64,000 nucleotides of DNA, taken from assembly GCA_011049425.1 (NCBI GenBank), contig DSBM01000119.1:24622-88621 (forward strand), given 5' to 3'. The notes under the pieces are model-generated. The model had not been told where the DNA came from, searched no databases, and was given only the letters and a program-made list of their open reading frames with translations. This DNA comes from Candidatus Aminicenantes bacterium. GTDB lineage: Bacteria; Acidobacteriota; Aminicenantia; UBA2199. Position 1 is the first letter of the stretch, and each line of letters begins with the position of its first letter. The translations under genes were made by a program, and so were the position numbers. Below are positions 1 through 64,000 of this stretch, in pieces.

Positions 1-187
1 CGATGTAGTCGTTCAGGTCCAGCTTTTCCAACTCTTTCAAGCGGGTTTCAATCACGCTGGGAGAAAGCAAGCCGCGTACCCGCCGGTGGAGTGCGCGGTG
101 CTCCGAGGGAGGGAACAGGGCGAAATCGCGGCACATCTGCTCGACCTTCAGGTACATGCGGTCGTATTCGGGCTGGTCTGGATTCAT
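1..187 (-). CDS. hypothetical protein, first 62 codons only (gene runs off the left edge)
   Basis: ATG at 187 (minus strand), 5 nt after GGGAGG. Frame is open to position 1. Translation MNPDQPEYDRMYLKVEQMCRDF...; no family recognised. Confidence 0.4.
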   Translation of the reverse strand, partial: MNPDQPEYDRMYLKVEQMCRDFALFPPSEHRALHRRVRGLLSPSVIETRLKELEKLDLNDYI

Positions 188-291
188 GATTGCCTCCCGG
201 GATCGGCGTGAAAAGACCCGTTTTCGTCTGGTCGCCACGGAATCAAAATGTTTGTTCTTGAATCCGGCGATGGGGTTGGTACCGAAATTGA

Positions 292-320
292 ATTATCAGT
301 TAAATTCGGTGGAATGTCAA
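292..320 (-). promoter_or_regulatory. sigma70-like promoter for the left-edge gene
   Basis: On the minus strand: TTGACA (320-315), 17-nt spacer, GATAAT (297-292), about 100 nt upstream of the ATG at 187. Confidence 0.35.
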
Positions 321-385
321 GTAAGTGATGTGCCTTTCCCCGCTCAACCCCTTGAAATGCGCGTGATTCTGATCATGATGATGTG

Positions 386-1555
386 TCAGGATACAGGTAT
401 CCCGGCAATCCGTTCCAGGGCTCTAGCCAGGATTGCCCGCGGACAGGCCAGATTCATGCGTTGGAAACCCTCGCCTCCGGGACCAAAAAGGGGGCCTTCG
501 TCCAGCCATACGCGGGCCTTTTCGCGCAGACGTTTGCTTAACGTTTCATCTTCCAGGCCGGCCGCATGGCAGTCGATCCAGGCCAAGTAGGTGCCTTCCA
601 GGGGCATGGGGTTGGCCCAGGGGATTTTTTCGCGACAGATTCCCGCCAGGTACGTGTGGTTGGCCTTGATGTATGCCAGCAGTTTATCCAGCCATTTGCG
701 GCCGTGGCGATAAGCGGCTTCGGCGGCTACGATACCGAAAGGATTGCTTAATCCAAGGCCTACGGTTTTCATGGCGGTGTTGAATCGGGCGTGCAACCCT
801 GGATCGGGAATGATGGTAGAGGAAACCTGCAGTCCCGCCAGGTTGAAGGTCTTGGAGGGGGAGGTGCAGGTGATGATGCGTTCCCTCAGATCCGGGGCGA
901 CCGTCTCCAGGGGGAGGTGAATGTGCCCAGGCATGGCCAGGTCGGCGTGGATCTCGTCACTCACAATCAGGATGTCGTGACGGCGGCAGAGCGCCGCCAG
1001 TTCTTCCAATTCCTTTCGGGTCCACACCCGGGCTACGGGGTTGTGTGGGCTGCACAGGATCAGCATGCTTGCACCGGCGCCAATTTTATTTTCCAGGTCC
1101 TCCAGGTCCATACGCCAGGTATCGTGCACCCGCACCAGCTGATTGGCGGCGATTTCGCGCTGATTGTTTTCCACGGCCCACATGAATGGGTAATACACCG
1201 GGGGCTGAATGATGATTTTTTCCCCGGGCCGGGTAAAGGTTTGAATCGCGAGGTTGATGGCGGGAACAACTCCGGGGGTGACAATGATCGATTCCTCTTT
1301 TATTTCCCAGTTGTGAACGGAGCCGAACCATTTTCGGGTGGCTTGAAAAAAGGATTCCGGGTGGCCGGTATAGCCGTACACACCGTGGGCGGCCCGGGAC
1401 TTCACCGCCTCGACTACTTCCGGCGGAGCCGGAAAGTCCATATCTGCAACCCACATGGGAAGAATATCGGGAATGCCGGTGTTTTCCGCGCGAAAATCCC
1501 ATTTTAACGATGCGGTGCCGGTACGGTCGACAATTTGATCAAAATTAAATTCCAT
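386..1555 (-). CDS. PLP-dependent C-S lyase / aminotransferase class I-II (MalY/PatB cystathionine beta-lyase family)
   Basis: N-terminus FDQIVDRTGTASLKWDF, MWVADMDF, and SPSKTFNLAG (PLP lysine motif). ATG at 1555 lies 8 nt after AGAGG; the ORF track extends to a GTG at 1564. Confidence 0.88.
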   Translation of the reverse strand: MEFNFDQIVDRTGTASLKWDFRAENTGIPDILPMWVADMDFPAPPEVVEAVKSRAAHGVYGYTGHPESFFQATRKWFGSVHNWEIKEESIIVTPGVVPAINLAIQTFTRPGEKIIIQPPVYYPFMWAVENNQREIAANQLVRVHDTWRMDLEDLENKIGAGASMLILCSPHNPVARVWTRKELEELAALCRRHDILIVSDEIHADLAMPGHIHLPLETVAPDLRERIITCTSPSKTFNLAGLQVSSTIIPDPGLHARFNTAMKTVGLGLSNPFGIVAAEAAYRHGRKWLDKLLAYIKANHTYLAGICREKIPWANPMPLEGTYLAWIDCHAAGLEDETLSKRLREKARVWLDEGPLFGPGGEGFQRMNLACPRAILARALERIAGIPVS

Positions 1556-1695
1556 TTTTAGCACCTCTGCTGACGAAGCGGCATTTTACCCGAATCCGCC
1601 GCGGCTGGCAATCGGCTGCCGCTCACGGAAATCGCTAATGGCAATATGAATGAGAAAACGACGCGAATGAATGTTATATTTAATACCGGGAGGTC

Positions 1696-2205
1696 ATGCC
1701 GATGGGAAGGGATCGCTTAAGCGCGTTTCTTATGATGCTTCTAATGCTGGCGGTATCGTTTGCCGGTGCGGCTGTGTACAAGGATCACGATTTGGACGGG
1801 GTTTCGTTTCGAGCGTTGATCCGGCTGCAGGAAAGCGAGACGGAGTACCGCTGCACCGTGGTGTTTCGCGAAAGAGCCGCCAACATCATATTGGACGTGA
1901 ACCAAATGTTGCCCATGGTGCCCCGCAACGATCGTTTCATGACCCTCTACCTGTTGGAGGAAGAGATCCCGGATACGCAAAAAATCGCCGCCAAGCTGGT
2001 TACGGTTCCTCCGGAAGATATGGATGAGCCGCCGCCACCGGAAGAGTGGCCCGCCCGCTCGATGTGGTGGATCCACCTGCTGGAGCCGCCTCCGGATCAG
2101 GCAGTGAAAAGTGAAAAGTCGGGTTCTGTTACGTTTCGTGTGGGTAAGCACATTGCTGATTGGCGAGAGGTTGTGGGGATGATTACCCAGAGGGTACTCT
2201 TATGA
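1696..2205 (+). CDS. hypothetical secreted protein (N-terminal signal peptide)
   Basis: GGAGG then ATG. Hydrophobic N-terminus LSAFLMMLLMLAVSFAGAA. The last ~32 codons are encoded by the dispersed repeat at 2104-2299, so the native C-terminus is uncertain. Confidence 0.6.
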   Translation: MPMGRDRLSAFLMMLLMLAVSFAGAAVYKDHDLDGVSFRALIRLQESETEYRCTVVFRERAANIILDVNQMLPMVPRNDRFMTLYLLEEEIPDTQKIAAKLVTVPPEDMDEPPPPEEWPARSMWWIHLLEPPPDQAVKSEKSGSVTFRVGKHIADWREVVGMITQRVLL

Positions 2206-2299
2206 AGCATTTCCCTTTTTCAAATTTGAATAAACTCCAGACCCACCAAACCCACACAAAATGGAAGAGAACCTTACTTTTTTACTTTCAACTTTTCAC
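2104..2299. repeat. nested-palindrome dispersed repeat, copy A (MITE-like)
   Basis: Outer inverted arms: GTGAAAAGTGAAAAGT (2104-2119) and ACTTTCAACTTTTCAC (2284-2299). Inner inverted arms: TTTCGTGTGGGT and ACCCACACAAAA. Central hairpin TACCC-AGA-GGGTA (2184-2196). The core aligns with 14321-14470. Confidence 0.7.
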
Positions 2300-2708
2300 T
2301 GTTGTCAAGCGTCCTCTTGTCTCTTGAAGCCTGCCCCCTTCTTTCCAACTTTCCCCAGAGCATGATTCCGGCCAGGGCGCCGGCAGAATCCACCAGAAAA
2401 TCATTGAGGGCACAAACCCGGCCGGGCACAAACGCCTGGTGAAACTCGTCCCCCAAGGCCAACAAGAGGAGCAACAGCAACACCAGGAGCATACCGATTC
2501 GGTTGCGAGGGCAGATGGCCCGGGCCAGCAAGAACCCCAACACCAGGAACTCCAGGAAATGGGGAATAATGTCGGGAATGCCCTTGGGCAGGCCGGCCGG
2601 TGTCTGCGCGGATAACCAGAAAATAAGGGCATACACCGCAATCGGAGGAAACCAGCGGAAAAACAATGGGACCGCGTTTCGTGAAAAAAGGTTATTCAAT
2701 AAACCCAT
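2274..2708 (-). CDS. VanZ family membrane protein
   Basis: Four hydrophobic segments. Motifs HFLEFLVLGFLL and GDEFHQAFVPGRVCALNDFLVDSAGA are typical of VanZ-like proteins. The C-terminal SEKLKVKK is encoded by repeat arm sequence. Confidence 0.8.
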   Translation of the reverse strand: MGLLNNLFSRNAVPLFFRWFPPIAVYALIFWLSAQTPAGLPKGIPDIIPHFLEFLVLGFLLARAICPRNRIGMLLVLLLLLLLALGDEFHQAFVPGRVCALNDFLVDSAGALAGIMLWGKLERRGQASRDKRTLDNSEKLKVKK

Positions 2709-2776
2709 ACGAAATTAGAAGAAATTCAAAATTAGACATTTCCGAGCCCTGATCCATGCCCGCGCCCCTTTTTCGT

Positions 2777-2886
2777 GGGCGACCGGCCGGTCGCCCCTAC
2801 GCCTGCATTTCGATTGAAATCAGTTCCTACCCCCTGTCTCCTGAGACCTGTCACCTTCTTTTCAACTTTTTAACTCTTCAACTTTT
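2777..2886. repeat. intergenic repeat, copy C (GC palindrome plus heptamer-stutter arm)
   Basis: Perfect 20-bp palindrome GGGCGACCGGCCGGTCGCCC (2777-2796), followed by ...GTCACCTTCTTTTCAACTTTTTAACTCTTCAACTTTT. This matches the right half of the element at 36587-36735. Confidence 0.6.
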
Positions 2887-2895
2887 ATTGAATAA

Positions 2896-3069
2896 TCACA
2901 CAAAATACATGACCCAGCTGAACACAATGACCCCGCCCACCATGTAGATAAAAAGCTTCAGGCTGTAACGACAGACCTGGCGCAAGGATTCATATTTCAG
3001 GAAACCCAGCATCACGGAAACGATAATGGCGTACACGACCATGGACAACAGGTGGCTGCGAAAGATCAT
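2896..3069 (-). CDS. small membrane protein (57 aa), not in the ORF track
   Basis: The ATG at 3069 overlaps the TGA of the upstream gene (ATGA). Translation MIFRSHLLSMVVYAIIVSVMLGFLKYESLRQVCRYSLKLFIYMVGGVIVFSWVMYFV has two hydrophobic helices. Confidence 0.5.
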   Translation of the reverse strand: MIFRSHLLSMVVYAIIVSVMLGFLKYESLRQVCRYSLKLFIYMVGGVIVFSWVMYFV

Positions 3070-3443
3070 TCGCCTTTCTCCTCTTTCAAGACCAGGCGGG
3101 ATGCGTGCAGGGCCGCCAGGTAATTGATCAACCCCGCGGTTACCAGGTAGGTGGTGCCGTAATGGTGGGTTATTGAGCGCACATCACCGGAATCCAGGCC
3201 CAGAAGACGAATCAGGAAAAAGAATACGCCGCTGCCCAGGTCTCCCAGCAAACCCAGGATCATGAGGGGGTGGTAGGTGTTGTCCACAGTATAGAATTTT
3301 CCCTGCATGAAGACACCCAGAGCCAGCAACAGGACCGTGCCGCCCAGAAAAACGCCGCCGCGCAGCCAGCGCTTCTGCAGGAAATGACCGGCACCGGGAA
3401 AAAACCAGGCAACGATAAAGGTAAACAGGGATCTGGTGTTCAT
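3066..3443 (-). CDS. hypothetical integral membrane protein
   Basis: Several predicted TM helices (FTFIVAWFFPGAGHF, GVFLGGTVLLLALGVF, LMILGLLGDLGSGVFFFLI). ATG at 3443 preferred; the ORF track extends to a GTG at 3461. Confidence 0.6.
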   Translation of the reverse strand: MNTRSLFTFIVAWFFPGAGHFLQKRWLRGGVFLGGTVLLLALGVFMQGKFYTVDNTYHPLMILGLLGDLGSGVFFFLIRLLGLDSGDVRSITHHYGTTYLVTAGLINYLAALHASRLVLKEEKGE

Positions 3444-3505
3444 GATGGCGCCATTATACACGATCCGCCAGGGCGCGGCAAGCCGCGCCGGGTGTCAACG
3501 CCGGG

Positions 3506-3534
3506 TTGACATCCCCGTCTCTCCCTCTTATAAT
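3506..3534 (+). promoter_or_regulatory. consensus sigma70 promoter upstream of ugd
   Basis: TTGACA (3506-3511), 17-nt spacer, TATAAT (3529-3534). A short hairpin CTCTCC/GGAGAG plus TTTT follows at 3539-3560. Confidence 0.55.
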
Positions 3535-3614
3535 TTCCCTCTCCGCAAGGGGAGAGTTTTGTCTGTCCGGCTTTGATGGTGGCTGGACACGTGTAAGGAA
3601 AGGCTAAAGAGGTA

Positions 3615-4994
3615 ATGATGAGTCACCAGAAACGTATCCTTTGCATTGGGGCCGGATATGTCGGCGGCCCCACCATGGCGGTCATGGCAATGAAATGTCC
3701 CGAATACCGTTTTGATGTGGTCGACATCAACCCCGATCGCATTGCCCGCTGGAACTCCGACCAATTGCCCATCTTCGAGCCCGGCCTCGACGAGGTGGTG
3801 CGTGGGGCCCGGGGACGCAACCTCTTCTTCTCAACCGATATCGCCGATGGCATCCGCGCCGCGGACATTATATTCGTTTCCGTCAACACCCCCACCAAGA
3901 CCTTCGGCGAAGGCGCGGGCATGGCCTCGGACCTGCAGTACTGGGAACGCACGGCCCATGAAATCGTCGAGCACGCCGAAGGTGACAAGATCATCGTAGA
4001 AAAGAGTACCCTGCCGGTCCGCACCGCCGAAGCCATGGAACGCATCCTTAAGGCCAATACCCGGGGACGCCGTTTCGAGGTGGTGTCCAATCCGGAGTTC
4101 CTTTCTGAAGGCACGGCGGTACGTGACCTGCTTGAGGGGGATCGGGTACTTATCGGCGCCCACGAAAGCGACAGCGGCCGCGCCGCGGCGGAATCCGTGG
4201 CGGACATTTACCGCCACTGGATGGCGGAAGACCGCATAATCATGACCAGCGTATGGTCATCTGAACTATCCAAACTGGTTGCCAACGCTTTCCTGGCCCA
4301 ACGCATTTCTTCCATTAACGCCGTATCCGCCCTGTGCGAAAAAACCGATGCCGACGTGGGCGAGATCGCCCGGGCCGTGGGCAGCGATTCCCGCATTGGG
4401 TCGCGGTTCCTGAATGCCAGCGTGGGGTTCGGCGGTTCATGCTTTAAAAAGGACATCCTCAACCTGGTCTACATTGCTCGTTCCTACCACCTGCACGAAG
4501 TGGCGGATTACTGGGAGATGGTGGTGCGCTTGAACGAATTCCAGATGCACCGCTTCGTGCAACGCATGGTACGCGAAATGTTCAACACCGTGGCGGGCAA
4601 AAGGATCGCCCTGTTCGGATTTGCCTTTAAAGCCGACACCGGCGATACCCGGGAATCCCCCGCCATTACCGTGGCTCGCCTGCTCCTGGATGAACGGGCG
4701 AAATTGATCGTCAGCGACCCCCAGGCCCTTGAGAACGCCCGCATGGACCTGGCGGACGCAGGGGAGGGCGTCACCTATACCCCCGACCCCTATACCGCTG
4801 CCGAGGGCGCCGACGCCGTGGCTGTACTCACCGAGTGGCGCCAATATCGGGATCTGGATTTTGAACGCATCTTCCGTTCCATGCGCCAGCCCGCGTTCCT
4901 GTTTGATGGGCGCAATATCCTCGACCACCACGCGCTTCGAAAAATCGGCTTCCAGGTCTATCCCCTGGGCAGCCGCGCGTTGAATTCATTCTGA
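3615..4994 (+). CDS. ugd: UDP-glucose 6-dehydrogenase (eukaryote-like long form)
   Basis: ILCIGAGYVGGPTMAVMAMKCPE...WNSDQLPIFEPGLDEVV, and GFGGSCFKKD (catalytic Cys). Confidence 0.92.
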   Translation: MMSHQKRILCIGAGYVGGPTMAVMAMKCPEYRFDVVDINPDRIARWNSDQLPIFEPGLDEVVRGARGRNLFFSTDIADGIRAADIIFVSVNTPTKTFGEGAGMASDLQYWERTAHEIVEHAEGDKIIVEKSTLPVRTAEAMERILKANTRGRRFEVVSNPEFLSEGTAVRDLLEGDRVLIGAHESDSGRAAAESVADIYRHWMAEDRIIMTSVWSSELSKLVANAFLAQRISSINAVSALCEKTDADVGEIARAVGSDSRIGSRFLNASVGFGGSCFKKDILNLVYIARSYHLHEVADYWEMVVRLNEFQMHRFVQRMVREMFNTVAGKRIALFGFAFKADTGDTRESPAITVARLLLDERAKLIVSDPQALENARMDLADAGEGVTYTPDPYTAAEGADAVAVLTEWRQYRDLDFERIFRSMRQPAFLFDGRNILDHHALRKIGFQVYPLGSRALNSF

Positions 4995-5010
4995 ACCGCA
5001 GGAGGCAGAT

Positions 5011-6837
5011 ATGTGCGGAATCATCAGTTACGTGGGGCGCCAACCAGCCCTGCCCATCCTCATGGAAGGCCTGAAACGCATGGAATACCGCGGCTATGAC
5101 TCTGCCGGTTTTGCCGTTGTGGAAGACGGACGCACTCTGACCGTGCGTTCCGTGGGCAAAGTGGCGCGCCTGGAAGAGAAAAAGGTGGGTTTGAAAACCC
5201 GGGCCACTTTCGGCATTGCCCATACCCGCTGGGCCACCCACGGTAGGCCTTCAGAAGAGAACTGTCACCCCCAATCCGCCTGCAACGGCAAGATTTCAGT
5301 GGTGCATAACGGTATCATTGAAAATTACGTGGAGATCCGCAACGAGTTGATTCAAAAAGGTCATGTATTCCACTCCGAAACCGACACCGAGGTGATTGCC
5401 CACTTGATTGAAGAGTATTTTGAAGGCGATCTGGAAACCGCGGTGCTGAAATCCCTGAACTTCCTGGTGGGAACTTTCGGCATCGCCGTGATCCACGCTG
5501 ACGTGGACCACAAGGTCATCGTGGCCCGCCGCGGCAGCCCGATCCTGATCGGCGTGGGAGAAGACGAGTACTTCGCCGCCTCGGATTCCAACGCCCTCAG
5601 TCCTTACACCAACCGCATGATCTACCTGGAAGACGACGAGATCGCCATCTTGAACTCCGACGGCTACGTCATCAAGAACGCCCGCAACGAGATCCTGGAA
5701 AAAAGCATTGAAATCCTCGATGAAGAACACTTTACCATTGACCGCAAGGGATTTCCCCACTTCATGCTCAAAGAGATTTTCGAGCAACCCGAATCGGTTG
5801 AAAACGCGTTTCGCGGCCGCCTGATTGAAAACGAGGGGGTGTCCAAACTCGGGGGCCTGGAGCCGGTGATTGGACGGCTGAAAACCATTGACAAGATCGT
5901 TATCGTTTCCTGCGGTACCAGTTATTATGCCGGCATGGTGGGCCGCTACATCTTCGAGAACCTGACCCGTCTGAACGTGGAGACGGCCCTGGCTTCAGAG
6001 TTCCGCTACCGCCGCCAGCGCCTGAATGAAAGTGTCGCGGTAGTGGCCATCTCCCAGTCGGGTGAAACCGCCGACACCATGGCCGCCGTCAAAGAGGCCC
6101 AGCGCAAGGGCGCGCTGCCGCTGGGAATCGTCAACGTGGTGGGATCCTCTATCTCTCAGCTTACCGAAGCGGGAGTGTACAACTACGCCGGCCCGGAGAT
6201 CGGCGTGGCCTCGACCAAGATATACACGTCCCAGTTGGTGATCCTTACCTTGATGGCCCTGCTCATCGGCCGCTACCAGGACCTCTCTTTTAACGAGGGA
6301 TTTGAGATCATCTGCGCGCTCAAGCGCCTGCCGGACCAGATTCGTGCTATTCTGAAAGATGCAGACGCCATCCAGGAGATCGCCCTCAAATACGCGGATT
6401 ATCGCGATTTCCTGTTTATCGGGCGCATGTTGAATTACCCCACCGCCATGGAGGGTGCCCTCAAGCTCAAAGAGATCTCCTACATCCATGCCGAGGGCTA
6501 CCCCGCCGGCGAGATGAAACACGGCCCCATCTCCCTGATCGACGAAAACTTCCCCACCGTGGCCATTGCACCGATGGATTCAGTGTATGAAAAGATGATC
6601 AGCAACATCCAGGAAATCAAGGCGCGCAACGGCCGCATTCTGGCGGTGACCAACTCAGCCGCGGGCAAAGTAAACAGCATTGCCGACGACGTGATCGTGG
6701 TGCCCCGCACCATTGAACTGCTGCAACCAATTCTCAACATCATTCCCCTGCAACTCTTTGCCTACTACATCGCCCGTCACAAGGGTTGCGACATCGATAA
6801 GCCGCGCAACCTGGCCAAGTCGGTGACGGTGGAATAA
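5011..6837 (+). CDS. glmS: glutamine--fructose-6-phosphate aminotransferase
   Basis: [10 protein letters not shown]-terminal nucleophile, two SIS domains, C-terminal NLAKSVTVE. Confidence 0.97.
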
Positions 6838-6850
6838 CTTTGGAGGTCTC

Positions 6851-7738
6851 ATGAAAGGCATTATCCTGGCCGGGGGACACGGCACCCGCCTTTTTCCTCT
6901 CACGCGCCCCCTGTGCAAACAATTGCTGCCGGTCTACGACAAGCCCATGATCTACTACCCCCTCAGCGTGCTCATGCTGGCGGGAATCCGCGAGATCCTG
7001 ATCATTTCCACCCCCAGGGACCTGCCCGCTTTTAAGGAGTTGTTGAAAGACGGGAGCAGCCTGGGGATGCGTATCGAGTATGCCGCCCAAAATGAGCCCA
7101 GGGGTATCGCCGATGCCTTCCTGGTGGGAGAAACCTTCCTGGCCGGCGGGCCGGCCGCTTTGATTCTGGGAGACAACCTCTTTTTCGGCCAGGGCATGGT
7201 CAAGCATTTGGAATCCGCGGTCAACCTGGAAAAAGGCGCGGTCATATTCGGCTATGCCGTGCGGGATCCGCATCGCTACGGCGTGGTCACCCTGGACAAA
7301 AACGGCAAGGCAACCTCGATCGAGGAGAAACCCGCCAAGCCGCGTTCCCGCTGGGCCGTGACCGGTTTGTATTTTTACGATGAACGCGTAGTGGAATACG
7401 CCGCCGCCCTCACCCCATCGAATCGGGGGGAACTGGAGATCACGGACCTGAACCGTTGCTACCTGGAGGCCGGCAATCTGCGGGTGCAGTGCCTGGGTCG
7501 GGGTTTCGCCTGGCTGGATACCGGTACCCATGAATCGCTCCACGATGCCGCATCCTTTATCCGTACCATCCAGGAACGCCAGTCATTCAAGATCGCCTGC
7601 ATTGAAGAGATTGCTTTCCGCAAAGGTTGGATCGACCCCGCCGGCCTGAAGGCCCTGGCCACACCGCTGCAACAGAATGAATACGGCCGCTATCTGCTGG
7701 ACCTGGCCGGCGGCGGTGACGGTACGGGGTTGTCATGA
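6851..7738 (+). CDS. rfbA: glucose-1-phosphate thymidylyltransferase
   Basis: [44 protein letters not shown]. Confidence 0.95.
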
Positions 7739-8835
7739 AACCGGCCCTGGAATCGATCCTGGTCACCGGCGGGTGCGGTTTTATCGGCAGCAACTTCATC
7801 CGCTTCCTGTTTAACCGCAAGGACTTCGGCGGCCGGGTGGTCAACCTGGACCGACTGACCTATGCCGGTAACCCCGAGAACCTGGAAGACCTCTCCGCGG
7901 ATGAACGCTATACTTTCGTCCACGGCGACGTGGCCGACGCGGAACTGGTCGCCCGGGTGATGGCTGATTACGAGGTGGATACGGTGATGCATTTTGCCGC
8001 CGAATCCCACGTGGACCGCTCCATCCACTCACCAGCGGAGTTTGTGCGCACCAACATCGAAGGCACCTTCCGCCTGCTGGAGGCGGCGCGAAACTGGTGG
8101 AAAGACCGCCGCGACGTCCGTTTCCATCAGGTGAGTACGGACGAAGTGTTCGGTTCCCTGGGTGCTGAAGGGCGTTTTTGCGAAGAGAGCCCCTACGACC
8201 CGCGCAGTCCCTACTCTGCTTCCAAGGCCGCGGCCGACCACCTGGTACGGGCCTACCACCATACCTATGGTTTGCCCGTAACCCTGTCCAATTGCTCCAA
8301 TAACTTCGGGCCCTATCAGTTTCCCGAAAAACTCATCCCCCTGATGATCCTCAACCTCACCCGCCGCCATCCCCTGCCCATTTACGGCGACGGCGGCAAT
8401 ATCCGCGACTGGCTGTATGTAGAGGACCACTGCGAGGCGTTGTGGCGCATCCTCATCGCGGCGGAAATCGGCACCACCTGGAATATCGGCGGAGACGCGG
8501 AATTTTCCAACCTGGACCTGGTCCAAAAACTATGTGACCTTTTCGACACCCTGCGGCCCCTGGACCCCGGGTCCCGTGATACCAGCGGCCGGCCCCTGTC
8601 CAGCCACCGGGACCTGATCACTTTCGTCAAGGACCGGCCGGGCCATGACCGCCGCTACGCCATTGACAGCCGCCGCATCCAACAGGAACTGGGCTGGCGC
8701 CCCCGGGTCGATTTCTTTCAGGGACTGGAACGCACCGTGACCTGGTACGCCGAACACGCGGCCTGGGTGGAACGCATCCGCAGCGGCGTCTACCGCGAGT
8801 GGCTGCAACGGCACTACGGCGAAAACGGCGATTAG
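7735..8835 (+). CDS. rfbB: dTDP-glucose 4,6-dehydratase
   Basis: [26 protein letters not shown] (YxxxK). 4-nt overlap with rfbA. Confidence 0.95.
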
Positions 8836-8843
8836 CCACGCCC

Positions 8844-9488
8844 ATGCCCATATCTCTTCCCACCCTGGTCAACACCGAACCGGAACGAATGCTGCTGGGC
8901 GTGAACGCCTTTGAACTGCCTCTCCCGCCCCGGGAAGTGGACGAGGCATACGTGACGGCGGTTTGCGAACAGGTACGAAACGCGTCATCCCCTCCGCTGG
9001 GGTTTGACTTCAGCCGCCGCCTGTACCGCAACTTCGGCGTGGACCCCACCCGCTATCGTCCATCTTCGGAATCTTTGTGGCGCCGCATCCGCAAAGGCCT
9101 CGCCTTCCCCCGCCTCCACCCGGCCGTGGACGCCACAAACCTCCTTTCACTCCAGCTCCAGGTTCCGTTCGGCCTCTACGATGCCGAACGCATCCGCGGC
9201 GGCATTACGGCCGCGGCCGGGGCGGAAAACAGCGGTTACGAAGGCATCGGACGCGGATGGATTGACCTGGCGGGCAAACCCATGCTGCGGGATGAGAACG
9301 GCCCCTTCGGCAACCCCTCCGCTGACTCGGCCCGCACCCGCGTCACCACCGGCACCCGCATACTGATCCACGTGATTTTCTTTCATCCCGAAGACCCCCG
9401 GGCCGAAGAGAATACCCACTGGGCCCTGCATGAGTTCGCCAACCTCACCGGGGCCATGCCGCGGGACTGTACCCCGGCCCCGGCTTGA
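8844..9488 (+). CDS. B3/B4 (PheT-like tRNA-binding) domain protein
   Basis: YRPSSESLWRRIRKG..LHPAVDATNLLSLQLQVPFGLYD resembles stand-alone B3/4-domain proteins. First ATG after the rfbB stop; the ORF track starts at 8799, inside rfbB. Confidence 0.55.
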   Translation: MPISLPTLVNTEPERMLLGVNAFELPLPPREVDEAYVTAVCEQVRNASSPPLGFDFSRRLYRNFGVDPTRYRPSSESLWRRIRKGLAFPRLHPAVDATNLLSLQLQVPFGLYDAERIRGGITAAAGAENSGYEGIGRGWIDLAGKPMLRDENGPFGNPSADSARTRVTTGTRILIHVIFFHPEDPRAEENTHWALHEFANLTGAMPRDCTPAPA

Positions 9489-9513
9489 CACCACCCCGAC
9501 TGGAAGCTAGAAT
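9485..9513 (+). promoter_or_regulatory. sigma70-like promoter upstream of tatA
   Basis: TTGACA (9485-9490), 17-nt spacer, TAGAAT (9508-9513). AAGGAG RBS precedes the ATG at 9534. Confidence 0.5.
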
Positions 9514-9533
9514 GCGGGCATAAAGGAGACACC

Positions 9534-9722
9534 ATGTTCGGAAGCCTCGGAATTTGGGAAATATTGTTGATCCTGCTCGTAGTGGCCCTGCTTTTCGGTG
9601 GTCGCAAGCTGCCGGACCTGGGCCGCGGCCTGGGCGAAGGCATTAAAAACTTCAGGGATTCCCTCTCCCGCAAAGATCAAAACGAAAATGAGGGAAAAGA
9701 CACGAATGCGAAGGACGATTGA
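9534..9722 (+). CDS. tatA: twin-arginine translocase subunit TatA/E
   Basis: MFGSLGIWEILLILLVVALLFGGRKLPDLGRGLGEGIKNFR is the canonical TatA TM helix plus amphipathic helix. Confidence 0.88.
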   Translation: MFGSLGIWEILLILLVVALLFGGRKLPDLGRGLGEGIKNFRDSLSRKDQNENEGKDTNAKDD

Positions 9723-10776
9723 CGCCCGCATCCAGCAAAGGCAGGAACGGCAGGAGCAACTCAAGGATACATTAAGCCGGTTGGGCGACCTGCTGACGGA
9801 CGGCCTGCGGGGCAGGCGGCGCCGGCAGGCAAAGGAAATCCTCGAAACCCTTTACAACAACGTCGTTGAACTGGTCACCGCCCAGGACCGGGAATGGGAT
9901 GCCTATTCCAACAACCACACATCCGAGGTGTTTCGATCCCTGCACTGGAAGATCGATACCCTGGAGGCGGAATACGCCAACGTGCGTGCCTTGATCACCG
10001 GCTTTCTCAACCTGGAGGAATCCCTCAAACACCTGGCGGAACGCATCGACAATGCGGGCGCCGGTCCAGAGGAACGGGAACAGGTGGAAGCCGCCCGGGA
10101 ACGCCTCAGCACTTTCCGTTACAGTGACTTTGAGGCGCGCTTCCGTGGTACCTGGGAATCGGTGGAAACCCAACTGGCTCGCTACGTGGACCAGTTCCTC
10201 GCCAAAGAAAACGTCCTGGACCTGGGTTGCGGTCGCGGGGAATTCGTGCAGATGTTGCGTTCCGCCGGACGCAAAGCCGAGGGCATCGACATCTCGCGCA
10301 CCATGTTGGAAGAAGCCGAGCAGCGGGGGCTGCCGTGCCGCCGCGCCGATATCCTGGAAGAACTCGCGCAACGGCCCGATGCATCCCTTGGCGGCGTGTT
10401 TTCCGCCCAGGTGATCGAGCACCTTGCTCCCGGGGTGTTGCGGGAAATGGTGACCCATTGCCGGCGGGTACTGAAACCCGGGGGCATCCTGCTGTTGGAA
10501 ACCATCAACCCGCTTAGCATTTTTGCATTGAGCCGCATCTTCTTTCTGGATGTGACCCACGAAAAACCCCTGCATCCCGAATACATGCGCTTTCTTTTAG
10601 ACAGCCGTGGTTTTCGTGACATAAACATCCTTTACGGTCCGCCACCGCAGGCAGAGGCGCTGCTGGAGATCCCGCCCGACCTGCCGGGAGCCCGTGAATT
10701 CAACACCAACGTGGACCGTCTGAATGCCCTGCTCTTCGGCCCCTCGGTCTATGCCGTCCGCGGGGTGCGCCCTTGA
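9706..10776 (+). CDS. class I SAM-dependent methyltransferase with a long N-terminal coiled-coil region
   Basis: VLDLGCGRGEF (motif I), LKPGGILLLETINP. Start is uncertain (ATG at 9688 or 9706). The upstream part of the track ORF (9598) overlaps tatA in another frame. Confidence 0.72.
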   Translation: MRRTIDARIQQRQERQEQLKDTLSRLGDLLTDGLRGRRRRQAKEILETLYNNVVELVTAQDREWDAYSNNHTSEVFRSLHWKIDTLEAEYANVRALITGFLNLEESLKHLAERIDNAGAGPEEREQVEAARERLSTFRYSDFEARFRGTWESVETQLARYVDQFLAKENVLDLGCGRGEFVQMLRSAGRKAEGIDISRTMLEEAEQRGLPCRRADILEELAQRPDASLGGVFSAQVIEHLAPGVLREMVTHCRRVLKPGGILLLETINPLSIFALSRIFFLDVTHEKPLHPEYMRFLLDSRGFRDINILYGPPPQAEALLEIPPDLPGAREFNTNVDRLNALLFGPSVYAVRGVRP

Positions 10777-11672
10777 CCGTTCTGGGTATCGATATCGGCG
10801 GATCCGCCACCAAGTACGCGCCGGTGCGAAATGGTGAAATCGCGGTCCCGGTGATGCGGGCGGACACTCCCCAAAGCTTGGAGGAATTGCTGGAATGGCT
10901 GGGCGGACTTGTCACCACGGCGCGGCGAGAATGGAACGTGGCCGCCGTGGGAATCGGGGTACCGGGCTTCATGCGTTTGCAAGACGGGGTCATTGTGCGT
11001 TCCCCCAACCTGATGTTTCTGAACGGAACGGCATTCGCGACTGAAATGAGTCGCCGGGTTTCGTTGCCGGTTAAGGTGGAAAACGACGCCAACTGCGCCG
11101 CACTGGGAGCATGGGTCTCACAGCCGCCACCACGTCCCCGCTGTCTGGTGCACCTGACCCTGGGTACGGGCGTGGGTTCCGGGATCATCCTGGACGGCCG
11201 TCCCTGGCGCGGGGCCTGCGGCTATGCGGCCGAACTGGGTCATGTGGTGGTTCATCCCCAGGGCCGGGCGTGCGGCTGCGGCGGCCGGGGCTGCGCGGAG
11301 ACCGAAGCTTCGGAAACCGGTATCCTGCGCACCTGGAGCGAGGCCCGGCCCGATTCCGAAATCTCTAGCGCCCGCCAGGTATATCAGCTCGTGGAAGCCG
11401 GCGATGCCGACGCGCGCCGGGCCTTTAGACGGGCCGGCCGCTACCTGGGTATCCTGCTCTCCAATATTGCCAATTGCCTGAACCCGGATATCATTACCAT
11501 CGGCGGCGGTGTCGCCGCGGCCGGGGAAACCATCCTGGCCCCGGCCCATGCCGAAATGGCGGTCCGCCTCCACCAGCACGCCCGGGAATGCACCCGCATC
11601 GAAGTCGCCGACCGTGATGACTACGGCATTCTGGGCGCTGCCCGGCTATTGCACAAGGACGCTCAAGCATGA
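10773..11672 (+). CDS. ROK family sugar kinase (glucokinase-like)
   Basis: [14 protein letters not shown], Zn motif [19 protein letters not shown] start overlaps the upstream stop. Confidence 0.82.
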
Positions 11673-13462
11673 AACACATCCGCAACTTTTCAATCATCGC
11701 CCACATCGACCACGGCAAAACCACCCTCTCCGACCGCCTATTGGATATCGTGGGCGCCATTCCCGTGCGTGAACGCCAGGAACAACAACTGGACAGCATG
11801 GAATTGGAACGGGAGCGGGGCATCACCATCAAGAGTCACTTCGTACGCCTGACCTACAAACACTCCGACGGTGAAACCTACCGCCTTAACCTGATCGATA
11901 CTCCGGGACACATCGATTTCACTTATGAGGTCTCCCGCTCCCTGGCCGCCTGCGAAGGCGCCCTGTTGGTTATCGACTCTACCCAGGGGGTGGAAGCCCA
12001 GACCGTGGCCAATACCTATCTGGCATTGGACAACGACCTGGCGCTGATTCCGGTGATGAACAAGATCGACTTGCCCAATACGGAGTTGGAAAAATCCCTG
12101 GACCAGGTGGAAAACATCATCGGCATCTCCAGGGAGGAAGCCCTGCTGGTCAGCGCCAAAACCGGCCGGGGAGTGGAAGCGATTATTCCCGCCATTATCG
12201 CGCGGGTGCCGCCCCCCCAGGGGGACCCCGACAAACCCCTGAAAGGTTTGATCTTTGACTCCTGGTTTGATTCCTACCGCGGCGTCATTATCCTGGTGCG
12301 CGTCCTGGACGGCCGGCTGCGCAAGGGCGAACGGGTCAAGTTTTTGTCCAACAACGCAGTCTACGAAATCAACGAGTTGGGCGTGCATACACCCAAGCCG
12401 ACACCCCTTGCCGAGTTGTCCGCCGGAGAGGTGGGCTATATTATCGGCAGCATCAAGAACGTGTCGGAAGTCAAGATCGGCGACACCGTTACCCTGGCCA
12501 AAGAGACCCGGGTTGCGCCGCTGCCGGGATTCAAGGAACCGCAGCCCATGGTGTTTGCCGGCTTCTACCCCGGGGAAGGCACCAGCCACGAAGAACTGCG
12601 CGAAGCCATCGAAAAACTGGTGCTCAACGATTCCTCGCTTTCGTTTGAACCTGAAACCTCTCCGGCCCTGGGCATCGGCTTTCGCTGTGGTTTTCTGGGG
12701 CTGCTGCACAAAGAGATTATCCAGGAACGCCTGGAACGGGAATACGACCTGGCCATTGTTACCACCTCGCCTTCCGTACGCTACCGCATCACCAACACCT
12801 CGGGCGAAGTATCGGAGATCGAGTCCCCGGCACAGCTTCCCGAACCCCAATACATCCGCGGCATAGAAGAACCGATTATCGAAGCCATCGTAATTACGCC
12901 GGCGGACCACTTGGGGAGTGTGCTCAAACTGTTGCAGTCGCGCCGGGGGGTTCACAAAAAGATGGACTACATCAGCGACCAGCGCATCCATTTGACCTAT
13001 GAACTGCCGCTGGCGGAAGTACTCTACGACTTTTTCAACAAACTCAAATCGATCTCGCAGGGTTATGCCTCTTTTGACTACGAATTCAAGCAGTATCGGG
13101 AAGCCCCGCTCATCAAGCTCGACATCCTCATCAACGGCGAAGCCGTGGACGCCCTGGCCATGATCGTGCACAACGACAACGCCTACCACGCCGGATGCGC
13201 GGTCACTTCGCGCATGAAAAAGGTGATCCCCCGCCAACTCTTCGAGGTGGTGATCCAGGCGGCGGTAAACAAACGCGTCCTCGCCCGCACCGTGGTCAAG
13301 GCCCTGCGCAAAAACGTGCTGGCAAAGTGTTACGGCGGCGACATCAGCCGCAAAATGAAACTGCTGGAAAAGCAGAAAAAGGGCAAGCGGCGCATGAAGC
13401 GCATCGGCAAAGTCGACATTCCCCAGGAAGCCTTCCTGGCCGCTCTGGAGATCGAGGACTGA
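11669..13462 (+). CDS. lepA: translation elongation factor 4
   Basis: [31 protein letters not shown]-terminal [24 protein letters not shown]. Confidence 0.97.
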
Positions 13463-13471
13463 CGAAGCGAA

Positions 13472-14167
13472 TCAGCCTATCTCGAGCGCCGCGCTCACCG
13501 CGGCCCTGGCATGGATTTCCAGGGTGTTGAACAAGACGTGCCCGGTATGCTCCGGCCGTACCAGCAGTGGGATTTCCGTGCAGCCCAGTACGATCCCCTC
13601 GGCACCGCGTGTCACCAGCCCATCCATGATCTCCAGGAAGCGTTGCCGCCGCTCCGGACGGAAATCCTCGCGCATGAGTTCGTTGAAAATCGTGTGATCA
13701 ATCAGCTCTCGGTCCTGCGCCGGCGGTACCAGGGCTTCAATCCCGGCATCGGCCAGCTTTTCGTGGTAAAACACGCCTTCCATGGTGATGCGCGTGCCCA
13801 GTAACCCCACCCGGCGCATGCCCCGGTGCCGGATCTCGGCGGCGGTGGCCCGGGCAATGTGAACCAGGGGCACGGACAACTTTTTTTCCAGGCGGTTCGC
13901 GTAAAGATGGGGGGTGTTGGCGCACAGCATCAGCAGGCCGCATCCCGCCGCCTCCAGCCCGAGGGCGGCATCGCGGAACAGGGCGTATACCTGCTCCTGG
14001 TCTCCCGCTTCCTTGCGGGCCGCTAATTCGCCGAAATCCAGTGACCACAGGATGCAGGGCGCGGTGAAGTCGCCGCCGCGCAGGCGCGCGGCCGCGCGGT
14101 TGACTTCACGATAATAATCCACGCTGGATACCCAGCCTGTACCGCCGATCATGCCGATGGTTTTCAT
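13472..14167 (-). CDS. aspartate/glutamate racemase family protein
   Basis: MKTIGMIGGTGWVSSVDYY, LLMLCANTPH, IVLGCTEIPLL (the two catalytic Cys motifs). Confidence 0.85.
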   Translation of the reverse strand: MKTIGMIGGTGWVSSVDYYREVNRAAARLRGGDFTAPCILWSLDFGELAARKEAGDQEQVYALFRDAALGLEAAGCGLLMLCANTPHLYANRLEKKLSVPLVHIARATAAEIRHRGMRRVGLLGTRITMEGVFYHEKLADAGIEALVPPAQDRELIDHTIFNELMREDFRPERRQRFLEIMDGLVTRGAEGIVLGCTEIPLLVRPEHTGHVLFNTLEIHARAAVSAALEIG

Positions 14168-14262
14168 GACGACCTCATTTTATGCGCATTGCCTTGCAAT
14201 CGGAGCAAATGTGGGCGGTTCCCTAACCGCCCCTTGTACACGGAATGCTGGATGGACACGGC

Positions 14263-14487
14263 CTTTTCTCTCCAACTCTCCCATTTTCCAACTTTCTAAA
14301 CTTCTTACCTCTTCAACTTTTGGTTCTATTACGTTTTGTGTGGGTAAATCCGCATAGATGATGAGCGAGAAATTGTTGTGATGAGTACCCAGAGGGTACC
14401 CTAGTGCAGCTTTTTCTTTTTTTCAAATACGAATAGCTCTCCAAAGCCACACAGAATGGAAGAGATCCCTTCTTTCCAACTCTCAAT
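14263..14487. repeat. nested-palindrome dispersed repeat, copy B
   Basis: Core 14321-14470 aligns with 2121-2270 (GGTTCT(A/G)TTACGTTT(T/C)GTGTGGGTAA, identical TACCCAGAGGGTAC, CCACACA(G/A)AATGGAAGAGA). It is flanked by pyrimidine-rich heptamer stutters (CTCCAAC, TTCCAAC, TCTTCAAC). Confidence 0.7.
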
Positions 14488-14509
14488 CATTATTCTCTGG
14501 AGGAGGAAA

Positions 14510-15136
14510 TCAGAAGCGGATGCCCAGGCCGGCGGAGACCAGGAACCCGCCCAGGTCGCGTTCGGGGTAGTAGATGATGCCGGTCTCGTCTTCATCCGTG
14601 GAGTCTTCGGGTTTGACCTTGAGGAAAGTGAAGCGCCCCTGGGCAAAGACAAACAGGGTGCGGGTCACGTAGAGCCTCAAGCCGCCGTCGATAAAGAAAC
14701 CCACCTGGTTCTTTTTAAATGTAAAGGTTTCTCCGGCGATATCGATTTCGTCTTTGATCATGTAGTAGCCGGCGCCGAAACCCAGGTTGGGCTCCAGGCG
14801 GTGGCCGCTCAAGCGCAAACGCATCCCGGCTTCAATGGGAACGATGCTCAGACTGGTGCTTTCACCTGTAAAGGTGGTTTCCCCATTTACTTTAAAGAAG
14901 TCGGTGTGTATGAATATATCGACAAAATCCGCCGCGCTGTAGGCCAGGTCCAGGCTGTAGACCAGGTTGTTTTTGCCGTACAGGGACTCGGCGATATCTT
15001 CGTTGATGGAGCGCATGCCTGCGCCGAGCGCCAGGCTGAAGTCGCCGTCGCCGAACCCGGGTGCGGCTTCATCTGCAGCCATGCCGGGTGTCAGGGTCAT
15101 CAGGGTGGTGATCAGGATGCCGAGTAGTGGTTTCAT
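14510..15136 (-). CDS. small outer-membrane beta-barrel protein
   Basis: GGAGGAGG RBS then ATG at 15136. Signal peptide [21 protein letters not shown], alternating beta-strand pattern, C-terminal ...GLGIRF. Confidence 0.75.
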
Positions 15137-15235
15137 GCCTCCTCCTTGGCCGCGGCCGGTGGGCGCGCGAATTGCAAACAGAGAAGCGCTATGATAGCAT
15201 CCTTGCAAAGAAAAAGCAAACGGAGAGATGATTCC

Positions 15236-16573
15236 ATGCTGTTTCCCGGGTTTCCCGAATTCCTTGCCGGTCTGGCGCTGGGGTTGCTTCTAACCGGACT
15301 GATATCCTGGCTGCTGCTGAAGCGGGAACGGGAAAGGCGGCAACTGGAGAGCGATATGTTGCGCCAGCGCCTGGAAGAGAACCGCTCCGCGGCGGAAAAG
15401 CTGGAAACCGCCCGCCGCGACCTGGCGGTGATGGCGCGGGATCTGGAGAATGAGCGCCACAACGCCGGTGAAAAGATCCGCCTGCTGGAAGAGGCGCGGG
15501 AGCAGTTGTCCCAGTCATTCAAGGCGTTGAGCCTGGAAGCGTTGAAAAGCAACAGCCAGAGTTTTCTGCAACTGGCGGGTACCCAGTTGGAGCGCATGCG
15601 CCAACTGGCCGACCACGACCTGGAAAAACGCCGCGACGAAGTCAACCTGCTGGTGAAACCCATCCACGAAACCCTGGACAAAGTGGACCGTCACATCCGC
15701 GATGCGGAAAAGCAGAGCGGGCAGGTCTACTCCGGGCTCACGGACCAGATCCGCTCGCTGGTAGAGACCCACCGCCACCTGCGTGACGAAACGGGGCGCC
15801 TTTCCCGCGCACTGCAGACGCCGGTGGTGCGCGGCCGCTGGGGAGAGATCCAGTTGCGCCGGGTGGTGGAGCTGGCGGGCATGGTTGAATACTGCGATTT
15901 CCAGGAACAGGCCGTGGCGGAAGGCGGCGACTCGCGCCTGCGGCCGGACCTGGTTGTCCGCCTGCCCGGGGAGAAGGTGATCGTGGTGGACGCCAAGGCG
16001 CCGTTGAAGGCCTACCTGCAGGCGGCGGAAACCGCTGATGAAGGGGAACGGGAAAAGTTCATGAAGGAGCACGCCGAACTGATCCGCCGCCACCTGCAGC
16101 GTCTGGGTCAGAAGGCTTACTGGGAGCAGTTTTCTTCCACCCCCGAGTTCGTGGTGCTGTTTCTGCCGGGGGAAAACTTTTTTTCCGCCGCGCTGCGCCA
16201 GGCCCCGGAACTGATCGAGTACGGCGTGGAAAACCGCGTGATTCCCGCCACGCCCACCACCCTGATCGCCCTGCTCAAGGCCGTGGCCTACGGCTGGCGC
16301 CAGGATCGCCTGGCGCGCAACGCCGACGAGATATCCAGGCTGGGCAGGGAATTGTATGAACGCATCCGCACCCTGGCCGGGCATTTCGGAGACTTGAAGG
16401 GCGGGTTGGACCGTGCCGTGCAGTCGTATAACCGTGCCGTGGGTTCGCTGGAGGGACGGGTGCTGGTTACGGCGCGGCGTTTCCGCGAGTTGGGCGCGGC
16501 GCCGGAGCAGGACCTTCCGCCCGTGGAACCGTTGGACAGCGCCCTGCGTTCTCCGGCCGAGGCGGACGAATAA
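15236..16573 (+). CDS. rmuC: DNA recombination protein RmuC
   Basis: N-terminal TM helix, long coiled coil, and a conserved RmuC nuclease-like C-terminus ([35 protein letters not shown]). ATG at 15236 follows GGAGAG. Confidence 0.9.
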
Positions 16574-16711
16574 TGGGTGGATCAGGGACTACATGTGGGT
16601 AAAATTTCCCCGTTGAGATATGCTGTCAAGAGACTCGTGTCCGGAAAACCCTTTCCTGCAGTTGGTTTCCCGACCGGGGCCTTTTGGAATCCAGTTTGCT
16701 TACGGAGGTAC

Positions 16712-17227
16712 ATGATGAAGCGTTCAGGCCGCACCCCGGGCTTTACCGTGGTGGAATTGTTGATCGCCCTGGCGATCTTCGGAATCCTGGCCGTGCTGGC
16801 CATCAACATGGGGCGCAGTTCCATGCAGCGCGCCGCCTTTTCCAGTGCGGTCAACAGTTTTGTCTCGGATTTTTCGGCGCTGAAACAGCAGGCCTCCACG
16901 GAGAACCGCTACATGGTGATCGACTTCAATGCCGCGGGCACGGGGTACACCATTCTGCGCCAGCGCAACCTCGATGATTTCGCCAATTGGCAGTCGTTGC
17001 GCACGGTGACCCCCATGGAAGGCAAACCCTTTTTCGTGGCCGGTGAAGCCGGTGACTTCATGGTCAATTCCACCGGTGAAGTATTCGCCTATCCCGTGAC
17101 CGGTACGGTTCCCCAGTCCACCAATGTCAACATGTCGTTTTTTATCTACAAGCCGGGGACCAGCCAGGTGGATTACCAGCGCCAGGTGCGCATTTTTCCC
17201 ACAGGAGGAATCAAAATTGACCAGTAA
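16712..17227 (+). CDS. type IV minor pilin, GspH/FimT-like
   Basis: Prepilin leader ...GRTPG/FTVVELLIALAIFGILAV with Glu+5. GGAGG RBS before the ATG at 16712. Confidence 0.8.
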   Translation: MMKRSGRTPGFTVVELLIALAIFGILAVLAINMGRSSMQRAAFSSAVNSFVSDFSALKQQASTENRYMVIDFNAAGTGYTILRQRNLDDFANWQSLRTVTPMEGKPFFVAGEAGDFMVNSTGEVFAYPVTGTVPQSTNVNMSFFIYKPGTSQVDYQRQVRIFPTGGIKIDQ

Positions 17228-17621
17228 CCAAGGCTCTACTTTAATGGAAATTCTCATATCCATCGCCCTGGTGGCCTTTGTGCTGGTGGCGATACTGACC
17301 GGGTTCACCCAGCAGCAGGTGTCCACGCAAAAGAACTTCAGCAAGAACCTGGCGGTCACCCTGGCCGAGGAACGCATGGAAGAGACCATCAAGTTCCCCG
17401 CTTCCCAGTTGATTGCCGGCACCCAGGTCGACTATATCGTGCCCACCGGCGGCACCTATGCCATCCACGACGCGGAACCAACGCATCCCGACCGCATGCG
17501 CCGCACCACCACCATCGCCGCCGCCGGCGACCTCATGGATGTCAGAGTTCGCGTGGAATACGGCTACACGCGGGGTGAGTATCCCTTCTCCATCACCCTG
17601 TCCACGCGCAGGGGGAACTGA
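17217..17621 (+). CDS. type IV minor pilin, PilV-like
   Basis: TTG start 7 nt after GGAGGA. MTSNQG/STLMEILISIALVAFVLVAIL has a prepilin motif with Glu+5. 11-nt overlap with the upstream gene. Confidence 0.7.
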   Translation: MTSNQGSTLMEILISIALVAFVLVAILTGFTQQQVSTQKNFSKNLAVTLAEERMEETIKFPASQLIAGTQVDYIVPTGGTYAIHDAEPTHPDRMRRTTTIAAAGDLMDVRVRVEYGYTRGEYPFSITLSTRRGN

Positions 17622-17622
17622 A

Positions 17623-18711
17623 ATGGGCCGGCGTGACAGTGGTTTTTCATTGATGGAGTTGATGGTGGTCATGGCCCTCTCCCTGGTGATCCTGGGCGGG
17701 GTATACATGCTGATGATGCAGTTCGGCCAGAGCGCCCGGACCGAGAACGCGCGCATCAACCTGCAGCAGGAGGCGCGCTACCTGCTCTCGTCATTCAGCA
17801 CCGAATTAAAGAACGCCGGTTCCATCCTGTCGATCGCCAACAGCGGCGCTTTCCTGGGCGCTTCCGCCCACTTCGTGGGCGTGACCCCGCTGAACAACAC
17901 CAGTTATCCGGACGGCATCATTCTGGCCAGCGGCGACCCCATCGCCGTAACCAGCCTGACCCAGGCGTTCTCGCCCACGGGCGGTACGACCCTGAGCGTG
18001 AAAGACACCACGGTGGACAGCACCGTGGCCATCGACGCCTGGAAAGGGGGCGACAAAGGGATCGTGGTGGCCACCGACGGTTACTACGTGTTCGAGGTGG
18101 ATGCCGCGACCCCGCCGACTGCATCCACGCTCAGTGTACGAAGTACTTCGGTGTATCACTCGGGCCTGCTCAACATGGCGGGTTACCAGGACAGCGAACC
18201 CTCGACCACGGGTGACCAGGTGACCTACCCCGTCGACGCGCCCGTGGTGCGGCTGGCCGGTTTCAGCATCTACGTGTTCCGCGACGTCTACTCCACCACG
18301 CAGAAGCGCATGGTGCGCCAGTTGCTGCGCATCACCGACGCCCGCGGCGACAGTGACCCCGTGGGCAATAACACCGATGGTTGGGGGGTGGTGTCGGAAA
18401 ACATCTACGATCTTCAAGTGGCGTACACGGCCTATCCCAACTGGCCGGAAGCCACCGGGGCCGTGAACTACTTTGACGGGGTGTCGGGCAACCTGCTCGA
18501 CGACCTCAAGGACGACCTGCGCCTGAAGCGGGTCAAGCAGTTCCGCGTGTGGGTGGTGGCCTTGACCGATGAGTTCGGCGGCGTGGACGAGGCCGTCAAC
18601 CAGGTGCCCGCGCTGGGAGACGCGCCGGCAAACACCCTGCCCGCGGGCAAGTACCGTTACAAGCTGTTCCGTTTCGCCGTGGAGCCGCGCAACTACAACG
18701 TTGCCATATAG
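17623..18711 (+). CDS. type IV minor pilin, PilW-like
   Basis: MGRRDSG/FSLMELMVVMALSLVILGG prepilin motif. The ATG is 1 nt after the upstream stop. Confidence 0.72.
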   Translation: MGRRDSGFSLMELMVVMALSLVILGGVYMLMMQFGQSARTENARINLQQEARYLLSSFSTELKNAGSILSIANSGAFLGASAHFVGVTPLNNTSYPDGIILASGDPIAVTSLTQAFSPTGGTTLSVKDTTVDSTVAIDAWKGGDKGIVVATDGYYVFEVDAATPPTASTLSVRSTSVYHSGLLNMAGYQDSEPSTTGDQVTYPVDAPVVRLAGFSIYVFRDVYSTTQKRMVRQLLRITDARGDSDPVGNNTDGWGVVSENIYDLQVAYTAYPNWPEATGAVNYFDGVSGNLLDDLKDDLRLKRVKQFRVWVVALTDEFGGVDEAVNQVPALGDAPANTLPAGKYRYKLFRFAVEPRNYNVAI

Positions 18712-18718
18712 AAAAAAA

Positions 18719-19255
18719 ATGAACACAAATGAGCCAACCATGAAACCTTGTCAAAACAAACATAACCAAGGCGGCAGCATCCTGCTGCTCACCGTCATGG
18801 CCGTGATGATCCTGTCGATCCTGGTGGTGGGCCTGCTCACCGTGGGTACCACCGAAGTACAGACCACCCACAACCACTACCTCAACAAGGTGGCCTACTA
18901 CTCCGCCATTGAAGGCGTGGAAGAGGTCCGCAACGAGATCTACAAGCAGCCCCAGCCCGAGTACGTCACCGCCATCAACCGCGACCTCTACAGCACTTCC
19001 AGTGAGCAGGGGCCGCTGCGCGAGGGCTATGTCACCGGCACCCTGCGTGACCTGCTGGCGGGAACGCCCCAACCCGTGGGCATGTTCAGCGGTTTTCAGC
19101 CGCCGCCCTTTCCCGGGCTTTCGCTGGGCAGCATCACCTCGATTTCACCGGTGATCTGGAACGTAACCATTTCATCGGAGATCCGCGCCGGCGGCCGCCG
19201 TGCCTATTCGGAACTGCAGACCGGGATCTACTCGATATTGACAACGGGGTATTGA
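18719..19255 (+). CDS. PilX-like pilus assembly protein (PilX_N-type N-terminus)
   Basis: ...NQGGSILLLTVMAVMILSILVVGLLTVG has no Glu+5, as in PilX. Alternative ATG at 18740. Confidence 0.6.
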   Translation: MNTNEPTMKPCQNKHNQGGSILLLTVMAVMILSILVVGLLTVGTTEVQTTHNHYLNKVAYYSAIEGVEEVRNEIYKQPQPEYVTAINRDLYSTSSEQGPLREGYVTGTLRDLLAGTPQPVGMFSGFQPPPFPGLSLGSITSISPVIWNVTISSEIRAGGRRAYSELQTGIYSILTTGY

Positions 19256-19271
19256 ACCCCTGGAGGAAGAG

Positions 19272-22200
19272 ATGAACAAGCGCAATTTTGCAATCTTGGT
19301 GGCAATCCTGGTTCTGACCATGGCCGCGCCGCGCCTGGGCGGGGACGACAAGGAACTCTTCATGGGCTTCACTTCGGGCCTGGTCAAACCCAACGTGGTA
19401 ATCCTGGCCGATACCTCGGGTTCCATGAACACCCTGATCCAATACCCCAAGAACGGCCTGGACAACATCCCCGGCACCGCCGATGACGGCTTCGACCCGC
19501 GCGTCACTTATCCGGGAACCCTAGATAGAGTTCGTTACTACTATAATTATGGTTGCCGTTCGACCGAGGAATTCAATGACAGGGGCAGTTACTGGACCGC
19601 GACCAATCAGTCCACGCAGTGGTACGGGCGCTGGCGCCACAACGGCAATGCGTACCTGTATCATAACGACAGCAATTATGCAAGTAACTGCAGCGGATCC
19701 CGGTACATCAACAACGTGGGCACCTGGACCGGGTGTTACGCCAATGACGGCACCCCCAACAACTTCCAGGTGGGAACCGCCGCGGTGAATTTCAATGTGG
19801 GTGAACGCATCATGTACGCCGACACCACATCGCCCTACAACTACGCCGTAGCCACACTGGCGCGCAAGTACGAAAAAGACGGCAACCACTGGTTCGAACT
19901 CTCCGACATCGTGGGCGGTCCCATAGTGGCGGGCGAAGGCCACTTCCAGAGGGCACCCGGCCAGACTCCAGTGGTGGTGCGCCTCTACAGCGAATACGAT
20001 GACCCCAAGGGAACCAACGTCACCACAAGCCCCACGCGCCTGGACAAGGAGTACCTGAAATGGGTGTTTATCCATGCCGATGCGGCACAGATTGCCGCTG
20101 TCTCGCACCACTCCATGTACGGCACCTTTGACGTGAGCGACACCTCGCTGCTGGGCGCCTGGTCGATCTGCGACAAAGACAACTACAAAAAGCCCATGAA
20201 GCGCTTTACCCGCATCCAGGTCACGCGCGAGGTACTCTGCCACGTGGCGCGCAATTCCAACACCCAGGTGATGCTGGGGTTGTTCACCTTTGACGATAAT
20301 AAGGGCGTTTTTGACTATGCCAATGGCGGTTACCGCATGGACGGGCTGGGGGACCGCAGCGACGAAGTCTCCCTGATCGCCTACCTGAACAACATCTGGG
20401 GAATTCAGGGCAACTCCAACACCCCCCTGGCCGAGGCCCTGGCGGATATCTGGTACTACATTAAGCCCGGGCCCGCTTCCAAGACCTACTGGCCCGTGGA
20501 TTACGAACTGGAAAACGGCATTATCAACGTCAGCAACGCGGTTTCCGACATCGATTGGTGGTGCCAGAACAACTACGTGGTGATCATGACCGACGGCGAA
20601 TCTTCCCAGGATTACTTCAACAACCCCAAGTTCAACGGTTCGATTTTCAAAACAAAGCCCGTGAAACGCAGCGCCAACTGGGAGTCCTGGGACGACGGTT
20701 GGGGCGATTTGGACTCCAACGAGGCCGATACCACCGATTATGATGGTATTCCCCTGAATTACAATCCCGATACCGCCACCTATTGCCCCAACTGGACCTG
20801 CTGGCTGGGCGGCAGCGGCGGTACCGATTACCTTGACGACGTGGCTTATTTCATTCGCAACCAGGACATGTTTCCCGATGACTGGTTCGGCGACGACCCG
20901 GTCACGGGCTGGCCCGGTGACCAGGGCATATTTACCTACGTGATCGGTTTCAACGCCGACAACGACATGCTGCGGGAAACCGCCGTCAACGGCGACGGCG
21001 CCTACTACACCGCCAACAACTACGACGAACTGGTGGCCGCGTTCGAGAGCGTGATCACCTCCATCCTGCTGCGCAACTTCGCCTTTTCGGCCATTACCGC
21101 GCCCAAGAAAACCGCCTCCATCGCCGCCGACGGCGTCTCCTACGTGGGCTACTTCATGCCCTCGGCGGCCGCCCCCATCTGGGAAGGCCATTTGCTGGCC
21201 AACCGTTTGATCGAGCGCTGGGGTTTTGACGCCGACGAAGACGGCCAGTTCGCTTCCGATGAACTGTACGCGACCGAGACGGCCTGCCAGAACGCCAACC
21301 CCGGAGAAACCTGCTCGCGCGTGCTCAACCTCTCCAATACCGAAGACTGGGACGCGGCCCAGGTATTGCAGAACCGTTCCACCGACCGGGCCCTGTTTAC
21401 CCACAGCGGCACCAGCAACGTGGCGTTCACCCAGGCCAACACGGCCGCGCTGGCGCCGTTGATCGGCTGCACCCAGGAAGAGGCCGGAACCATCGTGAAC
21501 AAGATCAACGGCAAGCAGTTCGGCGACATCTTCCACTCCGACATCGGCTTCGTGGGACCGCCGCTTTTGGGCAAGGTCTACCTGCAGAACCAGAACCCGG
21601 CTGAATGCAGCGGTGACCCCGCCGGCGACGCCGACTGCTACGGTTACTTTGCCGCCCAGAAAAGCACGCGCACGCCCGTGATCTACGTGGGCACCAACGA
21701 CGGCATCCTGCACATGATCGACGTGGATGACGGCAGCGAGCTCTGGGGCTTCATTCCCGATGAAGTCCTGCCCACGCTCAAAACCATTGCCCTGGACAAC
21801 CAGCACGACTACACCGTGGACGGGCGCATGCTGGCCGAGGACATCTATTTCCGCGACGGCAACACCCAGGCCTGGAAAACCATGCTTTACTACGGTTTGC
21901 GCCGCGGCGGCGACGTGTTTTACGCCATGGATGTCACCAACGTGGACAGCCAGCCCGCTTTTGCCTGGAAGTTCAAGGACGCCGACTACAGCGGTCAGAG
22001 CTGGGCCAAGCCCGTGACGGGCCAGCTTCGCTACATGGACGGTGAAAACCTGGTGCAGCGCTGGGTGACCGTGCTGGCCGGCGGATTCGCGCCCAATGCG
22101 GAGGTATCCGCCGACAGCCGCGGCAAAGCGGTGTTCGTGGTTGACGCCTCCACCGGCGAACTCCTGTGGATGGCGGGCTACAACGCCAGTGACGGCGCCG

Positions 22201-23282
22201 AAGACGAGGAAACCACGGAGCACCTGGAGCTGGGCTCAACAGATGATGTCCGCTACCTGACGAAGTCCCCCCTGTTCAACTTCGCCATCCCTTCGGCCCT
22301 GACCGCGGTGGACATCAACAACGACGGTTTGCTGGATACGATCTATGCCGGAAACGTGGGTGGCCACCTGTTCCGCATCGACATCTCCAGCCCCGATCGC
22401 GCCAACTGGCGGGTTTACCCGGTTTACGAACACAACATCACCGACCTGGCATCCGGGGTGATTGCGGAGATTACCGAGGGCAATGTCCTTAAAGTCGGCA
22501 AGGATGCGAGCAGTTTTGTGGCCGGCTACAGCGTGGTAGGCCAGACCTCGGGCGCCCACGGTTTTGTCACCGCCGTGGACGGGGCCAAGAAAACCATTAC
22601 CGTCGAGATCCACTCCGGTACCTTTGTGACCGGAGAAACGGTCAAGACCCGCGATTACGCCCCCATCCACCTGCAGCCCGCCGTGGCCTACGACCAGTGC
22701 CAGCGCCTGTGGGTCACTTTCGGCACCGGCGACCGCGACCGCCCGCGCACCAATCCCACCGGCGGCCGCTACATCGCCATCCAGGGAAGGAATACCGCCG
22801 GTGTGGCCCTGGGCGACCTGCAGCAGTTGACGTTGTCCGGTACGGACAGCACCGAACTGGCGGAAACCACCCTGGACCTGGCCGCCAACCAGGGCTGGTA
22901 CCTCAACTTCCCCGGAGCAAAAGACAAATTGTTTGATCCCGAACCCCTGATCATACCCGATCTCAATGGGGTACCCCATATCTATTTCAACACCTATACC
23001 CCCCCGGGCGAGGAAGTGAAACAGACGGTGGACAACCCCTGCGTGGCTCCCCAGGAAGGCGCCATGATGCTCTACGACATCGCGCTGTTCTGCGGCCCGG
23101 ACGTGGTGGAAGGCGGCCGCGAAGAGGGCCGCATCGCCGGAGGCGGCATCTACCAGGGCAAGGAGTTCGTGCAATACCTGGGCACCGGCGCCGTGGGCTC
23201 CGTGCCGCCCCTGGATCGCGTGGAAGACAAGCGTTTGCCGTACCCGGGCGGCGTGATATTCATCAAGGAGCGCAAGCGATGA
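19272..23282 (+). CDS. PilY1-like pilus tip adhesin with an N-terminal von Willebrand A domain (1336 aa)
   Basis: Signal peptide. MIDAS VVILADTSGSMN (DTSGS at 19410-19424). PilY1-type propeller strand VIYVGTNDGILHMIDVDDGSELWGFIPDEVLP. Ca-loop-like DINNDGLLD (22311-22337). Confidence 0.85.
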   Translation: MNKRNFAILVAILVLTMAAPRLGGDDKELFMGFTSGLVKPNVVILADTSGSMNTLIQYPKNGLDNIPGTADDGFDPRVTYPGTLDRVRYYYNYGCRSTEEFNDRGSYWTATNQSTQWYGRWRHNGNAYLYHNDSNYASNCSGSRYINNVGTWTGCYANDGTPNNFQVGTAAVNFNVGERIMYADTTSPYNYAVATLARKYEKDGNHWFELSDIVGGPIVAGEGHFQRAPGQTPVVVRLYSEYDDPKGTNVTTSPTRLDKEYLKWVFIHADAAQIAAVSHHSMYGTFDVSDTSLLGAWSICDKDNYKKPMKRFTRIQVTREVLCHVARNSNTQVMLGLFTFDDNKGVFDYANGGYRMDGLGDRSDEVSLIAYLNNIWGIQGNSNTPLAEALADIWYYIKPGPASKTYWPVDYELENGIINVSNAVSDIDWWCQNNYVVIMTDGESSQDYFNNPKFNGSIFKTKPVKRSANWESWDDGWGDLDSNEADTTDYDGIPLNYNPDTATYCPNWTCWLGGSGGTDYLDDVAYFIRNQDMFPDDWFGDDPVTGWPGDQGIFTYVIGFNADNDMLRETAVNGDGAYYTANNYDELVAAFESVITSILLRNFAFSAITAPKKTASIAADGVSYVGYFMPSAAAPIWEGHLLANRLIERWGFDADEDGQFASDELYATETACQNANPGETCSRVLNLSNTEDWDAAQVLQNRSTDRALFTHSGTSNVAFTQANTAALAPLIGCTQEEAGTIVNKINGKQFGDIFHSDIGFVGPPLLGKVYLQNQNPAECSGDPAGDADCYGYFAAQKSTRTPVIYVGTNDGILHMIDVDDGSELWGFIPDEVLPTLKTIALDNQHDYTVDGRMLAEDIYFRDGNTQAWKTMLYYGLRRGGDVFYAMDVTNVDSQPAFAWKFKDADYSGQSWAKPVTGQLRYMDGENLVQRWVTVLAGGFAPNAEVSADSRGKAVFVVDASTGELLWMAGYNASDGAEDEETTEHLELGSTDDVRYLTKSPLFNFAIPSALTAVDINNDGLLDTIYAGNVGGHLFRIDISSPDRANWRVYPVYEHNITDLASGVIAEITEGNVLKVGKDASSFVAGYSVVGQTSGAHGFVTAVDGAKKTITVEIHSGTFVTGETVKTRDYAPIHLQPAVAYDQCQRLWVTFGTGDRDRPRTNPTGGRYIAIQGRNTAGVALGDLQQLTLSGTDSTELAETTLDLAANQGWYLNFPGAKDKLFDPEPLIIPDLNGVPHIYFNTYTPPGEEVKQTVDNPCVAPQEGAMMLYDIALFCGPDVVEGGREEGRIAGGGIYQGKEFVQYLGTGAVGSVPPLDRVEDKRLPYPGGVIFIKERKR

Positions 23283-24079
23283 AAGCGCGGCCCCTGGCCG
23301 CGGTATATCTGTTGTTGTTGCTGTTCGTTCCCGCCGCCTGCGGCGGGGGCGGGGACAATACACCCGTGCCCTCCAGTGCTGATTCATCCCCAGAGGAAGT
23401 GTCCGCCCCGGACCCGGCCGGAAACGAAACCGCTGAGGCCGCATCCGCTGCCGATTTCGCCGAAGCCTCCGAAGTGGACGCAACGGATCCCGCCGACGCG
23501 CGTCTGGCCGAGGTGCGTTTGCTGCCCGAGCGCCTGTACAGGGATTCCATACCGGAAGTCAAAGCCGGGATTCGTCCCCGCGAGGCTCCGGGAACCTCAT
23601 TGAAGGTTGTTTTCTGGATCAACGGCCGCAAGGCGCAGGAGTCCCCGAGTACCACCTTGTCAAAAGAAAAAATTCACAAGGGGGACGGGGTATTTGCCGA
23701 CGTCATCCTTATGGCCGGCGACAGGGAGTTGGACCGGCGGCGCACGGACCTCGTGCTGGTGGAAAACTCCAACCCCGAAATCGAATCCGTGGAGTTTCCC
23801 GAAATCCGCGGGCCGGGAGATTACGTGATCACCATCAAGGCAAGCGATCCCGACGGGGAAGAGTTGACCTATGAAATAGAGGGCGTCGACCTGCCCGCCT
23901 GGCTGCGCGCCGAACGCGACGGCCGCATCCTGCTCAGTCCCGGCGAAGACCCCCCCGAGGTGCTGGGATTCGAAGTGGTGGTGCGCGACAATGACGGCGG
24001 CGAGGCCAGGCGCGCCGTGACCCTGAAATTTCAAGCGCCGGATCAGAGCCAGGGCGAAGCCGCCGCGGAGGAAACCTGA
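23279..24079 (+). CDS. lipoprotein with a cadherin-like/Ig-like domain (paralog 1)
   Basis: Lipobox LLFVPAAC. Acidic low-complexity linker. SDPDGEELTYEIEGVDLPAWL...VVVRDNDGGEA. The ATG overlaps the PilY1 stop (ATGA). Confidence 0.7.
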   Translation: MKARPLAAVYLLLLLFVPAACGGGGDNTPVPSSADSSPEEVSAPDPAGNETAEAASAADFAEASEVDATDPADARLAEVRLLPERLYRDSIPEVKAGIRPREAPGTSLKVVFWINGRKAQESPSTTLSKEKIHKGDGVFADVILMAGDRELDRRRTDLVLVENSNPEIESVEFPEIRGPGDYVITIKASDPDGEELTYEIEGVDLPAWLRAERDGRILLSPGEDPPEVLGFEVVVRDNDGGEARRAVTLKFQAPDQSQGEAAAEET

Positions 24080-24843
24080 TGCGCGGGCTCCTGGTTTTGT
24101 TGACGGTCTGTGTGTGTGTCAGCGCCTGCGGCGGCGACCACAAAGACAAAGTTGTGAAGCCGGATAAAGACACCCCGCCGGCCAAACTGGAGGCGGTGGT
24201 GATCGAACCCGTCGCGCCCACAGTCGAAACCGGCGTGCGCGCGTTGCCGCGATTCCGGGACGATCCGCGCCGGACGGTTCCCCTGGCTTACGAATGGTAC
24301 GTCAACGGAGACAGGGTCGCGGGGGTTGGAAAATCGCTGTTGCCCCGGGAGCGGTACCGGCGCGGGGACCGCATCCGCTGCCGGGTGCGTCCGGATGCCG
24401 GCGGTCGCTGGATCAAGAGTGAAACCGTGCAAGTGGCCAACGCGCCGCCGCGATTCCGCTCCAAGCCGGTGGCTGCCTTTGATGTGCCCGGCGAGTTTTT
24501 CCACCAGGTGTTTGCCGCGGATCCCGACAACGACTCTGTCACCTATCGCTTGATTTCGCCCCTGGGCCGGGGCATCGAACTGGATCCGGATACCGGCGTG
24601 ATCCGCTGGCGCATCGACAATGTTCCCGAAGCGCCTCCTCCTCCGGCTGTTCAGCCGTCCGGGGAAGAGGGTATGGCCGTTCCCGTTCCCTTGCCGGACC
24701 CGCCGCATCCGCCTCTGGAAGAAGAACAGGATTTCCATATCGTACGCCTGGTGATCGAAGCCGACGACAATCACGGCGGTACCAGCCACCATGAGATCTT
24801 GCTCGATCTGCGCCGGGGAGCTGAGCAGGTCCAGGTTCACTGA
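24079..24843 (+). CDS. lipoprotein with a cadherin-like/Ig-like domain (paralog 2)
   Basis: Lipobox CVCVSAC. ADPDNDSVTYRLISPLGRGIELDPDTGVIRW...IEADDNHGG. Start overlaps the upstream stop (TGATG). Confidence 0.7.
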   Translation: MRGLLVLLTVCVCVSACGGDHKDKVVKPDKDTPPAKLEAVVIEPVAPTVETGVRALPRFRDDPRRTVPLAYEWYVNGDRVAGVGKSLLPRERYRRGDRIRCRVRPDAGGRWIKSETVQVANAPPRFRSKPVAAFDVPGEFFHQVFAADPDNDSVTYRLISPLGRGIELDPDTGVIRWRIDNVPEAPPPPAVQPSGEEGMAVPVPLPDPPHPPLEEEQDFHIVRLVIEADDNHGGTSHHEILLDLRRGAEQVQVH

Positions 24844-24849
24844 ACGCCA

Positions 24850-24878
24850 TTGCGCGGCGGAAGCCCCCGGAGTATAAT
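24850..24878 (+). promoter_or_regulatory. sigma70-like promoter, possibly giving a leaderless ftsY mRNA
   Basis: TTGCGC (24850-24855), 17-nt spacer, TATAAT (24873-24878). The ftsY ATG starts at 24885, with no Shine-Dalgarno in between. Confidence 0.45.
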
Positions 24879-24884
24879 CGGGGC

Positions 24885-25766
24885 ATGAAACTGCGCCGCC
24901 TGTTTACCGCCCCCTTGTCGGAAGCGTTGCGAGGGGTGATCCACTCCAGCCGTGACCGCGAATCCACCCTGGAAGAACTGGAAGAAACCCTGATCCTGGC
25001 CGATGTATCCGCGCCCCTGACCGAAACCCTGCTGCGGGCGGCGGAGAAGCGCACGGGTTACCCGTTTGACGCCGACGAGTTTATCCGCGCCTTGCGGCGG
25101 GAGCTGACCGGCCTGCTGGACACGAAAGCGCCGGCGCTGGGACTGCCCCCGGGCAAACAGGTGATCCTTTTGGTGGGGGTGAACGGCTGCGGCAAAACCA
25201 CCACCGCGGCCAAGATCGGCCTGTTCTGGCGCGCCCGGGGACGCAAGGTGCTGTTGGCGGCGGCGGATACGTTTCGCGCCGCGGGAAGCTCACAACTGTC
25301 GCTGTGGGGGGAACGGCTGAATATGCCGGTTGTCGGCGGCGAGCGCGGGGCGGATCCCGGCTCCGTTGTGCACAACAGCCTCACCTCCCTGGTCAATCGT
25401 GATTTTGACCTGCTGGTGGTGGATACCGCCGGCCGGGTGCAGACGCGCACCGGCCTGATGCAGGAACTGGGGAAACTCACCCGCATCGTGCGCGGATTTC
25501 TGCCGCATCAACCCCGTCACGTCTGGCTGGTGGTGGACGCCACCATGGGCCAGAACACCCTGGACCAGGCGCGGCGTTTCCGTGAGTTCTCCGGTATCAC
25601 CGGCATCGTGCTCACCAAGTTGGACGGGACGGCCCGCGGCGGCGCGGTACTCAACATCCTCAACGAAATAAAACTGCCCGTGGTGTTTGCGGGCACCGGA
25701 GAAAAGGCCGAAGACCTCGAACCCTTTTCCGTCAACGATTTCATCGACTCGCTTTTGCCCCTGTAA
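24885..25766 (+). CDS. ftsY: signal recognition particle receptor FtsY (short form, NG domain only)
   Basis: LVGVNGCGKTTTAAKIG, VVDTAGR, LTKLDGTARGG. Confidence 0.93.
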   Translation: MKLRRLFTAPLSEALRGVIHSSRDRESTLEELEETLILADVSAPLTETLLRAAEKRTGYPFDADEFIRALRRELTGLLDTKAPALGLPPGKQVILLVGVNGCGKTTTAAKIGLFWRARGRKVLLAAADTFRAAGSSQLSLWGERLNMPVVGGERGADPGSVVHNSLTSLVNRDFDLLVVDTAGRVQTRTGLMQELGKLTRIVRGFLPHQPRHVWLVVDATMGQNTLDQARRFREFSGITGIVLTKLDGTARGGAVLNILNEIKLPVVFAGTGEKAEDLEPFSVNDFIDSLLPL

Positions 25767-25768
25767 CC

Positions 25769-26845
25769 ATGAAGTGGAAAAGCAATGACATTGCCTGGAT
25801 GCAGCAGGCCCTGTGGCTGGCGCGTTGCGGCCGCGGCTTTACCGAACCCAATCCCATGGTGGGAGCCGTTTGGGTGCGCAATGGAAAACTCCTGGCTTCC
25901 GGCTTTCATCACCGCGTGGGCACGGCCCACGCCGAGCGCGTGGCCCTGGAAAAAGTAAACAGCCGTGGCGGAACCCTGTATGTCACCTTGGAGCCCTGCG
26001 TTCACTTCGGACGCACTCCGCCCTGCGTGGACCTGATCCTCGAAAAGGGGGTGGAACGGGTGGTGGCCTGCGCCCAGGATCCCGATCCCCGCGTGAACGG
26101 CCGCGGGTTCGCGCGGTTGCGTGAAGCGGGAGTAAAAGTCGATGTCGGTTGCCTGGAGGACGTACACGCCCGCATCAATCAGCGTTATTTGGCTTTTCAC
26201 CGCCGGGGCAGGCCCTGGGTCGTTCTCAAGGCCGGCCTTTCGCTGGACGGCCGTTTGACCGATGAGTCGGGTTGCTCTCAATGGGTGACACCGAAAGTCA
26301 TGCGGGACGCCGCCCACAGTTTGCGAGGGGAATTCTCCGCGGTCATGGTGGGGGCGGGAACCGCGCGCAAAGACAACCCCCGGCTGGACCTGCGCCAGGC
26401 GGACTGGCAGGGCAAGGGCCATTTGCGGGTGGTGCTGGACAGCCGCAACATCCTGCCGCCCGACTTGCACCTGTTTGGCGACCAGGAGCGTTTTCCAACC
26501 GTGGTTTTCAGTGCCGAAACCGCTGAAAACAAGCTGCCCCGGACTTCGTTGCAGCGGTTTGTTTCCGCGGCCTCCGGCGGCGTAAACCTGGACGAGGTGC
26601 TGCGTGAACTGGCCAAAATGGCGGTGGGTTCGCTGATGGTCGAGGGTGGCCCCATGCTGCTGAATGCGTTTCTTTGCCGGGGCTTGTGGGATGAAGTCAT
26701 CCTGTTCTGTGCCGCCGCTTTACTGGGGGGAACAAACGCGCCCGGCCTGTTGTCCCGGGCCATGCCGGTGGAGCGACCCCTGCGCTTCAAACGGCAACGG
26801 ATCTTTGAAATGCCCGGAGGGTTCATTTTTCGGGGGGTGGCCTGA
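25769..26845 (+). CDS. ribD: bifunctional riboflavin deaminase/reductase RibD
   Basis: Deaminase Zn motif HAERVAL...LEPCVHFGRTPPC; C-terminal reductase domain. Confidence 0.95.
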   Translation: MKWKSNDIAWMQQALWLARCGRGFTEPNPMVGAVWVRNGKLLASGFHHRVGTAHAERVALEKVNSRGGTLYVTLEPCVHFGRTPPCVDLILEKGVERVVACAQDPDPRVNGRGFARLREAGVKVDVGCLEDVHARINQRYLAFHRRGRPWVVLKAGLSLDGRLTDESGCSQWVTPKVMRDAAHSLRGEFSAVMVGAGTARKDNPRLDLRQADWQGKGHLRVVLDSRNILPPDLHLFGDQERFPTVVFSAETAENKLPRTSLQRFVSAASGGVNLDEVLRELAKMAVGSLMVEGGPMLLNAFLCRGLWDEVILFCAAALLGGTNAPGLLSRAMPVERPLRFKRQRIFEMPGGFIFRGVA

Positions 26846-27447
26846 TGTTTACCGGATTGGTGACGGCCGTCGGTCGCCTGGTTTCCCTGGACCGGGGCCG
26901 CGAACCCCGCCTGGTGGTTTCCTCGGACCTGGGTTCCCGGGTAGGGGTGGGGGATTCGGTGGCTGTGGACGGCGCCTGCCTCACCGTGGTATCCATGTCC
27001 AAAGGTCAACTGGCTTTCAACCTCTCGGGAGAAACCCTGGCGCGTTCCCGTTTCGCCGACCTGGCGGCCGGCCGGCGGCTCAACCTGGAACTGCCTTTGA
27101 AAATGGAGGATTTCCTCGGCGGGCAACTGGTGAGCGGGCACCTGGATGGCACGGCCCGGTTGCACTCGCGCCGTGCCGGGCGCGGCGCTGAACGTTTTAC
27201 TTTTGCGTACGGTGACAAGAACTGGCGTCCCCTGCTACTGGACAAGGGTTCGGTGGCCGTCAACGGGGTGAGCCTGACATTGGTGGATGTGGCGGGTTCT
27301 CGCTTTTCCGTGGAGGTCATCCCCCAGACCCTGCGCTCCACCAACCTGGACGACCTGCGTTCCGGAGAACGGGTGAACATGGAACTTGATTTGGTGGGTA
27401 AATACCTCTATAATTTCGTCTTGACCGGACATATTCATGGAAAATAA
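26845..27447 (+). CDS. ribE: riboflavin synthase (alpha chain)
   Basis: MFTGLV N-terminus, internal duplication (GDSVAVDGACLTV / GSVAVNGVSLTL). Confidence 0.93.
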   Translation: MFTGLVTAVGRLVSLDRGREPRLVVSSDLGSRVGVGDSVAVDGACLTVVSMSKGQLAFNLSGETLARSRFADLAAGRRLNLELPLKMEDFLGGQLVSGHLDGTARLHSRRAGRGAERFTFAYGDKNWRPLLLDKGSVAVNGVSLTLVDVAGSRFSVEVIPQTLRSTNLDDLRSGERVNMELDLVGKYLYNFVLTGHIHGK

Positions 27448-28654
27448 TCAACTTATCGACGTGTCCACGGCAGTGGATTACCTTTGCCGTGGCCGCATGA
27501 TCATCATCACCGACGACGAGAACCGCGAAAATGAAGGCGACCTCATGATCGCCGCGGAAAAAGTCACCCCCGAGGCCATCAACTTCATGGCCACCCACGC
27601 CCGTGGCCTGATCTGCGTCTCCGTGACGCCGCAACGGGCCGCGGAGCTCAAACTTCCGCTCATGGTGACGGAAAACACGTCCAACTTCGAGACCCCGTTC
27701 ACGGTTTCCGTGGATGCGCGCAAGGGCACCACCACGGGAATCTCCGCTCACGACCGGGCCGTCACGGTGCGCAGCCTGGTGGATCCCGAAACGCGGCCGG
27801 AAGACCTGGCGCGACCCGGCCATATCTTTCCCCTCCAGGCCCATGAAGGCGGCGTACTGGTGCGCGCCGGCCAGACCGAGGCTTCGCTGGACCTGGCGCG
27901 CATCGCCGGCCTGAAACCCGCGGGCGTGATCTGCGAGGTCATGAAAGCGGACGGAACCATGGCGCGCATGCCCGACCTCGAGGAGTTCTCACGCCGCCAC
28001 GAAATCCCCATTATCACCGTTGAAGAGATCATCAAATACCGGGTGCAAAAGGAATCCCTGGTGCGCGAAGTGGCCGAAGCCACTTTGCCCACGCGCTGGG
28101 GCTATTTTACCATCAAAGGCTTTGTGGACGCGATTCACAATGAGACCCACATCGCCCTGGTTCAGGGGGACGTGGCCGGGGATGAGCCCGTCTTGGTGCG
28201 GGTGCACTCCCAGTGCCTGACCGGCGATACGTTCGGTTCGCTGCGCTGTGATTGCGGCACCCAGCTCCAGCATGCCATGGAACGGATTACGGCGGAAAAA
28301 CGCGGCGTGCTGCTCTATCTGACCAATCAGGAGGGCCGGGGCATCGGCTTGTTGGAAAAGATCAAGGCCTATAAACTGCAGGAACAGGGGCTGGACACGG
28401 TGGAAGCCAACCTGGAGCTGGGGCACGCCCCGGATCTGCGTGATTACGGTATCGGCGCCCAGATCCTCTCTCACCTGGGGCTGCGCAAGTTGCGCCTGAT
28501 GACCAATAACCCGGCCAAGTACATTGCGCTGGCCGGTTACGGGCTGGAGATCGTGGAGCGAGTCCCGTTGGAGGAAGAGCCCAACAAGGTCAACCTGCAT
28601 TACATGAAGACCAAGAAAGATAAAATGGGCCATTTGCTGGAAAAACTGCAATGA
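27437..28654 (+). CDS. ribBA: bifunctional 3,4-dihydroxy-2-butanone-4-phosphate synthase / GTP cyclohydrolase II
   Basis: [11 protein letters not shown]; [20 protein letters not shown]; [11 protein letters not shown]. Confidence 0.95.
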
Positions 28655-29406
28655 ACGACGCCATCGTTGATTTCCTATGCCTGAGCGCATCGGACCAGAT
28701 TCAGTTTCTCAAGGAAGGGGAATTTACCCGGTGGCCACCCCCGGAACGCATCCGTTTCCTCAAGCAGCTGTTGCAGTCGGAGACCTCTTCAAAGACCATG
28801 GCTTCCGCGTTAAAGATCCTGCGTGAACTCAAGTACCGCGACCGCTTTTTCTTTCGCCGCTTCCTGTATCACCAGGACAGCTCCGTGGCCAATGCCGCGC
28901 GCAAAGCCATGGAAACCAGTACCGTCAGCCATGACAGCGGAGAGATCCGCCTGGCCGACATGGTGAAACGGGAGAATCCCGCCGATCGCCCGGCCGTAGT
29001 GCGCAACCTGCTCAAGGATTGCGACACCATGAGTGAGTCGCTGTTGTTGTCTTTGCTGCAGATCGAGGATTTCCGTGTGCGCGAAGAAGTCGTGGCCAAT
29101 CTCAGCCCCGATATCAACCTGGATGAAGCCGTGCTGGCCGACGCGGTCAACGGCGCTGTATGGTACGTACGCAGTTCCGTGGTGCAGATTCTCGGCCGCC
29201 GTCACAGTGGCGTACTTCCCGACCTGGCCCGGCGCCTGGTGGGCGATGCCAACGTGGATGTACGCTTGAGCCTGGCGGAAGCCCTGGGTTTGCTGCAAAA
29301 TGAGGAAACCCGGCCTTTGCTGGAAACGCTGAGCAAGGACGCCAACCAATGGGTGCGCCGCCGCGCCCTCAAAGCCCTGGCGGAAGTGAAAGAAGGTGAC
29401 GGGTGA
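28651..29406 (+). CDS. HEAT (PBS-lyase type) repeat protein
   Basis: Repeated ...VR..A...L helix pairs (VRSSVVQILG, VDVRLSLAEALG, QWVRRRALKALA). The ATG overlaps the ribBA stop (ATGA). Confidence 0.62.
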   Translation: MNDAIVDFLCLSASDQIQFLKEGEFTRWPPPERIRFLKQLLQSETSSKTMASALKILRELKYRDRFFFRRFLYHQDSSVANAARKAMETSTVSHDSGEIRLADMVKRENPADRPAVVRNLLKDCDTMSESLLLSLLQIEDFRVREEVVANLSPDINLDEAVLADAVNGAVWYVRSSVVQILGRRHSGVLPDLARRLVGDANVDVRLSLAEALGLLQNEETRPLLETLSKDANQWVRRRALKALAEVKEGDG

Positions 29407-29443
29407 GTGGCTAGAGGCTATTGGCAAGGGGCGAGACATGGCT

Positions 29444-29473
29444 TTTTTCTACTTTCTACGTTCTACCTTCTAC
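29444..29473. repeat. tandem heptamer stutter (TTCTAC units x4) between convergent genes
   Basis: TTTTTTCTAC TTTCTAC GTTCTAC CTTCTAC. The same motif class (GTAGAA on the other strand) occurs inside the element at 36587-36735. Confidence 0.55.
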
Positions 29474-29502
29474 AGTATCCGCTTCAGGGCGCGTGGCGGC
29501 GG

Positions 29503-30789
29503 CTATTCAACACTGATAAGGATATAGTGCTTTTTTCCCTGTTGCACCAGGATAAAGCGGTTGTGCAGGAGATCCCCGGCGGACACGATGCGGGAGGGAT
29601 CCGCGACCCGCTCTCTGTTGAGGCTCAGGCCCCCGTTCCCCACCAGACGGCGGACCTCGCCCTTGGAGGCGAAAACGTCCGTGTGCACGGCCAGCATGTC
29701 CACCACGTCCACACCCTTCTCTAATTGCGTGCGCGGCAGGACGGCGCGGGGCACACCTTCCAGGGCGTCCAGCAGGTCCGCTTCCGACAGGGAGCGCAGG
29801 GTTTGCGTGGAGCCCCGGCCGAACAGGATTTCCGAGGCGGCGCGGGCCGATTCCCAGGCCTCATGGGAGTGGACCATCTCCGTTGCTTCCCGGCCCAGCC
29901 GTTGCTGCAGCAAACGACGGTGGGGCGCCTCCATGTGGGATGCCGTCAATTCGGCGATCTCGTCCATATCCAGGTGGGTAAAGATGCGCATGTAGCGGGC
30001 GGCGTCTATGTCCGAGACGTTGAGCCAGAACTGGTAAAACTGGTAGGGTGAAGTGCGGCGGGGATCCAGCCATACGTTGCCGGATTCGGTCTTTCCGAAT
30101 TTGCGTCCATCCGCGCGGGTGATCAGCGGGCAGGTCAGGGCAAAGGCTTCACCACCGGCTTTGCGCCGGATGAGTTCCGTGCCCGCGGTGATGTTGCCCC
30201 ACTGGTCGGATCCCCCCATTTGCAGCCGGCAGTCATGGTGGGTGTAGAGGTGAAAAAAGTCCCAGGCCTGGAGCAACTGGTACGAGAACTCCGTAAAAGA
30301 AAGTCCGCTCTCCAGCCGGTTTTTCACCGACTCCTTGGCCATCATGTAGTTGACGGTCAGGTGTTTGCCGGCCATGCGCAGGAAATCAAGCAGGTTGAAT
30401 GCCCCCAGCCAGTCGTGGTTGTTGAGGATCATGGCGGCATTGCCGCCGGGTGGATCCGGGTCCAGAAATCTTTCCAGTTGGCGGGCGACCGCGTCCTGGT
30501 TGGCCAGCAGTTCTTCCGGGTCCAGCAGGTTGCGTTCACATGATTTTCCCGAGGGGTCGCCCACCATGCCCGTTGCTCCCCCGATAAGGGCGATGGGACG
30601 ATGTCCCGCGGCCTGGAGGTGGCGCAGCAGCATGATGGAAACCAGGTGGCCGATATGCAGGGAATCCGCGGTGGGATCGAAACCCACGTAGGCCGTGACC
30701 ATGCCTGCGGACAGGAGTTCCCGGGTGCCCGGCATGATGTCGTGGATCATGCCGCGCTGTTTCAGGGAATCAACCAGGTTCTGCGCCAT
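29503..30789 (-). CDS. tyrS: tyrosine--tRNA ligase
   Basis: YVGFDPTADSLHIGHL (HIGH), KFGKTESG (KMSKS-type), C-terminal S4-like domain. ATG at 30789 preferred over the TTG at 30804. Confidence 0.95.
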   Translation of the reverse strand: MAQNLVDSLKQRGMIHDIMPGTRELLSAGMVTAYVGFDPTADSLHIGHLVSIMLLRHLQAAGHRPIALIGGATGMVGDPSGKSCERNLLDPEELLANQDAVARQLERFLDPDPPGGNAAMILNNHDWLGAFNLLDFLRMAGKHLTVNYMMAKESVKNRLESGLSFTEFSYQLLQAWDFFHLYTHHDCRLQMGGSDQWGNITAGTELIRRKAGGEAFALTCPLITRADGRKFGKTESGNVWLDPRRTSPYQFYQFWLNVSDIDAARYMRIFTHLDMDEIAELTASHMEAPHRRLLQQRLGREATEMVHSHEAWESARAASEILFGRGSTQTLRSLSEADLLDALEGVPRAVLPRTQLEKGVDVVDMLAVHTDVFASKGEVRRLVGNGGLSLNRERVADPSRIVSAGDLLHNRFILVQQGKKHYILISVE

Positions 30790-30800
30790 GATGGCCCTGA

Positions 30801-31346
30801 TCAAACCAGGCCGCGGCCCAGTTCAATGGCCTCCATGTTGAGTTCCAGGAAATCCGCCGGCGCCCATTGGCGGATAAAATCCACCATGTTGCGGTACTGG
30901 ATCACGCCGGTCAGCTTCTGGGTGAGTGACAGGGTGACCACGGAAGTCAGGATCACGTTGCCCAGTTGCTTCTTGGTTTCGTTGATGATGGGAATGGAGT
31001 AGAGCTTCCATGAACGGGTATCCCCCAGGTCCGTGACCAGGTGGGAGTCCACCACCACGATGGCGTCGTCGCGCAAGCGCGATTTGTACAGGTCAAAAGG
31101 AACCTGGTAGGTACACACAAAGAAATCGATGGCCGTGGCCTGGGGGAAGAGGATGGGTTTGTTCGACAAAATGACGTCGACCTTGGTGGGGCCGCCCCGA
31201 ACCGTGGCGGTATAGGTCGGGCTTTCCAGGGCGAAGCCGTTCTCTTTGTGTACCACGATATCCACCAGCAGGGCCCCGGCGGTGATGATGCCCTGGCCGC
31301 CGACGGCTCCGTAGCGGATCTCAAAGCGTTTATCCAGGTTGCTCAT
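30801..31346 (-). CDS. 2-oxoacid:ferredoxin oxidoreductase, gamma subunit
   Basis: FEIRYGAVGGQGIITAGALL. 4-nt overlap with the beta subunit. Confidence 0.85.
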   Translation of the reverse strand: MSNLDKRFEIRYGAVGGQGIITAGALLVDIVVHKENGFALESPTYTATVRGGPTKVDVILSNKPILFPQATAIDFFVCTYQVPFDLYKSRLRDDAIVVVDSHLVTDLGDTRSWKLYSIPIINETKKQLGNVILTSVVTLSLTQKLTGVIQYRNMVDFIRQWAPADFLELNMEAIELGRGLV

Positions 31347-32221
31347 GATTTCACCTTCTTGGAGGCGCTGTTTCGTTCCGCCTGCTTGAGGGCGGCGGCT
31401 TCGGCAGCGGCCTGGGCCGCGGGAATGATGTGCTGGTAGTAGAGGTCGGAGTATTCCAATCGCTCCGTGTCTTCAAACAGGATCCCCGTGGGATACTTGT
31501 GCAGGCGTTCTTCCGGAGTCATCTTTTCGTATTGGGCCTTGCTGACGGTGCGGCCCTCGATCCACTTTGTCATGGCGATGGGGTCTTTCATGCGGTTGCG
31601 CCTTCCCAGGTTGATGTGGCAATTGCTGATTACTTCCACCACGGAGAAGCCTTTATGTTGAAAAGACTTCTTGACCACATCCTTTAACTGCACCGGGCGG
31701 TTGACCGTTTCGCGGGCCACAAAAGAGGCTTTGGCCGCGATCAGGAGTTCGGCGATATCGAACTTGGGCTCGATATTGCCGTAAGGAGTGGTCTCGGTAA
31801 TGAATTTCTGGGGCGTCAGGGGCGATACCTGCCCGCCCGTCATGCCGTATACGCCGTTGTTGATCAATATCAGGTTGATGCCGATGTTGCGGCGGGCGGC
31901 ATGGATGAGGTGGTTCCCGCCGATTGCGGTGGCGTCTCCGTCTCCGGAAATCACCACCACCATTTTGTCCGGCCGGGCCAGCTTGATGCCGGTGGCAAAG
32001 GTCAGGGCGCGGCCGTGGGTGGTATGCAGGGTGTTGGTGTTAAAGAAGGTGGGCATGCGTCCCGAACAGCCGATTCCCGACACCACCACGATGTGGTTGG
32101 GGTCCAGTTCCAACTCGGAAAAAGCCATGGCGATGCTTTTGAGTACCACACCGTCACCGCATCCCGGGCACCAGGGAGTGGGGAAGGTGCGGTAGCGGAT
32201 GTATCGTTCGTAATGTCTCAT
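31343..32221 (-). CDS. 2-oxoacid:ferredoxin oxidoreductase, beta (TPP-binding) subunit
   Basis: WCPGCGDG, GIGCSGR, VVISGDGDATAIGGNH...INNGVYGMTGGQ. ATG at 32221, 1 nt after the alpha stop. Confidence 0.9.
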   Translation of the reverse strand: MRHYERYIRYRTFPTPWCPGCGDGVVLKSIAMAFSELELDPNHIVVVSGIGCSGRMPTFFNTNTLHTTHGRALTFATGIKLARPDKMVVVISGDGDATAIGGNHLIHAARRNIGINLILINNGVYGMTGGQVSPLTPQKFITETTPYGNIEPKFDIAELLIAAKASFVARETVNRPVQLKDVVKKSFQHKGFSVVEVISNCHINLGRRNRMKDPIAMTKWIEGRTVSKAQYEKMTPEERLHKYPTGILFEDTERLEYSDLYYQHIIPAAQAAAEAAALKQAERNSASKKVKS

Positions 32222-32222
32222 G

Positions 32223-33347
32223 CTAAAACTCCTTGATCTGGTCCAGGACTTCCCCCGGAGTAAAGGGAATGCCGTTTGCCCGCAAAAGGGCGCGTTTTTC
32301 CACGTCGTCTGCGGCCACCCGCTCCATCTCGTAGCGGACCTGGCCCATGTTGAGCTCAACGGTCAACACCTTTTTGATGCGGGAAAAACGCCGGCGCAGG
32401 ATCTGTTTGGGGAACGGCCACAGGGTCAGAGGCTGAAAAAGACCGGCACGGATACCCAGTTCTCGCGCCATCTCAACAGCGGGAAGGGCGGCACGCGCGG
32501 AAACCCCGAAGGCGAATACCAGGATTTCCGCGTCATCCATGTAGTATTCGTTGTACTTGATGATGTCGTCCAGGTAATGGTAGATCTTCTGCATGCGCAG
32601 GGTCTGTTGTTTCTGCACGGTTCCGGGTTCGGATGTGGGCCAGCCGTGCTTGTCGTGTTCCAGGCCGTCTATGTGGATGGGATAACCCTTGAAGAAATCC
32701 ACCCGGTGGGGGTTCTGGCCGATCTCACGGTCGTAGATATCGAGGTCCTTGATCTTGTGGACCTTTTCTTTGTAAATACTCAGGTCTTTTTTATAGGGAA
32801 GCTCGATGTCTTCGTGCGCCTTGGCCAGTACTTCATCGTACAGCAGGATGACGGGGTTCCAGAAGCGTTCAGAAAGGTTGAACGCGCGCACGGTTTCCGC
32901 GTACAGCTCTGACGCGAATGCCGGGGTGAGCACGATAATGGGATGATCCCCGTGCGTGCCCCAGCGGGTTTGCATGACGTCGGATTGCGAGGGTTTGGTG
33001 GGCAGGCCCGTGGATGGCCCGCCGCGCATGACATTGACGATGACCAGGGGGATTTCGGCCATCACGCCCATGCCCAGGTGTTCCTGCATCAGGGAGAACC
33101 CCGGTCCGCTGGTGGCGGTTAAAACCTTGCGCCCCGCCAGGGACGCGCCGATGCAGGCTCCCAGGGAGGCGATTTCATCCTCCATCTGGATGAAATCCCG
33201 ACCCAGCTTGGGCATTTCCCGGGACATGTACTGGGCGATCTCGGATGAAGGCGTGATGGGATAACCGGCAAAAAAGTTACAGCCGGCATCAATGGCCGCC
33301 CTGGCCACGATGATATTGCCTTGCAGGACTTTACGACGTTTTCCCAT
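32223..33347 (-). CDS. 2-oxoacid:ferredoxin oxidoreductase, alpha subunit
   Basis: LQGNIIVARAAIDAGCNFFAGYPITPSSEI, VMRGGPSTGLPTKPSQSD. Confidence 0.9.
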   Translation of the reverse strand: MGKRRKVLQGNIIVARAAIDAGCNFFAGYPITPSSEIAQYMSREMPKLGRDFIQMEDEIASLGACIGASLAGRKVLTATSGPGFSLMQEHLGMGVMAEIPLVIVNVMRGGPSTGLPTKPSQSDVMQTRWGTHGDHPIIVLTPAFASELYAETVRAFNLSERFWNPVILLYDEVLAKAHEDIELPYKKDLSIYKEKVHKIKDLDIYDREIGQNPHRVDFFKGYPIHIDGLEHDKHGWPTSEPGTVQKQQTLRMQKIYHYLDDIIKYNEYYMDDAEILVFAFGVSARAALPAVEMARELGIRAGLFQPLTLWPFPKQILRRRFSRIKKVLTVELNMGQVRYEMERVAADDVEKRALLRANGIPFTPGEVLDQIKEF

Positions 33348-33645
33348 TGCTTTGGCCTCTTGTTAATTTCTCGTAGTTTACGAAAATGGCGAAATCCGGG
33401 CAGCGGCGCTCGCACATGCGGCAGCCGATGCAGCGTTCCGGGGCGGCGACCTTGACGGAAACGCCGAACTTGCTCACCATATTGTCTTCAAGTTCCAGGG
33501 TGCCGGTGGGGCAGATGTCCACGCACAATCCGCAGCCCTTGCAGTATACCGAAACCACGGTAAGTTCGTTCTGCTTGGGCGCGGGTTTGCGTTTTTCCCT
33601 GCGTTCCCGGGCGGCCTGGTTCAGTTCTTTCTCAAACTTCTCCAT
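33331..33645 (-). CDS. 2-oxoacid:ferredoxin oxidoreductase, delta subunit (2x[4Fe-4S] ferredoxin)
   Basis: CKGCGLCVDICP and CIGCRMCERRCP. GAGGTG RBS. Confidence 0.85.
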   Translation of the reverse strand: MEKFEKELNQAARERREKRKPAPKQNELTVVSVYCKGCGLCVDICPTGTLELEDNMVSKFGVSVKVAAPERCIGCRMCERRCPDFAIFVNYEKLTRGQSNGKTS

Positions 33646-33978
33646 GGAAACACCTCACGGTTTGGGGGAATTAGAGAGGAGGAATGGACGTGCATATGAC
33701 TGAAAGCGGCCCTCAGTCCCGGAAACGGCGAATGGTTGGGAAATGGTGCATGCTCTCAACAGGGAATTGCGAAAAAAGACAGGTGTGAGACGGTACGGCT
33801 TCCGTCTCCGTGGTGGGGCTCTCCTTGGCGATCATGGCTCCTCCAAGTCCGGGATTGTAACACAATCACGGGGTGAAAAAAACGCATTCACGGGACTTTT
33901 TTCATTTTTGACCGGCAGCTGGATTCCCCGGTTGACTTGGCCGGGGGGTTTGCCTACCATATACATAGAGAGGCGGAC

Positions 33979-35472
33979 ATGAAAGTCGGATTGCGGATGT
34001 TTGTGGCGTTGCTGCTGGCGTTTCTGTGCCCGCGGCCGTCCGTTTGCGCCGATGTGCGGGGATATTTGACAACGGGATCATGGTATCCCGAGGATCCGCA
34101 GAAACTCAACCAACTGCTCGACCGTTGCTTGCGGGGGGTGCGTCCCCGGCTTGATCCCGCCACTGTGCAAGGGCTGGTGGTGCCCCATGCCGGCCTGGTG
34201 CACAGCGGAGCCGTTGCCGCTCAAGGCTATATGCATTTGCAGGGCCGAACCGGGATTCGCCGGGTCATTCTCCTGGGTGTTTCCCATTCAGGGAGATTTT
34301 CCGGGGCCTGCGTGTCTTCTTTTGCATTCAATTCAACGCCCCTGGGAAAGATTCCCGTAGACCGGGAAGTGGTGAACCGCCTGGAGAAAGAACCGAAATT
34401 CAGGGTAAACAACCGCGTCATGCAGCAGGAACACTCATTGGAAAACCAATTGCCTTTCCTGCAACGGGTTCTGGCGGAAGCGGACTTCAAAGTGGTTCCC
34501 ATTCTGTTCGGCCGGGCGACTCCGGCTGAAACGGAAGCCATGGCCGCTGCCATCGCTCCTTACGTGGACGAACACACCGTGGTGGTCGCGTCCAGTGATT
34601 TGACCCATTACGGCAGTCGTTTCGGTTACTCTCCATTCAAAAAGGATGTGGCCGGGCAACTCCACCGCCTGGACCGGGGGCTGCTTGAAAAAGTGGTTGC
34701 CCTGGATCACCGCGAATACTGGGGTTACCTGGAACGCACGGGCATGACCATGTGCGGCGTGGTCCCCGTGGCTGTCTGGATGCACCTGTTTGACAAACGC
34801 AGTCATGAGCTGAAAACAGTGGCTTATGCCACTTCCGGAGATGCCAACAAAGACTACACCCTCAGCGTCGGTTATGGAACCGTGGCGGCCGTACGCAAAA
34901 AGAGTCCTGAAGCTCAACTCAGCGCCAAAGAGGGCGCCGGATTGCTCACCATTGCGCGACGCACGCTCGAATCGGCCCTGAACGGAAGGGAAAACAGCAC
35001 CATTCTGCAGGGAGTGGAATTGACGCCGGCCATGAAGCGCAAAACCGGCGTGTTCGTGACGTTGCGCAAGGGTCATGCATTGCGGGGGTGCATCGGTTCC
35101 ATTGTGGGAACCCGGCCGTTGTTTGACGGCGTTATGGCGAATGCCCGCAACGCCGCGTTTGCGGATCCCCGATTCCCGAACCTGAAAGCATCTGAACTGG
35201 ATAGTGTAAACATCGAGGTGTCGGTCATGACCCCCCTGCAGCCGATCCGGGATTATCGTGCCATTCGCCTGGGTACGGATGGCGTGATCATCCGCAAAAA
35301 CCGAGCCTCGGCGGTTTACCTGCCCCAGGTGGCCACGGAAACGGGCTGGGACTTGGATACGTTTCTCTCCAGCCTTTGCCGCAAGGCCGGTCTTTCTTCC
35401 CGGGCATACCGCTCCACCGAGATGGAATTCCTCGTCTTCCAGGCACAGGTTTTTGCAGAGGAGGAGAAATGA
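33979..35472 (+). CDS. AmmeMemoRadiSam system fusion protein: Memo-like (protein B) plus AMMECR1 (protein A), with an N-terminal signal-like segment
   Basis: MKVGLRMFVALLLAFLCPRPSVCA. Memo motifs WYPEDPQKL, VVPHAGLVHSG, ASSDLTHYG. AMMECR1 motif GVFVTLRKGHALRGCIGS. Confidence 0.85.
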   Translation: MKVGLRMFVALLLAFLCPRPSVCADVRGYLTTGSWYPEDPQKLNQLLDRCLRGVRPRLDPATVQGLVVPHAGLVHSGAVAAQGYMHLQGRTGIRRVILLGVSHSGRFSGACVSSFAFNSTPLGKIPVDREVVNRLEKEPKFRVNNRVMQQEHSLENQLPFLQRVLAEADFKVVPILFGRATPAETEAMAAAIAPYVDEHTVVVASSDLTHYGSRFGYSPFKKDVAGQLHRLDRGLLEKVVALDHREYWGYLERTGMTMCGVVPVAVWMHLFDKRSHELKTVAYATSGDANKDYTLSVGYGTVAAVRKKSPEAQLSAKEGAGLLTIARRTLESALNGRENSTILQGVELTPAMKRKTGVFVTLRKGHALRGCIGSIVGTRPLFDGVMANARNAAFADPRFPNLKASELDSVNIEVSVMTPLQPIRDYRAIRLGTDGVIIRKNRASAVYLPQVATETGWDLDTFLSSLCRKAGLSSRAYRSTEMEFLVFQAQVFAEEEK

Positions 35473-36575
35473 GTCCGGATCGGCGCGAATTCATGCGCTT
35501 CAGCCTGGCGGCCGGAGCCGGACTGGTTCTGGGTGCGGGCAAACTGGATGCGGTACCGGTGCCGCCGCTCGGGGTGCGTCGCGCCATGTTTTTCGAGAGT
35601 CTTTCCCGCGACCGAGTGGTATGTAACCTGTGTCCCAATGAATGTGTGCTGGGCAAAGGGGAACGGGGTGTGTGCCGGGTTCGGGAAAACCGCGACGGTC
35701 GCCTTGTGACACTGGTTTATGGTACTCCCTGTTCCGCCAACATTGATCCCATCGAAAAGAAACCCCTGTTTCACTTCCATCCCGGAAGCAACGCTTTTTC
35801 CATCGCCACCGCGGGCTGCAACATGTCCTGCCGCTTCTGCCAGAACTGGGAGATTTCACAACAGGGGCCGGAAAAGGTCCGCTCAATCAAACTGCCCCCG
35901 GCTGCCGTGGTGAAGCTGGCCCAAGAGCGCGGTTGCACCAGCGTGGCGCACACGTACGGTGAACCGGTGGTGTTTTACGAGTACATGCTCGACTGCGCCC
36001 GGGAGGGCCGTCGCGCCGGGATTCCCAACGTGATGATTTCCAACGGCTATATCCGGGAAGCGCCCATGCGCGAGTTGTGCCGCAGCCTGGGCGCGGTCAA
36101 GATCGATCTCAAGGCTTTCACCGATAAGTTTTACCACGAGATCTGCGGCGCCACCCTGGCGCCGGTGTTGCATACCTTGGAAGTGATAAAAGATGAGGGG
36201 GTCTGGCTGGAGATCGTGGTACTCCTGATTCCCGGTCTCAACGACTCGGTAACGGATATCCGCGAGATGACGCGCTGGATCGTAGACAAGCTGGGGCCCC
36301 GGGTACCCCTGCATTTTTCCCGGTTTTTTCCCACCTATCGCATGCGCAACATCCCGCCCACGCCTCCGGCCATCCTGGAGCGGGCGCGCCGCACCGCTCG
36401 GGAAGTCGGCCTGGAATACGTGTACGTGGGCAACCTGATGTCAAAAGCCCGCCATACCCGTTGCCCGGAATGTAATACAGAGCTGATCCACCGCGAGGGC
36501 TTCTCGGCGCGCGTGACCGGACTGAAGGGCAATCGTTGCGGCAACTGCGGCCACGAGATCCCCGGGATCTTTTAG
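35469..36575 (+). CDS. AmmeMemoRadiSam system radical SAM enzyme with a twin-arginine-type N-terminus
   Basis: The ATG overlaps the upstream TGA. SPDRREFMRFSLAAGAGLVLGAG. CNMSCRFCQN (CX3CX2C at 35817-35840). C-terminal CPECNTEL...CGNCGH. Confidence 0.85.
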   Translation: MSPDRREFMRFSLAAGAGLVLGAGKLDAVPVPPLGVRRAMFFESLSRDRVVCNLCPNECVLGKGERGVCRVRENRDGRLVTLVYGTPCSANIDPIEKKPLFHFHPGSNAFSIATAGCNMSCRFCQNWEISQQGPEKVRSIKLPPAAVVKLAQERGCTSVAHTYGEPVVFYEYMLDCAREGRRAGIPNVMISNGYIREAPMRELCRSLGAVKIDLKAFTDKFYHEICGATLAPVLHTLEVIKDEGVWLEIVVLLIPGLNDSVTDIREMTRWIVDKLGPRVPLHFSRFFPTYRMRNIPPTPPAILERARRTAREVGLEYVYVGNLMSKARHTRCPECNTELIHREGFSARVTGLKGNRCGNCGHEIPGIF

Positions 36576-36586
36576 CCACTGGCTTT

Positions 36587-36735
36587 GTTAAAGTTGAAAA
36601 GTTGAAAAGTTGAAGAGGGAAGAAGTAGAAAGAGTTGAGGGCGGAACAGAAGTAGGGGCGAAAAATTTTTCGCCCGTGTCACCTGCCTCCTGCCACCTTC
36701 TTTCAACTTTCCACTTTTCACTTTCAACTTTTCAC
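36587..36735. repeat. ~150-bp palindromic intergenic element, copy D (probable bidirectional terminator)
   Basis: Left arm GTTAAAGTTGAAAAGTTGAAAAGTTGAAGAG. Right arm TTTCAACTTTCCACTTTTCACTTTCAACTTTTCAC. Central perfect palindrome GGGCGAAAAATTTTTCGCCC (36656-36675). Lies between convergent genes. Confidence 0.7.
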
Positions 36736-39700
36736 TTATTTCTTGAGGATTGCAGGAATGTCTCGTCCAGGATCTCGTCCAGGGTTTCGACCAGGCGGGC
36801 GGCGTCCGTCTTATTGAAACACAGGGGCGGCTTGATCTTGAGCACGTTGTGCAGCGGCCCGTCCACGCTGATGAGGATGCCCAGGTCGCGCATGCGCTCG
36901 CTGATGTAGGCGGCTTCGCGGTCCGCCGGCTCAAACGTTTCCCGGTCGCGCGCCAGTTCGATTCCGACAAAAAGGCCGCGGCCACGTACATCCGCCACCA
37001 GGTGATGGCGGGATTTCAAGGCTTCAAGGTCCGCTTTCAGCCGGTTTCCCACCCGCCGGGCGTGGTCCTGCAGGTCTTCGTCGCGGATCACGTCCAGTAC
37101 GGCCAGGCCGGCAGCGCAGGAGACGGGATTGCCCCCGAATGTGTTGAAATACTCCATGCCCGTGCGAAAAGCGTCCGCCACCGCGCGCGTGGTCACAACC
37201 GCGCCCAGGGGGTGACCGTTGCCCATGGGTTTGCCCATGGTGACGATGTCGGGGAGCGCGTCCTGGGTCTGAAATCCCCAGAAAGCGTCGCCCACGCGGC
37301 CGAATCCCACCTGGACCTCGTCGGCGATGGCCACTCCGCCGGCGGCACGCACGGCGGCAAAGGCCCGGGCCAGGAACTCTTCGGGCAGCACGATCTGGCC
37401 CGCGCACCCGGGCAGGGGTTCAACCATGAACGCCGCCGCCGGAGTACCTGCGTTCTCCAGCATCCGCAACATTTCGTGGAATTTCTGTGCGTAACGTTCC
37501 CCGCTGTCGGGCCGACCACGATACTCGCCGCGCAGGGGGTCGGGCAGGGGAAACACGTGGGTATGCGGCGGCCGGCCCGTGCCCCCTTTGCCGTTGAATT
37601 TGTAGGGACTGATTTTGATCAAGCCGGCCAGGTTGCCGTGGTACGCGGCGTCCAGCACCACCATGTCGCGACGGCCCGTGGCCATCCGCGCCAGGCGCAG
37701 GGCCAGGTCGTTGGCCTCGCTGCCGCTGTTGGTGAAAAAGCACACATCCAGCGGATCCGGCAGGGTTGCCGCCAGGCGCTGGGCATAGTTGACCAGCAGC
37801 GGGTGCAGGTAGCGGGTGTTGGTATTGAGAATGGCCGCCTGGGTGGCCACCGCTTCCACCACCCGGGGGTGGCAATGGCCCACGTGGGGAACGTTGTTGA
37901 CCGCGTCCAGAAACGTGTTGCCGTCACGGTCGTACATGAACTGCATGAAACCCCGAACCATGGTCAGGGGGCGGCGGTAAGAGATGCTGAGGGCGGGGTT
38001 GAGCAGGCGTTGGCGCGAGGACAGGATCTCTTCCGGTGTCATGGCGGGTGCGGGGAAGGCTTTTGCGGGGATATTCAGTATGATGTTGGGGTCGGGACAG
38101 ATCTCCAGCCAGGCTTCTTTTTCGTCCGGGGCGGCGACTCCGGGAAAATTTTCTTTGTATCCAAGCAAATCCGTCATCACCTGGAAATGCAGGTGGGGTG
38201 GCCAGCCGCCGTTCTCATCCACATCACCCAAGCTCACAAAAGCCTCACCGCGAGCGACGGGTGTGCCGGGCTTCAAGGCGGCGATCGATTCCCTTGCCAA
38301 ATGGCCGTAAAGGGTAAAGAAGGGCGGAGCGCCGGCCGGGGTGTGTTGCAGAATCACAGTGGGTCCGTAATCTCCGGCAAACGCGTTATCCACGGCAGTG
38401 ACCACACGGCCATCCAGGGGAGCAAAGACCGCGGTTCCGGCCTCGTCAAACAGATCCATGCCCAGGTGGATGGTGCGCGGCCCGGCGCACGAGAGAAACT
38501 GGGGTGTGGTGTAGCAGAGCCGCGCTTCGTTGTAACGCCCCACAGCCATGCCTTCTTCGGCTGGAACCTGCCAGCCTGCGGCCGCTCCGTTCCCGGGCGG
38601 CCGCGCGTGGCGTCCGGCCACGCTCAAATCCAAAACGCGGACGGGGCCGTCCAAACCCTGCATCACCGCGGCGAAATCTTTGCGCTTTTCGGCCAGCCAG
38701 CGCTGAATCTCTACGGCTGTGGGGGTTGCGGCCAGGCCGCAGGCTTTGCGGATGCGCGCGCGCGCCGCCAGAAAATTGGTCTCGGTCAACTGTAGAAAGG
38801 TATCTGAAACAGCTTGCCTGGAAATCTGGTGGTAGGTGTTTTCCGGTTCTTCGCACTGTCGGCGTGCGGCCATCACCAGGCTGGCGGCCAGGCGCAGGCG
38901 CACCAGGCAAAAGATCTGGTCGATTTCCTTTTCCAGCAGGGGAAACACTTGGTGATAACCCCGCGCCAGGGCGGCAATGGCCGCCACGGGATCCTGCTGG
39001 TGCAGACAGGCATAGGCCGCGGCAATGGCGGGCTCACAAACACGATAGCAGTACACGAGGTCGCCGAAATCAACCAACCCGGCAATGCCGGGTGCCCCGG
39101 AAATATTTGTTTGCACCAGAACGTTGTGGTCGTTGGCGTCGTTGTGAATAACCTGCTTGGGACAGCCGGCCAGGGCGGGAATGATTCGTTCCCGGCCGTC
39201 CGCCAGTACTTCCGACACCTGGCTTTGCAAATGCCTGTCTTTCAGGGTGTGCACATGGACAGAGAGATCGGGAGCACGGCAGAGATCCCAGACCAGTTCC
39301 CGTTTTTGCGCACCATGGGCAAAGTCCGCCAGGCCTTGGTTTAAATGTGCCAAAAACCTCCCCAGCCGCGATGCCAGGCGCTGGGACCGGGGGCGGTAAT
39401 CCGCCATAAGCGTTCCCGGCAACCAGGAGAGCAGGTGGATCCAAACAGTTCCTTCGTTTGGTGATTCAATCGCAACCAGGCGTTTTCCTGTAAGGGAATA
39501 CTGAACCCGGGGAACCGGAAGCTCCGGATCCGCTTCTGCCAGGTGGTCCAGGGCGCTGATGCGGAAATCCAGGACCTCTGCTCTGGATCCGGGAGGGGAG
39601 ATCTTGAAAAGATAATCGCCCCCGTCGGCACGGATGCGGAAGTTGACGTCTACCTCTCCGTGCAGGGGCAGGGCCGTGGCGGCGATTCCGTAATGCGACC

Positions 39701-39755
39701 TCACCAGGTCCGCAACTCTTTCAGTCGTCCAGGGGTTTTGCCTGTTGCCGCTCAT
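36732..39755 (-). CDS. three-domain protein: APH/hydroxylysine-kinase-like phosphotransferase + M23 peptidase-like domain + class III (PLP) aminotransferase/phospho-lyase-like domain
   Basis: Kinase: [21 protein letters not shown]23: [11 protein letters not shown]...[15 protein letters not shown]: [50 protein letters not shown]; the ATG overlaps the stop of the upstream CBS-GHKL gene. Confidence 0.85.
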
Positions 39756-40762
39756 GGAATCCTCCTTGGATCGGGGTCACGCGGACATTCCACTGAAACG
39801 TTCAGCTCTTGGGCTGTCCCGGAGGGCGATTCCGCCGCGGGCAGAAAAAAAACGATTTCAACCTGGGTGCCCTTCTTTTTTTCCGCCAGGATGACCAGCT
39901 TGTCGGCGAACCGTTTCATGTTGGGAATGCCCATGCCGGCTCCGAAACCGAATTCCCGCACATAGTCGGATGCCGTGGAGAATCCTTCGGTCATGGCTTG
40001 GTCCAGGTCCTCGATGCCGATGCCCATATCGGTGACCCGCACGATGATGCGGTCCTTTTTGATAAAGCAGTAGATGTCGCCTTTGCTGCAACTGTGGATC
40101 ACCACGTTGGTTTCCGCTTCGTAGGTGGCGATGCCCACGCGCCGGGCGATCTCCTGATCGACGCCCTTTTTTTTCAGGAACTGCTTCAACAGGGCCGCCC
40201 CGGTTCCGGCCGAAGTGATGTCGGAATTGTCGATGGTGTAGTGGAATTCGGCTTCGTCCCCGCGCAAACGCTCGCCCGTGATCAGGGAGAACTCCTGGTC
40301 CAGCGTGGTTTTGCGCTTGGTGTCGTGGATGTAGATGAGGTTGAACTTCTCCAGGATGCCGTGCAGGATGTCTTCGCGGGCGACAATGCCCCGCAGGCGG
40401 TTGTTTTCATCCACTACCGGAAAGCGCCCCAGTTTGAAGGTGCTGAACTTGTCCACGATGTCGGGCAGGTTATCTTCCGGTCGCAGGCTGACCACGTCCC
40501 GGGTCATGACTTTTTTAAGGGGTTCGTTGATGCGACCGTACTCCAGGGCATTGATGATATCCTCGATGCTGATGATGCCCACCACAATGCCGTTGCGGTC
40601 CACGATGGGGATTCCGGAGATCTTTTTGATCTTCATCATCTCTTTGGCGCGGGCCACCTTTTTGTCCGGGGTCAGGCTCACGGGGTTGCGGGTCATGATG
40701 TCCGCGGCGGTCAGGTCGCGGAATATGTCGACGTATTTCTTGAGGTTCTTTTCTTCAGCCAT
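39752..40762 (-). CDS. CBS-pair protein fused to a GHKL (anti-sigma-kinase-like) ATPase domain
   Basis: Two CBS motifs (IMTRNPVSL...GIPIVDRNGIVVGIISIEDI; VMTRDVVSL...RFPVVDENNRLRGIVARED). C-terminus: ATYEAETNVVIH, VTDMGIGI, GFGAGMG. Confidence 0.8.
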   Translation of the reverse strand: MAEEKNLKKYVDIFRDLTAADIMTRNPVSLTPDKKVARAKEMMKIKKISGIPIVDRNGIVVGIISIEDIINALEYGRINEPLKKVMTRDVVSLRPEDNLPDIVDKFSTFKLGRFPVVDENNRLRGIVAREDILHGILEKFNLIYIHDTKRKTTLDQEFSLITGERLRGDEAEFHYTIDNSDITSAGTGAALLKQFLKKKGVDQEIARRVGIATYEAETNVVIHSCSKGDIYCFIKKDRIIVRVTDMGIGIEDLDQAMTEGFSTASDYVREFGFGAGMGIPNMKRFADKLVILAEKKKGTQVEIVFFLPAAESPSGTAQELNVSVECPRDPDPRRIP

Positions 40763-41102
40763 CGATTCCCTTGAAACCGGCGGTATAAAGGCGGCCGCAG
40801 GCGGAAAACATGAAGAAAGGCGTACGGATGAGCAGGAAGTCGTTCATGCGGGCCAGTTCAATGGTGGCGGGAGGAATGTTCTTGTTCTGGATCACCACCA
40901 GACCGAGGAGCTCGGTCACCATCCCGGTCCGCACCGATTGCGGGGAAGTATGGGCCGTGAGCACCACCATGCCCGGTTTGGCCAGGGCCAGGATATCACT
41001 CATCATGTCTCCGGCGCCGATGGATTGCACTTCTTCGTCCAAGCGGCTTTCACCGCTGATCACCTCTCCTTTCAGGATCTTGACCAGTTCTCGGGCTGTC
41101 AT
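40755..41102 (-). CDS. DRTGG domain protein
   Basis: MTARELVKILKGEVISG...GAGDMMSDILALAKPGMVVLT...TGMVTELLGLVVIQNKNIPP. GGAGAG RBS. 8-nt overlap with the downstream CBS-GHKL gene. Confidence 0.72.
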   Translation of the reverse strand: MTARELVKILKGEVISGESRLDEEVQSIGAGDMMSDILALAKPGMVVLTAHTSPQSVRTGMVTELLGLVVIQNKNIPPATIELARMNDFLLIRTPFFMFSACGRLYTAGFKGIDG

Positions 41103-41171
41103 GTGGATCTCTCCTGCCCGGAGTGTAACCCAGAGGCCCATCCAAGTCAACGCCGTCCCCAAGGTAATCTC

Positions 41172-41200
41172 TTGCGCTCCAGGCGGTTCCGGGGTATAGT
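41172..41200 (+). promoter_or_regulatory. sigma70-like promoter for the PHP-GHKL genes
   Basis: TTGCGC (41172-41177), 17-nt spacer, TATAGT (41195-41200), in the 130-bp divergent region. Confidence 0.35.
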
Positions 41201-41232
41201 GGGGCTGCCGCTTGCGGCGGCGGAGAGGAAAC

Positions 41233-41982
41233 GTGATCGTGACTGCGGACCTGCACATTCACTCGGCCTTGTCTCCCTGCGGCAGCCTGGAGATGTCTCC
41301 CCGCGGCGTAGTTGTCCGCGCCCGTGATCTGGGGCTGGACATGATCGCGGTCACGGATCACAATAGCATGGCCAATGTGGACGCCACCGTCGAGGCCGGC
41401 AACAGGGATGGGGTGGTGGTGATCCCCGGCATGGAAGCCCAGACAGCGGAGGGCGTCCACGTACTCTGTTACTTCCCGGATTGCGAAATCGCGCAGGCCT
41501 GTTACCGGGAAATCTATCCCCATCTTCCGGACATCGCCAACAATGCGGATTTCTTTGGAGACCAGGTAATTGTGGATATCGATGATAATGTGACCGGCTT
41601 TGAGCCCCGGGTGCTGCTCAATTCGCTGGACCTGTCGATAGACGAGCTGGTGTTGCGCGTGCGCGCGATCGGGGGGGAAGTAATCCCCGCCCACGTGGAG
41701 AGCAACGGGTTTGGTCTTTTGCCCCACCTGGGAATGGTGCCGCCCCACCTGGATCTGTCCGTCTTGGAGATCGCCTGGCCGCATACCCGCGAAGAGGTGT
41801 TGCGCGAACACCCGGACCTGGCATCATTTTCCCTGGTCTCCCACAGTGATGCCCATTACCTCCGGGACATCGGACGCGCCGCCATGCGGATCGAAATCGC
41901 GGAATGCAGGTTTTCCGCTTTGTTTGCGGCTTATCGCCGGGGATCAGGGAAAGTCCTTTACCGGCAAAGAGAAGACTCGTGA
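41233..41982 (+). CDS. PHP-domain metal-dependent phosphoesterase
   Basis: ADLHIHSALSPCG, IAVTDHNS, VHVLCYF, IPAHVE, VSHSDAH. GTG start 5 nt after GGAGAGG; the track ORF starts at a TTG at 41212. Confidence 0.8.
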   Translation: MIVTADLHIHSALSPCGSLEMSPRGVVVRARDLGLDMIAVTDHNSMANVDATVEAGNRDGVVVIPGMEAQTAEGVHVLCYFPDCEIAQACYREIYPHLPDIANNADFFGDQVIVDIDDNVTGFEPRVLLNSLDLSIDELVLRVRAIGGEVIPAHVESNGFGLLPHLGMVPPHLDLSVLEIAWPHTREEVLREHPDLASFSLVSHSDAHYLRDIGRAAMRIEIAECRFSALFAAYRRGSGKVLYRQREDS

Positions 41983-42524
41983 TCGCAGACCTCAGTTTCC
42001 ACATCGTGGACGTGGTCCAGAACAGTGTCACCGCCGGAGCGGACCGGGTTGAGATCACCATCGAGGTGTCCCGTCGCAACGATCGCATCCGCCTAAAGAT
42101 CAGTGATAACGGCAGGGGAATGGACTCCGAAACCGCACAGCTTGTCCAGGATCCATTCTACACCACCAAGTCGGGCAAAAAGGTGGGCCTGGGGATTCCC
42201 CTGATGAAGGAAACCGCTCTGCAGTGCGACGGGGCTTTCCGATTAACCAGCAAATTGGGCAAAGGAACCAGCATCCGCGCGGAGTACCGGTTGACCCACA
42301 TCGACACCCCGCCCATGGGGCCGGTGGACGAGACGGTGTTTCAACTGATTGCCGCCACTCCCGATGTCGACATGGTACTTGCCTGGATCACCGACGCCGG
42401 GCGTTTCGCAGTGTCCACCCATGAAATTCGCGAGCAGATCGGCGAAATGTCGCTGACTCATCCGGCTGTCCTGTCTTTTCTGCGGAAGTACCTGCGTGAA
42501 AATCTGGAACGCTTGCCCATGTAG
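41979..42524 (+). CDS. stand-alone GHKL/histidine-kinase-like ATPase domain protein (no DHp/His domain)
   Basis: VVQNSVTAGA (N box), ISDNGRGMD (G1), KKVGLGIPL (G2), GKGTSIRAEY. GTG start overlaps the PHP stop (GTGA). Confidence 0.75.
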   Translation: MIADLSFHIVDVVQNSVTAGADRVEITIEVSRRNDRIRLKISDNGRGMDSETAQLVQDPFYTTKSGKKVGLGIPLMKETALQCDGAFRLTSKLGKGTSIRAEYRLTHIDTPPMGPVDETVFQLIAATPDVDMVLAWITDAGRFAVSTHEIREQIGEMSLTHPAVLSFLRKYLRENLERLPM

Positions 42525-42578
42525 AAAATGCGGGAGGAATTTTCGGGGCAAAGAAGCGCTTTTTTGTCGATCACGGGG

Positions 42579-42607
42579 TTGACTTTTCAGACGGGTTGTC
42601 TTAAGAT
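42579..42607 (+). promoter_or_regulatory. sigma70-like promoter for the DRTGG-NuoEF-FDH operon
   Basis: TTGACT (42579-42584), 17-nt spacer, TAAGAT (42602-42607). Confidence 0.4.
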
Positions 42608-42646
42608 TCGATACGATCTATATTGTTAATTGCAAAACAGATAATT

Positions 42647-42991
42647 ATGAAGTTATCGGGAATTGTAAACGGTTTGGAGTGTGAGGCGCTGGTCCAGGGT
42701 CCGGATGCGGACGTCCGTGAAGGTTATGCTTCAGACCTGTTGTCGGATGTGATGGCCAACTGCCCTGAAGGTGCCGTATGGCTGACCCTGCAACGCCACC
42801 TGAATGTCATCGCCGTGGCGCAGTTGAAGCGCATCACCGCCATTGTGGTCACCAACGGCGGTCGTCCGGACGAGGCAGTCCTGGAACGGGCCCGTGATGA
42901 AGGTCTGACTGTCCTGACAACCGATTTGGATACGTTTTCAGCAGCGGGCCGGATTCACCGCATGCTTTTCCCCGAACCGTCGTTGAGTTGA
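42647..42991 (+). CDS. DRTGG domain protein (second copy)
   Basis: MKLSGIVNGLECEALV...GYASDLLSDVMANCPEGAVWLT...ITAIVVTNGGRPD. Same pattern as 40755-41102. Confidence 0.72.
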   Translation: MKLSGIVNGLECEALVQGPDADVREGYASDLLSDVMANCPEGAVWLTLQRHLNVIAVAQLKRITAIVVTNGGRPDEAVLERARDEGLTVLTTDLDTFSAAGRIHRMLFPEPSLS

Positions 42992-43102
42992 CGGGGCGCC
43001 TGACGGTCTGCCGATCCTCCCGATACCGGACGTTCAAATGACATCGTCGCGGGTTTTGCGGAAAACGGCTTTCGGGATGCCGCAGAACCAGAGAAGGAGG
43101 AC

Positions 43103-43606
43103 ATGATGCTTCAGACTCGAGCACACACCCCGGAGAATCCGCAATTCCGGCAGCTCCGGGAGTTTATCCATTCCCACCGCAATATCCCCGGCCCGCTGAT
43201 ACTGGTGCTGCAAAGAGCCCAGGAACTTTTTGGTTATCTGCCCAGCGAAGTTCAGGGGTTCGTGGCCAAAGAAATGAATCTGCCCCAATCCGAAATATTC
43301 AGTGTGGTGACATTTTATAATTTCTTCCGCACCCAGCCCATCGGTGACCACATCATAAATGTTTGCCTGGGTACGGCCTGCCACGTAAAAGGGGCTCAGA
43401 GTTTGCTCGATGCCCTGGCAGATGAATTAAAGATACCCGTGGGTGGAACCACGAAAGACGGCATTTTCACCTTGTCGACAGCTCGTTGTTTCGGTGCCTG
43501 TGGTCTGGCCCCTGCCATGATGATCGATGAGGAAGTGTTCGGGAAACTGAATCCCGACAAGGGCCGCAAAGTGATCCGCGAATTCCGCAAAAACTCTAAG
43601 AAATAG
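43103..43606 (+). CDS. NuoE/HydC-type [2Fe-2S] subunit (module 1)
   Basis: VTFYNFF, VCLGTACHVKG, ARCFGACGLAPAMMID. Confidence 0.9.
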   Translation: MMLQTRAHTPENPQFRQLREFIHSHRNIPGPLILVLQRAQELFGYLPSEVQGFVAKEMNLPQSEIFSVVTFYNFFRTQPIGDHIINVCLGTACHVKGAQSLLDALADELKIPVGGTTKDGIFTLSTARCFGACGLAPAMMIDEEVFGKLNPDKGRKVIREFRKNSKK

Positions 43607-43634
43607 CGTATAAGCATACAATCAAGGAGGCACG

Positions 43635-43997
43635 ATGAAGCTTGAAGATCTGAAAAAGATACGGGAGAAGCATCAGAAGGATATGCTTCTTCGTGATGGG
43701 GACGCCCGTGTCCGCGTGGTAGTGGGAATGGGCACTTCCGGCATCGCCGCCGGCGCCAGGGAGACGCTCCGGGCGTTCCTCGAGGAGATCGAGAAACGCA
43801 ACATCACAGGTGTCATTGTCACCCAGGCGGGTGAGCGGGGTCTCAGTTCTCACGAACCCATCGTCACGGTATCTGAGAAGGACAAACCCGGTATCGTGTA
43901 CGGAAATGTCACTGCTGAAGTGGCCCGTAAGATCGTGGCAGAGCATATTGTGAATGGGAGTCCCTTGTCTGATTACGTTCTCGAAGTTACGGAATGA
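43635..43997 (+). CDS. thioredoxin-like ferredoxin-fold protein (HndB/HydD-like) with no cysteines
   Basis: VVVGMGTSGIAAGA...VTQAGERGLSSHEPIVTV has the fold pattern of [2Fe-2S] Trx-like ferredoxins, but the whole 120-aa protein has no Cys. Confidence 0.72.
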   Translation: MKLEDLKKIREKHQKDMLLRDGDARVRVVVGMGTSGIAAGARETLRAFLEEIEKRNITGVIVTQAGERGLSSHEPIVTVSEKDKPGIVYGNVTAEVARKIVAEHIVNGSPLSDYVLEVTE

Positions 43998-44031
43998 TCC
44001 GCCGCCGGCGGATCCTTGAGACGAGGCTTTT

Positions 44032-45822
44032 ATGAAAAAGAGACTGGATGTACTGATTTGCGGGGGCGCTGCATGCATCGCGTCACACAGCCATGATTTC
44101 AAGAACCGGCTCATCAAGGTTGTCAAGGCTCATGAACTGGAAGAAGAGATAAACATCATTGAAACCGGTTGCATGGGACCCTGCGAACTGGGGCCCGTCA
44201 TGGTGGTTTATCCGGATGGTGCCTTTTACATCCGCCTCAAGCCGGAATATGCCGAGCGCATTGTAGAGGAACATTTTCTCAAGGGTCGTCCGGTAGAGGA
44301 GTGGTTGTGGCAGGTTCCGGAAGCCCGTAAAATCGTGGAGGAAAAACGCCAGATCCCTTTTTTTGAGAAACAATGCAAAGTTGTTCTCAAGAACTGTGGC
44401 CGTATTGATCCGGAAAATCTCAACGAGTACATCGGCAATGACGGTTACCAGGCTTTGGCACGCGGCCTGACGGAGATGACCCCGGATGCGGTGATCGAAG
44501 CGGTGACCGCATCGGGACTGCGCGGGCGCGGCGGCGCGGGATTTCCCACAGGATTAAAGTGGAAGCTGGCCCGCCGGGCCGCCGGGGATATCAAGTACGT
44601 GGTCTGCAACGCGGATGAAGGCGATCCCGGCGCGTTCATGGACCGGGCCATCCTGGAAGGCGATCCGCACAGCGTGATCGAAGGCATGATAATTGCCGGA
44701 TATGCCGTGGGCGCTTCCCAGGGGTTCGTGTATATCCGGGCTGAGTATCCTCTGGCGGTACGGCGTTTGCACCGCGCCTTGGAGCAGGCCCGCGAAGCCG
44801 GCCTGTTGGGTAAGGATATCCTGGAGAGCGGATTTTCCTTTGATCTGGAAATCCGCACCGGTGCCGGTGCTTTTGTGTGTGGGGAAGAAACGGCCCTGAT
44901 GGCTTCCGTCGAAGGCCATCGGGGAATGCCCAGGCCCAAGCCGCCTTATCCTTCTGAACAGGGATTATGGGGTAAGCCCACTGTGATCAACAACGTGGAA
45001 ACCCTGGCCAACTTGCGTCATATCGTTATCAATGGCGCTGAGTGGTTTGCCGCCATGGGAACGGCCAAGAGCAAGGGCACCAAGGTGTTCGCCCTTTCGG
45101 GCAACGTAAACAACACCGGCCTGGTGGAAGTCCCCATGGGCATCACCCTGCGCGAGATCGTCTATGAAGTGGGCGGTGGCATTCCCGGCGACAAAGCGCT
45201 CAAGGCCGTTCAGACCGGCGGTCCATCCGGGGGATGCATTCCCGCCGAACACCTCGATACTCCCATCGATTACGAATCCCTGGCGGAACTGGGATCGATC
45301 ATGGGATCCGGCGGGTTGATCGTACTGGACGAAGACAACTGCATGGTGAACATGGCCAAGTTTTTTCTGGAATTCTGCGTGGAAGAATCCTGCGGCCAGT
45401 GTGTTCCGTGCCGGGTCGGTTTAAAGCAGATGCACCGGATCCTGCAGTGGATTGCTGAAGGAAAGGGTGAAACCAAAGATCTGGAGCAGTTGGAACAGAT
45501 GGCTGAAACCGTCAAGGCCACGAGTTTGTGCGGATTGGGACAATCCGCCCCCAACCCCGTACTCTCTACCCTGAAGTACTTCCGCCATGAATACGAGGCC
45601 CACATCCAGGACAAACGTTGTCCCGCTCTGGTGTGCAAGGATCTGACTGCCTACACGGTCCTGGCGGACAAGTGTACGGGATGTACCGCCTGCGCGCGCA
45701 AGTGTCCGGTCGACGCCATCAGTGGAGAAATCAAACAAATCCATTTCATTGATCAGGAGATCTGCATCCATTGCGGTGCCTGTTACGAGGCATGCAAGTT
45801 TGACGCGATTCAACGTCGGTAA
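44032..45822 (+). CDS. NuoF/HydB-type flavoprotein subunit (module 1): N-terminal Trx-like [2Fe-2S], FMN/NAD(H) site, C-terminal 2x[4Fe-4S]
   Basis: LICGGAACIA...TGCMGPCELGP; GLRGRGGAGFPTGLKW; ESCGQCVPCRVG; CTGCTACARKCP; CIHCGACYEACK. Confidence 0.92.
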   Translation: MKKRLDVLICGGAACIASHSHDFKNRLIKVVKAHELEEEINIIETGCMGPCELGPVMVVYPDGAFYIRLKPEYAERIVEEHFLKGRPVEEWLWQVPEARKIVEEKRQIPFFEKQCKVVLKNCGRIDPENLNEYIGNDGYQALARGLTEMTPDAVIEAVTASGLRGRGGAGFPTGLKWKLARRAAGDIKYVVCNADEGDPGAFMDRAILEGDPHSVIEGMIIAGYAVGASQGFVYIRAEYPLAVRRLHRALEQAREAGLLGKDILESGFSFDLEIRTGAGAFVCGEETALMASVEGHRGMPRPKPPYPSEQGLWGKPTVINNVETLANLRHIVINGAEWFAAMGTAKSKGTKVFALSGNVNNTGLVEVPMGITLREIVYEVGGGIPGDKALKAVQTGGPSGGCIPAEHLDTPIDYESLAELGSIMGSGGLIVLDEDNCMVNMAKFFLEFCVEESCGQCVPCRVGLKQMHRILQWIAEGKGETKDLEQLEQMAETVKATSLCGLGQSAPNPVLSTLKYFRHEYEAHIQDKRCPALVCKDLTAYTVLADKCTGCTACARKCPVDAISGEIKQIHFIDQEICIHCGACYEACKFDAIQRR

Positions 45823-45843
45823 CGAGAAAACCAGATGAGGTGA

Positions 45844-46305
45844 ATGATGACGAAAAGAGACGTAATGGAGAGGTATCCCAAGTCGGGGGACAACCTCATC
45901 AGCATCCTGCACGACCTGCAGGACAACAATGAGTGGAATTACTTGTCCGGGGAGGATCTGGCGGCCGCGGCTGATTATCTGCAACTTCCGCACAGTTTTG
46001 TTCATGGCGTCGCGACTTTCTACACCATGTTCAGCCTGGAACCCCGGGGAAAACACGTGATCCGGGTGTGCCAGTCTCCGCCCTGTCATTTGATGGGTGC
46101 GGGCACGATTTCATCTGAACTCGAAAAAATCCTGGGAGTCGGATTCGGTGAGACTACACCGGATCGCCTTTTTACCCTGGAGATGACTTCCTGTCTGGGT
46201 GTATGCGGCGTGGCTCCGGCCGTTATGATCAACGACCAGGTATATGGAAACCTGAACGCTGAACGGCTCGCGGAAATAATCGATGCCAAAAGGAGGGAGA
46301 AGTGA
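45844..46305 (+). CDS. NuoE/FdsG-type [2Fe-2S] subunit (module 2)
   Basis: ATFYTMF, VCQSPPCHLMG, TSCLGVCGVAPAVMIN. Confidence 0.9.
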   Translation: MMTKRDVMERYPKSGDNLISILHDLQDNNEWNYLSGEDLAAAADYLQLPHSFVHGVATFYTMFSLEPRGKHVIRVCQSPPCHLMGAGTISSELEKILGVGFGETTPDRLFTLEMTSCLGVCGVAPAVMINDQVYGNLNAERLAEIIDAKRREK

Positions 46306-47900
46306 GTATCTACAGGGCTCATATTATGCTCCCCGTTGACGAGGGGACGATCCAGGCAGGCGTTTTTGAAATCAAGCGGGAACTGCAGGCGTTGTTGCAA
46401 AAAGAAAACCTGGATCGGGAAATAAAAATTCTCGAGGCCGGCACCATCGGCGTGATCGGCAAAGGCGTGCAGTTGGTGGTATATCCGGACAACGTGACCT
46501 ATTTCAATGTCACCCCCGAAAGCCTGAAAGAGATCGTTGCTGAACATATCGTGAAAGGCCGGGTGGCCAAGAAGCTGGAACATTCGGTCGCGGAAAAGAA
46601 GCTCGAACCGGAAGGTCAAAAATCGATCGGGCTGACCCGGGCACAACAACGCATCGTGCTGAACAAGTGCTGGAAAATCGATCCCGAAAGTATCGACGAT
46701 GCGCTGGCATCCGGAGGGTACCGCGGCATAGAGAAGATTTTCAGCCGGAACATCACTCCCGATCAGGTCATTCAAGAAATAACCGATTCCGGCTTGCGCG
46801 GCCGTGGCGGTGCTGGATTCCCGACCGGCCTGAAATGGACGTTTACCCGCAAAGCCGAGGGAACGGAAAAGTTCATGATCTGCAACGCGGATGAAGGAGA
46901 ACCGGGAACTTTCAAAGATCGACTGATCATGGAAGGTGATCCGCATAAATTGATTGAGGGTATGATGATCGCGGGATATGCGATCGGTGCCGGCAAGGGA
47001 TTCATCTATATCCGGGGAGAATACCAGCTCTCCATTGACCGCATCCAGAAGGCCATAGAACAGGCCCGCGCATACAACCTGCTTGGTGAACGGATTCTGG
47101 ATACTGATTTCTCTTTTGACCTCGAGATCAAGAAAGGCGCCGGGGCGTATGTGTGCGGCGAGGAAACATCGTTGATCGATTCGCTGGAAGGGAAAAGGGG
47201 ATATCCGAGGATCAAGCCGCCTTTCCCGGCCAATAGAGGGTTGTGGCAGAAACCCACCTGTGTCAATAACGTGGAAACATTGGCCAATGTGCCGGAAATC
47301 ATTTACGAAGGAGCCGAATGGTTCCGCAAGTTCGGTACGGAAAAATCAACCGGGACCAAGGTGTTTACCATCCTGGGCCACGTGGAGTTCCCCGGCCTGA
47401 TCGAGACTGAAATGGGAACACCGTTGCGGGAGATTATCTTTTCCTACGGTGGCGGCATAAAAGGCGGGAAGCGGTTCAAGGCGGCACTGGTCGGCGGCGC
47501 GGCAGGGGTGTTTCTTTCCGACAAGCTGCTGGACGTGCCCATGGATTTCGAGAGCCTGAAAGAGAATGCCGCCGTGCTGGGTTCCGGGGCCATTTTGGTG
47601 ATGAACGAGGATGCCGATATGGTGGACATGCTGTCATCCGTTCTCCAGTTTTTCGCACATGAATCCTGCGGACAATGTGCGCCCTGCCGGGTTGGAACCA
47701 GTCAATTGTACGGCTTGATATCCCGCATCCAGAGCGGAGAGGGACGGGAAGAGGACATCGACCAGATGGTGACTATTTCGGAAGCGCTGTTCCAAACGTC
47801 CTTGTGCCCCCTGGGCCAATCCCTGATCATGCCGGTAAAAAGCGCCGTAGAGAATTTCAGACAAGATTTTCTGAATAGAATCAACCATTCAGATAATTAG
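46302..47900 (+). CDS. NuoF/FdsB-type flavoprotein subunit (module 2): Cys-free N-terminal Trx-like domain, no C-terminal ferredoxin domain
   Basis: GLRGRGGAGFPTGLKW; ESCGQCAPCRVG. GTG start overlaps the upstream TGA. Confidence 0.92.
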   Translation: MSIYRAHIMLPVDEGTIQAGVFEIKRELQALLQKENLDREIKILEAGTIGVIGKGVQLVVYPDNVTYFNVTPESLKEIVAEHIVKGRVAKKLEHSVAEKKLEPEGQKSIGLTRAQQRIVLNKCWKIDPESIDDALASGGYRGIEKIFSRNITPDQVIQEITDSGLRGRGGAGFPTGLKWTFTRKAEGTEKFMICNADEGEPGTFKDRLIMEGDPHKLIEGMMIAGYAIGAGKGFIYIRGEYQLSIDRIQKAIEQARAYNLLGERILDTDFSFDLEIKKGAGAYVCGEETSLIDSLEGKRGYPRIKPPFPANRGLWQKPTCVNNVETLANVPEIIYEGAEWFRKFGTEKSTGTKVFTILGHVEFPGLIETEMGTPLREIIFSYGGGIKGGKRFKAALVGGAAGVFLSDKLLDVPMDFESLKENAAVLGSGAILVMNEDADMVDMLSSVLQFFAHESCGQCAPCRVGTSQLYGLISRIQSGEGREEDIDQMVTISEALFQTSLCPLGQSLIMPVKSAVENFRQDFLNRINHSDN

Positions 47901-47914
47901 GCAAGGAGGAAAAC

Positions 47915-50623
47915 ATGTCAGAAAGGGTCATATTATCCATCGACGGCAAAGAGATATCAGCGGAAAACGGGGCCAACCTGCTACAGGTGGCCAGGGATAA
48001 CGGGTTTGATATACCCGGTCTCTGTTACTACAACAAAATTTCTCCCAGTGGGGATTGCAGGTTGTGCGTAGTGAAAATCGAGGGCAGGCCCGGAATGGTT
48101 GCTTCGTGCATGCTTACGGTTGAAGAGGGGATGAAGGTTACGGCGTTTGACAAAGAGCTGGAAGAAAAGCGCAGACTGCTGCTGGAACTGATCCTCTCCG
48201 AGCACAACGACGATTGCATCAACTGTACCCGTGACGGTGACTGCGAGCTTCAGGACCTGGCTTTCCGCTACGGGATTGAAACGGGGAAGCGGCGTTTCCC
48301 CTCGATCTGGCGGGAGATCACCCAATTTCAGGACGAAGGCTCTCCCGTACTGCTGTACGATTCCACCAAGTGCATCAAATGCGCCCGTTGCATTAAAGCC
48401 TGCTATGAAATCCAGGGCAAGGGCGTGTTGAATTTCGCCAACCGCGGTATGGAGACGGTGATCGTCGCCGGCCTGGCGGACTGGAAAGAATCCGAATGTG
48501 ACGGTTGCGGCGAATGTGTGCAGGCCTGCCCGGTGGGGGCCATTGCAGACAAACCGGTATATGGACAGCGCGTACGGAAAAAAGACGCGGAAAAACATGT
48601 TGTTACTACCTGTGCCTATTGTGGAGTCGGCTGTCAGCTCAACCTGTGGGTGAAAGACAACAAGATCATCAAGGTCAAGGGCGAAGACCTGGTTCCCAAT
48701 TTCGGTGCCACCTGCGTCAAGGGCCGCTTCGGCCTCGATTTCGTGGATAAGAGTGATCGCTTGACCACACCCCTGATCAAGGAAAACGGCAAGTTCCGCG
48801 AAGCGGATTGGGACGAAGCCCTTGATCTCGTGGCCCGGCGTTTTTCCCAGATCAAGGAACAGCATGGCCCCAACAGCCTGGCCGGGCTCTCTTCCGCGCG
48901 CTGCACCAATGAAGAGAACTTTGTCTTCCAGAAGTTCATGCGCGCCGTGATCGGTACCAACAACGTGGACCATTGCGCCCGCTTGTGCCATGCGTCAACC
49001 GTCGCCGGTCTGGCCAGTACTTTCGGTTCCGGTGCCATGACCAACTCCATTGAAGAGTTGGAACATGCGGACGTGATCCTGGTAACCGGTTCCAACACAA
49101 CCGAAACCCATCCGGTGATCGCCACCCGGATCAAGCGCGCCGTCCTGTTTCACGGCGCCAAATTGATTGTGGTGGATCCACGCAAGATCGACCTGGTCAA
49201 GTACGCAACCGTATGGATGCAGCAGCGGAACGGAACGGACGTGGCCTGGATGAACGGCATGATGAACGTGATTCTCAATGAGGGTCTGGAGGACAAAGAG
49301 TACATTGCTTCCAGAACAGAGGGTTACGAAGAATTCAAAAAAGTGGTTGAAAAATATACCCCGGAGAGAGTGGAAGAGATCACGGGGATTCCCAGGGAAA
49401 AGATCATTGAAGCCGCGCGGGTTTACGCCGGCGCCGACGCAGCCAGCATTGTCTACTCCATGGGTATTACCCAACATACCACGGGCACGGACAATGTGCG
49501 TTCGACCGCCAACCTGTCCATGTTGACGGGAAATGTGGGCAAAGAATCCGCGGGCGTCAATCCCCTGCGCGGCCAGAACAACGTCCAGGGCGCCTGTGAC
49601 ATGGGGGCGTTGCCCAATGTCTATCCCGGGTACCAGGCGGTAACCCTACCCGCGGCAAAAGAGAAGTTTTCAGGAGCCTGGGGCCGGGAAATGGACGATA
49701 AGGTCGGTTTGACCGTTGTGGAGATGATGAACGCCGCGGCTGAAAAAAAGATCAAGGCCATGTACCTGATGGGTGAGAACCCCATGGTGTCCGATCCCAA
49801 CCTGAACCATGTCAAGGAAGCATTGGAAGCCCTGGATTTTCTGGTTGTTCAGGATATTTTCCTGACCGAGACCGCCCAGATGGCCGACGTGGTGCTTCCC
49901 GTGATGCTTTTTGCCGAGAAAGAAGGCAATTACACCAACACGGAACGGCGGGTCCTCTGGTTGAACAAAGCCGTGGAGGCCCCGGGCAAGTGCCGCGTGG
50001 ATTGGGAAATCGTGTCCGAGATCGCCCGGCGCATGGGTTATGCGATGAATTACGGTTCCATCAAGGATATCATTGATGAGATCAATGCCCTGACGCCGCA
50101 GTATGCGGGAATCACCTACGAGCGCATCATGAACGGTGAACGGTTGCAATGGCCGTGCCCGGATGCCAGTCACCCGGGAACCAAATTCCTGCACAAAGGC
50201 AAGTTCGCCCGCGGCAAGGGTCTGTTCTTTCCGGTTGAGTATATTCCGCCGGCTGAATGGCCGGATGAGGCCTATCCTTTCATGCTTTCAACCGGTCGGA
50301 TTCTCTACCATTACCATACCGGTTCCATGAGCCGGAGGGCGCAGGCGTTGAATGAATACGTTGCGGGTCCCTACATGGAGATGCACGTGCGTGATATGGA
50401 AAGAATGAATATCAAGCACGGCGAAGAGGTGTTGGTATCATCGCGCCGGGGACAGATCAAAACCTTTGCCTGGCAAAGCGACCGCGTGGATGAAAAGTCG
50501 GTATTTATTCCCTTTCATTTCGCGGAAGCCGCGGCCAACGTGTTGACCAATGACGCCCTGGATCCGGTTGCCAAGATCCCGGAATTCAAAGTTGCAGCCT
50601 GTAAGATTGAAAAAATAGGTTAA
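47915..50623 (+). CDS. fdhA: formate dehydrogenase catalytic subunit (FdsA/NuoG-like N-terminus plus Mo/W-bisPGD domain), cysteine type
   Basis: N-terminal [2Fe-2S] CYYNKISPSGDCRLC, [4Fe-4S] motifs CIKCARCIKAC and CDGCGECVQACP, TTCAYCGVGC. Active site NNVDHCARLCHAS, with Cys (48986-48988) where FdhH has Sec. Confidence 0.95.
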   Translation: MSERVILSIDGKEISAENGANLLQVARDNGFDIPGLCYYNKISPSGDCRLCVVKIEGRPGMVASCMLTVEEGMKVTAFDKELEEKRRLLLELILSEHNDDCINCTRDGDCELQDLAFRYGIETGKRRFPSIWREITQFQDEGSPVLLYDSTKCIKCARCIKACYEIQGKGVLNFANRGMETVIVAGLADWKESECDGCGECVQACPVGAIADKPVYGQRVRKKDAEKHVVTTCAYCGVGCQLNLWVKDNKIIKVKGEDLVPNFGATCVKGRFGLDFVDKSDRLTTPLIKENGKFREADWDEALDLVARRFSQIKEQHGPNSLAGLSSARCTNEENFVFQKFMRAVIGTNNVDHCARLCHASTVAGLASTFGSGAMTNSIEELEHADVILVTGSNTTETHPVIATRIKRAVLFHGAKLIVVDPRKIDLVKYATVWMQQRNGTDVAWMNGMMNVILNEGLEDKEYIASRTEGYEEFKKVVEKYTPERVEEITGIPREKIIEAARVYAGADAASIVYSMGITQHTTGTDNVRSTANLSMLTGNVGKESAGVNPLRGQNNVQGACDMGALPNVYPGYQAVTLPAAKEKFSGAWGREMDDKVGLTVVEMMNAAAEKKIKAMYLMGENPMVSDPNLNHVKEALEALDFLVVQDIFLTETAQMADVVLPVMLFAEKEGNYTNTERRVLWLNKAVEAPGKCRVDWEIVSEIARRMGYAMNYGSIKDIIDEINALTPQYAGITYERIMNGERLQWPCPDASHPGTKFLHKGKFARGKGLFFPVEYIPPAEWPDEAYPFMLSTGRILYHYHTGSMSRRAQALNEYVAGPYMEMHVRDMERMNIKHGEEVLVSSRRGQIKTFAWQSDRVDEKSVFIPFHFAEAAANVLTNDALDPVAKIPEFKVAACKIEKIG

Positions 50624-50641
50624 TCCAAAAGGAGGAGACGC

Positions 50642-51472
50642 ATGCAGATGGAGTGCAAGAACCCCGCCACTATTGCTGCTGACCTGGCGAATAGTGTGTG
50701 TGTGAAGAAGGTGAAATCCAGTGTGTTCAACCTGACCGTACTGGGAATCCTGGCCGGCGTTTTTATCGGCTTTGGTGCCTGGCTCGCAACCGTAGTCGGC
50801 CACGACATGGGGGCCAATCTGGGCTTAGGCATGACCAAGTTCATGATGGGCGCCGTCTTTAGCGTCGGCCTGATGCTGGTGGTCATTGCCGGAGCGGAAC
50901 TGTTCACCGGCAACAACCTGATCGTATTGAGCGTGTTAGAGAAAAAGGCGAGCTTTGGCGGACTGATGCGCAACTGGTCGATCGTGTATGTTGCCAACCT
51001 GGTCGGCTCCGTGTTGCTGGCGCTGATTATTTTTTACGGCGGCTTGTGGAAAATGGGAGGAAATGCGGTCGGGAATTTTGCTATGGGCATCGCCAATGGA
51101 AAAGTCGACCTGGCTTTCTGGCCGGCGTTATTCCGGGCCATTGGCTGTAACTGGCTGGTATGCTTGGCTGTATGGATGGCGCTCTCTTCAAGAGACACCG
51201 TGGGTAAAGTATTTGCCATCTTTTTCCCCATCATGGCCTTTGTCGCGTCTGGATTTGAGCATAGCATTGCCAACATGTTCTTTATCCCCATGGGCTTGCT
51301 GCTCAAGACCGTCGGACTGGCCGGTGTTGACGCTTCTTCCAACTTGAATATGTACGGATTCCTGGTCAGAAACGAAATCCCGGTCACACTGGGCAATATC
51401 GTCGGCGGAGCCTTTTTCGTGGCTACGCTGTACTGGTCGGTGTATATCCGCAAACAGAAAGAGATCGCGTAA
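50642..51472 (+). CDS. focA: formate/nitrite transporter family protein
   Basis: Six-TM FNT pattern: GAELFTGNN..., FEHSIANMFFIP. Confidence 0.9.
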   Translation: MQMECKNPATIAADLANSVCVKKVKSSVFNLTVLGILAGVFIGFGAWLATVVGHDMGANLGLGMTKFMMGAVFSVGLMLVVIAGAELFTGNNLIVLSVLEKKASFGGLMRNWSIVYVANLVGSVLLALIIFYGGLWKMGGNAVGNFAMGIANGKVDLAFWPALFRAIGCNWLVCLAVWMALSSRDTVGKVFAIFFPIMAFVASGFEHSIANMFFIPMGLLLKTVGLAGVDASSNLNMYGFLVRNEIPVTLGNIVGGAFFVATLYWSVYIRKQKEIA

Positions 51473-51490
51473 GTATCGGGGGAACTGAAA

Positions 51491-51524
51491 AGCGGGAAAG
51501 CCTCAGGCTTTCCCGCTTTTTTTT
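51491..51524 (+). terminator. Rho-independent terminator after focA
   Basis: AGCGGGAAAGCC-TCA-GGCTTTCCCGCT, a 12-bp perfect stem followed by T8. Confidence 0.85.
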
Positions 51525-51551
51525 CCATTGTGAACACAAGCGAGGCGAAAC

Positions 51552-52280
51552 ATGCAAGAGATGCAGGAAATGTTGGAAATTCAGCGCTACCGCGACGGAA
51601 AAATCACGGCCTTGCAGGATGCGGTGGTGGTGGAGCGGCTGGTTTCATTGCGGATCAACAACGAAATCACTATTCATCACTCCATGTCTCCGGCATTGTA
51701 TAGGGAATTTGCAACCGGCTTTATCTTGACTTCAGGGATGGTCACGTCTCCTGGGGATATATCCCAAGTATTGGTTGATGGGGATACCATCAACGTCCAT
51801 GTGCGAAACTTACAGGTTCCAAACGCAAGCGGCAAAGGCGTCGGCGGGGGATGGATGCCACTTGATATCACGAAAAAAAAGACTCCTTTGCACCTTCTCC
51901 GACTCGATTTAAAAATCCTTGAGAGTTTGTTTGGGGATTTTTCACAGCGTTCAGCGATTTTCCGCCAAACCGGAGGCATTCATTCCGCGGCTCTATCGGA
52001 CGGGTCCCAGGTAGTCTGTTTTGTTGAGGATATCGGGCGCCACAATGCGGTTGACAAGGTGGTGGGAATGGCGATACTGGCTGGTAAAGACCTTTCCGGC
52101 CTGGTGTTGTTGACCAGTGGCCGCATATCAGCTGAAATTGTCAACAAGGCATATCAGGTCCGAATCCCGGGTGTGGTCTCGCATTCCGCTCCCACCAGCC
52201 TGGCGGTGCAAATGGGAACGCGATACGGTATGAGACTGGTGGGGTTTTTACGGGGAAACCGTTTTAATATCTATGCATGA
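51552..52280 (+). CDS. fdhD: formate dehydrogenase accessory protein FdhD/FdsC family
   Basis: FRQTGGIHSAAL, EDIGRHNAVDKVVG, LLTSGRISAEIV, SAPTSLAV. Confidence 0.85.
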   Translation: MQEMQEMLEIQRYRDGKITALQDAVVVERLVSLRINNEITIHHSMSPALYREFATGFILTSGMVTSPGDISQVLVDGDTINVHVRNLQVPNASGKGVGGGWMPLDITKKKTPLHLLRLDLKILESLFGDFSQRSAIFRQTGGIHSAALSDGSQVVCFVEDIGRHNAVDKVVGMAILAGKDLSGLVLLTSGRISAEIVNKAYQVRIPGVVSHSAPTSLAVQMGTRYGMRLVGFLRGNRFNIYA

Positions 52281-52332
52281 ACAGCGGCACGGTCTGCCGG
52301 GCCCCTGTTCATGGCTGCACATCTGCTGCAGG

Positions 52333-53451
52333 CTAGAATCCGTAGATCACGCTGAGGATGAGCTGGTTGGTTTTGGCTTTATCGTCCACCTGGAGATAAC
52401 CACTCATGAAATGGGTGTATTCCAGGCCGAAGGAAACTTTCCCGCCCATGTGGTATTGAATGCCACTGAAAATACAGTTGGTGTTTTGAAGCGTGGCCAG
52501 GCCCAATTGTTCATTTTCGGTCAGGTTCTCAAAAGCGTAACCCAGCCATAGGCTGGCCTTTTTCAGTTTGTACAGGATTTCCGCCCAGAAACTCATTACT
52601 TTCACGCCATCAAAAGCGTTGTTAGGTGTATCCTGAAAAACTCCGGCCCGTGAAAGGAATACCGAGAGATTCTCGCCCATGCCGAATTCGCCCCGCACGA
52701 TCAACTTGTCTGTTGCCGGGATGATCCAGTCCAGGCTGATTCCCGCGATGTTTACATCTGATTCTACGCCGAATGTGCTATGGCGGTCCTTGCCATAGGC
52801 TGTGGAAAGACCCAGCTTGGTTTGTTTCTTGTTACCGAGGGTTAGTCCCAGTCTGGCCTGGAGGATGGGCATGCCGGTTGCGATGGCGCCCGGCACCGTG
52901 GGGTCATTCAAACTCAAGGCGAAATTAAAATTTTCCTGCGTCACGGTGATGCGGAGCTGGGCCCGGCGGAATCCCAGGTTTCCCGTGTTCCACATGTAGC
53001 CGTTGGTCATCATGGTTGTGGGGCCGAGAGGAGAGAACAGGTCCCAGAACTGACCGGCCAGGACGGTGACGGTTCCTTTGGAGAGGGTCAGATAAGCGTG
53101 ACGGGTGCGAAACTTCATCTGGTTGCGGTTGGCACCATCAAACAGGTCCAGCTCAAGCGTACCCTTGACCTTCCAATCTCCGGGGATTTTGGGCCCGACG
53201 ATGTTCAAGCCGAAGCGGCTGTTCATGGCGGTGAAACCGGTGGCGTTGTCGCTGCCGGCCACGGCGAAACGGGGAGCGATCAGGCTGTTGGTCGGGTTGT
53301 CCTGGAAGGTGGCGTCAAATTTAAAGAAACCATACAGATCAACCTTGTACATCTCCGTGTCCACGAGTTTGATCGCGGCTAGCCCGGGAGAAACAAGGCT
53401 GATGAAAAGAATCGGGGCCAGACAATACAGAAGCAAGCGTTTCTGATACAT
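52333..53451 (-). CDS. outer-membrane porin-like beta-barrel protein
   Basis: GGAGAA RBS then ATG at 53451. Signal peptide LLLYCLAPILFISLVSPGLAA, alternating amphipathic strands, C-terminal ...LSVIYGF. Confidence 0.7.
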   Translation of the reverse strand: MYQKRLLLYCLAPILFISLVSPGLAAIKLVDTEMYKVDLYGFFKFDATFQDNPTNSLIAPRFAVAGSDNATGFTAMNSRFGLNIVGPKIPGDWKVKGTLELDLFDGANRNQMKFRTRHAYLTLSKGTVTVLAGQFWDLFSPLGPTTMMTNGYMWNTGNLGFRRAQLRITVTQENFNFALSLNDPTVPGAIATGMPILQARLGLTLGNKKQTKLGLSTAYGKDRHSTFGVESDVNIAGISLDWIIPATDKLIVRGEFGMGENLSVFLSRAGVFQDTPNNAFDGVKVMSFWAEILYKLKKASLWLGYAFENLTENEQLGLATLQNTNCIFSGIQYHMGGKVSFGLEYTHFMSGYLQVDDKAKTNQLILSVIYGF

Positions 53452-53568
53452 GACTTTCTCCACTGCAATTTGTTGTTTGATATTGAATGCAATAATAACT
53501 CAAGTTTGCCCTGATGGCAAGGGCATGTTCGACTCATATATCCCGGAATCGAACAGAGGAAATGGCGG

Positions 53569-53597
53569 TTGCCCTCGAAAACGTTTTTCATTATAAT
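53569..53597 (+). promoter_or_regulatory. sigma70-like promoter upstream of mobA
   Basis: TTGCCC (53569-53574), 17-nt spacer, TATAAT (53592-53597). Confidence 0.35.
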
Positions 53598-53650
53598 CTG
53601 GCTCTCAATGAGCGAAATCTCAAATAAATTGCACATTCTGGGTTAGAGAG

Positions 53651-54268
53651 ATGCGGCAGAAAAAATCCGTTACCTGTGCCATCCTGGCTGGAGGCGCCAG
53701 CAGGCGGTTTGGAGAAAACAAGCTGGCTTTGGAGTTCTGTGGCAAGAGCTTCCTGCAACACATTGTCGCTACTTTGACCGCAGTCTCCGAAAACATCATT
53801 GTAGCTGGGGAGAATTGTGAAAATTTGAATGTGGCGCCATACCTTTGTTTTTGTGATCGTTTCGCACTTCATGCATCGATTGTCGGAATTCATACAGCGC
53901 TGTGCCACGCTCCGACGGAGGCCGTACTGGTTGTGGCCGGAGATCTGCCGTTACTGAAAGTAGAGTTGCTGCAACTCTTGATCTCGCGGTTTTTTTCCAC
54001 TAAAAGTGATGCAGTTGTTCCAGTCGTGAACAACTACATGGAACCCCTGGTGGCCGTGTATGCCAGGAAAAACCGAGCGGTAATCGAGGAGAACATTTAC
54101 CAGCGAAAACTAAAAATCGCAGATTTTATCGGTCGTATCAATACTTCTGTCTTATCTGAGAAAGAAGTTAGGGCCGTGGATCCCGAATTACAGTCTTTTT
54201 TGAATATCAATACGCCGCATGATTACCGCAAATTGCTCGATAAGTTTTCTACTGCCGATAAAGCATGA
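53651..54268 (+). CDS. mobA: molybdenum cofactor guanylyltransferase
   Basis: CAILAGGASRRFGENKLA, VVAGDLPLL. Confidence 0.8.
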   Translation: MRQKKSVTCAILAGGASRRFGENKLALEFCGKSFLQHIVATLTAVSENIIVAGENCENLNVAPYLCFCDRFALHASIVGIHTALCHAPTEAVLVVAGDLPLLKVELLQLLISRFFSTKSDAVVPVVNNYMEPLVAVYARKNRAVIEENIYQRKLKIADFIGRINTSVLSEKEVRAVDPELQSFLNINTPHDYRKLLDKFSTADKA

Positions 54269-54322
54269 AAAGCCGAGGCAATGCTTTGCGGATTGTGTCC
54301 GGCGCGGGCTGTTAACGCGGGC

Positions 54323-54351
54323 TTGACATAGCAACCTATCGATACTATGCT
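54323..54351 (+). promoter_or_regulatory. sigma70-like promoter of rex with overlapping twin palindromes
   Basis: TTGACA (54323-54328), 17-nt spacer, TATGCT (54346-54351). TATCGATA occurs at 54337-54344 and 54351-58, bracketing the -10. Confidence 0.5.
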
Positions 54352-54378
54352 ATCGATAATGCAATTGCGGAGTTACAG

Positions 54379-55050
54379 TTGGCAAAAAACAAAGTACCAA
54401 AAGTATCGGTACCGGTCATGCGCCGTTTGCCGGTGTACCACCACTTCCTGACCGGATTGGCTGAAAAGGGAATTGAACGGGTTTCTTCTACAACAGTGGC
54501 CCATCAATTCGGTTATGATCCCATCAAAGTTCGCAAAGACCTGGCCTTGACCGGCGCGGTGGGACGCCCCCGGGTCGGATTTGTCACCCGTGACCTTTTG
54601 AAGCACATTGAAGCATTCCTGGGATGGAGTCAATCCCAGGAGGCGGTACTTGCCGGATGCGGCGCCCTGGGATCAGCCCTGCTGGGGTACGAGGGGTTTT
54701 CCCAATGCGGTTGGGAGATCCTGGTAGCGTTCGACAAAAATCCCGATCGCGTGGGATCCCGAATTCATGGCAAGCCGGTGATGCCGCTGGAAAGCCTTTC
54801 CGAAGTCTGCCGCCGCATGAAGGTTCAAGTTGGCATTATCACAGCGCCGGCAAAATCAGCCCAGAAAATCGCGGACATGATGGTGGATGCCGGTCTGCGG
54901 GGAATTTGGAACTTTGCGCCCACATCGGTGCAGGTGCCCGAAGGCGTGATTCTTCAACAGGAAAATCTGTTGGCTTCACTCACCATTCTGGGGTTGAAAC
55001 TGAAGTTCATGAAGTCCGAGCAAAAACCGGGTCTGGTGATAGATGAGTAA
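54379..55050 (+). CDS. rex: redox-sensing transcriptional repressor Rex
   Basis: VPVMRRLPVYHHFL, ISSTTVAHQFGYDPIKVRKDL, Rossmann LAGCGALGSALLGY. TTG start. Confidence 0.9.
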   Translation: MAKNKVPKVSVPVMRRLPVYHHFLTGLAEKGIERVSSTTVAHQFGYDPIKVRKDLALTGAVGRPRVGFVTRDLLKHIEAFLGWSQSQEAVLAGCGALGSALLGYEGFSQCGWEILVAFDKNPDRVGSRIHGKPVMPLESLSEVCRRMKVQVGIITAPAKSAQKIADMMVDAGLRGIWNFAPTSVQVPEGVILQQENLLASLTILGLKLKFMKSEQKPGLVIDE

Positions 55051-55205
55051 CCCGGTTGCAATGGCAAATATGTCTTTTTCATGGTATCATATTAGCAGGC
55101 TGAAGAGTGCGGATGTGTTCATGGATCGCAGAGATCTGCTAAAAAAAAGCACAAATTACGTTCCCAAAGTTCAGTCCCGGCTGATTCCGTAAAGGAGGTG
55201 CAACC

Positions 55206-55682
55206 ATGTCGTTACTGAATGCCAGACAATTGGTCCGTCAAGCTATTCGGCTGGAAGAAAACGGCGAACGCTTTTATCGCCGCTGGACGGAGCGGGCCGA
55301 CGATCCTGATAACAAGGAATTTTTTCTCTATCTGGCCGACGAAGAAGTCAAGCACCGCCGTCTTTTTGAAAATCTGGCGGAAGAGGTGTCGGACTGTCCC
55401 ATGGATACCGAGGTTTACGGCGAATACATGGCCTATATGCAGGGGTTTGTTGACGACACCCTGTTCAACGAAAAGGTGTACGGCGGCGAAATGGAAAAGA
55501 TCAACACCCTGCCGGAAGCCGTTGAGTTCGCCATGCGCCAGGAACTCGATTCCGTGCTTTTTTACCTGGAACTCAAAACCTTCGTCCCCTCCGCGCAGGA
55601 AGAGATGATTGAGGCCATCGTTAAAGAGGAACGCTGCCACTACGCCAGCCTGTTGAAGTTCAAACGCGACCTGAATGCCTGA
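55206..55682 (+). CDS. ferritin-like/rubrerythrin-family diiron four-helix-bundle protein
   Basis: E...ExxH pattern twice: EENGERFY...ADEEVKH and RQELDSVLFY...VKEERCH. AAGGAGG RBS. Confidence 0.68.
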   Translation: MSLLNARQLVRQAIRLEENGERFYRRWTERADDPDNKEFFLYLADEEVKHRRLFENLAEEVSDCPMDTEVYGEYMAYMQGFVDDTLFNEKVYGGEMEKINTLPEAVEFAMRQELDSVLFYLELKTFVPSAQEEMIEAIVKEERCHYASLLKFKRDLNA

Positions 55683-55720
55683 ACTTCGATTTTTGTCTAT
55701 GGGTTAATCAACTGTCGTCA

Positions 55721-55749
55721 TTGCGGTTGCCCGGGGATTGGTATATAAT
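55721..55749 (+). promoter_or_regulatory. sigma70-like promoter upstream of lptE
   Basis: TTGCGG (55721-55726), 17-nt spacer, TATAAT (55744-55749). Confidence 0.35.
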
Positions 55750-55769
55750 CGCACTTACGGGAAACCAAG

Positions 55770-56276
55770 TTGATCCGCAAAATCATACTGATGCTTTTTG
55801 TTGCCGTGATGCTTTACGGGTGCGGCTATCGCCTTTCCGGGACCGGAGCCTTTCTGCCCGGGCACGTAAAGACCATCCTTATCCGCAATTTCGAGAACGA
55901 GACCAGTCGTTACCAGGCTGAGCAATTCGTAACTTTCGCGGTGCGGGATGAGTTTATCCGTCGTGTGCGCCTGAAAATGGTGGAAGGTATGGATGAGGCG
56001 GATGCCGTTCTGGAAGGCAGGATTATCTCTTTTACCGTGACTCCGGTTTCGTACTCCGAGTCCGCCGCCGACAAGTTTCAGGTTAGTATTGTGCTCGATA
56101 TTCGGCTCATGGATCTCAAGGAAGGCCGGGTCTTGTTTGAGAACCGGCATCTGCGTTTCGTGGACGCCTATGAAGTCGATTCCGCCGATTTCTTTTCCAT
56201 GGAGACTGAATCGCTGCAGCGCATATCCCGGGCTTTCGCCGTATCCGTCGTAACCTCAATCCTGGAAGATTTCTGA
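55770..56276 (+). CDS. lptE: LPS-assembly lipoprotein LptE
   Basis: Lipobox MLYGCGYRLSG. Sits before holA, as in many diderms. TTG start; alternative ATG at 55791. Confidence 0.7.
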   Translation: MIRKIILMLFVAVMLYGCGYRLSGTGAFLPGHVKTILIRNFENETSRYQAEQFVTFAVRDEFIRRVRLKMVEGMDEADAVLEGRIISFTVTPVSYSESAADKFQVSIVLDIRLMDLKEGRVLFENRHLRFVDAYEVDSADFFSMETESLQRISRAFAVSVVTSILEDF

Positions 56277-57352
56277 TGTCCCCGGAGGGATTCTTTTCGT
56301 TTCTCCAGAAAATCAACCGCCGTCAACCTCCGCCGCCCTTTACCATCCTGTCGGGATTTCATGAATTTCTGGGTGAGTGGGTGATCCAGGCGTATATTCA
56401 GACCTTTCTGGAGGACCCCACCGATTTCAACTTTCGCCGTTACTATCTGGAGAGTGATGAAAATACTGGCTGGGGAGACGTGGTGGAAGAAGCCCGGACC
56501 GCCAGTTTTTTTATCCAGTCACGCAAAGTGATCGTGGCCACGGTAAGGGACCCGCGTCGTATCTCCCTGGCAAAGGCCGACCAGGAACTTCTGCGGCAAT
56601 ACCTGGAAAAGCCCTCTTCTCATTCCCTTATTATTCTCTACATTTCCCTGGCACTCACTCCGGATGACTATAAACAACTGCGCAAGGGCAAATTGGCGAC
56701 CCTTTTTAAACATCTGGATTCTCCCGCCACCCGGGTGGTGAACCTGGACGGCATTCGCGACAGCGATGTGTCGGCCTTTATCCGCAACCGCCTCAAGGAG
56801 CGCAACATACGCATTACCACGGGAGCCCTTGAGCGGTTGCAGGAGATCCTGGGGGAGAGATTTGTGACTTCCATTCAATGGATCAACCAGTTTGAGACCT
56901 GGGCGCGTGAAGAAGGCGTGATCGATATCCCGGACGTGGATCACATGATTAGCGGAGTGGATCCCCATTCCATCTGGGACCTGACCGACGCCGTTGAACA
57001 GGAAAATGCCGTCGCATACTTGAAGGTCCTGCGTTATCTCTTTGCCAACGGCGTGAAACCCGCCATGGTGATCGGCACCCTGGTGACCTATTACAACAAG
57101 ATTTTCACCGCCCGTTTTCTGTTGCGCCAGCACCGGTCGACGGCGGAAATCGGAAAAATTCTGCAACAACCCTCTTTTTTTCTGGAGCGTTTCATTCACA
57201 CGGTGCGTCGGTTTTCAGACAACCGCCTGGGTCGAATCCTGGACTTGATCTACCGCATGGATTTTGAGTCCAAAACCGGGGGAGAAGAGGCGGCCCGACT
57301 GCTGTTGCAGCAGTTCATTTTCCAGTTGCGCGCCCGCCGGAACCATGGTTAA
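56276..57352 (+). CDS. holA: DNA polymerase III delta subunit
   Basis: Length and position after lptE. The ATG overlaps the lptE stop (TGATG). Confidence 0.8.
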   Translation: MSPEGFFSFLQKINRRQPPPPFTILSGFHEFLGEWVIQAYIQTFLEDPTDFNFRRYYLESDENTGWGDVVEEARTASFFIQSRKVIVATVRDPRRISLAKADQELLRQYLEKPSSHSLIILYISLALTPDDYKQLRKGKLATLFKHLDSPATRVVNLDGIRDSDVSAFIRNRLKERNIRITTGALERLQEILGERFVTSIQWINQFETWAREEGVIDIPDVDHMISGVDPHSIWDLTDAVEQENAVAYLKVLRYLFANGVKPAMVIGTLVTYYNKIFTARFLLRQHRSTAEIGKILQQPSFFLERFIHTVRRFSDNRLGRILDLIYRMDFESKTGGEEAARLLLQQFIFQLRARRNHG

Positions 57353-57956
57353 GCGGTTTTTCGGGCCGGCTGTGGTTGCTTTTTTGCTGGTGCTCATGGT
57401 CTTTACCGGTTGTGGACGCCGTTACCGGACACCGCAGTTGGCTCCTCCAGGCCAACAGGGGCACGCTTCCGTTGTGATACGGTTTGTGGCTGAAACACGG
57501 ACGGAGCGCCAGAAAGGCCGTGTTGTACTGGATACAGACGGACGTCGTGCGCGCATGCTGTTTCTCAATCCCTTGAACCGCGTGGTGATGGACCTTCACG
57601 TAGAGCTTGACCGGGCAACCCTGGTGAATCGCGGCCGGAAGCGCTATTGGCGCGGTGATTTCAGAGAATTGATCCGGCGTATCTGGCAGTTGCGCCTGGA
57701 ATTCGCGGATTTGCGCCGACTGCTGTTTGACGCGGTTGCGCCCCGGGCCTTGACCCGGCAAGCCGGGCTTCGGGTGCAGGTGGAAAGGGACACGGACTCG
57801 GGATTGCCCGTGATGGTGCAGATCACGGATGGAATCGCGCAGTTGAGGATAACCGTGTTGCGCCGCCGGCGGGTGGCCGGCGTCCTCGATTCCCCCCGTT
57901 CCCTGGAATCCCTGGTGCAGGCCGACCTGGAGGAAGTGATCAGCCATGAAGACTGA
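57345..57956 (+). CDS. lipoprotein, LolB-like by position (upstream of ispE-prs)
   Basis: Lipobox LMVFTGCG. The lolB-ispE-prs order is known from E. coli. Assignment is by context only. Confidence 0.5.
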   Translation: MVKRFFGPAVVAFLLVLMVFTGCGRRYRTPQLAPPGQQGHASVVIRFVAETRTERQKGRVVLDTDGRRARMLFLNPLNRVVMDLHVELDRATLVNRGRKRYWRGDFRELIRRIWQLRLEFADLRRLLFDAVAPRALTRQAGLRVQVERDTDSGLPVMVQITDGIAQLRITVLRRRRVAGVLDSPRSLESLVQADLEEVISHED

Positions 57957-58899
57957 TGCCTCGGTGCACCTGCAATCCTTTGCCAAAATCAACCTGGGAT
58001 TGGAAATCCTGGGCCGCCGGCCCCGGGACGGCTATCACCTTTTGCGAACGGTCTTTCAGACCATTGATCTGTGCGACGACATCCGGGTGACGCCGCAAAA
58101 GGAACGGATCTGTTCGGTTGAAGGGGATTGGCCCGGAGTGAAATGGGGCGGTGACAACACCATTTCCCGGGCATTTCGGGTTCTGGATCGTGAGTACGGA
58201 TTGCCTCACGGTTTTCACGTGCGTGTAAAAAAACGCATTCCGCCGGGATCGGGACTGGGGGGAGGCAGCGGCAACGCCGCGGTCTGCCTGCTCCATTTCG
58301 CGGCCAGTTGCAGCCTGGATGCGGGGATGCCGGCCTTGGCACAAGTGGCTGCTGTTGTGGGCGCGGACGTGCCCTTTTTCCTGGCCGGCGGCACGGTTCT
58401 CGCTGAGGGAATCGGCGAACAGATGACCTTGCTGGAGGATGTGCGGGTACCCTCGCTGGTGGTGGCTCTTCCCGCCGTGGAAGTGTCCACGGCTCGGGTT
58501 TACCGCGGCTTTGGCTTGACAAGCAGGCAGGGAGAAAGTAAAATAGAAGCCTTTTTAAGGACCGGACAACTGACGGGTCTTGAAAACGACCTGGAAGCGG
58601 TAACGTTTGGATATTATCCGGAGGTTCGGACGGCCAAGGAGGCCATCAGCACGGCCGGATGCGGATTCGTGGCCATGAGTGGCAGCGGAGGCGCCGTGTT
58701 CGGTATTCCGGATCCGGGCCCTTCCCTGGAACGATACTTGCGGGGGGTCCGCCTGGTTCGGTCCCGCTTCGTAACCCGGAAAGAGTACCAGGAACGGATT
58801 GGGGCGTGGCCAAGCGGTAAGGCACCGGTTTTTGGAGCCGGTATTCGGAGGTTCGAATCCTCCCGCCCCAGCTTGACCCGTTCAGGCAGGTCAGAATGA
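57946..58899 (+). CDS. ispE: 4-diphosphocytidyl-2-C-methyl-D-erythritol kinase (ORF runs on through the tRNA-Gln gene)
   Basis: FAKINLGLEILGRRPRDGYH, GHMP motif IPPGSGLGGGSGNAA. The homology-like part ends near 58799. No in-frame stop until TGA at 58897-58899. Confidence 0.88.
   Translation: MKTDASVHLQSFAKINLGLEILGRRPRDGYHLLRTVFQTIDLCDDIRVTPQKERICSVEGDWPGVKWGGDNTISRAFRVLDREYGLPHGFHVRVKKRIPPGSGLGGGSGNAAVCLLHFAASCSLDAGMPALAQVAAVVGADVPFFLAGGTVLAEGIGEQMTLLEDVRVPSLVVALPAVEVSTARVYRGFGLTSRQGESKIEAFLRTGQLTGLENDLEAVTFGYYPEVRTAKEAISTAGCGFVAMSGSGGAVFGIPDPGPSLERYLRGVRLVRSRFVTRKEYQERIGAWPSGKAPVFGAGIRRFESSRPSLTRSGRSE
58800..58871 (+). tRNA. tRNA-Gln (anticodon UUG at 58832-58834)
   Basis: Hand-folded cloverleaf. 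Acceptor TGGGGCG/CGCCCCA with U1-A72. D arm GCC-AAGCGGTAA-GGC. Anticodon stem CCGGT/GCCGG with loop TTTTGGA. T arm GGAGG-TTCGAAT-CCTCC. Discriminator G; CCA not encoded. Very similar to E. coli tRNA-Gln. Confidence 0.95.
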
Positions 58900-59855
58900 A
58901 GAGCAAAAACAACTTTTTGGTTTTTTCGGGATCCGCGAATCCCGGCCTGGCGCAGAGCATCGTCTCCCATTTGGGTTGCGAACTGGCGGATTGCACCCTC
59001 ACCACTTTCTCTGACGGTGAGATCCGTTTTCAGAGCCATGAAAACGTGCGTGGCGCCGATGTGTTTATCATCCAGTCCCTGTCCGGGGATATCAATTTTC
59101 ACATCATGGAATTGCTGCTCATGGCGGATGCCCTGAAACGCGCTTCCGCCAAACGCATCACTGCGGTCATCTCCTACTACGCGTATGCCCGCCAGGACCG
59201 TAAGGACCGGCCCCGTGTACCCATTTCCGCGCGTTTACTGGCGGAATTGCTTGAAACCGCGGGATTTTCGCGGATATTGACCATTGACCTGCACGCCAAC
59301 CAGATCCAGGGATTTTTCAATGTGCCGGTGGACAACCTGATGGCCTTGCCCATTTTCGTGTCTTACCTGCGTGAAGAAGCGGATCTGAATTTGAAAAACC
59401 TGGTCATTGTGTCACCGGATGCGGGCGGTGTCGAACGGGCGCGCCTGTTTGCCCGGCCCCTGCACGCGCGCCTGGCCATTGGAGACAAGCGGCGCTCCGG
59501 TCCCAACGTGGCCGAAGTGATGCACATTATCGGTGAAGTCGACGGTTGCGACGCCATTGTGGTGGATGACATCGTGGATACGGCCGGCACCATGACCCAG
59601 ACCATTCGGGCCATTAGGGAAAACGGCGCCCGCCGCGTATTCGCCGCCTGCACCCACGGAATCTTTTCCGGAAAAGCCTTGCAACGGCTGACCGACTCCC
59701 CCCTGGAAAAGATCTTTGTGACCGATACCATTGCCCAGGAAGCCAATCTGCGTGCCAATAACAAGATCCAGGTTCTTTCCGTGGCGCAACTGTTTGCGGA
59801 TGCCATAGCCAGCATCCGTGATGAGACATCGGTATCCAAGTTGTTTTTGATATAG
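58896..59855 (+). CDS. prs: ribose-phosphate pyrophosphokinase
   Basis: VFSGSANPGLA, YYAYARQDRK, IVSPDAGGVERAR, VVDDIVDTAGT. Confidence 0.97.
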   Translation: MKSKNNFLVFSGSANPGLAQSIVSHLGCELADCTLTTFSDGEIRFQSHENVRGADVFIIQSLSGDINFHIMELLLMADALKRASAKRITAVISYYAYARQDRKDRPRVPISARLLAELLETAGFSRILTIDLHANQIQGFFNVPVDNLMALPIFVSYLREEADLNLKNLVIVSPDAGGVERARLFARPLHARLAIGDKRRSGPNVAEVMHIIGEVDGCDAIVVDDIVDTAGTMTQTIRAIRENGARRVFAACTHGIFSGKALQRLTDSPLEKIFVTDTIAQEANLRANNKIQVLSVAQLFADAIASIRDETSVSKLFLI

Positions 59856-59882
59856 ATCAGCACTGTTAACGAGGAGCATTCA

Positions 59883-60533
59883 ATGCAAGACATTATTGCC
59901 ATCAAGGCGGAGCCCCGCGAACGATTGGGGAAGGGTATTGCCAAAAAACTGCGCCATAGCGGCCGCGTTCCCGCGATCATATACGGCGGAAAAGAGGAAT
60001 CGATCCCGATTTCCATCAGCCGGGAAGATCTCAAATCCATCCTGAAATCCGACAAAGGCATCAACTCCTTGCTTCGTATTGAGCGGGAATCCATTGTTGT
60101 GGACGCCATGCTCAAGGAGGTCCAGTACGATTACCTGCAGGAGACGCCGATTCATGTGGATCTGATCCGTATCGACCTAAACAAACCCGTGGTGATCAGC
60201 GTTCCTATCGCCATTGTCGGCGAAGCCATCGGCATCAAGGAAGAGGACGGCATATTTGATTTCGTGACCCGCACCCTGGAACTGCGTTGCCTGCCGAACC
60301 GGATCCCCCGCGAGATCACCGTTGATGTGTCCGAACTGCACGCGGGAAGCTCCATTAAAGTGGAGGACCTGCAATTCAGTGAAGACGTCGAAATGCTGGC
60401 CGACCCGCGTTCCGTGATCTGCGCCGTAACCGCCAAAACCGCTGAAGAAGAGGTCGTGGTAGAGGAAGAAGAACTCGTGGAGGGCGAAGAAGCCGCGCCC
60501 GACGAGGGCGAGCCTGAGTCGGAAAGCGAGTAG
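59883..60533 (+). CDS. rplY: 50S ribosomal protein L25 / general stress protein Ctc (long form with acidic tail)
   Basis: RERLGKGIAKKLRHSGRVPAIIYG. Confidence 0.93.
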   Translation: MQDIIAIKAEPRERLGKGIAKKLRHSGRVPAIIYGGKEESIPISISREDLKSILKSDKGINSLLRIERESIVVDAMLKEVQYDYLQETPIHVDLIRIDLNKPVVISVPIAIVGEAIGIKEEDGIFDFVTRTLELRCLPNRIPREITVDVSELHAGSSIKVEDLQFSEDVEMLADPRSVICAVTAKTAEEEVVVEEEELVEGEEAAPDEGEPESESE

Positions 60534-60557
60534 AGGGAGGCGTGCATCACTGTCTTT

Positions 60558-61265
60558 GTGGGCCTGGGCAATCCCGACCCGGCATACCTCAATTCACCGC
60601 ACAATGTCGGTTTTCAATCCGTTCTGCGTTTGCACGAATTGCTTGGCAGCGACGAACCGCTCGATCTGGGAACCGTGGTTCTGCGGCGGGGAACACATGC
60701 AGGGCAGCCCTTTGTACTTGCCCGGCCACTCACCTGGATGAACGATTCCGGGCGCGGGGTGGAATGTCTGTTGCGCTACCTGGAGGCGGACGTGTCTGAT
60801 TTGGTGGTCATCACCGATGATATCGACCTGCCATTGAGTGAAATCCGTATTCGCGCCGAAGGCGGTGCGGGTACGCATCGCGGCATGCGATCTCTGGTGC
60901 AAACCCTGGAGCGAAAGGATTTTGCCCGGATCCGTATCGGTATTTATCCCGATGATTCTGCGCCGGTGGACCTGGCCGCCTACGTGTTGGCCCCTTTGCA
61001 GGGAGACGCTCGGAAGAAACTGGAAAAAGGCGTGGAACGGGCCGTTTCCGCCGCGCGGGAACTGCTCGAAAGCCGGAACATCCAGGCTGTGATGAATCGC
61101 TTCAACCGCCGAAGTCGCCGGGAATCAAACCCCGGTCCGAATACACTCTTTGCTCCCCCGGATGGGGGGGGCTGCCGGTCCCTCACCGGGACCGGAGCGG
61201 CGCATGCCGCCTCAATCCAAAAGGAGGATGAATGCAACGATCGTATGAAATCGGGTTCATCGTAA
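60558..61265 (+). CDS. pth: peptidyl-tRNA hydrolase (start codon uncertain; long C-terminal extension)
   Basis: GLGNPDPAYLNSPHNVGF, ITDDIDLPLSEIRIR..GGAGTHRGMRS. The conserved beta-1 strand residues ITVFV lie upstream of the GTG at 60558, where the only in-frame candidate is ATC at 60546. Confidence 0.85.
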   Translation: MGLGNPDPAYLNSPHNVGFQSVLRLHELLGSDEPLDLGTVVLRRGTHAGQPFVLARPLTWMNDSGRGVECLLRYLEADVSDLVVITDDIDLPLSEIRIRAEGGAGTHRGMRSLVQTLERKDFARIRIGIYPDDSAPVDLAAYVLAPLQGDARKKLEKGVERAVSAARELLESRNIQAVMNRFNRRSRRESNPGPNTLFAPPDGGGCRSLTGTGAAHAASIQKEDECNDRMKSGSS

Positions 61266-61666
61266 ATCCCGATGCAACCGAAGAGGAAGTCAAGAAGATC
61301 AATGACCTTGTGGTTTCCCTTGTGGAAAAGAACGAAGGCAAGGTGGACAAAGTAGACGAGTGGGGCAGGCGCCCGCTCGCTTATCCCATCGAGGATCATG
61401 CGGAAGGGATCTACACTTTTGTCAACGCCACCATGGACGGCGGCAATGTTGCGGAACTGGAAAAACGCATCAAGTTAAGCGAAAAGGTGATGCGCTACAT
61501 TATCATGCGTTTGGATGATCGTTTGCGCAAAAGCAATCGCTTGGTAAAGAAGTGGAAGCGCAATGATGAACGCCGCTCCCGCGAACCGAACCGGGACCAG
61601 GATGGTGATGATCGCAGGCGTGAACCCCGGAGCAGGGATCAACAGGAGGATAGCGATGGCAAATAG
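61232..61666 (+). CDS. rpsF: 30S ribosomal protein S6
   Basis: [13 protein letters not shown]...[20 protein letters not shown]. Confidence 0.95.
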
Positions 61667-61922
61667 ACCCCAACCCCAACGTCGAAGCAATAAAAAGTTT
61701 TATTTTTCGCGCAAAAAATTCTGTGTGTTCTGTAAGGACCGGGTCCAGTTCATTGATTACAAGAACTACAAGCCCCTGGAACGTTTCATGATGGAGACGG
61801 GCAAGATCGTTCCATCCCGGGTGAGCGGCGTGTGTTCCTACCACCAGAAACAGTTGACCAAGGCCATCAAGCGGGCGCGTCATATGGCGCTGCTCCAGTT
61901 TGCCGAGTCCAGGAGGGGTTGA
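61656..61922 (+). CDS. rpsR: 30S ribosomal protein S18
   Basis: [16 protein letters not shown]...[33 protein letters not shown]. Confidence 0.95.
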
Positions 61923-61923
61923 C

Positions 61924-62517
61924 ATGAAGGTATTGCTGACTAGAGAAGTCGACAAACTTGGAATCGTGGGAGATGTGGTGGATGTGAAGCCCGGCTATGC
62001 CCGGAATTTCCTTTTGCCCCGGGGGCTGGCGCTGAACGTGACTCCCCACAACGTCGCCCTTATGGAACGCAGGAAAATCAAGTACTTGAAGGAGTTGGAA
62101 TCCCTGCGTGAGAAGGCGGAAGCCCAGAAGGAATCCCTGGAAGCCGTGCTCCTGGAATTCGAACGCAAGGCCGGGGAGAACGGCGTTTTGTTTGGATCCG
62201 TTACCACCACGGACATAGAGACATACCTGGCGGAGAAAGGATTTGAAGTGGATCGCAAACGCTTTCACCTGCCTGAAGCCATCAAGAAAGTGGGTGAGTT
62301 CACCTGCCTGTTCAAATTGCATCCGGAAGTAACCGCTGAAATGCGCATTAGAGTGAAGCCTGAAGGCGAGATGGAACCTGTGGCCGTGACGGAGGAACCG
62401 CAAACGGCAGCGGATGAACCCAATACCGAAGGTGCTAAGCCGGAGGAGATTGAGGAACAATCCGCGGATTCCGACGAAAAATCGCAAAGCGACAGCGAAG
62501 ATTTAACCGGGGATTGA
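61924..62517 (+). CDS. rplI: 50S ribosomal protein L9 (with acidic C-terminal extension)
   Basis: MKVLLTREVDKLGIVGDVVDVKPGYARNFLLPRGLA. Confidence 0.95.
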   Translation: MKVLLTREVDKLGIVGDVVDVKPGYARNFLLPRGLALNVTPHNVALMERRKIKYLKELESLREKAEAQKESLEAVLLEFERKAGENGVLFGSVTTTDIETYLAEKGFEVDRKRFHLPEAIKKVGEFTCLFKLHPEVTAEMRIRVKPEGEMEPVAVTEEPQTAADEPNTEGAKPEEIEEQSADSDEKSQSDSEDLTGD

Positions 62518-62525
62518 CAATCGTT

Positions 62526-62559
62526 CCCTCCGCCGCGGCACTGTCGCCGTGGCGGAGGG
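62526..62559 (+). other. GC-rich stem-loop between rplI and dnaB
   Basis: CCCTCCGCC (62526-62534) pairs with GGCGGAGGG (62551-62559) across a 16-nt loop. No U tract follows. Confidence 0.35.
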
Positions 62560-62593
62560 GTACGGCCCAGGCCGAGACAAGGGAGGGAAGCCA

Positions 62594-63994
62594 ATGCCGG
62601 ATGGCAGTCAGTCGGGACTGATTCCCGCCATGCCGCACGACGAGTTTTCCGAGCGTGCTTTGCTGGGAGCTATGCTCATTGACAATCGCTATGTCAATGA
62701 GGTGTTTTCTGAGATCAATTCCGATGACTTTTACCGTGAATCCCACCGGGTGATCGCCGCGGCCGTGGATTACTTGGTCAACAAAGGAAAAACCGCGGAC
62801 ATGATCACCGTGTCCGGCCTGCTGAAAGGCCGCCGGCAATTAAAAATCGCCGGGGGTTATGATTACATCGCTTCCGTGGTGGACGGCATTCCGGAAAAGC
62901 TGGATATCGCTGAATATGTCCAGGTGGTCAAGGATCGCTCCGCGTTGAGGCAGATCATGCAGACCTCCCTGGGCGTGATCGATCAGGGGGCGCAGACTCC
63001 GCATGAAGGATCGGAGGCGGTGCTGAACCGCTTGCAGGAATCGATTATCAAGATCTCTGAGAGCCGGATCAAACGAGGCTTTCACCCCATGCAGGAATTG
63101 GTTCCCGCCACTGTTGAGTTGGTTAACCGCATCCAGAAACACGGGGAAAGCGAAGGCTTGAAAACAGACCTGACGGAACTGGATAACATGACCGCGGGAT
63201 TTCATCCCGGCGACCTGATCGTAATCGCCGCCCGCCCCTCCATGGGAAAGACCGCGCTTGGGCTTAATGTGGCTGCACGCATGGCCATCAAGTACGAAAA
63301 AACCGTGGGGTTTTTTTCAATCGAGATGGCAAGGACCCAGATCATCATGCGCCTGCTGGCTCTGGAAGGCCGGGTTTCCATGGCCGCCCTGCGTACGGGC
63401 AAACCACGCCTGACTCAGAAGGAGTGGGCCGACCTGGAACTGGCCGCCACCAACCTGGGCCGGGCCGGATTGTATATCGATGATTCCCCCAGCCTTTCCA
63501 TTGTGGAAATGAAGACGCGGGCGCGGCGCTTGAAGAACGAGCGGGGCCTGGATATCGTGTTTGTGGATTATCTACAACTGCTTAAAGTGGGTGCGGACAT
63601 GGTCCGCCGCAGCGATTCGCGCGCCCAGGAAGTGTCTGCCATTAGTTCGGCCTTAAAAGAGATGGCCAAGGAACTGCAGATTCCCGTAGTGGCGCTGGCC
63701 CAGTTGAACCGCTCACCGGAAACCCGCGGTACACGTCGCAGTGAAGGTCCCAAGTATCAGTTGTCTGACTTGAAAGAGAGCGGCGCTATTGAACAGGACG
63801 CGGACCTGGTGATGTTTCTCCACCGCGAGGAACAGAACGATCATGACACGGAGCGCAAGGGAGAAGCCGACCTGATCGTGGCCAAGCAGCGCAACGGTCC
63901 CACCGGGCGTATTGTGCTCACTTTTATCGACAAGTACACCAAGTTCCTGAATTATCAGCGTGCTCCGGGAATGCCGGATACCGAAGTTTTCTAG
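62594..63994 (+). CDS. dnaB: replicative DNA helicase
   Basis: ERALLGAMLID, Walker A ARPSMGKTALGLN, FVDYLQLL, ALAQLNRS, EQDADLVMFLHRE. ATG at 62594 follows GGGAGGGAAG; the track ORF starts at a GTG at 62549. Confidence 0.95.
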   Translation: MPDGSQSGLIPAMPHDEFSERALLGAMLIDNRYVNEVFSEINSDDFYRESHRVIAAAVDYLVNKGKTADMITVSGLLKGRRQLKIAGGYDYIASVVDGIPEKLDIAEYVQVVKDRSALRQIMQTSLGVIDQGAQTPHEGSEAVLNRLQESIIKISESRIKRGFHPMQELVPATVELVNRIQKHGESEGLKTDLTELDNMTAGFHPGDLIVIAARPSMGKTALGLNVAARMAIKYEKTVGFFSIEMARTQIIMRLLALEGRVSMAALRTGKPRLTQKEWADLELAATNLGRAGLYIDDSPSLSIVEMKTRARRLKNERGLDIVFVDYLQLLKVGADMVRRSDSRAQEVSAISSALKEMAKELQIPVVALAQLNRSPETRGTRRSEGPKYQLSDLKESGAIEQDADLVMFLHREEQNDHDTERKGEADLIVAKQRNGPTGRIVLTFIDKYTKFLNYQRAPGMPDTEVF

Positions 63995-64000
63995 CCTTTA

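Follow-up and report, generated by a model that had tools for sequence, protein, structure and literature searches.

Parts of the gene set described here are already known from the literature, namely Tte0891, 'HisK', HydD and a kinase beside the M2e hydrogenases. A published NiFe-HydABCSL operon of A. mobile also has 'HisK' and 'HydD' (PMC8880783), and a 'histidine/serine kinase' adjoining M2e sensory hydrogenases has been noted (PMC3561251, PMC8163306). HydD is retained in the purified C. subterraneus enzyme, (HydABCD)2 (PMC4694547), whereas purification of the A. mobile enzyme does not bring it along (PMC8880783), as would be expected of a dissociable subunit. As late as 2026, group D hydrogenases were described as having unidentified partners (PMC13104023). 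As an initial annotation of the present locus had stated, the function of these genes was never explained: the literature names the parts and assigns no function to them, and DRTGG and PHP genes are never mentioned.

Here we analyze a 64,000-nucleotide stretch of a Candidatus Aminicenantes genome (the window), in which the initial annotation described five small genes flanking a redox operon. We consider the chances about even that these five genes and a HydD-like gene represent, in this genome, a widespread accessory set of NuoE/NuoF-type ('HydABC/Bfu-like') soluble NAD(H)/ferredoxin-linked oxidoreductases and, jointly, that they form an ATP-dependent sensing and kinase/phosphatase module tuning the redox enzyme post-translationally.

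Gene layout and domain content of the locus

Table 1. Features of the locus and of the adjoining redox genes (positions in the window).
Feature	Position	Strand	Details
cbsK1, CBS pair fused to SpoIIAB/RsbW-type GHKL ATPase/Ser-kinase-like domain	39752-40762	-	336 aa
DRTGG1, single-domain DRTGG protein	40755-41102	-	115 aa
Divergent intergenic region, DRTGG1 to PHP	41103-41232		130 bp, read from sequence
PHP-family metal-dependent phosphoesterase	41233-41982	+	249 aa, GTG start
Small stand-alone GHKL ATPase ('sGHKL', Tte0891/'HisK' type)	41979-42524	+	181 aa
Gap upstream of DRTGG2	42525-42646		122 bp
DRTGG2, single-domain DRTGG protein, first of the Nuo/FDH genes	42647-42991	+	114 aa
NuoE/HydC-type [2Fe-2S] subunit	43103-43606	+	Pfam 2Fe-2S_thioredx 9e-46
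HydD-like protein, Cys-free	43635-43997	+	120 aa; aligned with NuoF N-terminal domain
NuoF/HydB-type flavoprotein	44032-45822	+	Pfam Complex1_51K 1e-48, NADH_4Fe-4S 2e-35, Fer4 x2; NCBIfam nuoF_fam 3e-155
Second NuoE (NuoE2)	45844-46305	+	ORF listing, NCBIfam search
Second NuoF (NuoF2)	46302-47900	+	ORF listing, NCBIfam search
FdhA, formate dehydrogenase alpha subunit	47915-50623	+	902 aa; NCBIfam TIGR01591
FocA	50642-51472		downstream of FdhA
FdhD	51552-52280		downstream of FocA
Rex	54379-55050		in window

The five genes, the GTGA start/stop overlap of the PHP and small GHKL genes, the divergent gap and all motifs quoted in the initial annotation (ETNVVIH, DMGIGI, GFGAGMG, HIHS, DHNS, SHSDAH, QNSVTAGA, DNGRGM and GLGIPL) are present in the sequence and its translations, and a 79%-identical relative has gene calls of matching length (115, 249, 181 and 114 aa). 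DRTGG1 and cbsK1 overlap by 8 nt, amounting to translational coupling; this left pair is divergent in the window, and an unrelated 1007-aa gene comes next and overlaps it. On its minus strand the divergent region holds a single sigma-70-like match (41150-41122), at consensus level only, and neither an inverted repeat nor an Rfam match was found in it. A promoter had also been proposed for the gap before DRTGG2, where two overlapping sigma-70-like matches do occur, TTGACT-17-TAAGAT (42579-42607) and TTGTCT-17-TATATT (42596-42624); as consensus matches only, they leave that promoter a candidate.

The assigned domains hold in Pfam searches, with DRTGG1 of the window as the weak point. The cbsK1 protein matches a CBS pair (3e-30) and HATPase_c_2 (1.5e-10), and its residues 209-303 match SpoIIAB at 1.6e-5 in a PDB sequence search. 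Its ATP-site residues E215, N219, D245, G247, G249 and G272-G278 are invariant among 62 homologues. The motif G-h-h-S/T-x-x-D is kept in both CBS domains family-wide; in the window protein, Ala replaces the S/T of the second. DRTGG1 of the window scores 19 bits against a gathering score of 25 (DRTGG 1e-3, PucR 5.6e-5), whereas its orthologues pass that score, one at 2.4e-8, and in a Thermoanaerobacterium locus (L019) DRTGG1 is fused to GHKL. DRTGG2 is recognized at 1.7e-9 and aligns in register with DRTGG1, the two sharing an invariant Asp and Ser (D32/S35 in DRTGG1, D30/S33 in DRTGG2). In the AF2 model of DRTGG2 (pLDDT 95.3), S33 caps the N-terminus of helix 32-38. Foldseek aligns this model with the DRTGG domains of AF1212 (2ioj, TM 0.83) and CBS-PPase (TM 0.71), followed by the N-terminal domains of MurE/MurF, LpxD and HprK. 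The N-terminal domains of MurE/MurF and LpxD bind UDP or uridine, and it is these that the DRTGG fold resembles rather than phospho-acceptors.

The PHP protein (Pfam PHP 7e-9, PHP_C 5.5e-4) carries the full set of metal ligands (H8, H10, D42, H43, E68, E73, H76, H154, D206 and H208), invariant in 71 homologues, as is S14-P15-C16. Its nearest solved structures, 3e0f and the RNase AM 7ug9, are both weak matches. It is closest to TrpH/YciV-type nucleotide phosphoesterases (3',5'-bisphosphate nucleotidase, RNase AM) and not to known protein phosphatases, which argues against its proposed role as the phosphatase of a kinase/phosphatase pair. Natural fusions join PHP to the small GHKL (L067, P0131 and P0229).

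The small GHKL ATPase belongs to a family of 847 clusters at E<=1e-30 and matches HATPase_c (5e-16) and also HATPase_c_3 in Pfam; a profile comparison finds the KinB catalytic domain at 5e-15. A Bergerat fold is followed by a C-terminal alpha/beta domain of ~70 aa (AF2 model, pLDDT 91.7), and a His-phosphotransfer (phospho-acceptor) domain is absent from the protein. Residues N15, D43, G45, G47, P59, F60, G70, G72, D109 and G114 are invariant. In Foldseek comparisons it matches MutL and TopoVI-B over ~190-200 columns (TMq 0.5-0.57), with GyrB also aligned, whereas histidine-kinase CA domains match over ~100 columns only; the whole-length fold fits MutL/TopoVI-B-type ATPases about as well as kinases. 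On these models the protein may be an ATP-driven switch or chaperone instead of a kinase.

Overlooked earlier, the HydD-like gene is part of the conserved set and lies directly downstream of the small GHKL gene in most loci. Its product has no Pfam match and reaches only a below-cut-off NCBIfam match to 2Fe-2S ferredoxin (3.5e-9). Across the family, 27 of 62 proteins are Cys-free, and the first two Cys positions hold an invariant Met and Gly. The window protein itself has zero Cys. Alignment relates it, as a Cys-free paralogue, to the thioredoxin-like NuoF/HydB N-terminal domain. The first NuoF combines N-terminal [2Fe-2S]-like and C-terminal 2x[4Fe-4S] domains, the make-up described for bifurcating HydB; the second lacks the C-terminal ferredoxin domain, and its N-terminal domain is without Cys. 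FdhA scores 897.8 bits against TIGR01591 (cut-off 666) and begins with a NuoG/HydA-like Fe-S domain. Signatures of [FeFe] and [NiFe] hydrogenases are absent from all ORFs of the window, in agreement with the earlier claim that it holds no hydrogenase.

A conserved gene order with an exchangeable sensor

Loci were seeded on the small GHKL alone and are the best 80 of at least 595 matches, so the sample is not unbiased. One gene order recurs in these best 80 of at least 595, spanning at least nine phylum-level groups: DRTGG1, SpoIIAB-like GHKL, a group D/M2e sensory hydrogenase where present, DRTGG2, PHP, in some cases NuoE, small GHKL, HydD-like, NuoF and the catalytic subunit. This order (D1-K1-(S)-D2-P-(E)-K2-d-F-A) is found in Bacillota, 'Deltaproteobacteria'/Syntrophorhabdaceae, Bacteroidota, Chloroflexota, WOR-3, Caldisericota, Aquificota and Aminicenantes. 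Because one order is repeated across many phyla, the arrangement is far beyond chance and the set is no local accident. Among the 58 loci with enough flank, PHP is present in 56, all five genes in 47, NuoF in 48 and the HydD-like gene in 46. Two sub-units are apparent, an upstream cassette (DRTGG1, SpoIIAB-like GHKL plus sensor, DRTGG2 and PHP) and an embedded pair (small GHKL and HydD-like).

The catalytic partner varies. By its motifs it is an [FeFe] HydA in most loci; it is a Mo-formate dehydrogenase in the window and in L001, L002, L026 and L078, and a [NiFe] large subunit in L010, L059, L071 and L075 and, by clustering, in L031 and L053. This variation supports the set belonging with the NuoEF-type core whatever the catalytic partner, as the initial annotation had argued; its placing of relatives in or beside hydABC clusters is likewise borne out, the mention of Thermotogae apart, no locus of that group being among the best 80 of at least 595. 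Where a locus has a second NuoE-NuoF-HydA set, that set comes without a small GHKL, and several loci retain E-K2-d-F-A alone. In an Aminicenantes/Acidobacteria clade, PHP and the small GHKL lie next to a cNMP-binding protein, and no Nuo genes occur up to 10 kb away; NuoF was not found within 10 kb in four further loci (L044, L056, L063 and L067). No other gene family occurs in more than 8 of the 80 loci, across which no STAS, PP2C, sigma factor, response regulator, cyclase or synthetase recurs. Among DNA-binding neighbours Rex alone recurs, in 7 loci with the window among them, and the gene set has no defence-system match.

The sensor on the first GHKL is swappable, being either a group D (M2e) sensory [FeFe] hydrogenase encoded by its own gene or a CBS pair fused to the N-terminus of the GHKL. 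CBS-fused forms occur in 11 loci, HydS-D in 36, neither in 3 and both in none (Fisher 1e-8 with shared ancestry ignored, the CBS form being found in about four lineages), and M2e signatures are present in 41 of 41 HydS-like proteins. This mutual exclusion is new here. The window has the CBS form, in which the CBS pair stands in for the group D sensory hydrogenase, a relationship the initial annotation overlooked.

Candidate mechanism and alternative explanations

In the proposed post-translational module, the input would be a metabolic signal, sensed either by HydS, in the case of H2, or by the CBS pair and possibly the DRTGG domains, in the case of an adenosine-type nucleotide (energy or redox charge). 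ATP-dependent action of both GHKL proteins, opposed by the PHP phosphoesterase, would then change how active the redox enzyme is or how it is assembled, control being exerted post-translationally and not transcriptionally. The likeliest contact point would be the HydD-like protein, which duplicates the NuoF/HydB N-terminal domain without its cluster and could attach to the core as a regulatory subunit. Kinase activity, kinase substrates and PHP specificity are all predictions. The invariant ATP-site residues of both GHKLs and the invariant PHP metal ligands suggest catalytic competence, and the natural fusions of DRTGG1 to GHKL and of PHP to the small GHKL, with the overlapping start/stop codons in the window, count in favor as physical coupling. 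Against the module count the Aminicenantes/Acidobacteria clade without nearby Nuo genes, the four loci without NuoF, the MutL/TopoVI-B-like fold of the small GHKL and its missing phospho-acceptor domain, the affinity of PHP to nucleotide phosphoesterases and the MurE/MurF- and LpxD-like fold of DRTGG. A linked transcription factor is an improbable output, since STAS proteins, sigma factors and response regulators do not recur, Rex stands alone, and the small GHKL gene lies amid structural genes. A classical partner switch is not supported, nor is the partner-switch-like reading of the initial annotation: the loci lack STAS, PP2C or sigma factors, the DRTGG fold is not STAS-like (Foldseek), and the small GHKL has no phospho-acceptor domain.

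The same proteins could instead serve maturation, assembly or cofactor care, with the small GHKL as a MutL/Hsp90-like ATP-driven clamp or chaperone and PHP as a nucleotide phosphoesterase that acts on a cofactor precursor or clears a nucleotide that is damaged or inhibitory, both being required for building or maintaining the flavin/Fe-S core and not for its regulation. Whole-length alignment of the small GHKL to the MutL N-terminal domain, TopoVI-B and GyrB, its HATPase_c_3 match, its gene's place amid structural genes and the nearest relatives of PHP all speak for this role, as does the N-terminal D-V-V-Q-N-S-V-T-A-G-A, which resembles MutL motif I. Hard to fit are the classical sensor modules of the set (group D sensory hydrogenase, CBS pair and, in one clade, the cNMP-binding protein), the SpoIIAB-type kinase domain, the second NuoE-NuoF-HydA sets without a small GHKL of their own and the loci with E-K2-d-F-A alone; moreover, Thermotoga HydABC is active in E. 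coli with HydEFG alone. We regard maturation as unlikely, though the authors of the A. mobile study wrote of 'maturation and/or regulation' (PMC8880783). Transcriptional control of the redox operon through an unlinked target is a doubtful alternative, in which the SpoIIAB-like GHKL would be a true anti-sigma or anti-regulator kinase sequestering a sigma factor or regulator whose gene lies elsewhere, the DRTGG proteins its antagonists and PHP the resetting phosphatase. An upstream sensory hydrogenase and kinase were indeed proposed earlier to regulate bifurcating hydrogenase genes (PMC3561251, PMC8163306), the first GHKL is closest to SpoIIAB, its homologues are named 'anti-sigma regulatory factor' in databases, and the DRTGG paralogues share an invariant Ser at a helix N-cap. 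Set against this are the non-STAS-like DRTGG fold, the lack of recurrent sigma factor, STAS or PP2C in the 80 loci, the embedding of small GHKL and HydD within the structural operon and the nature of the sole recurrent regulator, Rex, a dedicated NADH-sensing repressor.

A nucleotide second-messenger circuit would have PHP degrade a signal that GHKL helps to make or sense and that CBS, DRTGG and cNMP-binding proteins read, the link to the redox enzyme being indirect. The TrpH/YciV type of PHP, the nucleotide-binding folds of all three reader domains (nucleotide binding by CBS being familiar from the CBS-pyrophosphatase literature) and the PHP-GHKL-cNMP trio standing alone in Aminicenantes are consistent with it. 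We know of no GHKL protein that synthesizes a nucleotide messenger, however, the loci show no recurrent cyclase or synthetase, and so tight an order with NuoE/HydD/NuoF favours a direct link, making such a circuit improbable. That unrelated genes adjoin the operon by chance in this genome might be read from the divergent left pair and its unrelated overlapping neighbour, but the set reappears, its order kept, in dozens of loci and many phyla, which already contradicts this; the lack of a defence-system match also counts against it, and we give it almost no weight.

For the proposed post-translational tuning module, the closest functional analogy is a kinase/phosphatase pair acting on a metabolic enzyme, such as PDK/PDP or HprK/P, rather than two-component systems or classical partner switches.

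A conserved accessory gene set tied to a NuoEF-type core

The ORF listing and the sequence confirm the five genes that the initial annotation described within 39752-42991. Pfam supports the two CBS domains and the HATPase_c_2, PHP, HATPase_c and DRTGG assignments of these genes; DRTGG1 itself scores below the Pfam threshold, and its assignment is secured by orthologues and by alignment with DRTGG2. None of the five proteins reaches the cut-off of any NCBIfam model. Downstream of DRTGG2 lie, in order, NuoE, a 120-aa HydD-like protein, NuoF (596 aa), a second NuoE and NuoF, FdhA, FocA and FdhD, with DRTGG2 and NuoE separating the small stand-alone GHKL protein from the HydD-like gene. A C-terminal 2x[4Fe-4S] domain is present in the first NuoF and absent from the second, so that of the two flavoproteins of the operon one is HydB-like and the other shorter. 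In the second NuoF, the N-terminal domain has a thioredoxin-like [2Fe-2S] fold that, like HydD, has lost all cluster cysteines. Hydrogenase signatures are absent from the window ORFs, again as first described.

Coordinates of the features of the window
Feature	Position	Strand	Remarks
RibD and RibBA (DHBP synthase/GTP cyclohydrolase II), riboflavin genes	25769-28654	+	~13 kb upstream of the flavoprotein operon
Memo-AMMECR1 fusion, then radical SAM protein	33937-36575	+	'AmmeMemoRadiSam' trio, fused form
Fusion of APH-type phosphotransferase, peptidase M23 domain and class-III aminotransferase	36732-39755	-	1007 aa; ATG overlaps stop of CBS-GHKL gene (ATGA)
Two CBS domains with C-terminal GHKL (GHKL1)	39752-40762	leftward	336 aa
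DRTGG1	40755-41102	leftward	115 aa; 8-nt overlap with start of the 336-aa CBS-GHKL gene
Divergent gap	41103-41232		130 bp, between DRTGG1 and PHP
PHP phosphoesterase	41233-41982	rightward	GTG start
PHP residues S14-P15-C16	41272-41280		directly after the H-x-H metal motif
Small stand-alone GHKL	41979-42524	rightward	181 aa; start overlaps PHP stop (GTGA)
Gap between small GHKL and DRTGG2			122 bp
DRTGG2	42647-42991	rightward	
HydD-like protein	43635-43997	+	120 aa, Cys-free
N-terminal domain of second NuoF	46302-46630	+	
FdhA			902 aa; downstream of second NuoF; passes curated formate dehydrogenase model TIGR01591
Rex-like repressor (Put_DNA-bind_N + CoA_binding)	54379-55050	+	2 kb past the formate dehydrogenase operon

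The 1007-aa fusion gene also adjoins the module, across a 60-bp gap, in L081 and L082, two relatives of 79% identity, and is missing from other loci; the fused AmmeMemoRadiSam trio is kept in the same two relatives. The proximity of the riboflavin genes to the flavoprotein operon is probably coincidental.

A search of one genome per species, seeded on the small GHKL alignment only, confirmed at least 595 matches; the 80 best of these, with 10-kb flanks, were studied as loci (given L numbers here). Their ORFs were labelled using the window proteins, H-cluster and [NiFe] motifs, and two Pfam-checked hydrogenase-like proteins. Record titles place the loci in Bacillota/Clostridia, 'Deltaproteobacteria', Syntrophorhabdaceae, Bacteroidota and Chloroflexota, and further in WOR-3, Caldisericota, Aquificota, Aminicenantes/Acidobacteria and Chrysiogenales. 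The recurring order is DRTGG1, GHKL1, a hydrogenase-like protein, DRTGG2, PHP, (NuoE), small GHKL, HydD-like, NuoF and a catalytic subunit. Counted over the 58 of the best 80 loci with enough flank, PHP is present in 56/58, all five genes in 47/58, NuoF within 10 kb in 48/58, and NuoE and the HydD-like gene in 46/58 each. In nearly all loci HydD follows directly on the small GHKL.

Several loci (L035, L039, L043, L045, L069) hold only NuoE, small GHKL, HydD, NuoF and HydA, from which we conclude that the gene set comprises two sub-units. The upstream cassette is inverted en bloc in five others (L025, L041, L046, L049, L058). In the window lineage (the window, L001-L003 and L081/L082), the CBS-GHKL/DRTGG1 pair runs divergently, with DRTGG2 relocated to behind the small GHKL. 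Gene fusions join DRTGG1 to GHKL1 in a Thermoanaerobacterium isolate (L019, ~25-aa linker) and PHP to the small GHKL in L067 and in the database clusters P0131 and P0229; stop/start overlaps in the window join these same two pairs.

The linkage has exceptions. Nine closely related Aminicenantes/Acidobacteria loci contain PHP, small GHKL and a cNMP-binding protein only, with no Nuo genes; NuoF is absent within 10 kb from four further loci (L044, L056, L063, L067); and in two Fusibacter loci (L055, L066) NuoE-HydD-NuoF-HydA lies ~3-6 kb upstream of the cassette, not after it. In eight of the Nuo-less loci (L007, L008, L011, L014, L016, L017, L020 and L037, the last labelled Chrysiogenales), PHP and small GHKL are followed by a 159-aa protein consisting solely of a cNMP-binding domain (for example, L016 9262-11094), and the copy in L023 is partial, at a contig end. 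A ~570-aa protein lies upstream of PHP in most Nuo-less loci; its sole match is a weak glycosyltransferase-like one, and it is probably unrelated.

What ends the loci varies. For most, the final subunit is an [FeFe] HydA that carries the three H-cluster motifs in full. A formate dehydrogenase ends the window, L001, L002, L026 and L078, and a NuoG-like subunit followed by an [NiFe] large subunit ends L010, L059, L071 and L075 and, by clustering, also L031 and L053. This variety agrees with the NiFe-HydABCSL operon of Acetomicrobium mobile, which holds a 'HisK' and a 'HydD' that are both absent from the purified enzyme (PMC8880783, PMC9304861). Because the partner varies and the A. mobile operon agrees, the proposal that the gene set travels with the NuoEF-type core and not with the hydrogenase subunit is supported, with [FeFe], formate dehydrogenase and [NiFe] partners all occurring. 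The first NuoF is ~1030 aa in many loci (1020-1050 in L002, L003, L010, L026, L031 and L071), ~430 aa longer than that of the window. In L067, a Peptostreptococcaceae MAG that combines the PHP-small GHKL fusion with no NuoF within 10 kb, the formate dehydrogenase appears as two adjacent same-strand ORFs (331 + 542 aa; 2-2630), which could reflect an in-frame TGA for selenocysteine.

Putative sensors and transducers of the module

HydS, the hydrogenase-like member of the canonical set, belongs to the putative sensory [FeFe] hydrogenases of group D (M2e). It spans 400-470 aa and comprises Pfam Fe_hyd_lg_C and a C-terminal FeS domain. All 41 copies carry a C-terminal Cx2Cx4Cx14-18C motif and lack T-S-C-C-P, and S/T-P-C-x-x-K replaces M-P-C-x-x-K in 37/41, traits that fit the published description of TamHydS (PMC8163306). 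The window ORFs contain no HydS-like protein, and a CBS pair is fused to GHKL1 instead. Across the loci, HydS accompanies a bare GHKL1 of ~140 aa, and HydS is absent wherever GHKL1 is CBS-fused: HydS occurs in 36 loci, the CBS fusion in 11, neither in 3 and both in 0 (Fisher 1e-8, uncorrected for shared ancestry). The CBS form is found in Chloroflexota, the window lineage and one genome each of Aminicenantes (L002) and Peptococcales (L056). Most of its partners are formate dehydrogenase or [NiFe] enzymes, with one [FeFe] case (L003). From this distribution we take the CBS pair and HydS to be inputs that are interchangeable on a single transducer.

The presumed transducer, GHKL1, is by sequence of the SpoIIAB/RsbW kind. 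It matches PF13581 (HATPase_c_2, the Ser-kinase/anti-sigma-type domain) at 1.5e-10, SpoIIAB structures of the anti-sigma F factor in the PDB at 1.6e-5, and TIGR01925 at 1e-14, under the cut-off of that model. Its E-x-x-x-N, D-x-G-x-G and G-F-G-A-G-M-G boxes are invariant among 62 homologues. The associated CBS domains maintain family-wide a G-h-h-S/T-x-x-D motif, which we take to be typical of adenosine-ligand sites. A search with the GHKL1 domain gave 27 proteins, with no new architectures among them.

The small GHKL belongs to a different GHKL branch. Its profile matches the catalytic (CA) domains of histidine kinases (KinB, 5e-15; also ZraS and WalK), with BCKDK a weak tail match (1e-3), but its sequence opens with the N box and lacks a DHp/HisKA domain with a phospho-acceptor His. 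Nor does a response regulator recur across the loci, as a two-component reading would lead one to expect. The AF2 model (pLDDT 91.7) shows a Bergerat fold and a C-terminal 70-aa small alpha/beta domain. Foldseek aligns it whole-length with the MutL N-terminal domain, TopoVI-B and GyrB (TMq 0.5-0.57), covering ~190-200 columns for MutL and TopoVI-B but at an rmsd of 4-8 A; kinase CA domains cover just ~100 columns. The family is large, with 847 clusters at 50% identity (E<=1e-30).

All PHP metal ligands (H8, H10, D42, H43, E68, E73, H76, H154, D206 and H208) are invariant; both the ATP sites and the metal site of the module are intact. The best solved relatives, both weak, are 3e0f (6.6e-5) and RNase AM (7ug9, 7e-3); 3e0f/3o0f is a putative metal-dependent phosphoesterase, presumably a bisphosphate nucleotidase-like enzyme. 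The S-P-C triplet is invariant in 71/71 homologues, at a place where S-D-G is usual in TrpH-type PHP enzymes; its cysteine may serve as a further metal ligand or as a redox-sensitive thiol.

DRTGG1 and DRTGG2 have just two invariant residues in common, the Asp and Ser of s-D-L-L-S-D-V. In the AF2 model of DRTGG2 (pLDDT 95.3) the Ser caps a helix, and the D-x-x-S at a helix N-cap resembles SpoIIAA. The fold, however, is plain DRTGG (Foldseek: 2ioj, TM 0.83), related to N-terminal domains of MurE/MurF, LpxD and HprK and not to STAS; those of MurE/MurF and LpxD are UDP/uridine-binding. A STAS-like phospho-acceptor role of DRTGG is not supported by the modelled fold, with which phosphorylation of DRTGG as such would still be compatible. 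Finally, the HydD-like protein is paralogous to the N-terminal, thioredoxin-like domain of NuoF/HydB, and invariant Met and Gly occupy the first two cluster-ligand positions across its family.

A possible control of the NuoEF core and its rivals

The module would sense H2 via HydS or an adenosine-type nucleotide via the CBS pair, perhaps with DRTGG. The SpoIIAB-like GHKL would be driven by these swappable sensors, with group D HydS responding to H2 and the CBS pair to adenylate or redox nucleotides. The GHKLs, acting ATP-dependently and opposed by PHP, would alter the state of the enzyme post-translationally, with the PHP/small GHKL pair setting the state of the Cys-free HydD. Contact with the enzyme is likely to run through HydD, which copies the HydB N-terminal domain and, as a decoy, might dock on the core and gate electron flow. 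HydD was a subunit in one purified enzyme (PMC4694547) and missing from another (PMC8880783). That this whole chain, from sensors to GHKL1 and from PHP/small GHKL to HydD gating, constitutes the first dedicated post-translational control for bifurcating HydABC/Bfu-type enzymes is a tentative proposal, which we regard as possible rather than probable.

Part of the initial interpretation survives and part does not. Linkage to NuoEF stands, since the catalytic subunit varies; a classical partner switch falls, since its defining parts are absent: STAS, PP2C and sigma factor genes are all non-recurrent among the neighbours of the loci, and the DRTGG fold is not STAS. Clustering of all unlabelled neighbours of the 80 loci yields no extra family in more than 8 loci and no recurring maturases, and the families that reach 8 loci are confined to particular lineages (Aminicenantes neighbours, His-tRNA synthetase). 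Roles in maturation of the enzyme or in a nucleotide signal are less probable alternatives; they draw on the MutL-like fold that the small GHKL shows over its whole length and on the affinities of PHP with nucleotide phosphoesterases. The sensor modules and the SpoIIAB-type domain lead us to prefer post-translational control to maturation.

Transcriptional control is likewise less preferred than the post-translational kind: the module has no linked DNA-binding or sigma partner, and its small GHKL is encoded in the midst of the structural genes. Rex is the sole recurrent DNA-binding neighbour, in 7 loci including the window; in the six others (L015, L018, L019, L029, L041, L056) it adjoins the module. 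Neither TTGTGAANNNNTTCACAA (3 mismatches) nor TTGTNANNNNNNTNACAA (1 mismatch) was found as a Rex-box-like site in the window, the divergent gap contains no operator-like inverted repeats, and a riboswitch or other RNA in the gaps finds no Rfam match across 36000-53000 (E<=0.1). Two other identities were rejected: anti-phage defence, for which PADLOC matches are marginal (MzaB 1.3e-3, PDC-M49A 8.6e-3), and the hfsABCD operon of Thermoanaerobacterium, a different cluster with a PAS-type HydS, a Ser phosphatase and HydA2.

HydABC/Bfu-type enzymes govern the NADH/ferredoxin/H2/formate balance in fermenters, syntrophs and acetogens. Interaction partners of group D hydrogenases were still being sought in a 2026 paper (PMC13104023), and post-translational control, if true, would name these long-sought signalling partners; the candidates are DRTGG1 and the SpoIIAB-like GHKL, whose genes adjoin and overlap and in one genus have fused. 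Comparative evidence indicates that formate dehydrogenases and [NiFe] enzymes use this machinery too, and the exchange of CBS for HydS is a natural experiment in which sensor is separated from transducer. With the full set defined, its independence from the catalytic subunit and the sensor swap make an open hydrogenase and bifurcation question directly testable. Judging from published locus tags, tractable hosts apparently with the canonical set include C. thermocellum, Caldicellulosiruptor, Thermoanaerobacter and Thermoanaerobacterium.

Comparison with known systems

Like SpoIIAB/RsbW systems, the window module has a HATPase_c_2-type GHKL with E-x-x-x-N, D-x-G-x-G and G-x-G-x-G boxes, paired with a small co-encoded invariant-Ser protein and a phosphoesterase; unlike them, it lacks a STAS antagonist, a PP2C phosphatase and a sigma factor, its small partner having a DRTGG fold and its phosphoesterase being PHP. 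CBS pairs and DRTGG folds also occur together in family II CBS-pyrophosphatases, where they are adenine-nucleotide-responsive regulators and form a single polypeptide, the DRTGG being an insertion, with a DHH/DHHA2 catalytic part. In the window, however, they lie on separate genes, the CBS pair is fused to GHKL and no DHH pyrophosphatase is present; PRK14869 models match the window proteins only partially and below threshold. The window PHP shares with TrpH/YciV the N-terminal D-L-H-x-H-S...T-D-H motifs and metal ligands but scores far under the family cut-offs (34.4 bits against 400 for NF041577; 25.9 against 375 for the RNase RNM model). PDK and BCKDK, GHKL protein kinases that together with their phosphatases control dehydrogenase complexes, are analogous in function only, in that one NAD-linked redox complex has its own GHKL ATP-binding protein and phosphoesterase; the small GHKL lacks the N-terminal helical domain, and the sequence relationship is limited to the Bergerat fold.

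Two of the closest systems are hydrogenase neighbourhoods. In Caldanaerobacter subterraneus, Tte0891 lies in hydC-tte0891-hydD-hydB-hydA and was carried as a 'hypothetical protein' in a synthetic operon from which the enzyme was purified as (HydABCD)2 (PMC4694547). Together with 'HisK' and 'HydD' of A. mobile, it is a case of a ~180-aa GHKL and a ~120-aa HydD among NuoE/NuoF-type genes, outside the catalytic subunits and with no function assigned (PMC4694547, PMC8880783, PMC9304861). The C. subterraneus order (NuoE, small GHKL, HydD-like, NuoF, catalytic subunit) recurs in many loci, including the Thermoanaerobacterium locus L019; the window differs in its formate dehydrogenase partner and in having the small GHKL apart from HydD. 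The window small GHKL is equated with Tte0891 and the A. mobile protein on the basis of gene order and of relatives in related genera.

By 2012 a kinase-like gene had been noticed beside those M2e hydrogenases that lie upstream of bifurcating ones (PMC3561251, citing Calusinska 2010), and a 2020 paper remarks on it anew (PMC8163306). The neighbourhood of TamHydS, with its flanking 'histidine kinase-like ATPase', is the same as the canonical module of DRTGG1, GHKL, group D HydS, DRTGG2 and PHP, then hydABC, but these papers name neither DRTGG nor PHP genes, and one labels a flanking gene 'AraC family regulator' (PMC8163306, PMC3561251). Full-text literature searches found no paper tying DRTGG or PHP genes to these operons and no relevant phosphoproteome data on them. 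Set against the HydABC/Bfu accessory set, the window has the stand-alone ~180-aa GHKL upstream of NuoE/NuoF, the HydD-like gene and all four cassette genes (DRTGG1, SpoIIAB-like GHKL, DRTGG2 and PHP), with FdhA in place of a hydrogenase as catalytic partner and, unlike the TamHydS neighbourhood, a GHKL-fused CBS pair in place of HydS. The window is the CBS-sensor, formate dehydrogenase-partner form of a neighbourhood already known but functionally unexplained.

What the first reader, a model, noticed from the sequence alone, without database searches (positions are those of the whole stretch)
43103..50623. Two different NuoE/NuoF modules in series in front of one FdsA-type formate dehydrogenase
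Module 1 has the subunit pattern of HydC/HydB from electron-bifurcating [FeFe]-hydrogenases and Hnd-type enzymes. It consists of NuoE-like (43103), a small Trx-like protein (43635) and a 596-aa NuoF-like protein (44032). That NuoF has an N-terminal Cys4 Trx-like [2Fe-2S] domain and a C-terminal 2x[4Fe-4S] ferredoxin domain.

Module 2 is NuoE-like (45844) plus a 532-aa NuoF-like protein (46302). This NuoF has a Cys-free N-domain and no ferredoxin domain. Together with the 902-aa catalytic subunit it matches FdsG-FdsB-FdsA of NAD-dependent Mo-FDHs (Cupriavidus, Rhodobacter).

All genes are 14-34 nt apart or overlapping, with a single terminator after focA. No hydrogenase large subunit is present for module 1.

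Possible explanations are a bifurcating or confurcating FDH that uses two flavin sites (NADH plus ferredoxin), or an orphan HydBC-like module that docks to another enzyme.
Basis: partly seen in the sequence, partly recalled or inferred. Interest (0 to 1): 0.65.

Follow-up and report, generated by a model that had tools for sequence, protein, structure and literature searches.

The report
Formate dehydrogenase with two flavoprotein modules
One operon encodes a formate dehydrogenase preceded by two different NADH-handling flavoprotein modules, one of the electron-bifurcating kind and one of the plain kind. The same paired cassette recurs across several bacterial phyla in front of formate dehydrogenases or hydrogenases, and I found no published description of it.

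Summary
In detail: E1-B-F1-E2-F2-FdhA-FocA lie on the + strand at 43103-51472, 14-34 nt apart or overlapping, with one strong terminator (51487-51521).

F1/E1 meet every sequence criterion for a bifurcating HydB/HydC (BfuBC) core. F2/E2 meet every criterion for a non-bifurcating NuoF/NuoE-type pair. F2 has the architecture of FdsB, but by sequence it is closer to HydB-type proteins. B is a cofactor-less HydD-like protein.

The arrangement is not a one-off. The same tandem occurs in 10 of 80 reference-genome loci seeded on F1 and in 8 of 9 sampled F2 relatives. It sits in front of FdhA (Cys or Sec), [FeFe]-HydA or [NiFe] hydrogenase subunits. The F1 and F2 copies co-diversify while the catalytic partner changes. 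All genes are under strong purifying selection. So module 1 is not a hydrogenase leftover.

Best reading: a cytoplasmic, dual-mode FDH/CO2 reductase coupled either to NAD+ plus ferredoxin or to NAD+ alone, probably on an FdhA dimer. Whether both modules sit in one complex is unproven.

I found no published description. I rate it a new variant of a known kind (the Bfu/HydABC family).

The parts
41212..41982 (+). PHP-domain protein gene. It belongs to the accessory or regulatory gene set that travels with the cassette.
   Evidence: Pfam PF02811, 7e-9. The gene is called at the equivalent position in L001. The same PHP-HATPase-DRTGG set lies upstream in L083-85, L088, L099 and L100.
41979..42524 (+). 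Histidine-kinase-like ATPase (HATPase_c), the 'HisK' gene typical of HydABC-type loci.
   Evidence: Pfam PF02518, 5e-16. The start is taken from the gene call; the ORF itself begins at 41904. PMC9304861 (Fig. 1 legend) lists hisK and hydD in the A. mobile operon as not being part of the holoenzyme.
42623..42991 (+). DRTGG-domain protein gene.
   Evidence: Pfam PF07085, 2e-9. It lies immediately upstream of E1 in L083-85, L101 and L102.
43103..43606 (+). E1: a HydC/BfuC-type [2Fe-2S] subunit, with Cys88/93/129/133.
   Evidence: PF01257, 9e-46. The best solved relatives are NfnC and HydC at 145 bits, against 74-101 bits for NuoE/FdsG. dN/dS is 0.05-0.06.
43635..43997 (+). B: a HydD/BfuD-like thioredoxin-like protein with no cysteine, so no cluster.
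   Evidence: It aligns to the N-terminal Trx-like domain of NfnB (E 4.6e-15) and StnB, with every Cys ligand replaced. It has zero Cys. It has the lowest dN/dS of the operon, 0.03-0.04. It is Cys-less throughout the window's clade. A. woodii HydD is also predicted to be cofactor-less (PMC6288185).
44032..45822 (+). F1: a bifurcating-type HydB/BfuB. It has an N-terminal Cys4 site (B5), an FMN/NADH core, an N3-type [4Fe-4S] site, a Cys530/535 linker site and a C-terminal 2x[4Fe-4S] domain.
   Evidence: Pfam and NCBIfam hits. Full-length match to A. mobile NiFe-HydB (848 bits) and A. woodii HydB (841 bits). It carries the Losey bifurcating signatures PGAFMDR, GAGAF and GGPSG. dN/dS is 0.06.
45844..46305 (+). 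E2: a NuoE-like [2Fe-2S] subunit, with Cys76/81/117/121.
   Evidence: PF01257, 1e-47. It is intermediate between HydC (124 bits) and NuoE (103-107 bits). It is 38% identical to E1. dN/dS is 0.09-0.16.
46302..47900 (+). F2: a non-bifurcating NuoF-type flavoprotein. It has a Cys-free Trx-like N-domain, an FMN/NADH core and an N3-type [4Fe-4S] site, and it ends straight after that domain.
   Evidence: It carries the signatures PGTFKDR, GAGAY and GGAAG, with N3 ligands Cys456/459/462/502. It has no Fer4 hits. PDB scores are HydB 566 bits, Nqo1 432 bits and FdsB 332-386 bits. It is 49% identical to F1. The family is large, at 63-86% identity. dN/dS is 0.07.
47915..50623 (+). FdhA: an FdsA-type Mo/W-bis-MGD formate dehydrogenase alpha subunit with a NuoG-like N-terminus. 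Cluster sites are a [2Fe-2S], a His97/Cys101/104/110 [4Fe-4S], 2x[4Fe-4S] and Cys233/236/240/267. The active site is Cys358-His359.
   Evidence: TIGR01591 at 898 bits. It aligns full-length to R. capsulatus FdsA (741 bits), and CARLCH aligns to CARLXH of a solved FDH.
50642..51472 (+). FocA-type formate channel.
   Evidence: PF01226, 8e-81; TIGR00790 at 252 bits. It also follows FdhA in L017 (opposite strand), L059, L091-94, L101 and L102.
51487..51521 (+). Intrinsic terminator that closes the operon.
   Evidence: A 16-bp stem with 8 G-C pairs and a 3-nt loop, followed by TTTTTTTT.
51552..52280 (+). FdhD, the sulfurtransferase that matures FDH.
   Evidence: PF02634, 5e-58; TIGR00129 at 175 bits, above its cut-off.
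53651..54268 (+). MobA-like nucleotidyltransferase (MGD cofactor synthesis).
   Evidence: PF12804, 8e-29. It holds the same position in L083-85.
54379..55050 (+). Rex-like redox-sensing repressor gene. It is context only; no operator was found.
   Evidence: Put_DNA-bind_N plus CoA_binding. No canonical Rex box lies near the operon.

Best explanation
The operon encodes a cytoplasmic formate dehydrogenase/CO2 reductase. Its single catalytic subunit is served by two different diaphorase modules.

Shown here:
- FdhA is an FdsA-type, Cys-ligated Mo/W-bis-MGD subunit. It carries the full NuoG-like Fe-S chain, including the His-ligated cluster.
- E1-B-F1 is a complete HydC/HydD/HydB (BfuBC-type) bifurcating module.
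- E2-F2 is an intact NuoEF-type module with FMN, an NADH site, the N3 cluster and a [2Fe-2S] site. It lacks every bifurcation-specific cluster and carries the non-bifurcating residue signatures.
- The two modules are inherited together as a cassette in front of FDH, [FeFe] or [NiFe] catalytic subunits.

Inferred:
- Each FdhA N-terminal domain docks one module.
- With F1/E1 bound, the enzyme couples 2 formate <-> 2 CO2 to NAD+ plus ferredoxin (bifurcation/confurcation).
- With F2/E2 bound, it couples formate <-> CO2 to NAD+ alone.
- That gives a two-gear enzyme whose NADH:ferredoxin stoichiometry can follow the formate level and the redox state of the two pools.
- FdsA-type and HydA-type subunits dimerise through their His-ligated clusters, so the two lobes probably share one electron network on an (FdhA)2 core.
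- FocA moves formate across the membrane. FdhD and the MobA-like protein mature the cofactor. The PHP, HATPase and DRTGG genes are accessory or regulatory.
For: Anatomy and spacing.

Bifurcating versus non-bifurcating typing:
- The criteria come from PMC7311640. I applied them to the window and to every tandem locus.
- The first F always reads AFM/F, and in the full-length copies it keeps at least 10 C-terminal Cys. L004 and L088 carry shorter first F copies (553-554 aa) with only 2.
- The second F always reads TFK/Y with 0-2 C-terminal Cys.
- PDB affinities agree.

Recurrence:
- 10 of 80 species-level loci seeded on F1 are tandem.
- 8 of 9 sampled F2-family proteins are tandem.
- Partners are FdhA with Cys (window, L017, L083-85, L091-93, L101, L102), FdhA with Sec (L022, L023, L095), [FeFe]-HydA (L026, L086-88, L097, L099, L100) and NuoG-like A plus [NiFe] small and large subunits (L007, L013, L071).

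Co-inheritance: the F1 and F2 trees show matching clades while the partner swaps within each clade.

Selection: dN/dS is 0.03-0.16 for all seven genes.

Structural precedent: RcFDH is a dimer held only by FdsA-FdsA contacts, with the His/Cys3 cluster at the interface. TmHydABC protomers are coupled through the His-ligated cluster. The window's FdhA has H97-C101-C104-C110.
Against: - There is no transcript, protein or activity data. No RNA runs hold this sequence.
- The operon has only one NuoG-like docking domain for two modules, so the modules may compete rather than coexist.
- E-F(non-bifurcating)-HydA exists as a self-contained unit in a 79% relative (L089/90). B-E2-F2-FdhA exists without E1/F1 (L094). 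So E2-F2-A can evidently work alone.
- A always directly follows F2, never F1.
- Multimer modelling could not be run.
- The nucleotide specificity (NAD or NADP) of each flavoprotein is unknown.
Confidence: 0.6

Rival explanations
1. E2-F2-FdhA is the complete enzyme, a simple NAD+-dependent FDH of the FdsGBA or Hyd1ABC type. E1-B-F1 is a co-transcribed but separate bifurcating module that docks onto another BfuA-type or unrelated partner encoded elsewhere. That partner could be a hydrogenase, or the arrangement could resemble a BfuA-less 'Type 4' Bfu.
For: - E'-F'-HydA occurs as a stand-alone block in L089/90.
- B-E2-F2-FdhA occurs without E1/F1 in L094.
- FdhA always abuts F2.
- BfuA-less Bfu enzymes have been proposed (PMC9304861).
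Against: - No other NuoG-like or hydrogenase gene lies in the 64-kb window.
- The tandem stays tight, with 21 nt or overlaps between F1 and E2, across at least three phyla and three kinds of catalytic partner.
- F1 and F2 co-diversify.
- In most tandem loci no second A-type gene is nearby.
Confidence: 0.2
2. The two flavoproteins differ in nucleotide specificity, for example F2 for NADP(H) and F1 for NAD(H). The complex would then link formate to three pools (NAD, NADP and ferredoxin), like a built-in Nfn/Stn-type transhydrogenase.
For: - Some cassette variants carry a GltD-like NAD(P)H/FAD domain on F1 (L007, L073, L099, L101, L102). That shows NADPH chemistry gets grafted onto this cassette.
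- Stn/Nfn-Bfu enzymes are the closest solved relatives of B and among the closest of F1.
Against: - Both F1 and F2 keep the same CGEE and GRGGAGF motifs.
- I found no specificity determinant.
- An earlier idea that F2 must be the third-substrate site in loci with a 'dead' A subunit failed once [NiFe] subunits were found downstream.
Confidence: 0.1
3. F2/E2 is a degenerate structural paralogue of F1/E1, for instance a scaffold or assembly factor, with no catalytic role.
For: F2 has lost the B2-B5 clusters relative to its HydB-like relatives.
Against: - The FMN motif, the NADH-site motif and all four N3 ligands are intact.
- dN/dS is 0.07, the same as for F1 and FdhA.
- The F2 family is large and conserved at 63-86% identity.
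- E'-F'-HydA units rely on this type alone.
Confidence: 0.05

Closest known systems
Type 1 Fdh-Bfu (predicted BfuC-BfuB-BfuA/FdhA, e.g. Carboxydothermus hydrogenoformans; Schut et al. 2022, PMC9304861)
   Same: A BfuC plus BfuB core carrying all the bifurcation-specific clusters, and a BfuA whose C-terminal part is a pterin FDH domain. The proposed reaction links formate, NAD and ferredoxin.
   Different: In the window a second, non-bifurcating E2-F2 pair lies between BfuB and FdhA, and a cofactor-less BfuD is present. The paper makes no mention of a second B/C pair.
NAD+-dependent FdsABG(D) formate dehydrogenase of Rhodobacter capsulatus / Cupriavidus necator (6TGA, 6VW7)
   Same: FdhA aligns full-length to FdsA (741 bits), including the His/Cys3 interface cluster and the Cys-His active site. 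F2 has FdsB's architecture, a cluster-less Trx-like N-domain plus a NuoF core. E2 resembles FdsG. FdhD corresponds to FdsC.
   Different: - F2 is closer by sequence to HydB-type proteins than to FdsB (566 against 332-386 bits).
- None of the nine operon ORFs scanned matched an FdsD family.
- An additional bifurcating module is present.
- The host is probably an anaerobe, and FocA is linked.
Electron-bifurcating HydABC(D) [FeFe]-hydrogenases (T. maritima 7P5H, A. woodii 7Q4V, T. kivui 8A6T, Ca. tengcongensis HydABCD) and A. mobile NiFe-HydABCSL (7T2R)
   Same: E1, B and F1 are full-length homologues of HydC, HydD and HydB. The loci share the same accessory hisK-like, PHP and DRTGG genes. In relatives the identical cassette precedes HydA or the NiFe A/S/L subunits.
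   Different: The catalytic subunit here is an FDH, and the cassette carries an extra non-bifurcating pair.
Non-bifurcating NADH-dependent enzymes: S. wolfei Hyd1ABC, S. aciditrophicus HydAB, 'sub-type II BfuABC' (PMC7311640, PMC11406978)
   Same: F2 shows the same loss of B3, B4 and B5 and the same T-x-K, Y and non-GGPSG signatures. The E-F-A gene order matches. In L089/90 the same type forms a stand-alone E'-F'-HydA unit.
   Different: Here it is fused into one operon with a bifurcating module. The cited papers treat the two types as separate enzymes that merely co-occur in genomes.
HylABC-FdhF2 of Gottschalkia acidurici and HytA-E/FdhA of C. autoethanogenum (characterised bifurcating FDH complexes)
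   Same: Formate oxidation coupled to NAD(P)+ and ferredoxin through a HydBC-type core.
   Different: Those enzymes use a separate HydA-like scaffold and a separate Sec-containing FdhF, with a single NuoEF-like pair. Here the scaffold and the FDH are one Cys-type polypeptide and there are two pairs.

Membership tests
Bfu family (bifurcating BfuBC core; PMC9304861) - applied to F1/E1 | BfuB with an FMN/NAD(H) domain and the B1 [4Fe-4S] cluster | tested here: met
   PF01512 at 1e-48 and PF10589 at 2e-35. GRGGAGF at residues 165-171; Cys454/457/460/500.
Bfu family - applied to F1/E1 | Extra clusters: B5 (N-terminal [2Fe-2S]), B3/B4 (C-terminal 2x[4Fe-4S]) and the B2/Zn linker site | tested here: met
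   Cys10/15/47/51, Cys530/535, Cys548/551/554/558 and Cys578/581/584/588. Fer4 hits. End-to-end alignment to 7t2r_B and 7q4v_B. Metal content was not tested.
Bfu family - applied to F1/E1 | BfuC with the C1 [2Fe-2S] cluster; BfuA with the A1/A2 clusters | tested here: met
   E1 has four Cys and its best hits are NfnC/HydC. FdhA has Fer2_4, NADH-G_4Fe-4S_3 and Fer4_Nqo3 domains.
Bfu family - applied to F2/E2 | Conservation of clusters B2-B5 | tested here: not met
   F2 has only 8 Cys. None lies in the N-domain cluster positions, and the protein ends right after the N3 domain. No Fer4 hit.
Bifurcating vs non-bifurcating beta subunits (Losey et al. 2020, PMC7311640) | A/E-x-M at the NADH site, F near the FMN, and GGPSG in the SLBB region mark the bifurcating type. 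T/S-x-K/S/A, Y and no GGPSG mark the non-bifurcating type. | tested here: met
   F1 has AFM, F and GGPSG. F2 has TFK, Y and GGAAG. The first two criteria hold for both copies in all tandem loci.
FdsABG(D) NAD-dependent FDH | An FdsA-type alpha subunit with a NuoG-like N-terminus, a bis-MGD domain and a Cys/Sec-His active site | tested here: met
   741 bits over residues 5-898 to 6tg9_A, and CARLCH aligned to CARLXH. TIGR01591 at 898 bits, above its 666-bit cut-off.
FdsABG(D) NAD-dependent FDH | An FdsB orthologue as the beta subunit | tested here: inconclusive
   The architecture is the same. But F2 scores 566 bits to HydB against 332-386 bits to FdsB, and the N-domain aligns only to HydB. No tree including FdsB reference sequences could be built.
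FdsABG(D) NAD-dependent FDH | An FdsD subunit | tested here: not met
   None of the nine operon ORFs, including the 92-aa ORF at 52273-52551, hit an FdsD family in Pfam or NCBIfam. FdsD is reported to be present in only part of the family.
Type 1 Fdh-Bfu | A three-subunit C-B-A enzyme with one flavoprotein | tested here: not met
   Two E/F pairs precede FdhA.
HylABC-FdhF2 type bifurcating FDH | A separate HydA-like scaffold without an H-cluster, plus a separate Sec-containing FdhF | tested here: not met
   The scaffold and the FDH are a single 902-aa ORF with Cys at the active site.
Any of the above | Demonstrated ferredoxin- and NAD-coupled formate turnover, and subunit stoichiometry | not testable with these tools
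   This needs purified protein. No transcript data are available either.

The most novel reading that the evidence does not exclude
The tandem encodes one hetero-oligomeric 'two-gear' redox machine. An (A)2 core is electrically coupled through its His-ligated [4Fe-4S] clusters. It carries one bifurcating lobe (E1-B-F1) and one non-bifurcating lobe (E2-F2), so two FMN/NADH sites and one ferredoxin site share one electron network with the catalytic centre. The enzyme could then shift continuously between NADH-plus-ferredoxin and NADH-only coupling. The same asymmetric architecture would be a general, previously unrecognised class of Bfu enzyme used with FDH, [FeFe]- and [NiFe]-hydrogenase modules in Aminicenantes-like, Chloroflexota, Caldisericota and Spirochaetota lineages.
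Probability: 0.3. Interest if true: 0.8.

Novelty: new variant of a known kind. Interest (0 to 1): 0.62.

Why it matters
HydABC/Bfu enzymes are the least understood class of electron-bifurcating enzymes. The field separates 'bifurcating' from 'non-bifurcating' homologues and treats them as different enzymes.

A conserved, widely distributed cassette that places one of each in front of a single catalytic subunit suggests that many uncultured anaerobes in sludge, sediment and subsurface habitats build formate dehydrogenases and hydrogenases able to switch, or blend, NADH-only and NADH-plus-ferredoxin coupling.

If so, two things follow:
- It would provide a natural asymmetric complex for dissecting how the bifurcating lobe is gated.

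If the two modules instead form separate enzymes on the same alpha subunit, the arrangement is still a compact form of metabolic flexibility that annotation pipelines currently label as duplicate 'NuoE/NuoF' genes.

Tried and rejected
1. Rex operator. A search for TTGTGAA-N6-TTCACAA with up to 3 mismatches gave one hit at 58042, far from the operon and fewer than expected by chance. There is no evidence for Rex control.
2. Transcript evidence. Only four sludge-metagenome DNA runs hold about 5% of the sequence's words, and no RNA run holds it.
3. Metagenome scan with F2. The peptide patterns were too specific and returned only 8 loci. I used exact-protein context look-ups instead.
4. 'F2 must be the third-substrate (NADPH) site', based on loci whose A subunit has a degenerate Mo domain. 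I dropped this when [NiFe] small and large subunit genes turned up directly downstream.
5. F2 as an FdsB orthologue. The PDB scores do not support it.
6. SLBB-motif regex. It picked up a neighbouring GG..G in many rows, including the window's own F1 and F2. I re-read the motif directly for the window proteins and do not use that column for other loci.
7. Literature. Five full-text searches and ten papers read in part gave no description of the tandem. Two genome papers merely mention multiple nuoEF sets, one of them near fdh genes. This is absence from the searched library, not proof of absence.
8. Promoter and terminator scan inside the operon. Counts are at the level expected by chance.

Full report
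**1. What is there**

On the + strand lie seven tightly packed genes.

| Gene | Coordinates |
|---|---|
| E1 | 43103-43606 |
| B | 43635-43997 |
| F1 | 44032-45822 |
| E2 | 45844-46305 |
| F2 | 46302-47900 (GTG start) |
| FdhA | 47915-50623 |
| FocA | 50642-51472 |

- The gaps are 28, 34, 21, -4, 14 and 18 nt, and each gene has an AGGAGG-type ribosome-binding site.
- A 16-bp-stem terminator follows at 51487-51521, then fdhD at 51552-52280.
- Directly upstream, in the same direction, lie PHP, HATPase_c and DRTGG genes. Downstream lie a porin gene on the minus strand, a MobA-like gene and a Rex-like gene.
- Domain hits are far beyond chance, with E-values from 1e-46 to 1e-270.
- No H-cluster or credible [NiFe] signature occurs anywhere in the 64-kb window.

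**2. Typing the two modules**

Losey et al. (PMC7311640) give residue criteria that separate bifurcating from non-bifurcating beta subunits.

| Feature | F1 | F2 |
|---|---|---|
| NADH site | PGAFMDR | PGTFKDR |
| FMN site | GAGAF | GAGAY |
| SLBB motif | GGPSG | GGAAG |
| N-terminal Trx-like domain | Cys10/15/47/51 | no Cys |
| C-terminal region | ten Cys (linker site plus 2x[4Fe-4S]) | ends right after the N3-cluster domain |
| Type | bifurcating | non-bifurcating |

- F2 still keeps GRGGAGF and the N3 ligands Cys456/459/462/502, so its core looks functional.
- Against solved structures, F1 matches A. mobile NiFe-HydB (848 bits) and A. woodii HydB (841 bits) end to end.
- F2's best matches are the same HydB proteins (566 and 531 bits, aligned from residue 1). 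They are well ahead of Nqo1 (432 bits) and true FdsB (386 and 332 bits).
- So F2 has the architecture of FdsB. R. capsulatus FdsB also has a cluster-less Trx-like N-domain. By sequence, however, F2 is a cluster-stripped relative of BfuB. It corresponds to the 'sub-type II BfuB' that lacks B3, B4 and B5 in PMC11406978.
- E1 is clearly of the HydC/NfnC type (145 bits against 74-101 bits for NuoE/FdsG). E2 is intermediate.
- B aligns to the Trx-like N-domain of NfnB and StnB (E 4.6e-15) with every cluster cysteine replaced. A. woodii HydD is likewise predicted to be cofactor-less.
- F1 and F2 are 49% identical, and E1 and E2 are 38% identical.

**3. The catalytic subunit**

- FdhA aligns full-length to R. 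capsulatus FdsA (741 bits).
- Its CARLCH aligns to CARLXH of a solved FDH, so residue 358 is Cys rather than Sec.
- It has all the NuoG-like cluster motifs, including H97-x3-C101-x2-C104-x5-C110.

**4. The arrangement is recurrent**

- I scanned one genome per GTDB species with F1 as the query, then annotated the 80 best loci with the window's own proteins. Ten had the same order, E1-B-F1-E2-F2.
- The exact-protein contexts of nine F2-family members gave eight tandems.
- The gene after F2 differs from locus to locus:

| Catalytic partner | Loci |
|---|---|
| FdhA with Cys | window, its 79-87% relatives L083-85 and L091-93, L017, L101, L102 |
| FdhA with Sec (ORF split at TGA) | L022, L023, L095 |
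| [FeFe]-HydA followed by maturases | L026, L086-88, L097, L099, L100 |
| NuoG-like A, then [NiFe] small and large subunits | L007, L013, L071 (Pfam-confirmed) |

- In every tandem the first F has the bifurcating signature and the second has the non-bifurcating one.
- A neighbour-joining tree of 96 F cores puts all bifurcating-type proteins in one clade. The tandem F1s and tandem F2s each split into a 'window-type' group and a 'Chloroflexota' group. The two copies therefore co-diversify while the catalytic partner swaps within each group.
- Against three relatives, dN/dS is 0.03-0.16 for all seven genes. B has the lowest value.

**5.

- The stated refuter was a HydA next to comparable loci, with module 1 as its partner. 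That is not what relatives show. HydA takes FdhA's place downstream of both modules. Module 1 is therefore not a stranded hydrogenase part, and the pair is a portable cassette.
- The second unit can also stand alone. A 79% relative carries an extra E'-F'(non-bifurcating)-HydA-maturase block just downstream of its FDH operon. L094 has B-E2-F2-FdhA(Sec)-FocA without E1/F1.
- A always abuts F2.
- So E2-F2-A looks like the core trimer, and E1-B-F1 looks like an upstream add-on.

**6. Mechanism (inferred)**

- RcFDH is a dimer held only by FdsA-FdsA contacts. The His/Cys3 cluster sits at the interface, and A3-A4-A4'-A3' lie within electron-transfer distance.
- T. maritima HydABC protomers are coupled in the same way, about 9 Å apart.
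- In both enzymes the diaphorase docks on the N-terminal end of the A subunit.
- The simplest model is that each FdhA binds one module.
  - F1/E1 gives NAD+ plus ferredoxin coupling.
  - F2/E2 gives NAD+-only coupling.
  - On an (FdhA)2 core the two lobes could share electrons.
- Physiologically this would let a fermenter in sludge dispose of NADH as formate at low formate levels, and use confurcation at higher levels. FocA would carry the formate across the membrane.
- The source appears to be sludge metagenomes. The nearest labelled relatives are Aminicenantes and Acidobacteria MAGs. I did not verify the taxonomy independently.
- None of this is demonstrated. No RNA data exist, and no multimer modelling was possible.

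**7. Comparison and novelty**

- The closest described systems are the predicted Type 1 Fdh-Bfu, FdsABG(D), HydABC(D) and NiFe-HydABCSL, and the non-bifurcating Hyd1ABC or 'sub-type II' enzymes.
- The Bfu survey (PMC9304861) and the Hydrogenedentota study (PMC11406978) do not describe a second B/C pair in one cluster. The latter notes only that nearly all strains carrying the non-bifurcating sub-type II also have at least one bifurcating sub-type.
- Two genome papers mention multiple nuoEF sets, one of them close to fdh genes, without analysing them.
- I therefore rate this a new variant of a known kind. It is common in metagenomes but, as far as I could search, uncharacterised.

Noticed in passing
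window 43103-51472 compared with L093 and L083: Synonymous divergence is uneven along the operon. dS is 1.95 for E1 and about 0.9-1.1 for B, F1, E2 and F2, but 0.54 for FdhA and 0.22 for focA. This suggests a recombination breakpoint inside the operon, with the 3' half shared more recently.
   Followed up: partly
L089/L090 8546-17975 (equivalent to window 54268-54379): A 79% relative has an extra block between the MobA-like and Rex-like genes: E'-F'(non-bifurcating, 541 aa)-HydA-TM1266-like-Lyase_1-HydF-HydG-HydE. The window lacks this block.
   Followed up: partly
L088 16963-19608; L097 16495-19194: In two tandem-HydA loci, a NuoG-type FdhA (900-903 aa) with no E/F genes of its own lies downstream. 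In L088 it follows the hydrogenase maturases. That makes two catalytic subunits for two flavoprotein modules, possibly a hydrogenase/FDH hybrid.
   Followed up: no
L007 9920-13072; L073 9926-13060; L099, L101 and L102, about 4460-7540: In these tandem cassettes F1 is 1024-1051 aa long. It carries a GltD-like Fer4_20 plus Pyr_redox_2 (FAD/NAD(P)H) extension in place of the 2x[4Fe-4S] ferredoxin domain, which would give three flavin sites per cassette.
   Followed up: partly
L026 5127-6950: The HydA that replaces FdhA in the closest reference-genome relative has TSCSP instead of TSCCP in H-cluster motif L1. The same Cys-to-Ser change has been noted for Ca. tengcongensis and I. album HydA (PMC3362086).
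   Followed up: partly
window 36732-41258 (minus strand): A divergently oriented cluster sits here: a 1007-aa APH + Peptidase_M23 + class-III aminotransferase fusion, a CBS + HATPase_c protein, and a small DRTGG/PucR-like protein. It is conserved next to the operon in L083-85, and the CBS-HATPase and DRTGG pair also appears in L099 and L100. Its function is unknown.
   Followed up: no
L094 1389-7383: B-E2-F2-FdhA(Sec)-FocA occurs without any E1 or F1, and an unrelated 290-aa gene lies upstream. So the Cys-less HydD-like protein can accompany the non-bifurcating unit alone.
   Followed up: partly
B homologues across loci: The HydD-like protein has no Cys in the window's clade (L003, L004, L007, L026, L034, L083-L097). 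It keeps three Cys in the aligned region in most other lineages, including all but two (L034, L073) of the Chloroflexota-group tandems.
   Followed up: partly
window 19272-23282: A 1336-aa ORF with a PilY1 beta-propeller domain (type IV pilus tip adhesin-like).
   Followed up: no
window 52273-52551: A 92-aa ORF overlaps the end of fdhD by 8 nt and has no family hit. It was not called as a gene in the public contigs, so it is probably not a gene.
   Followed up: partly
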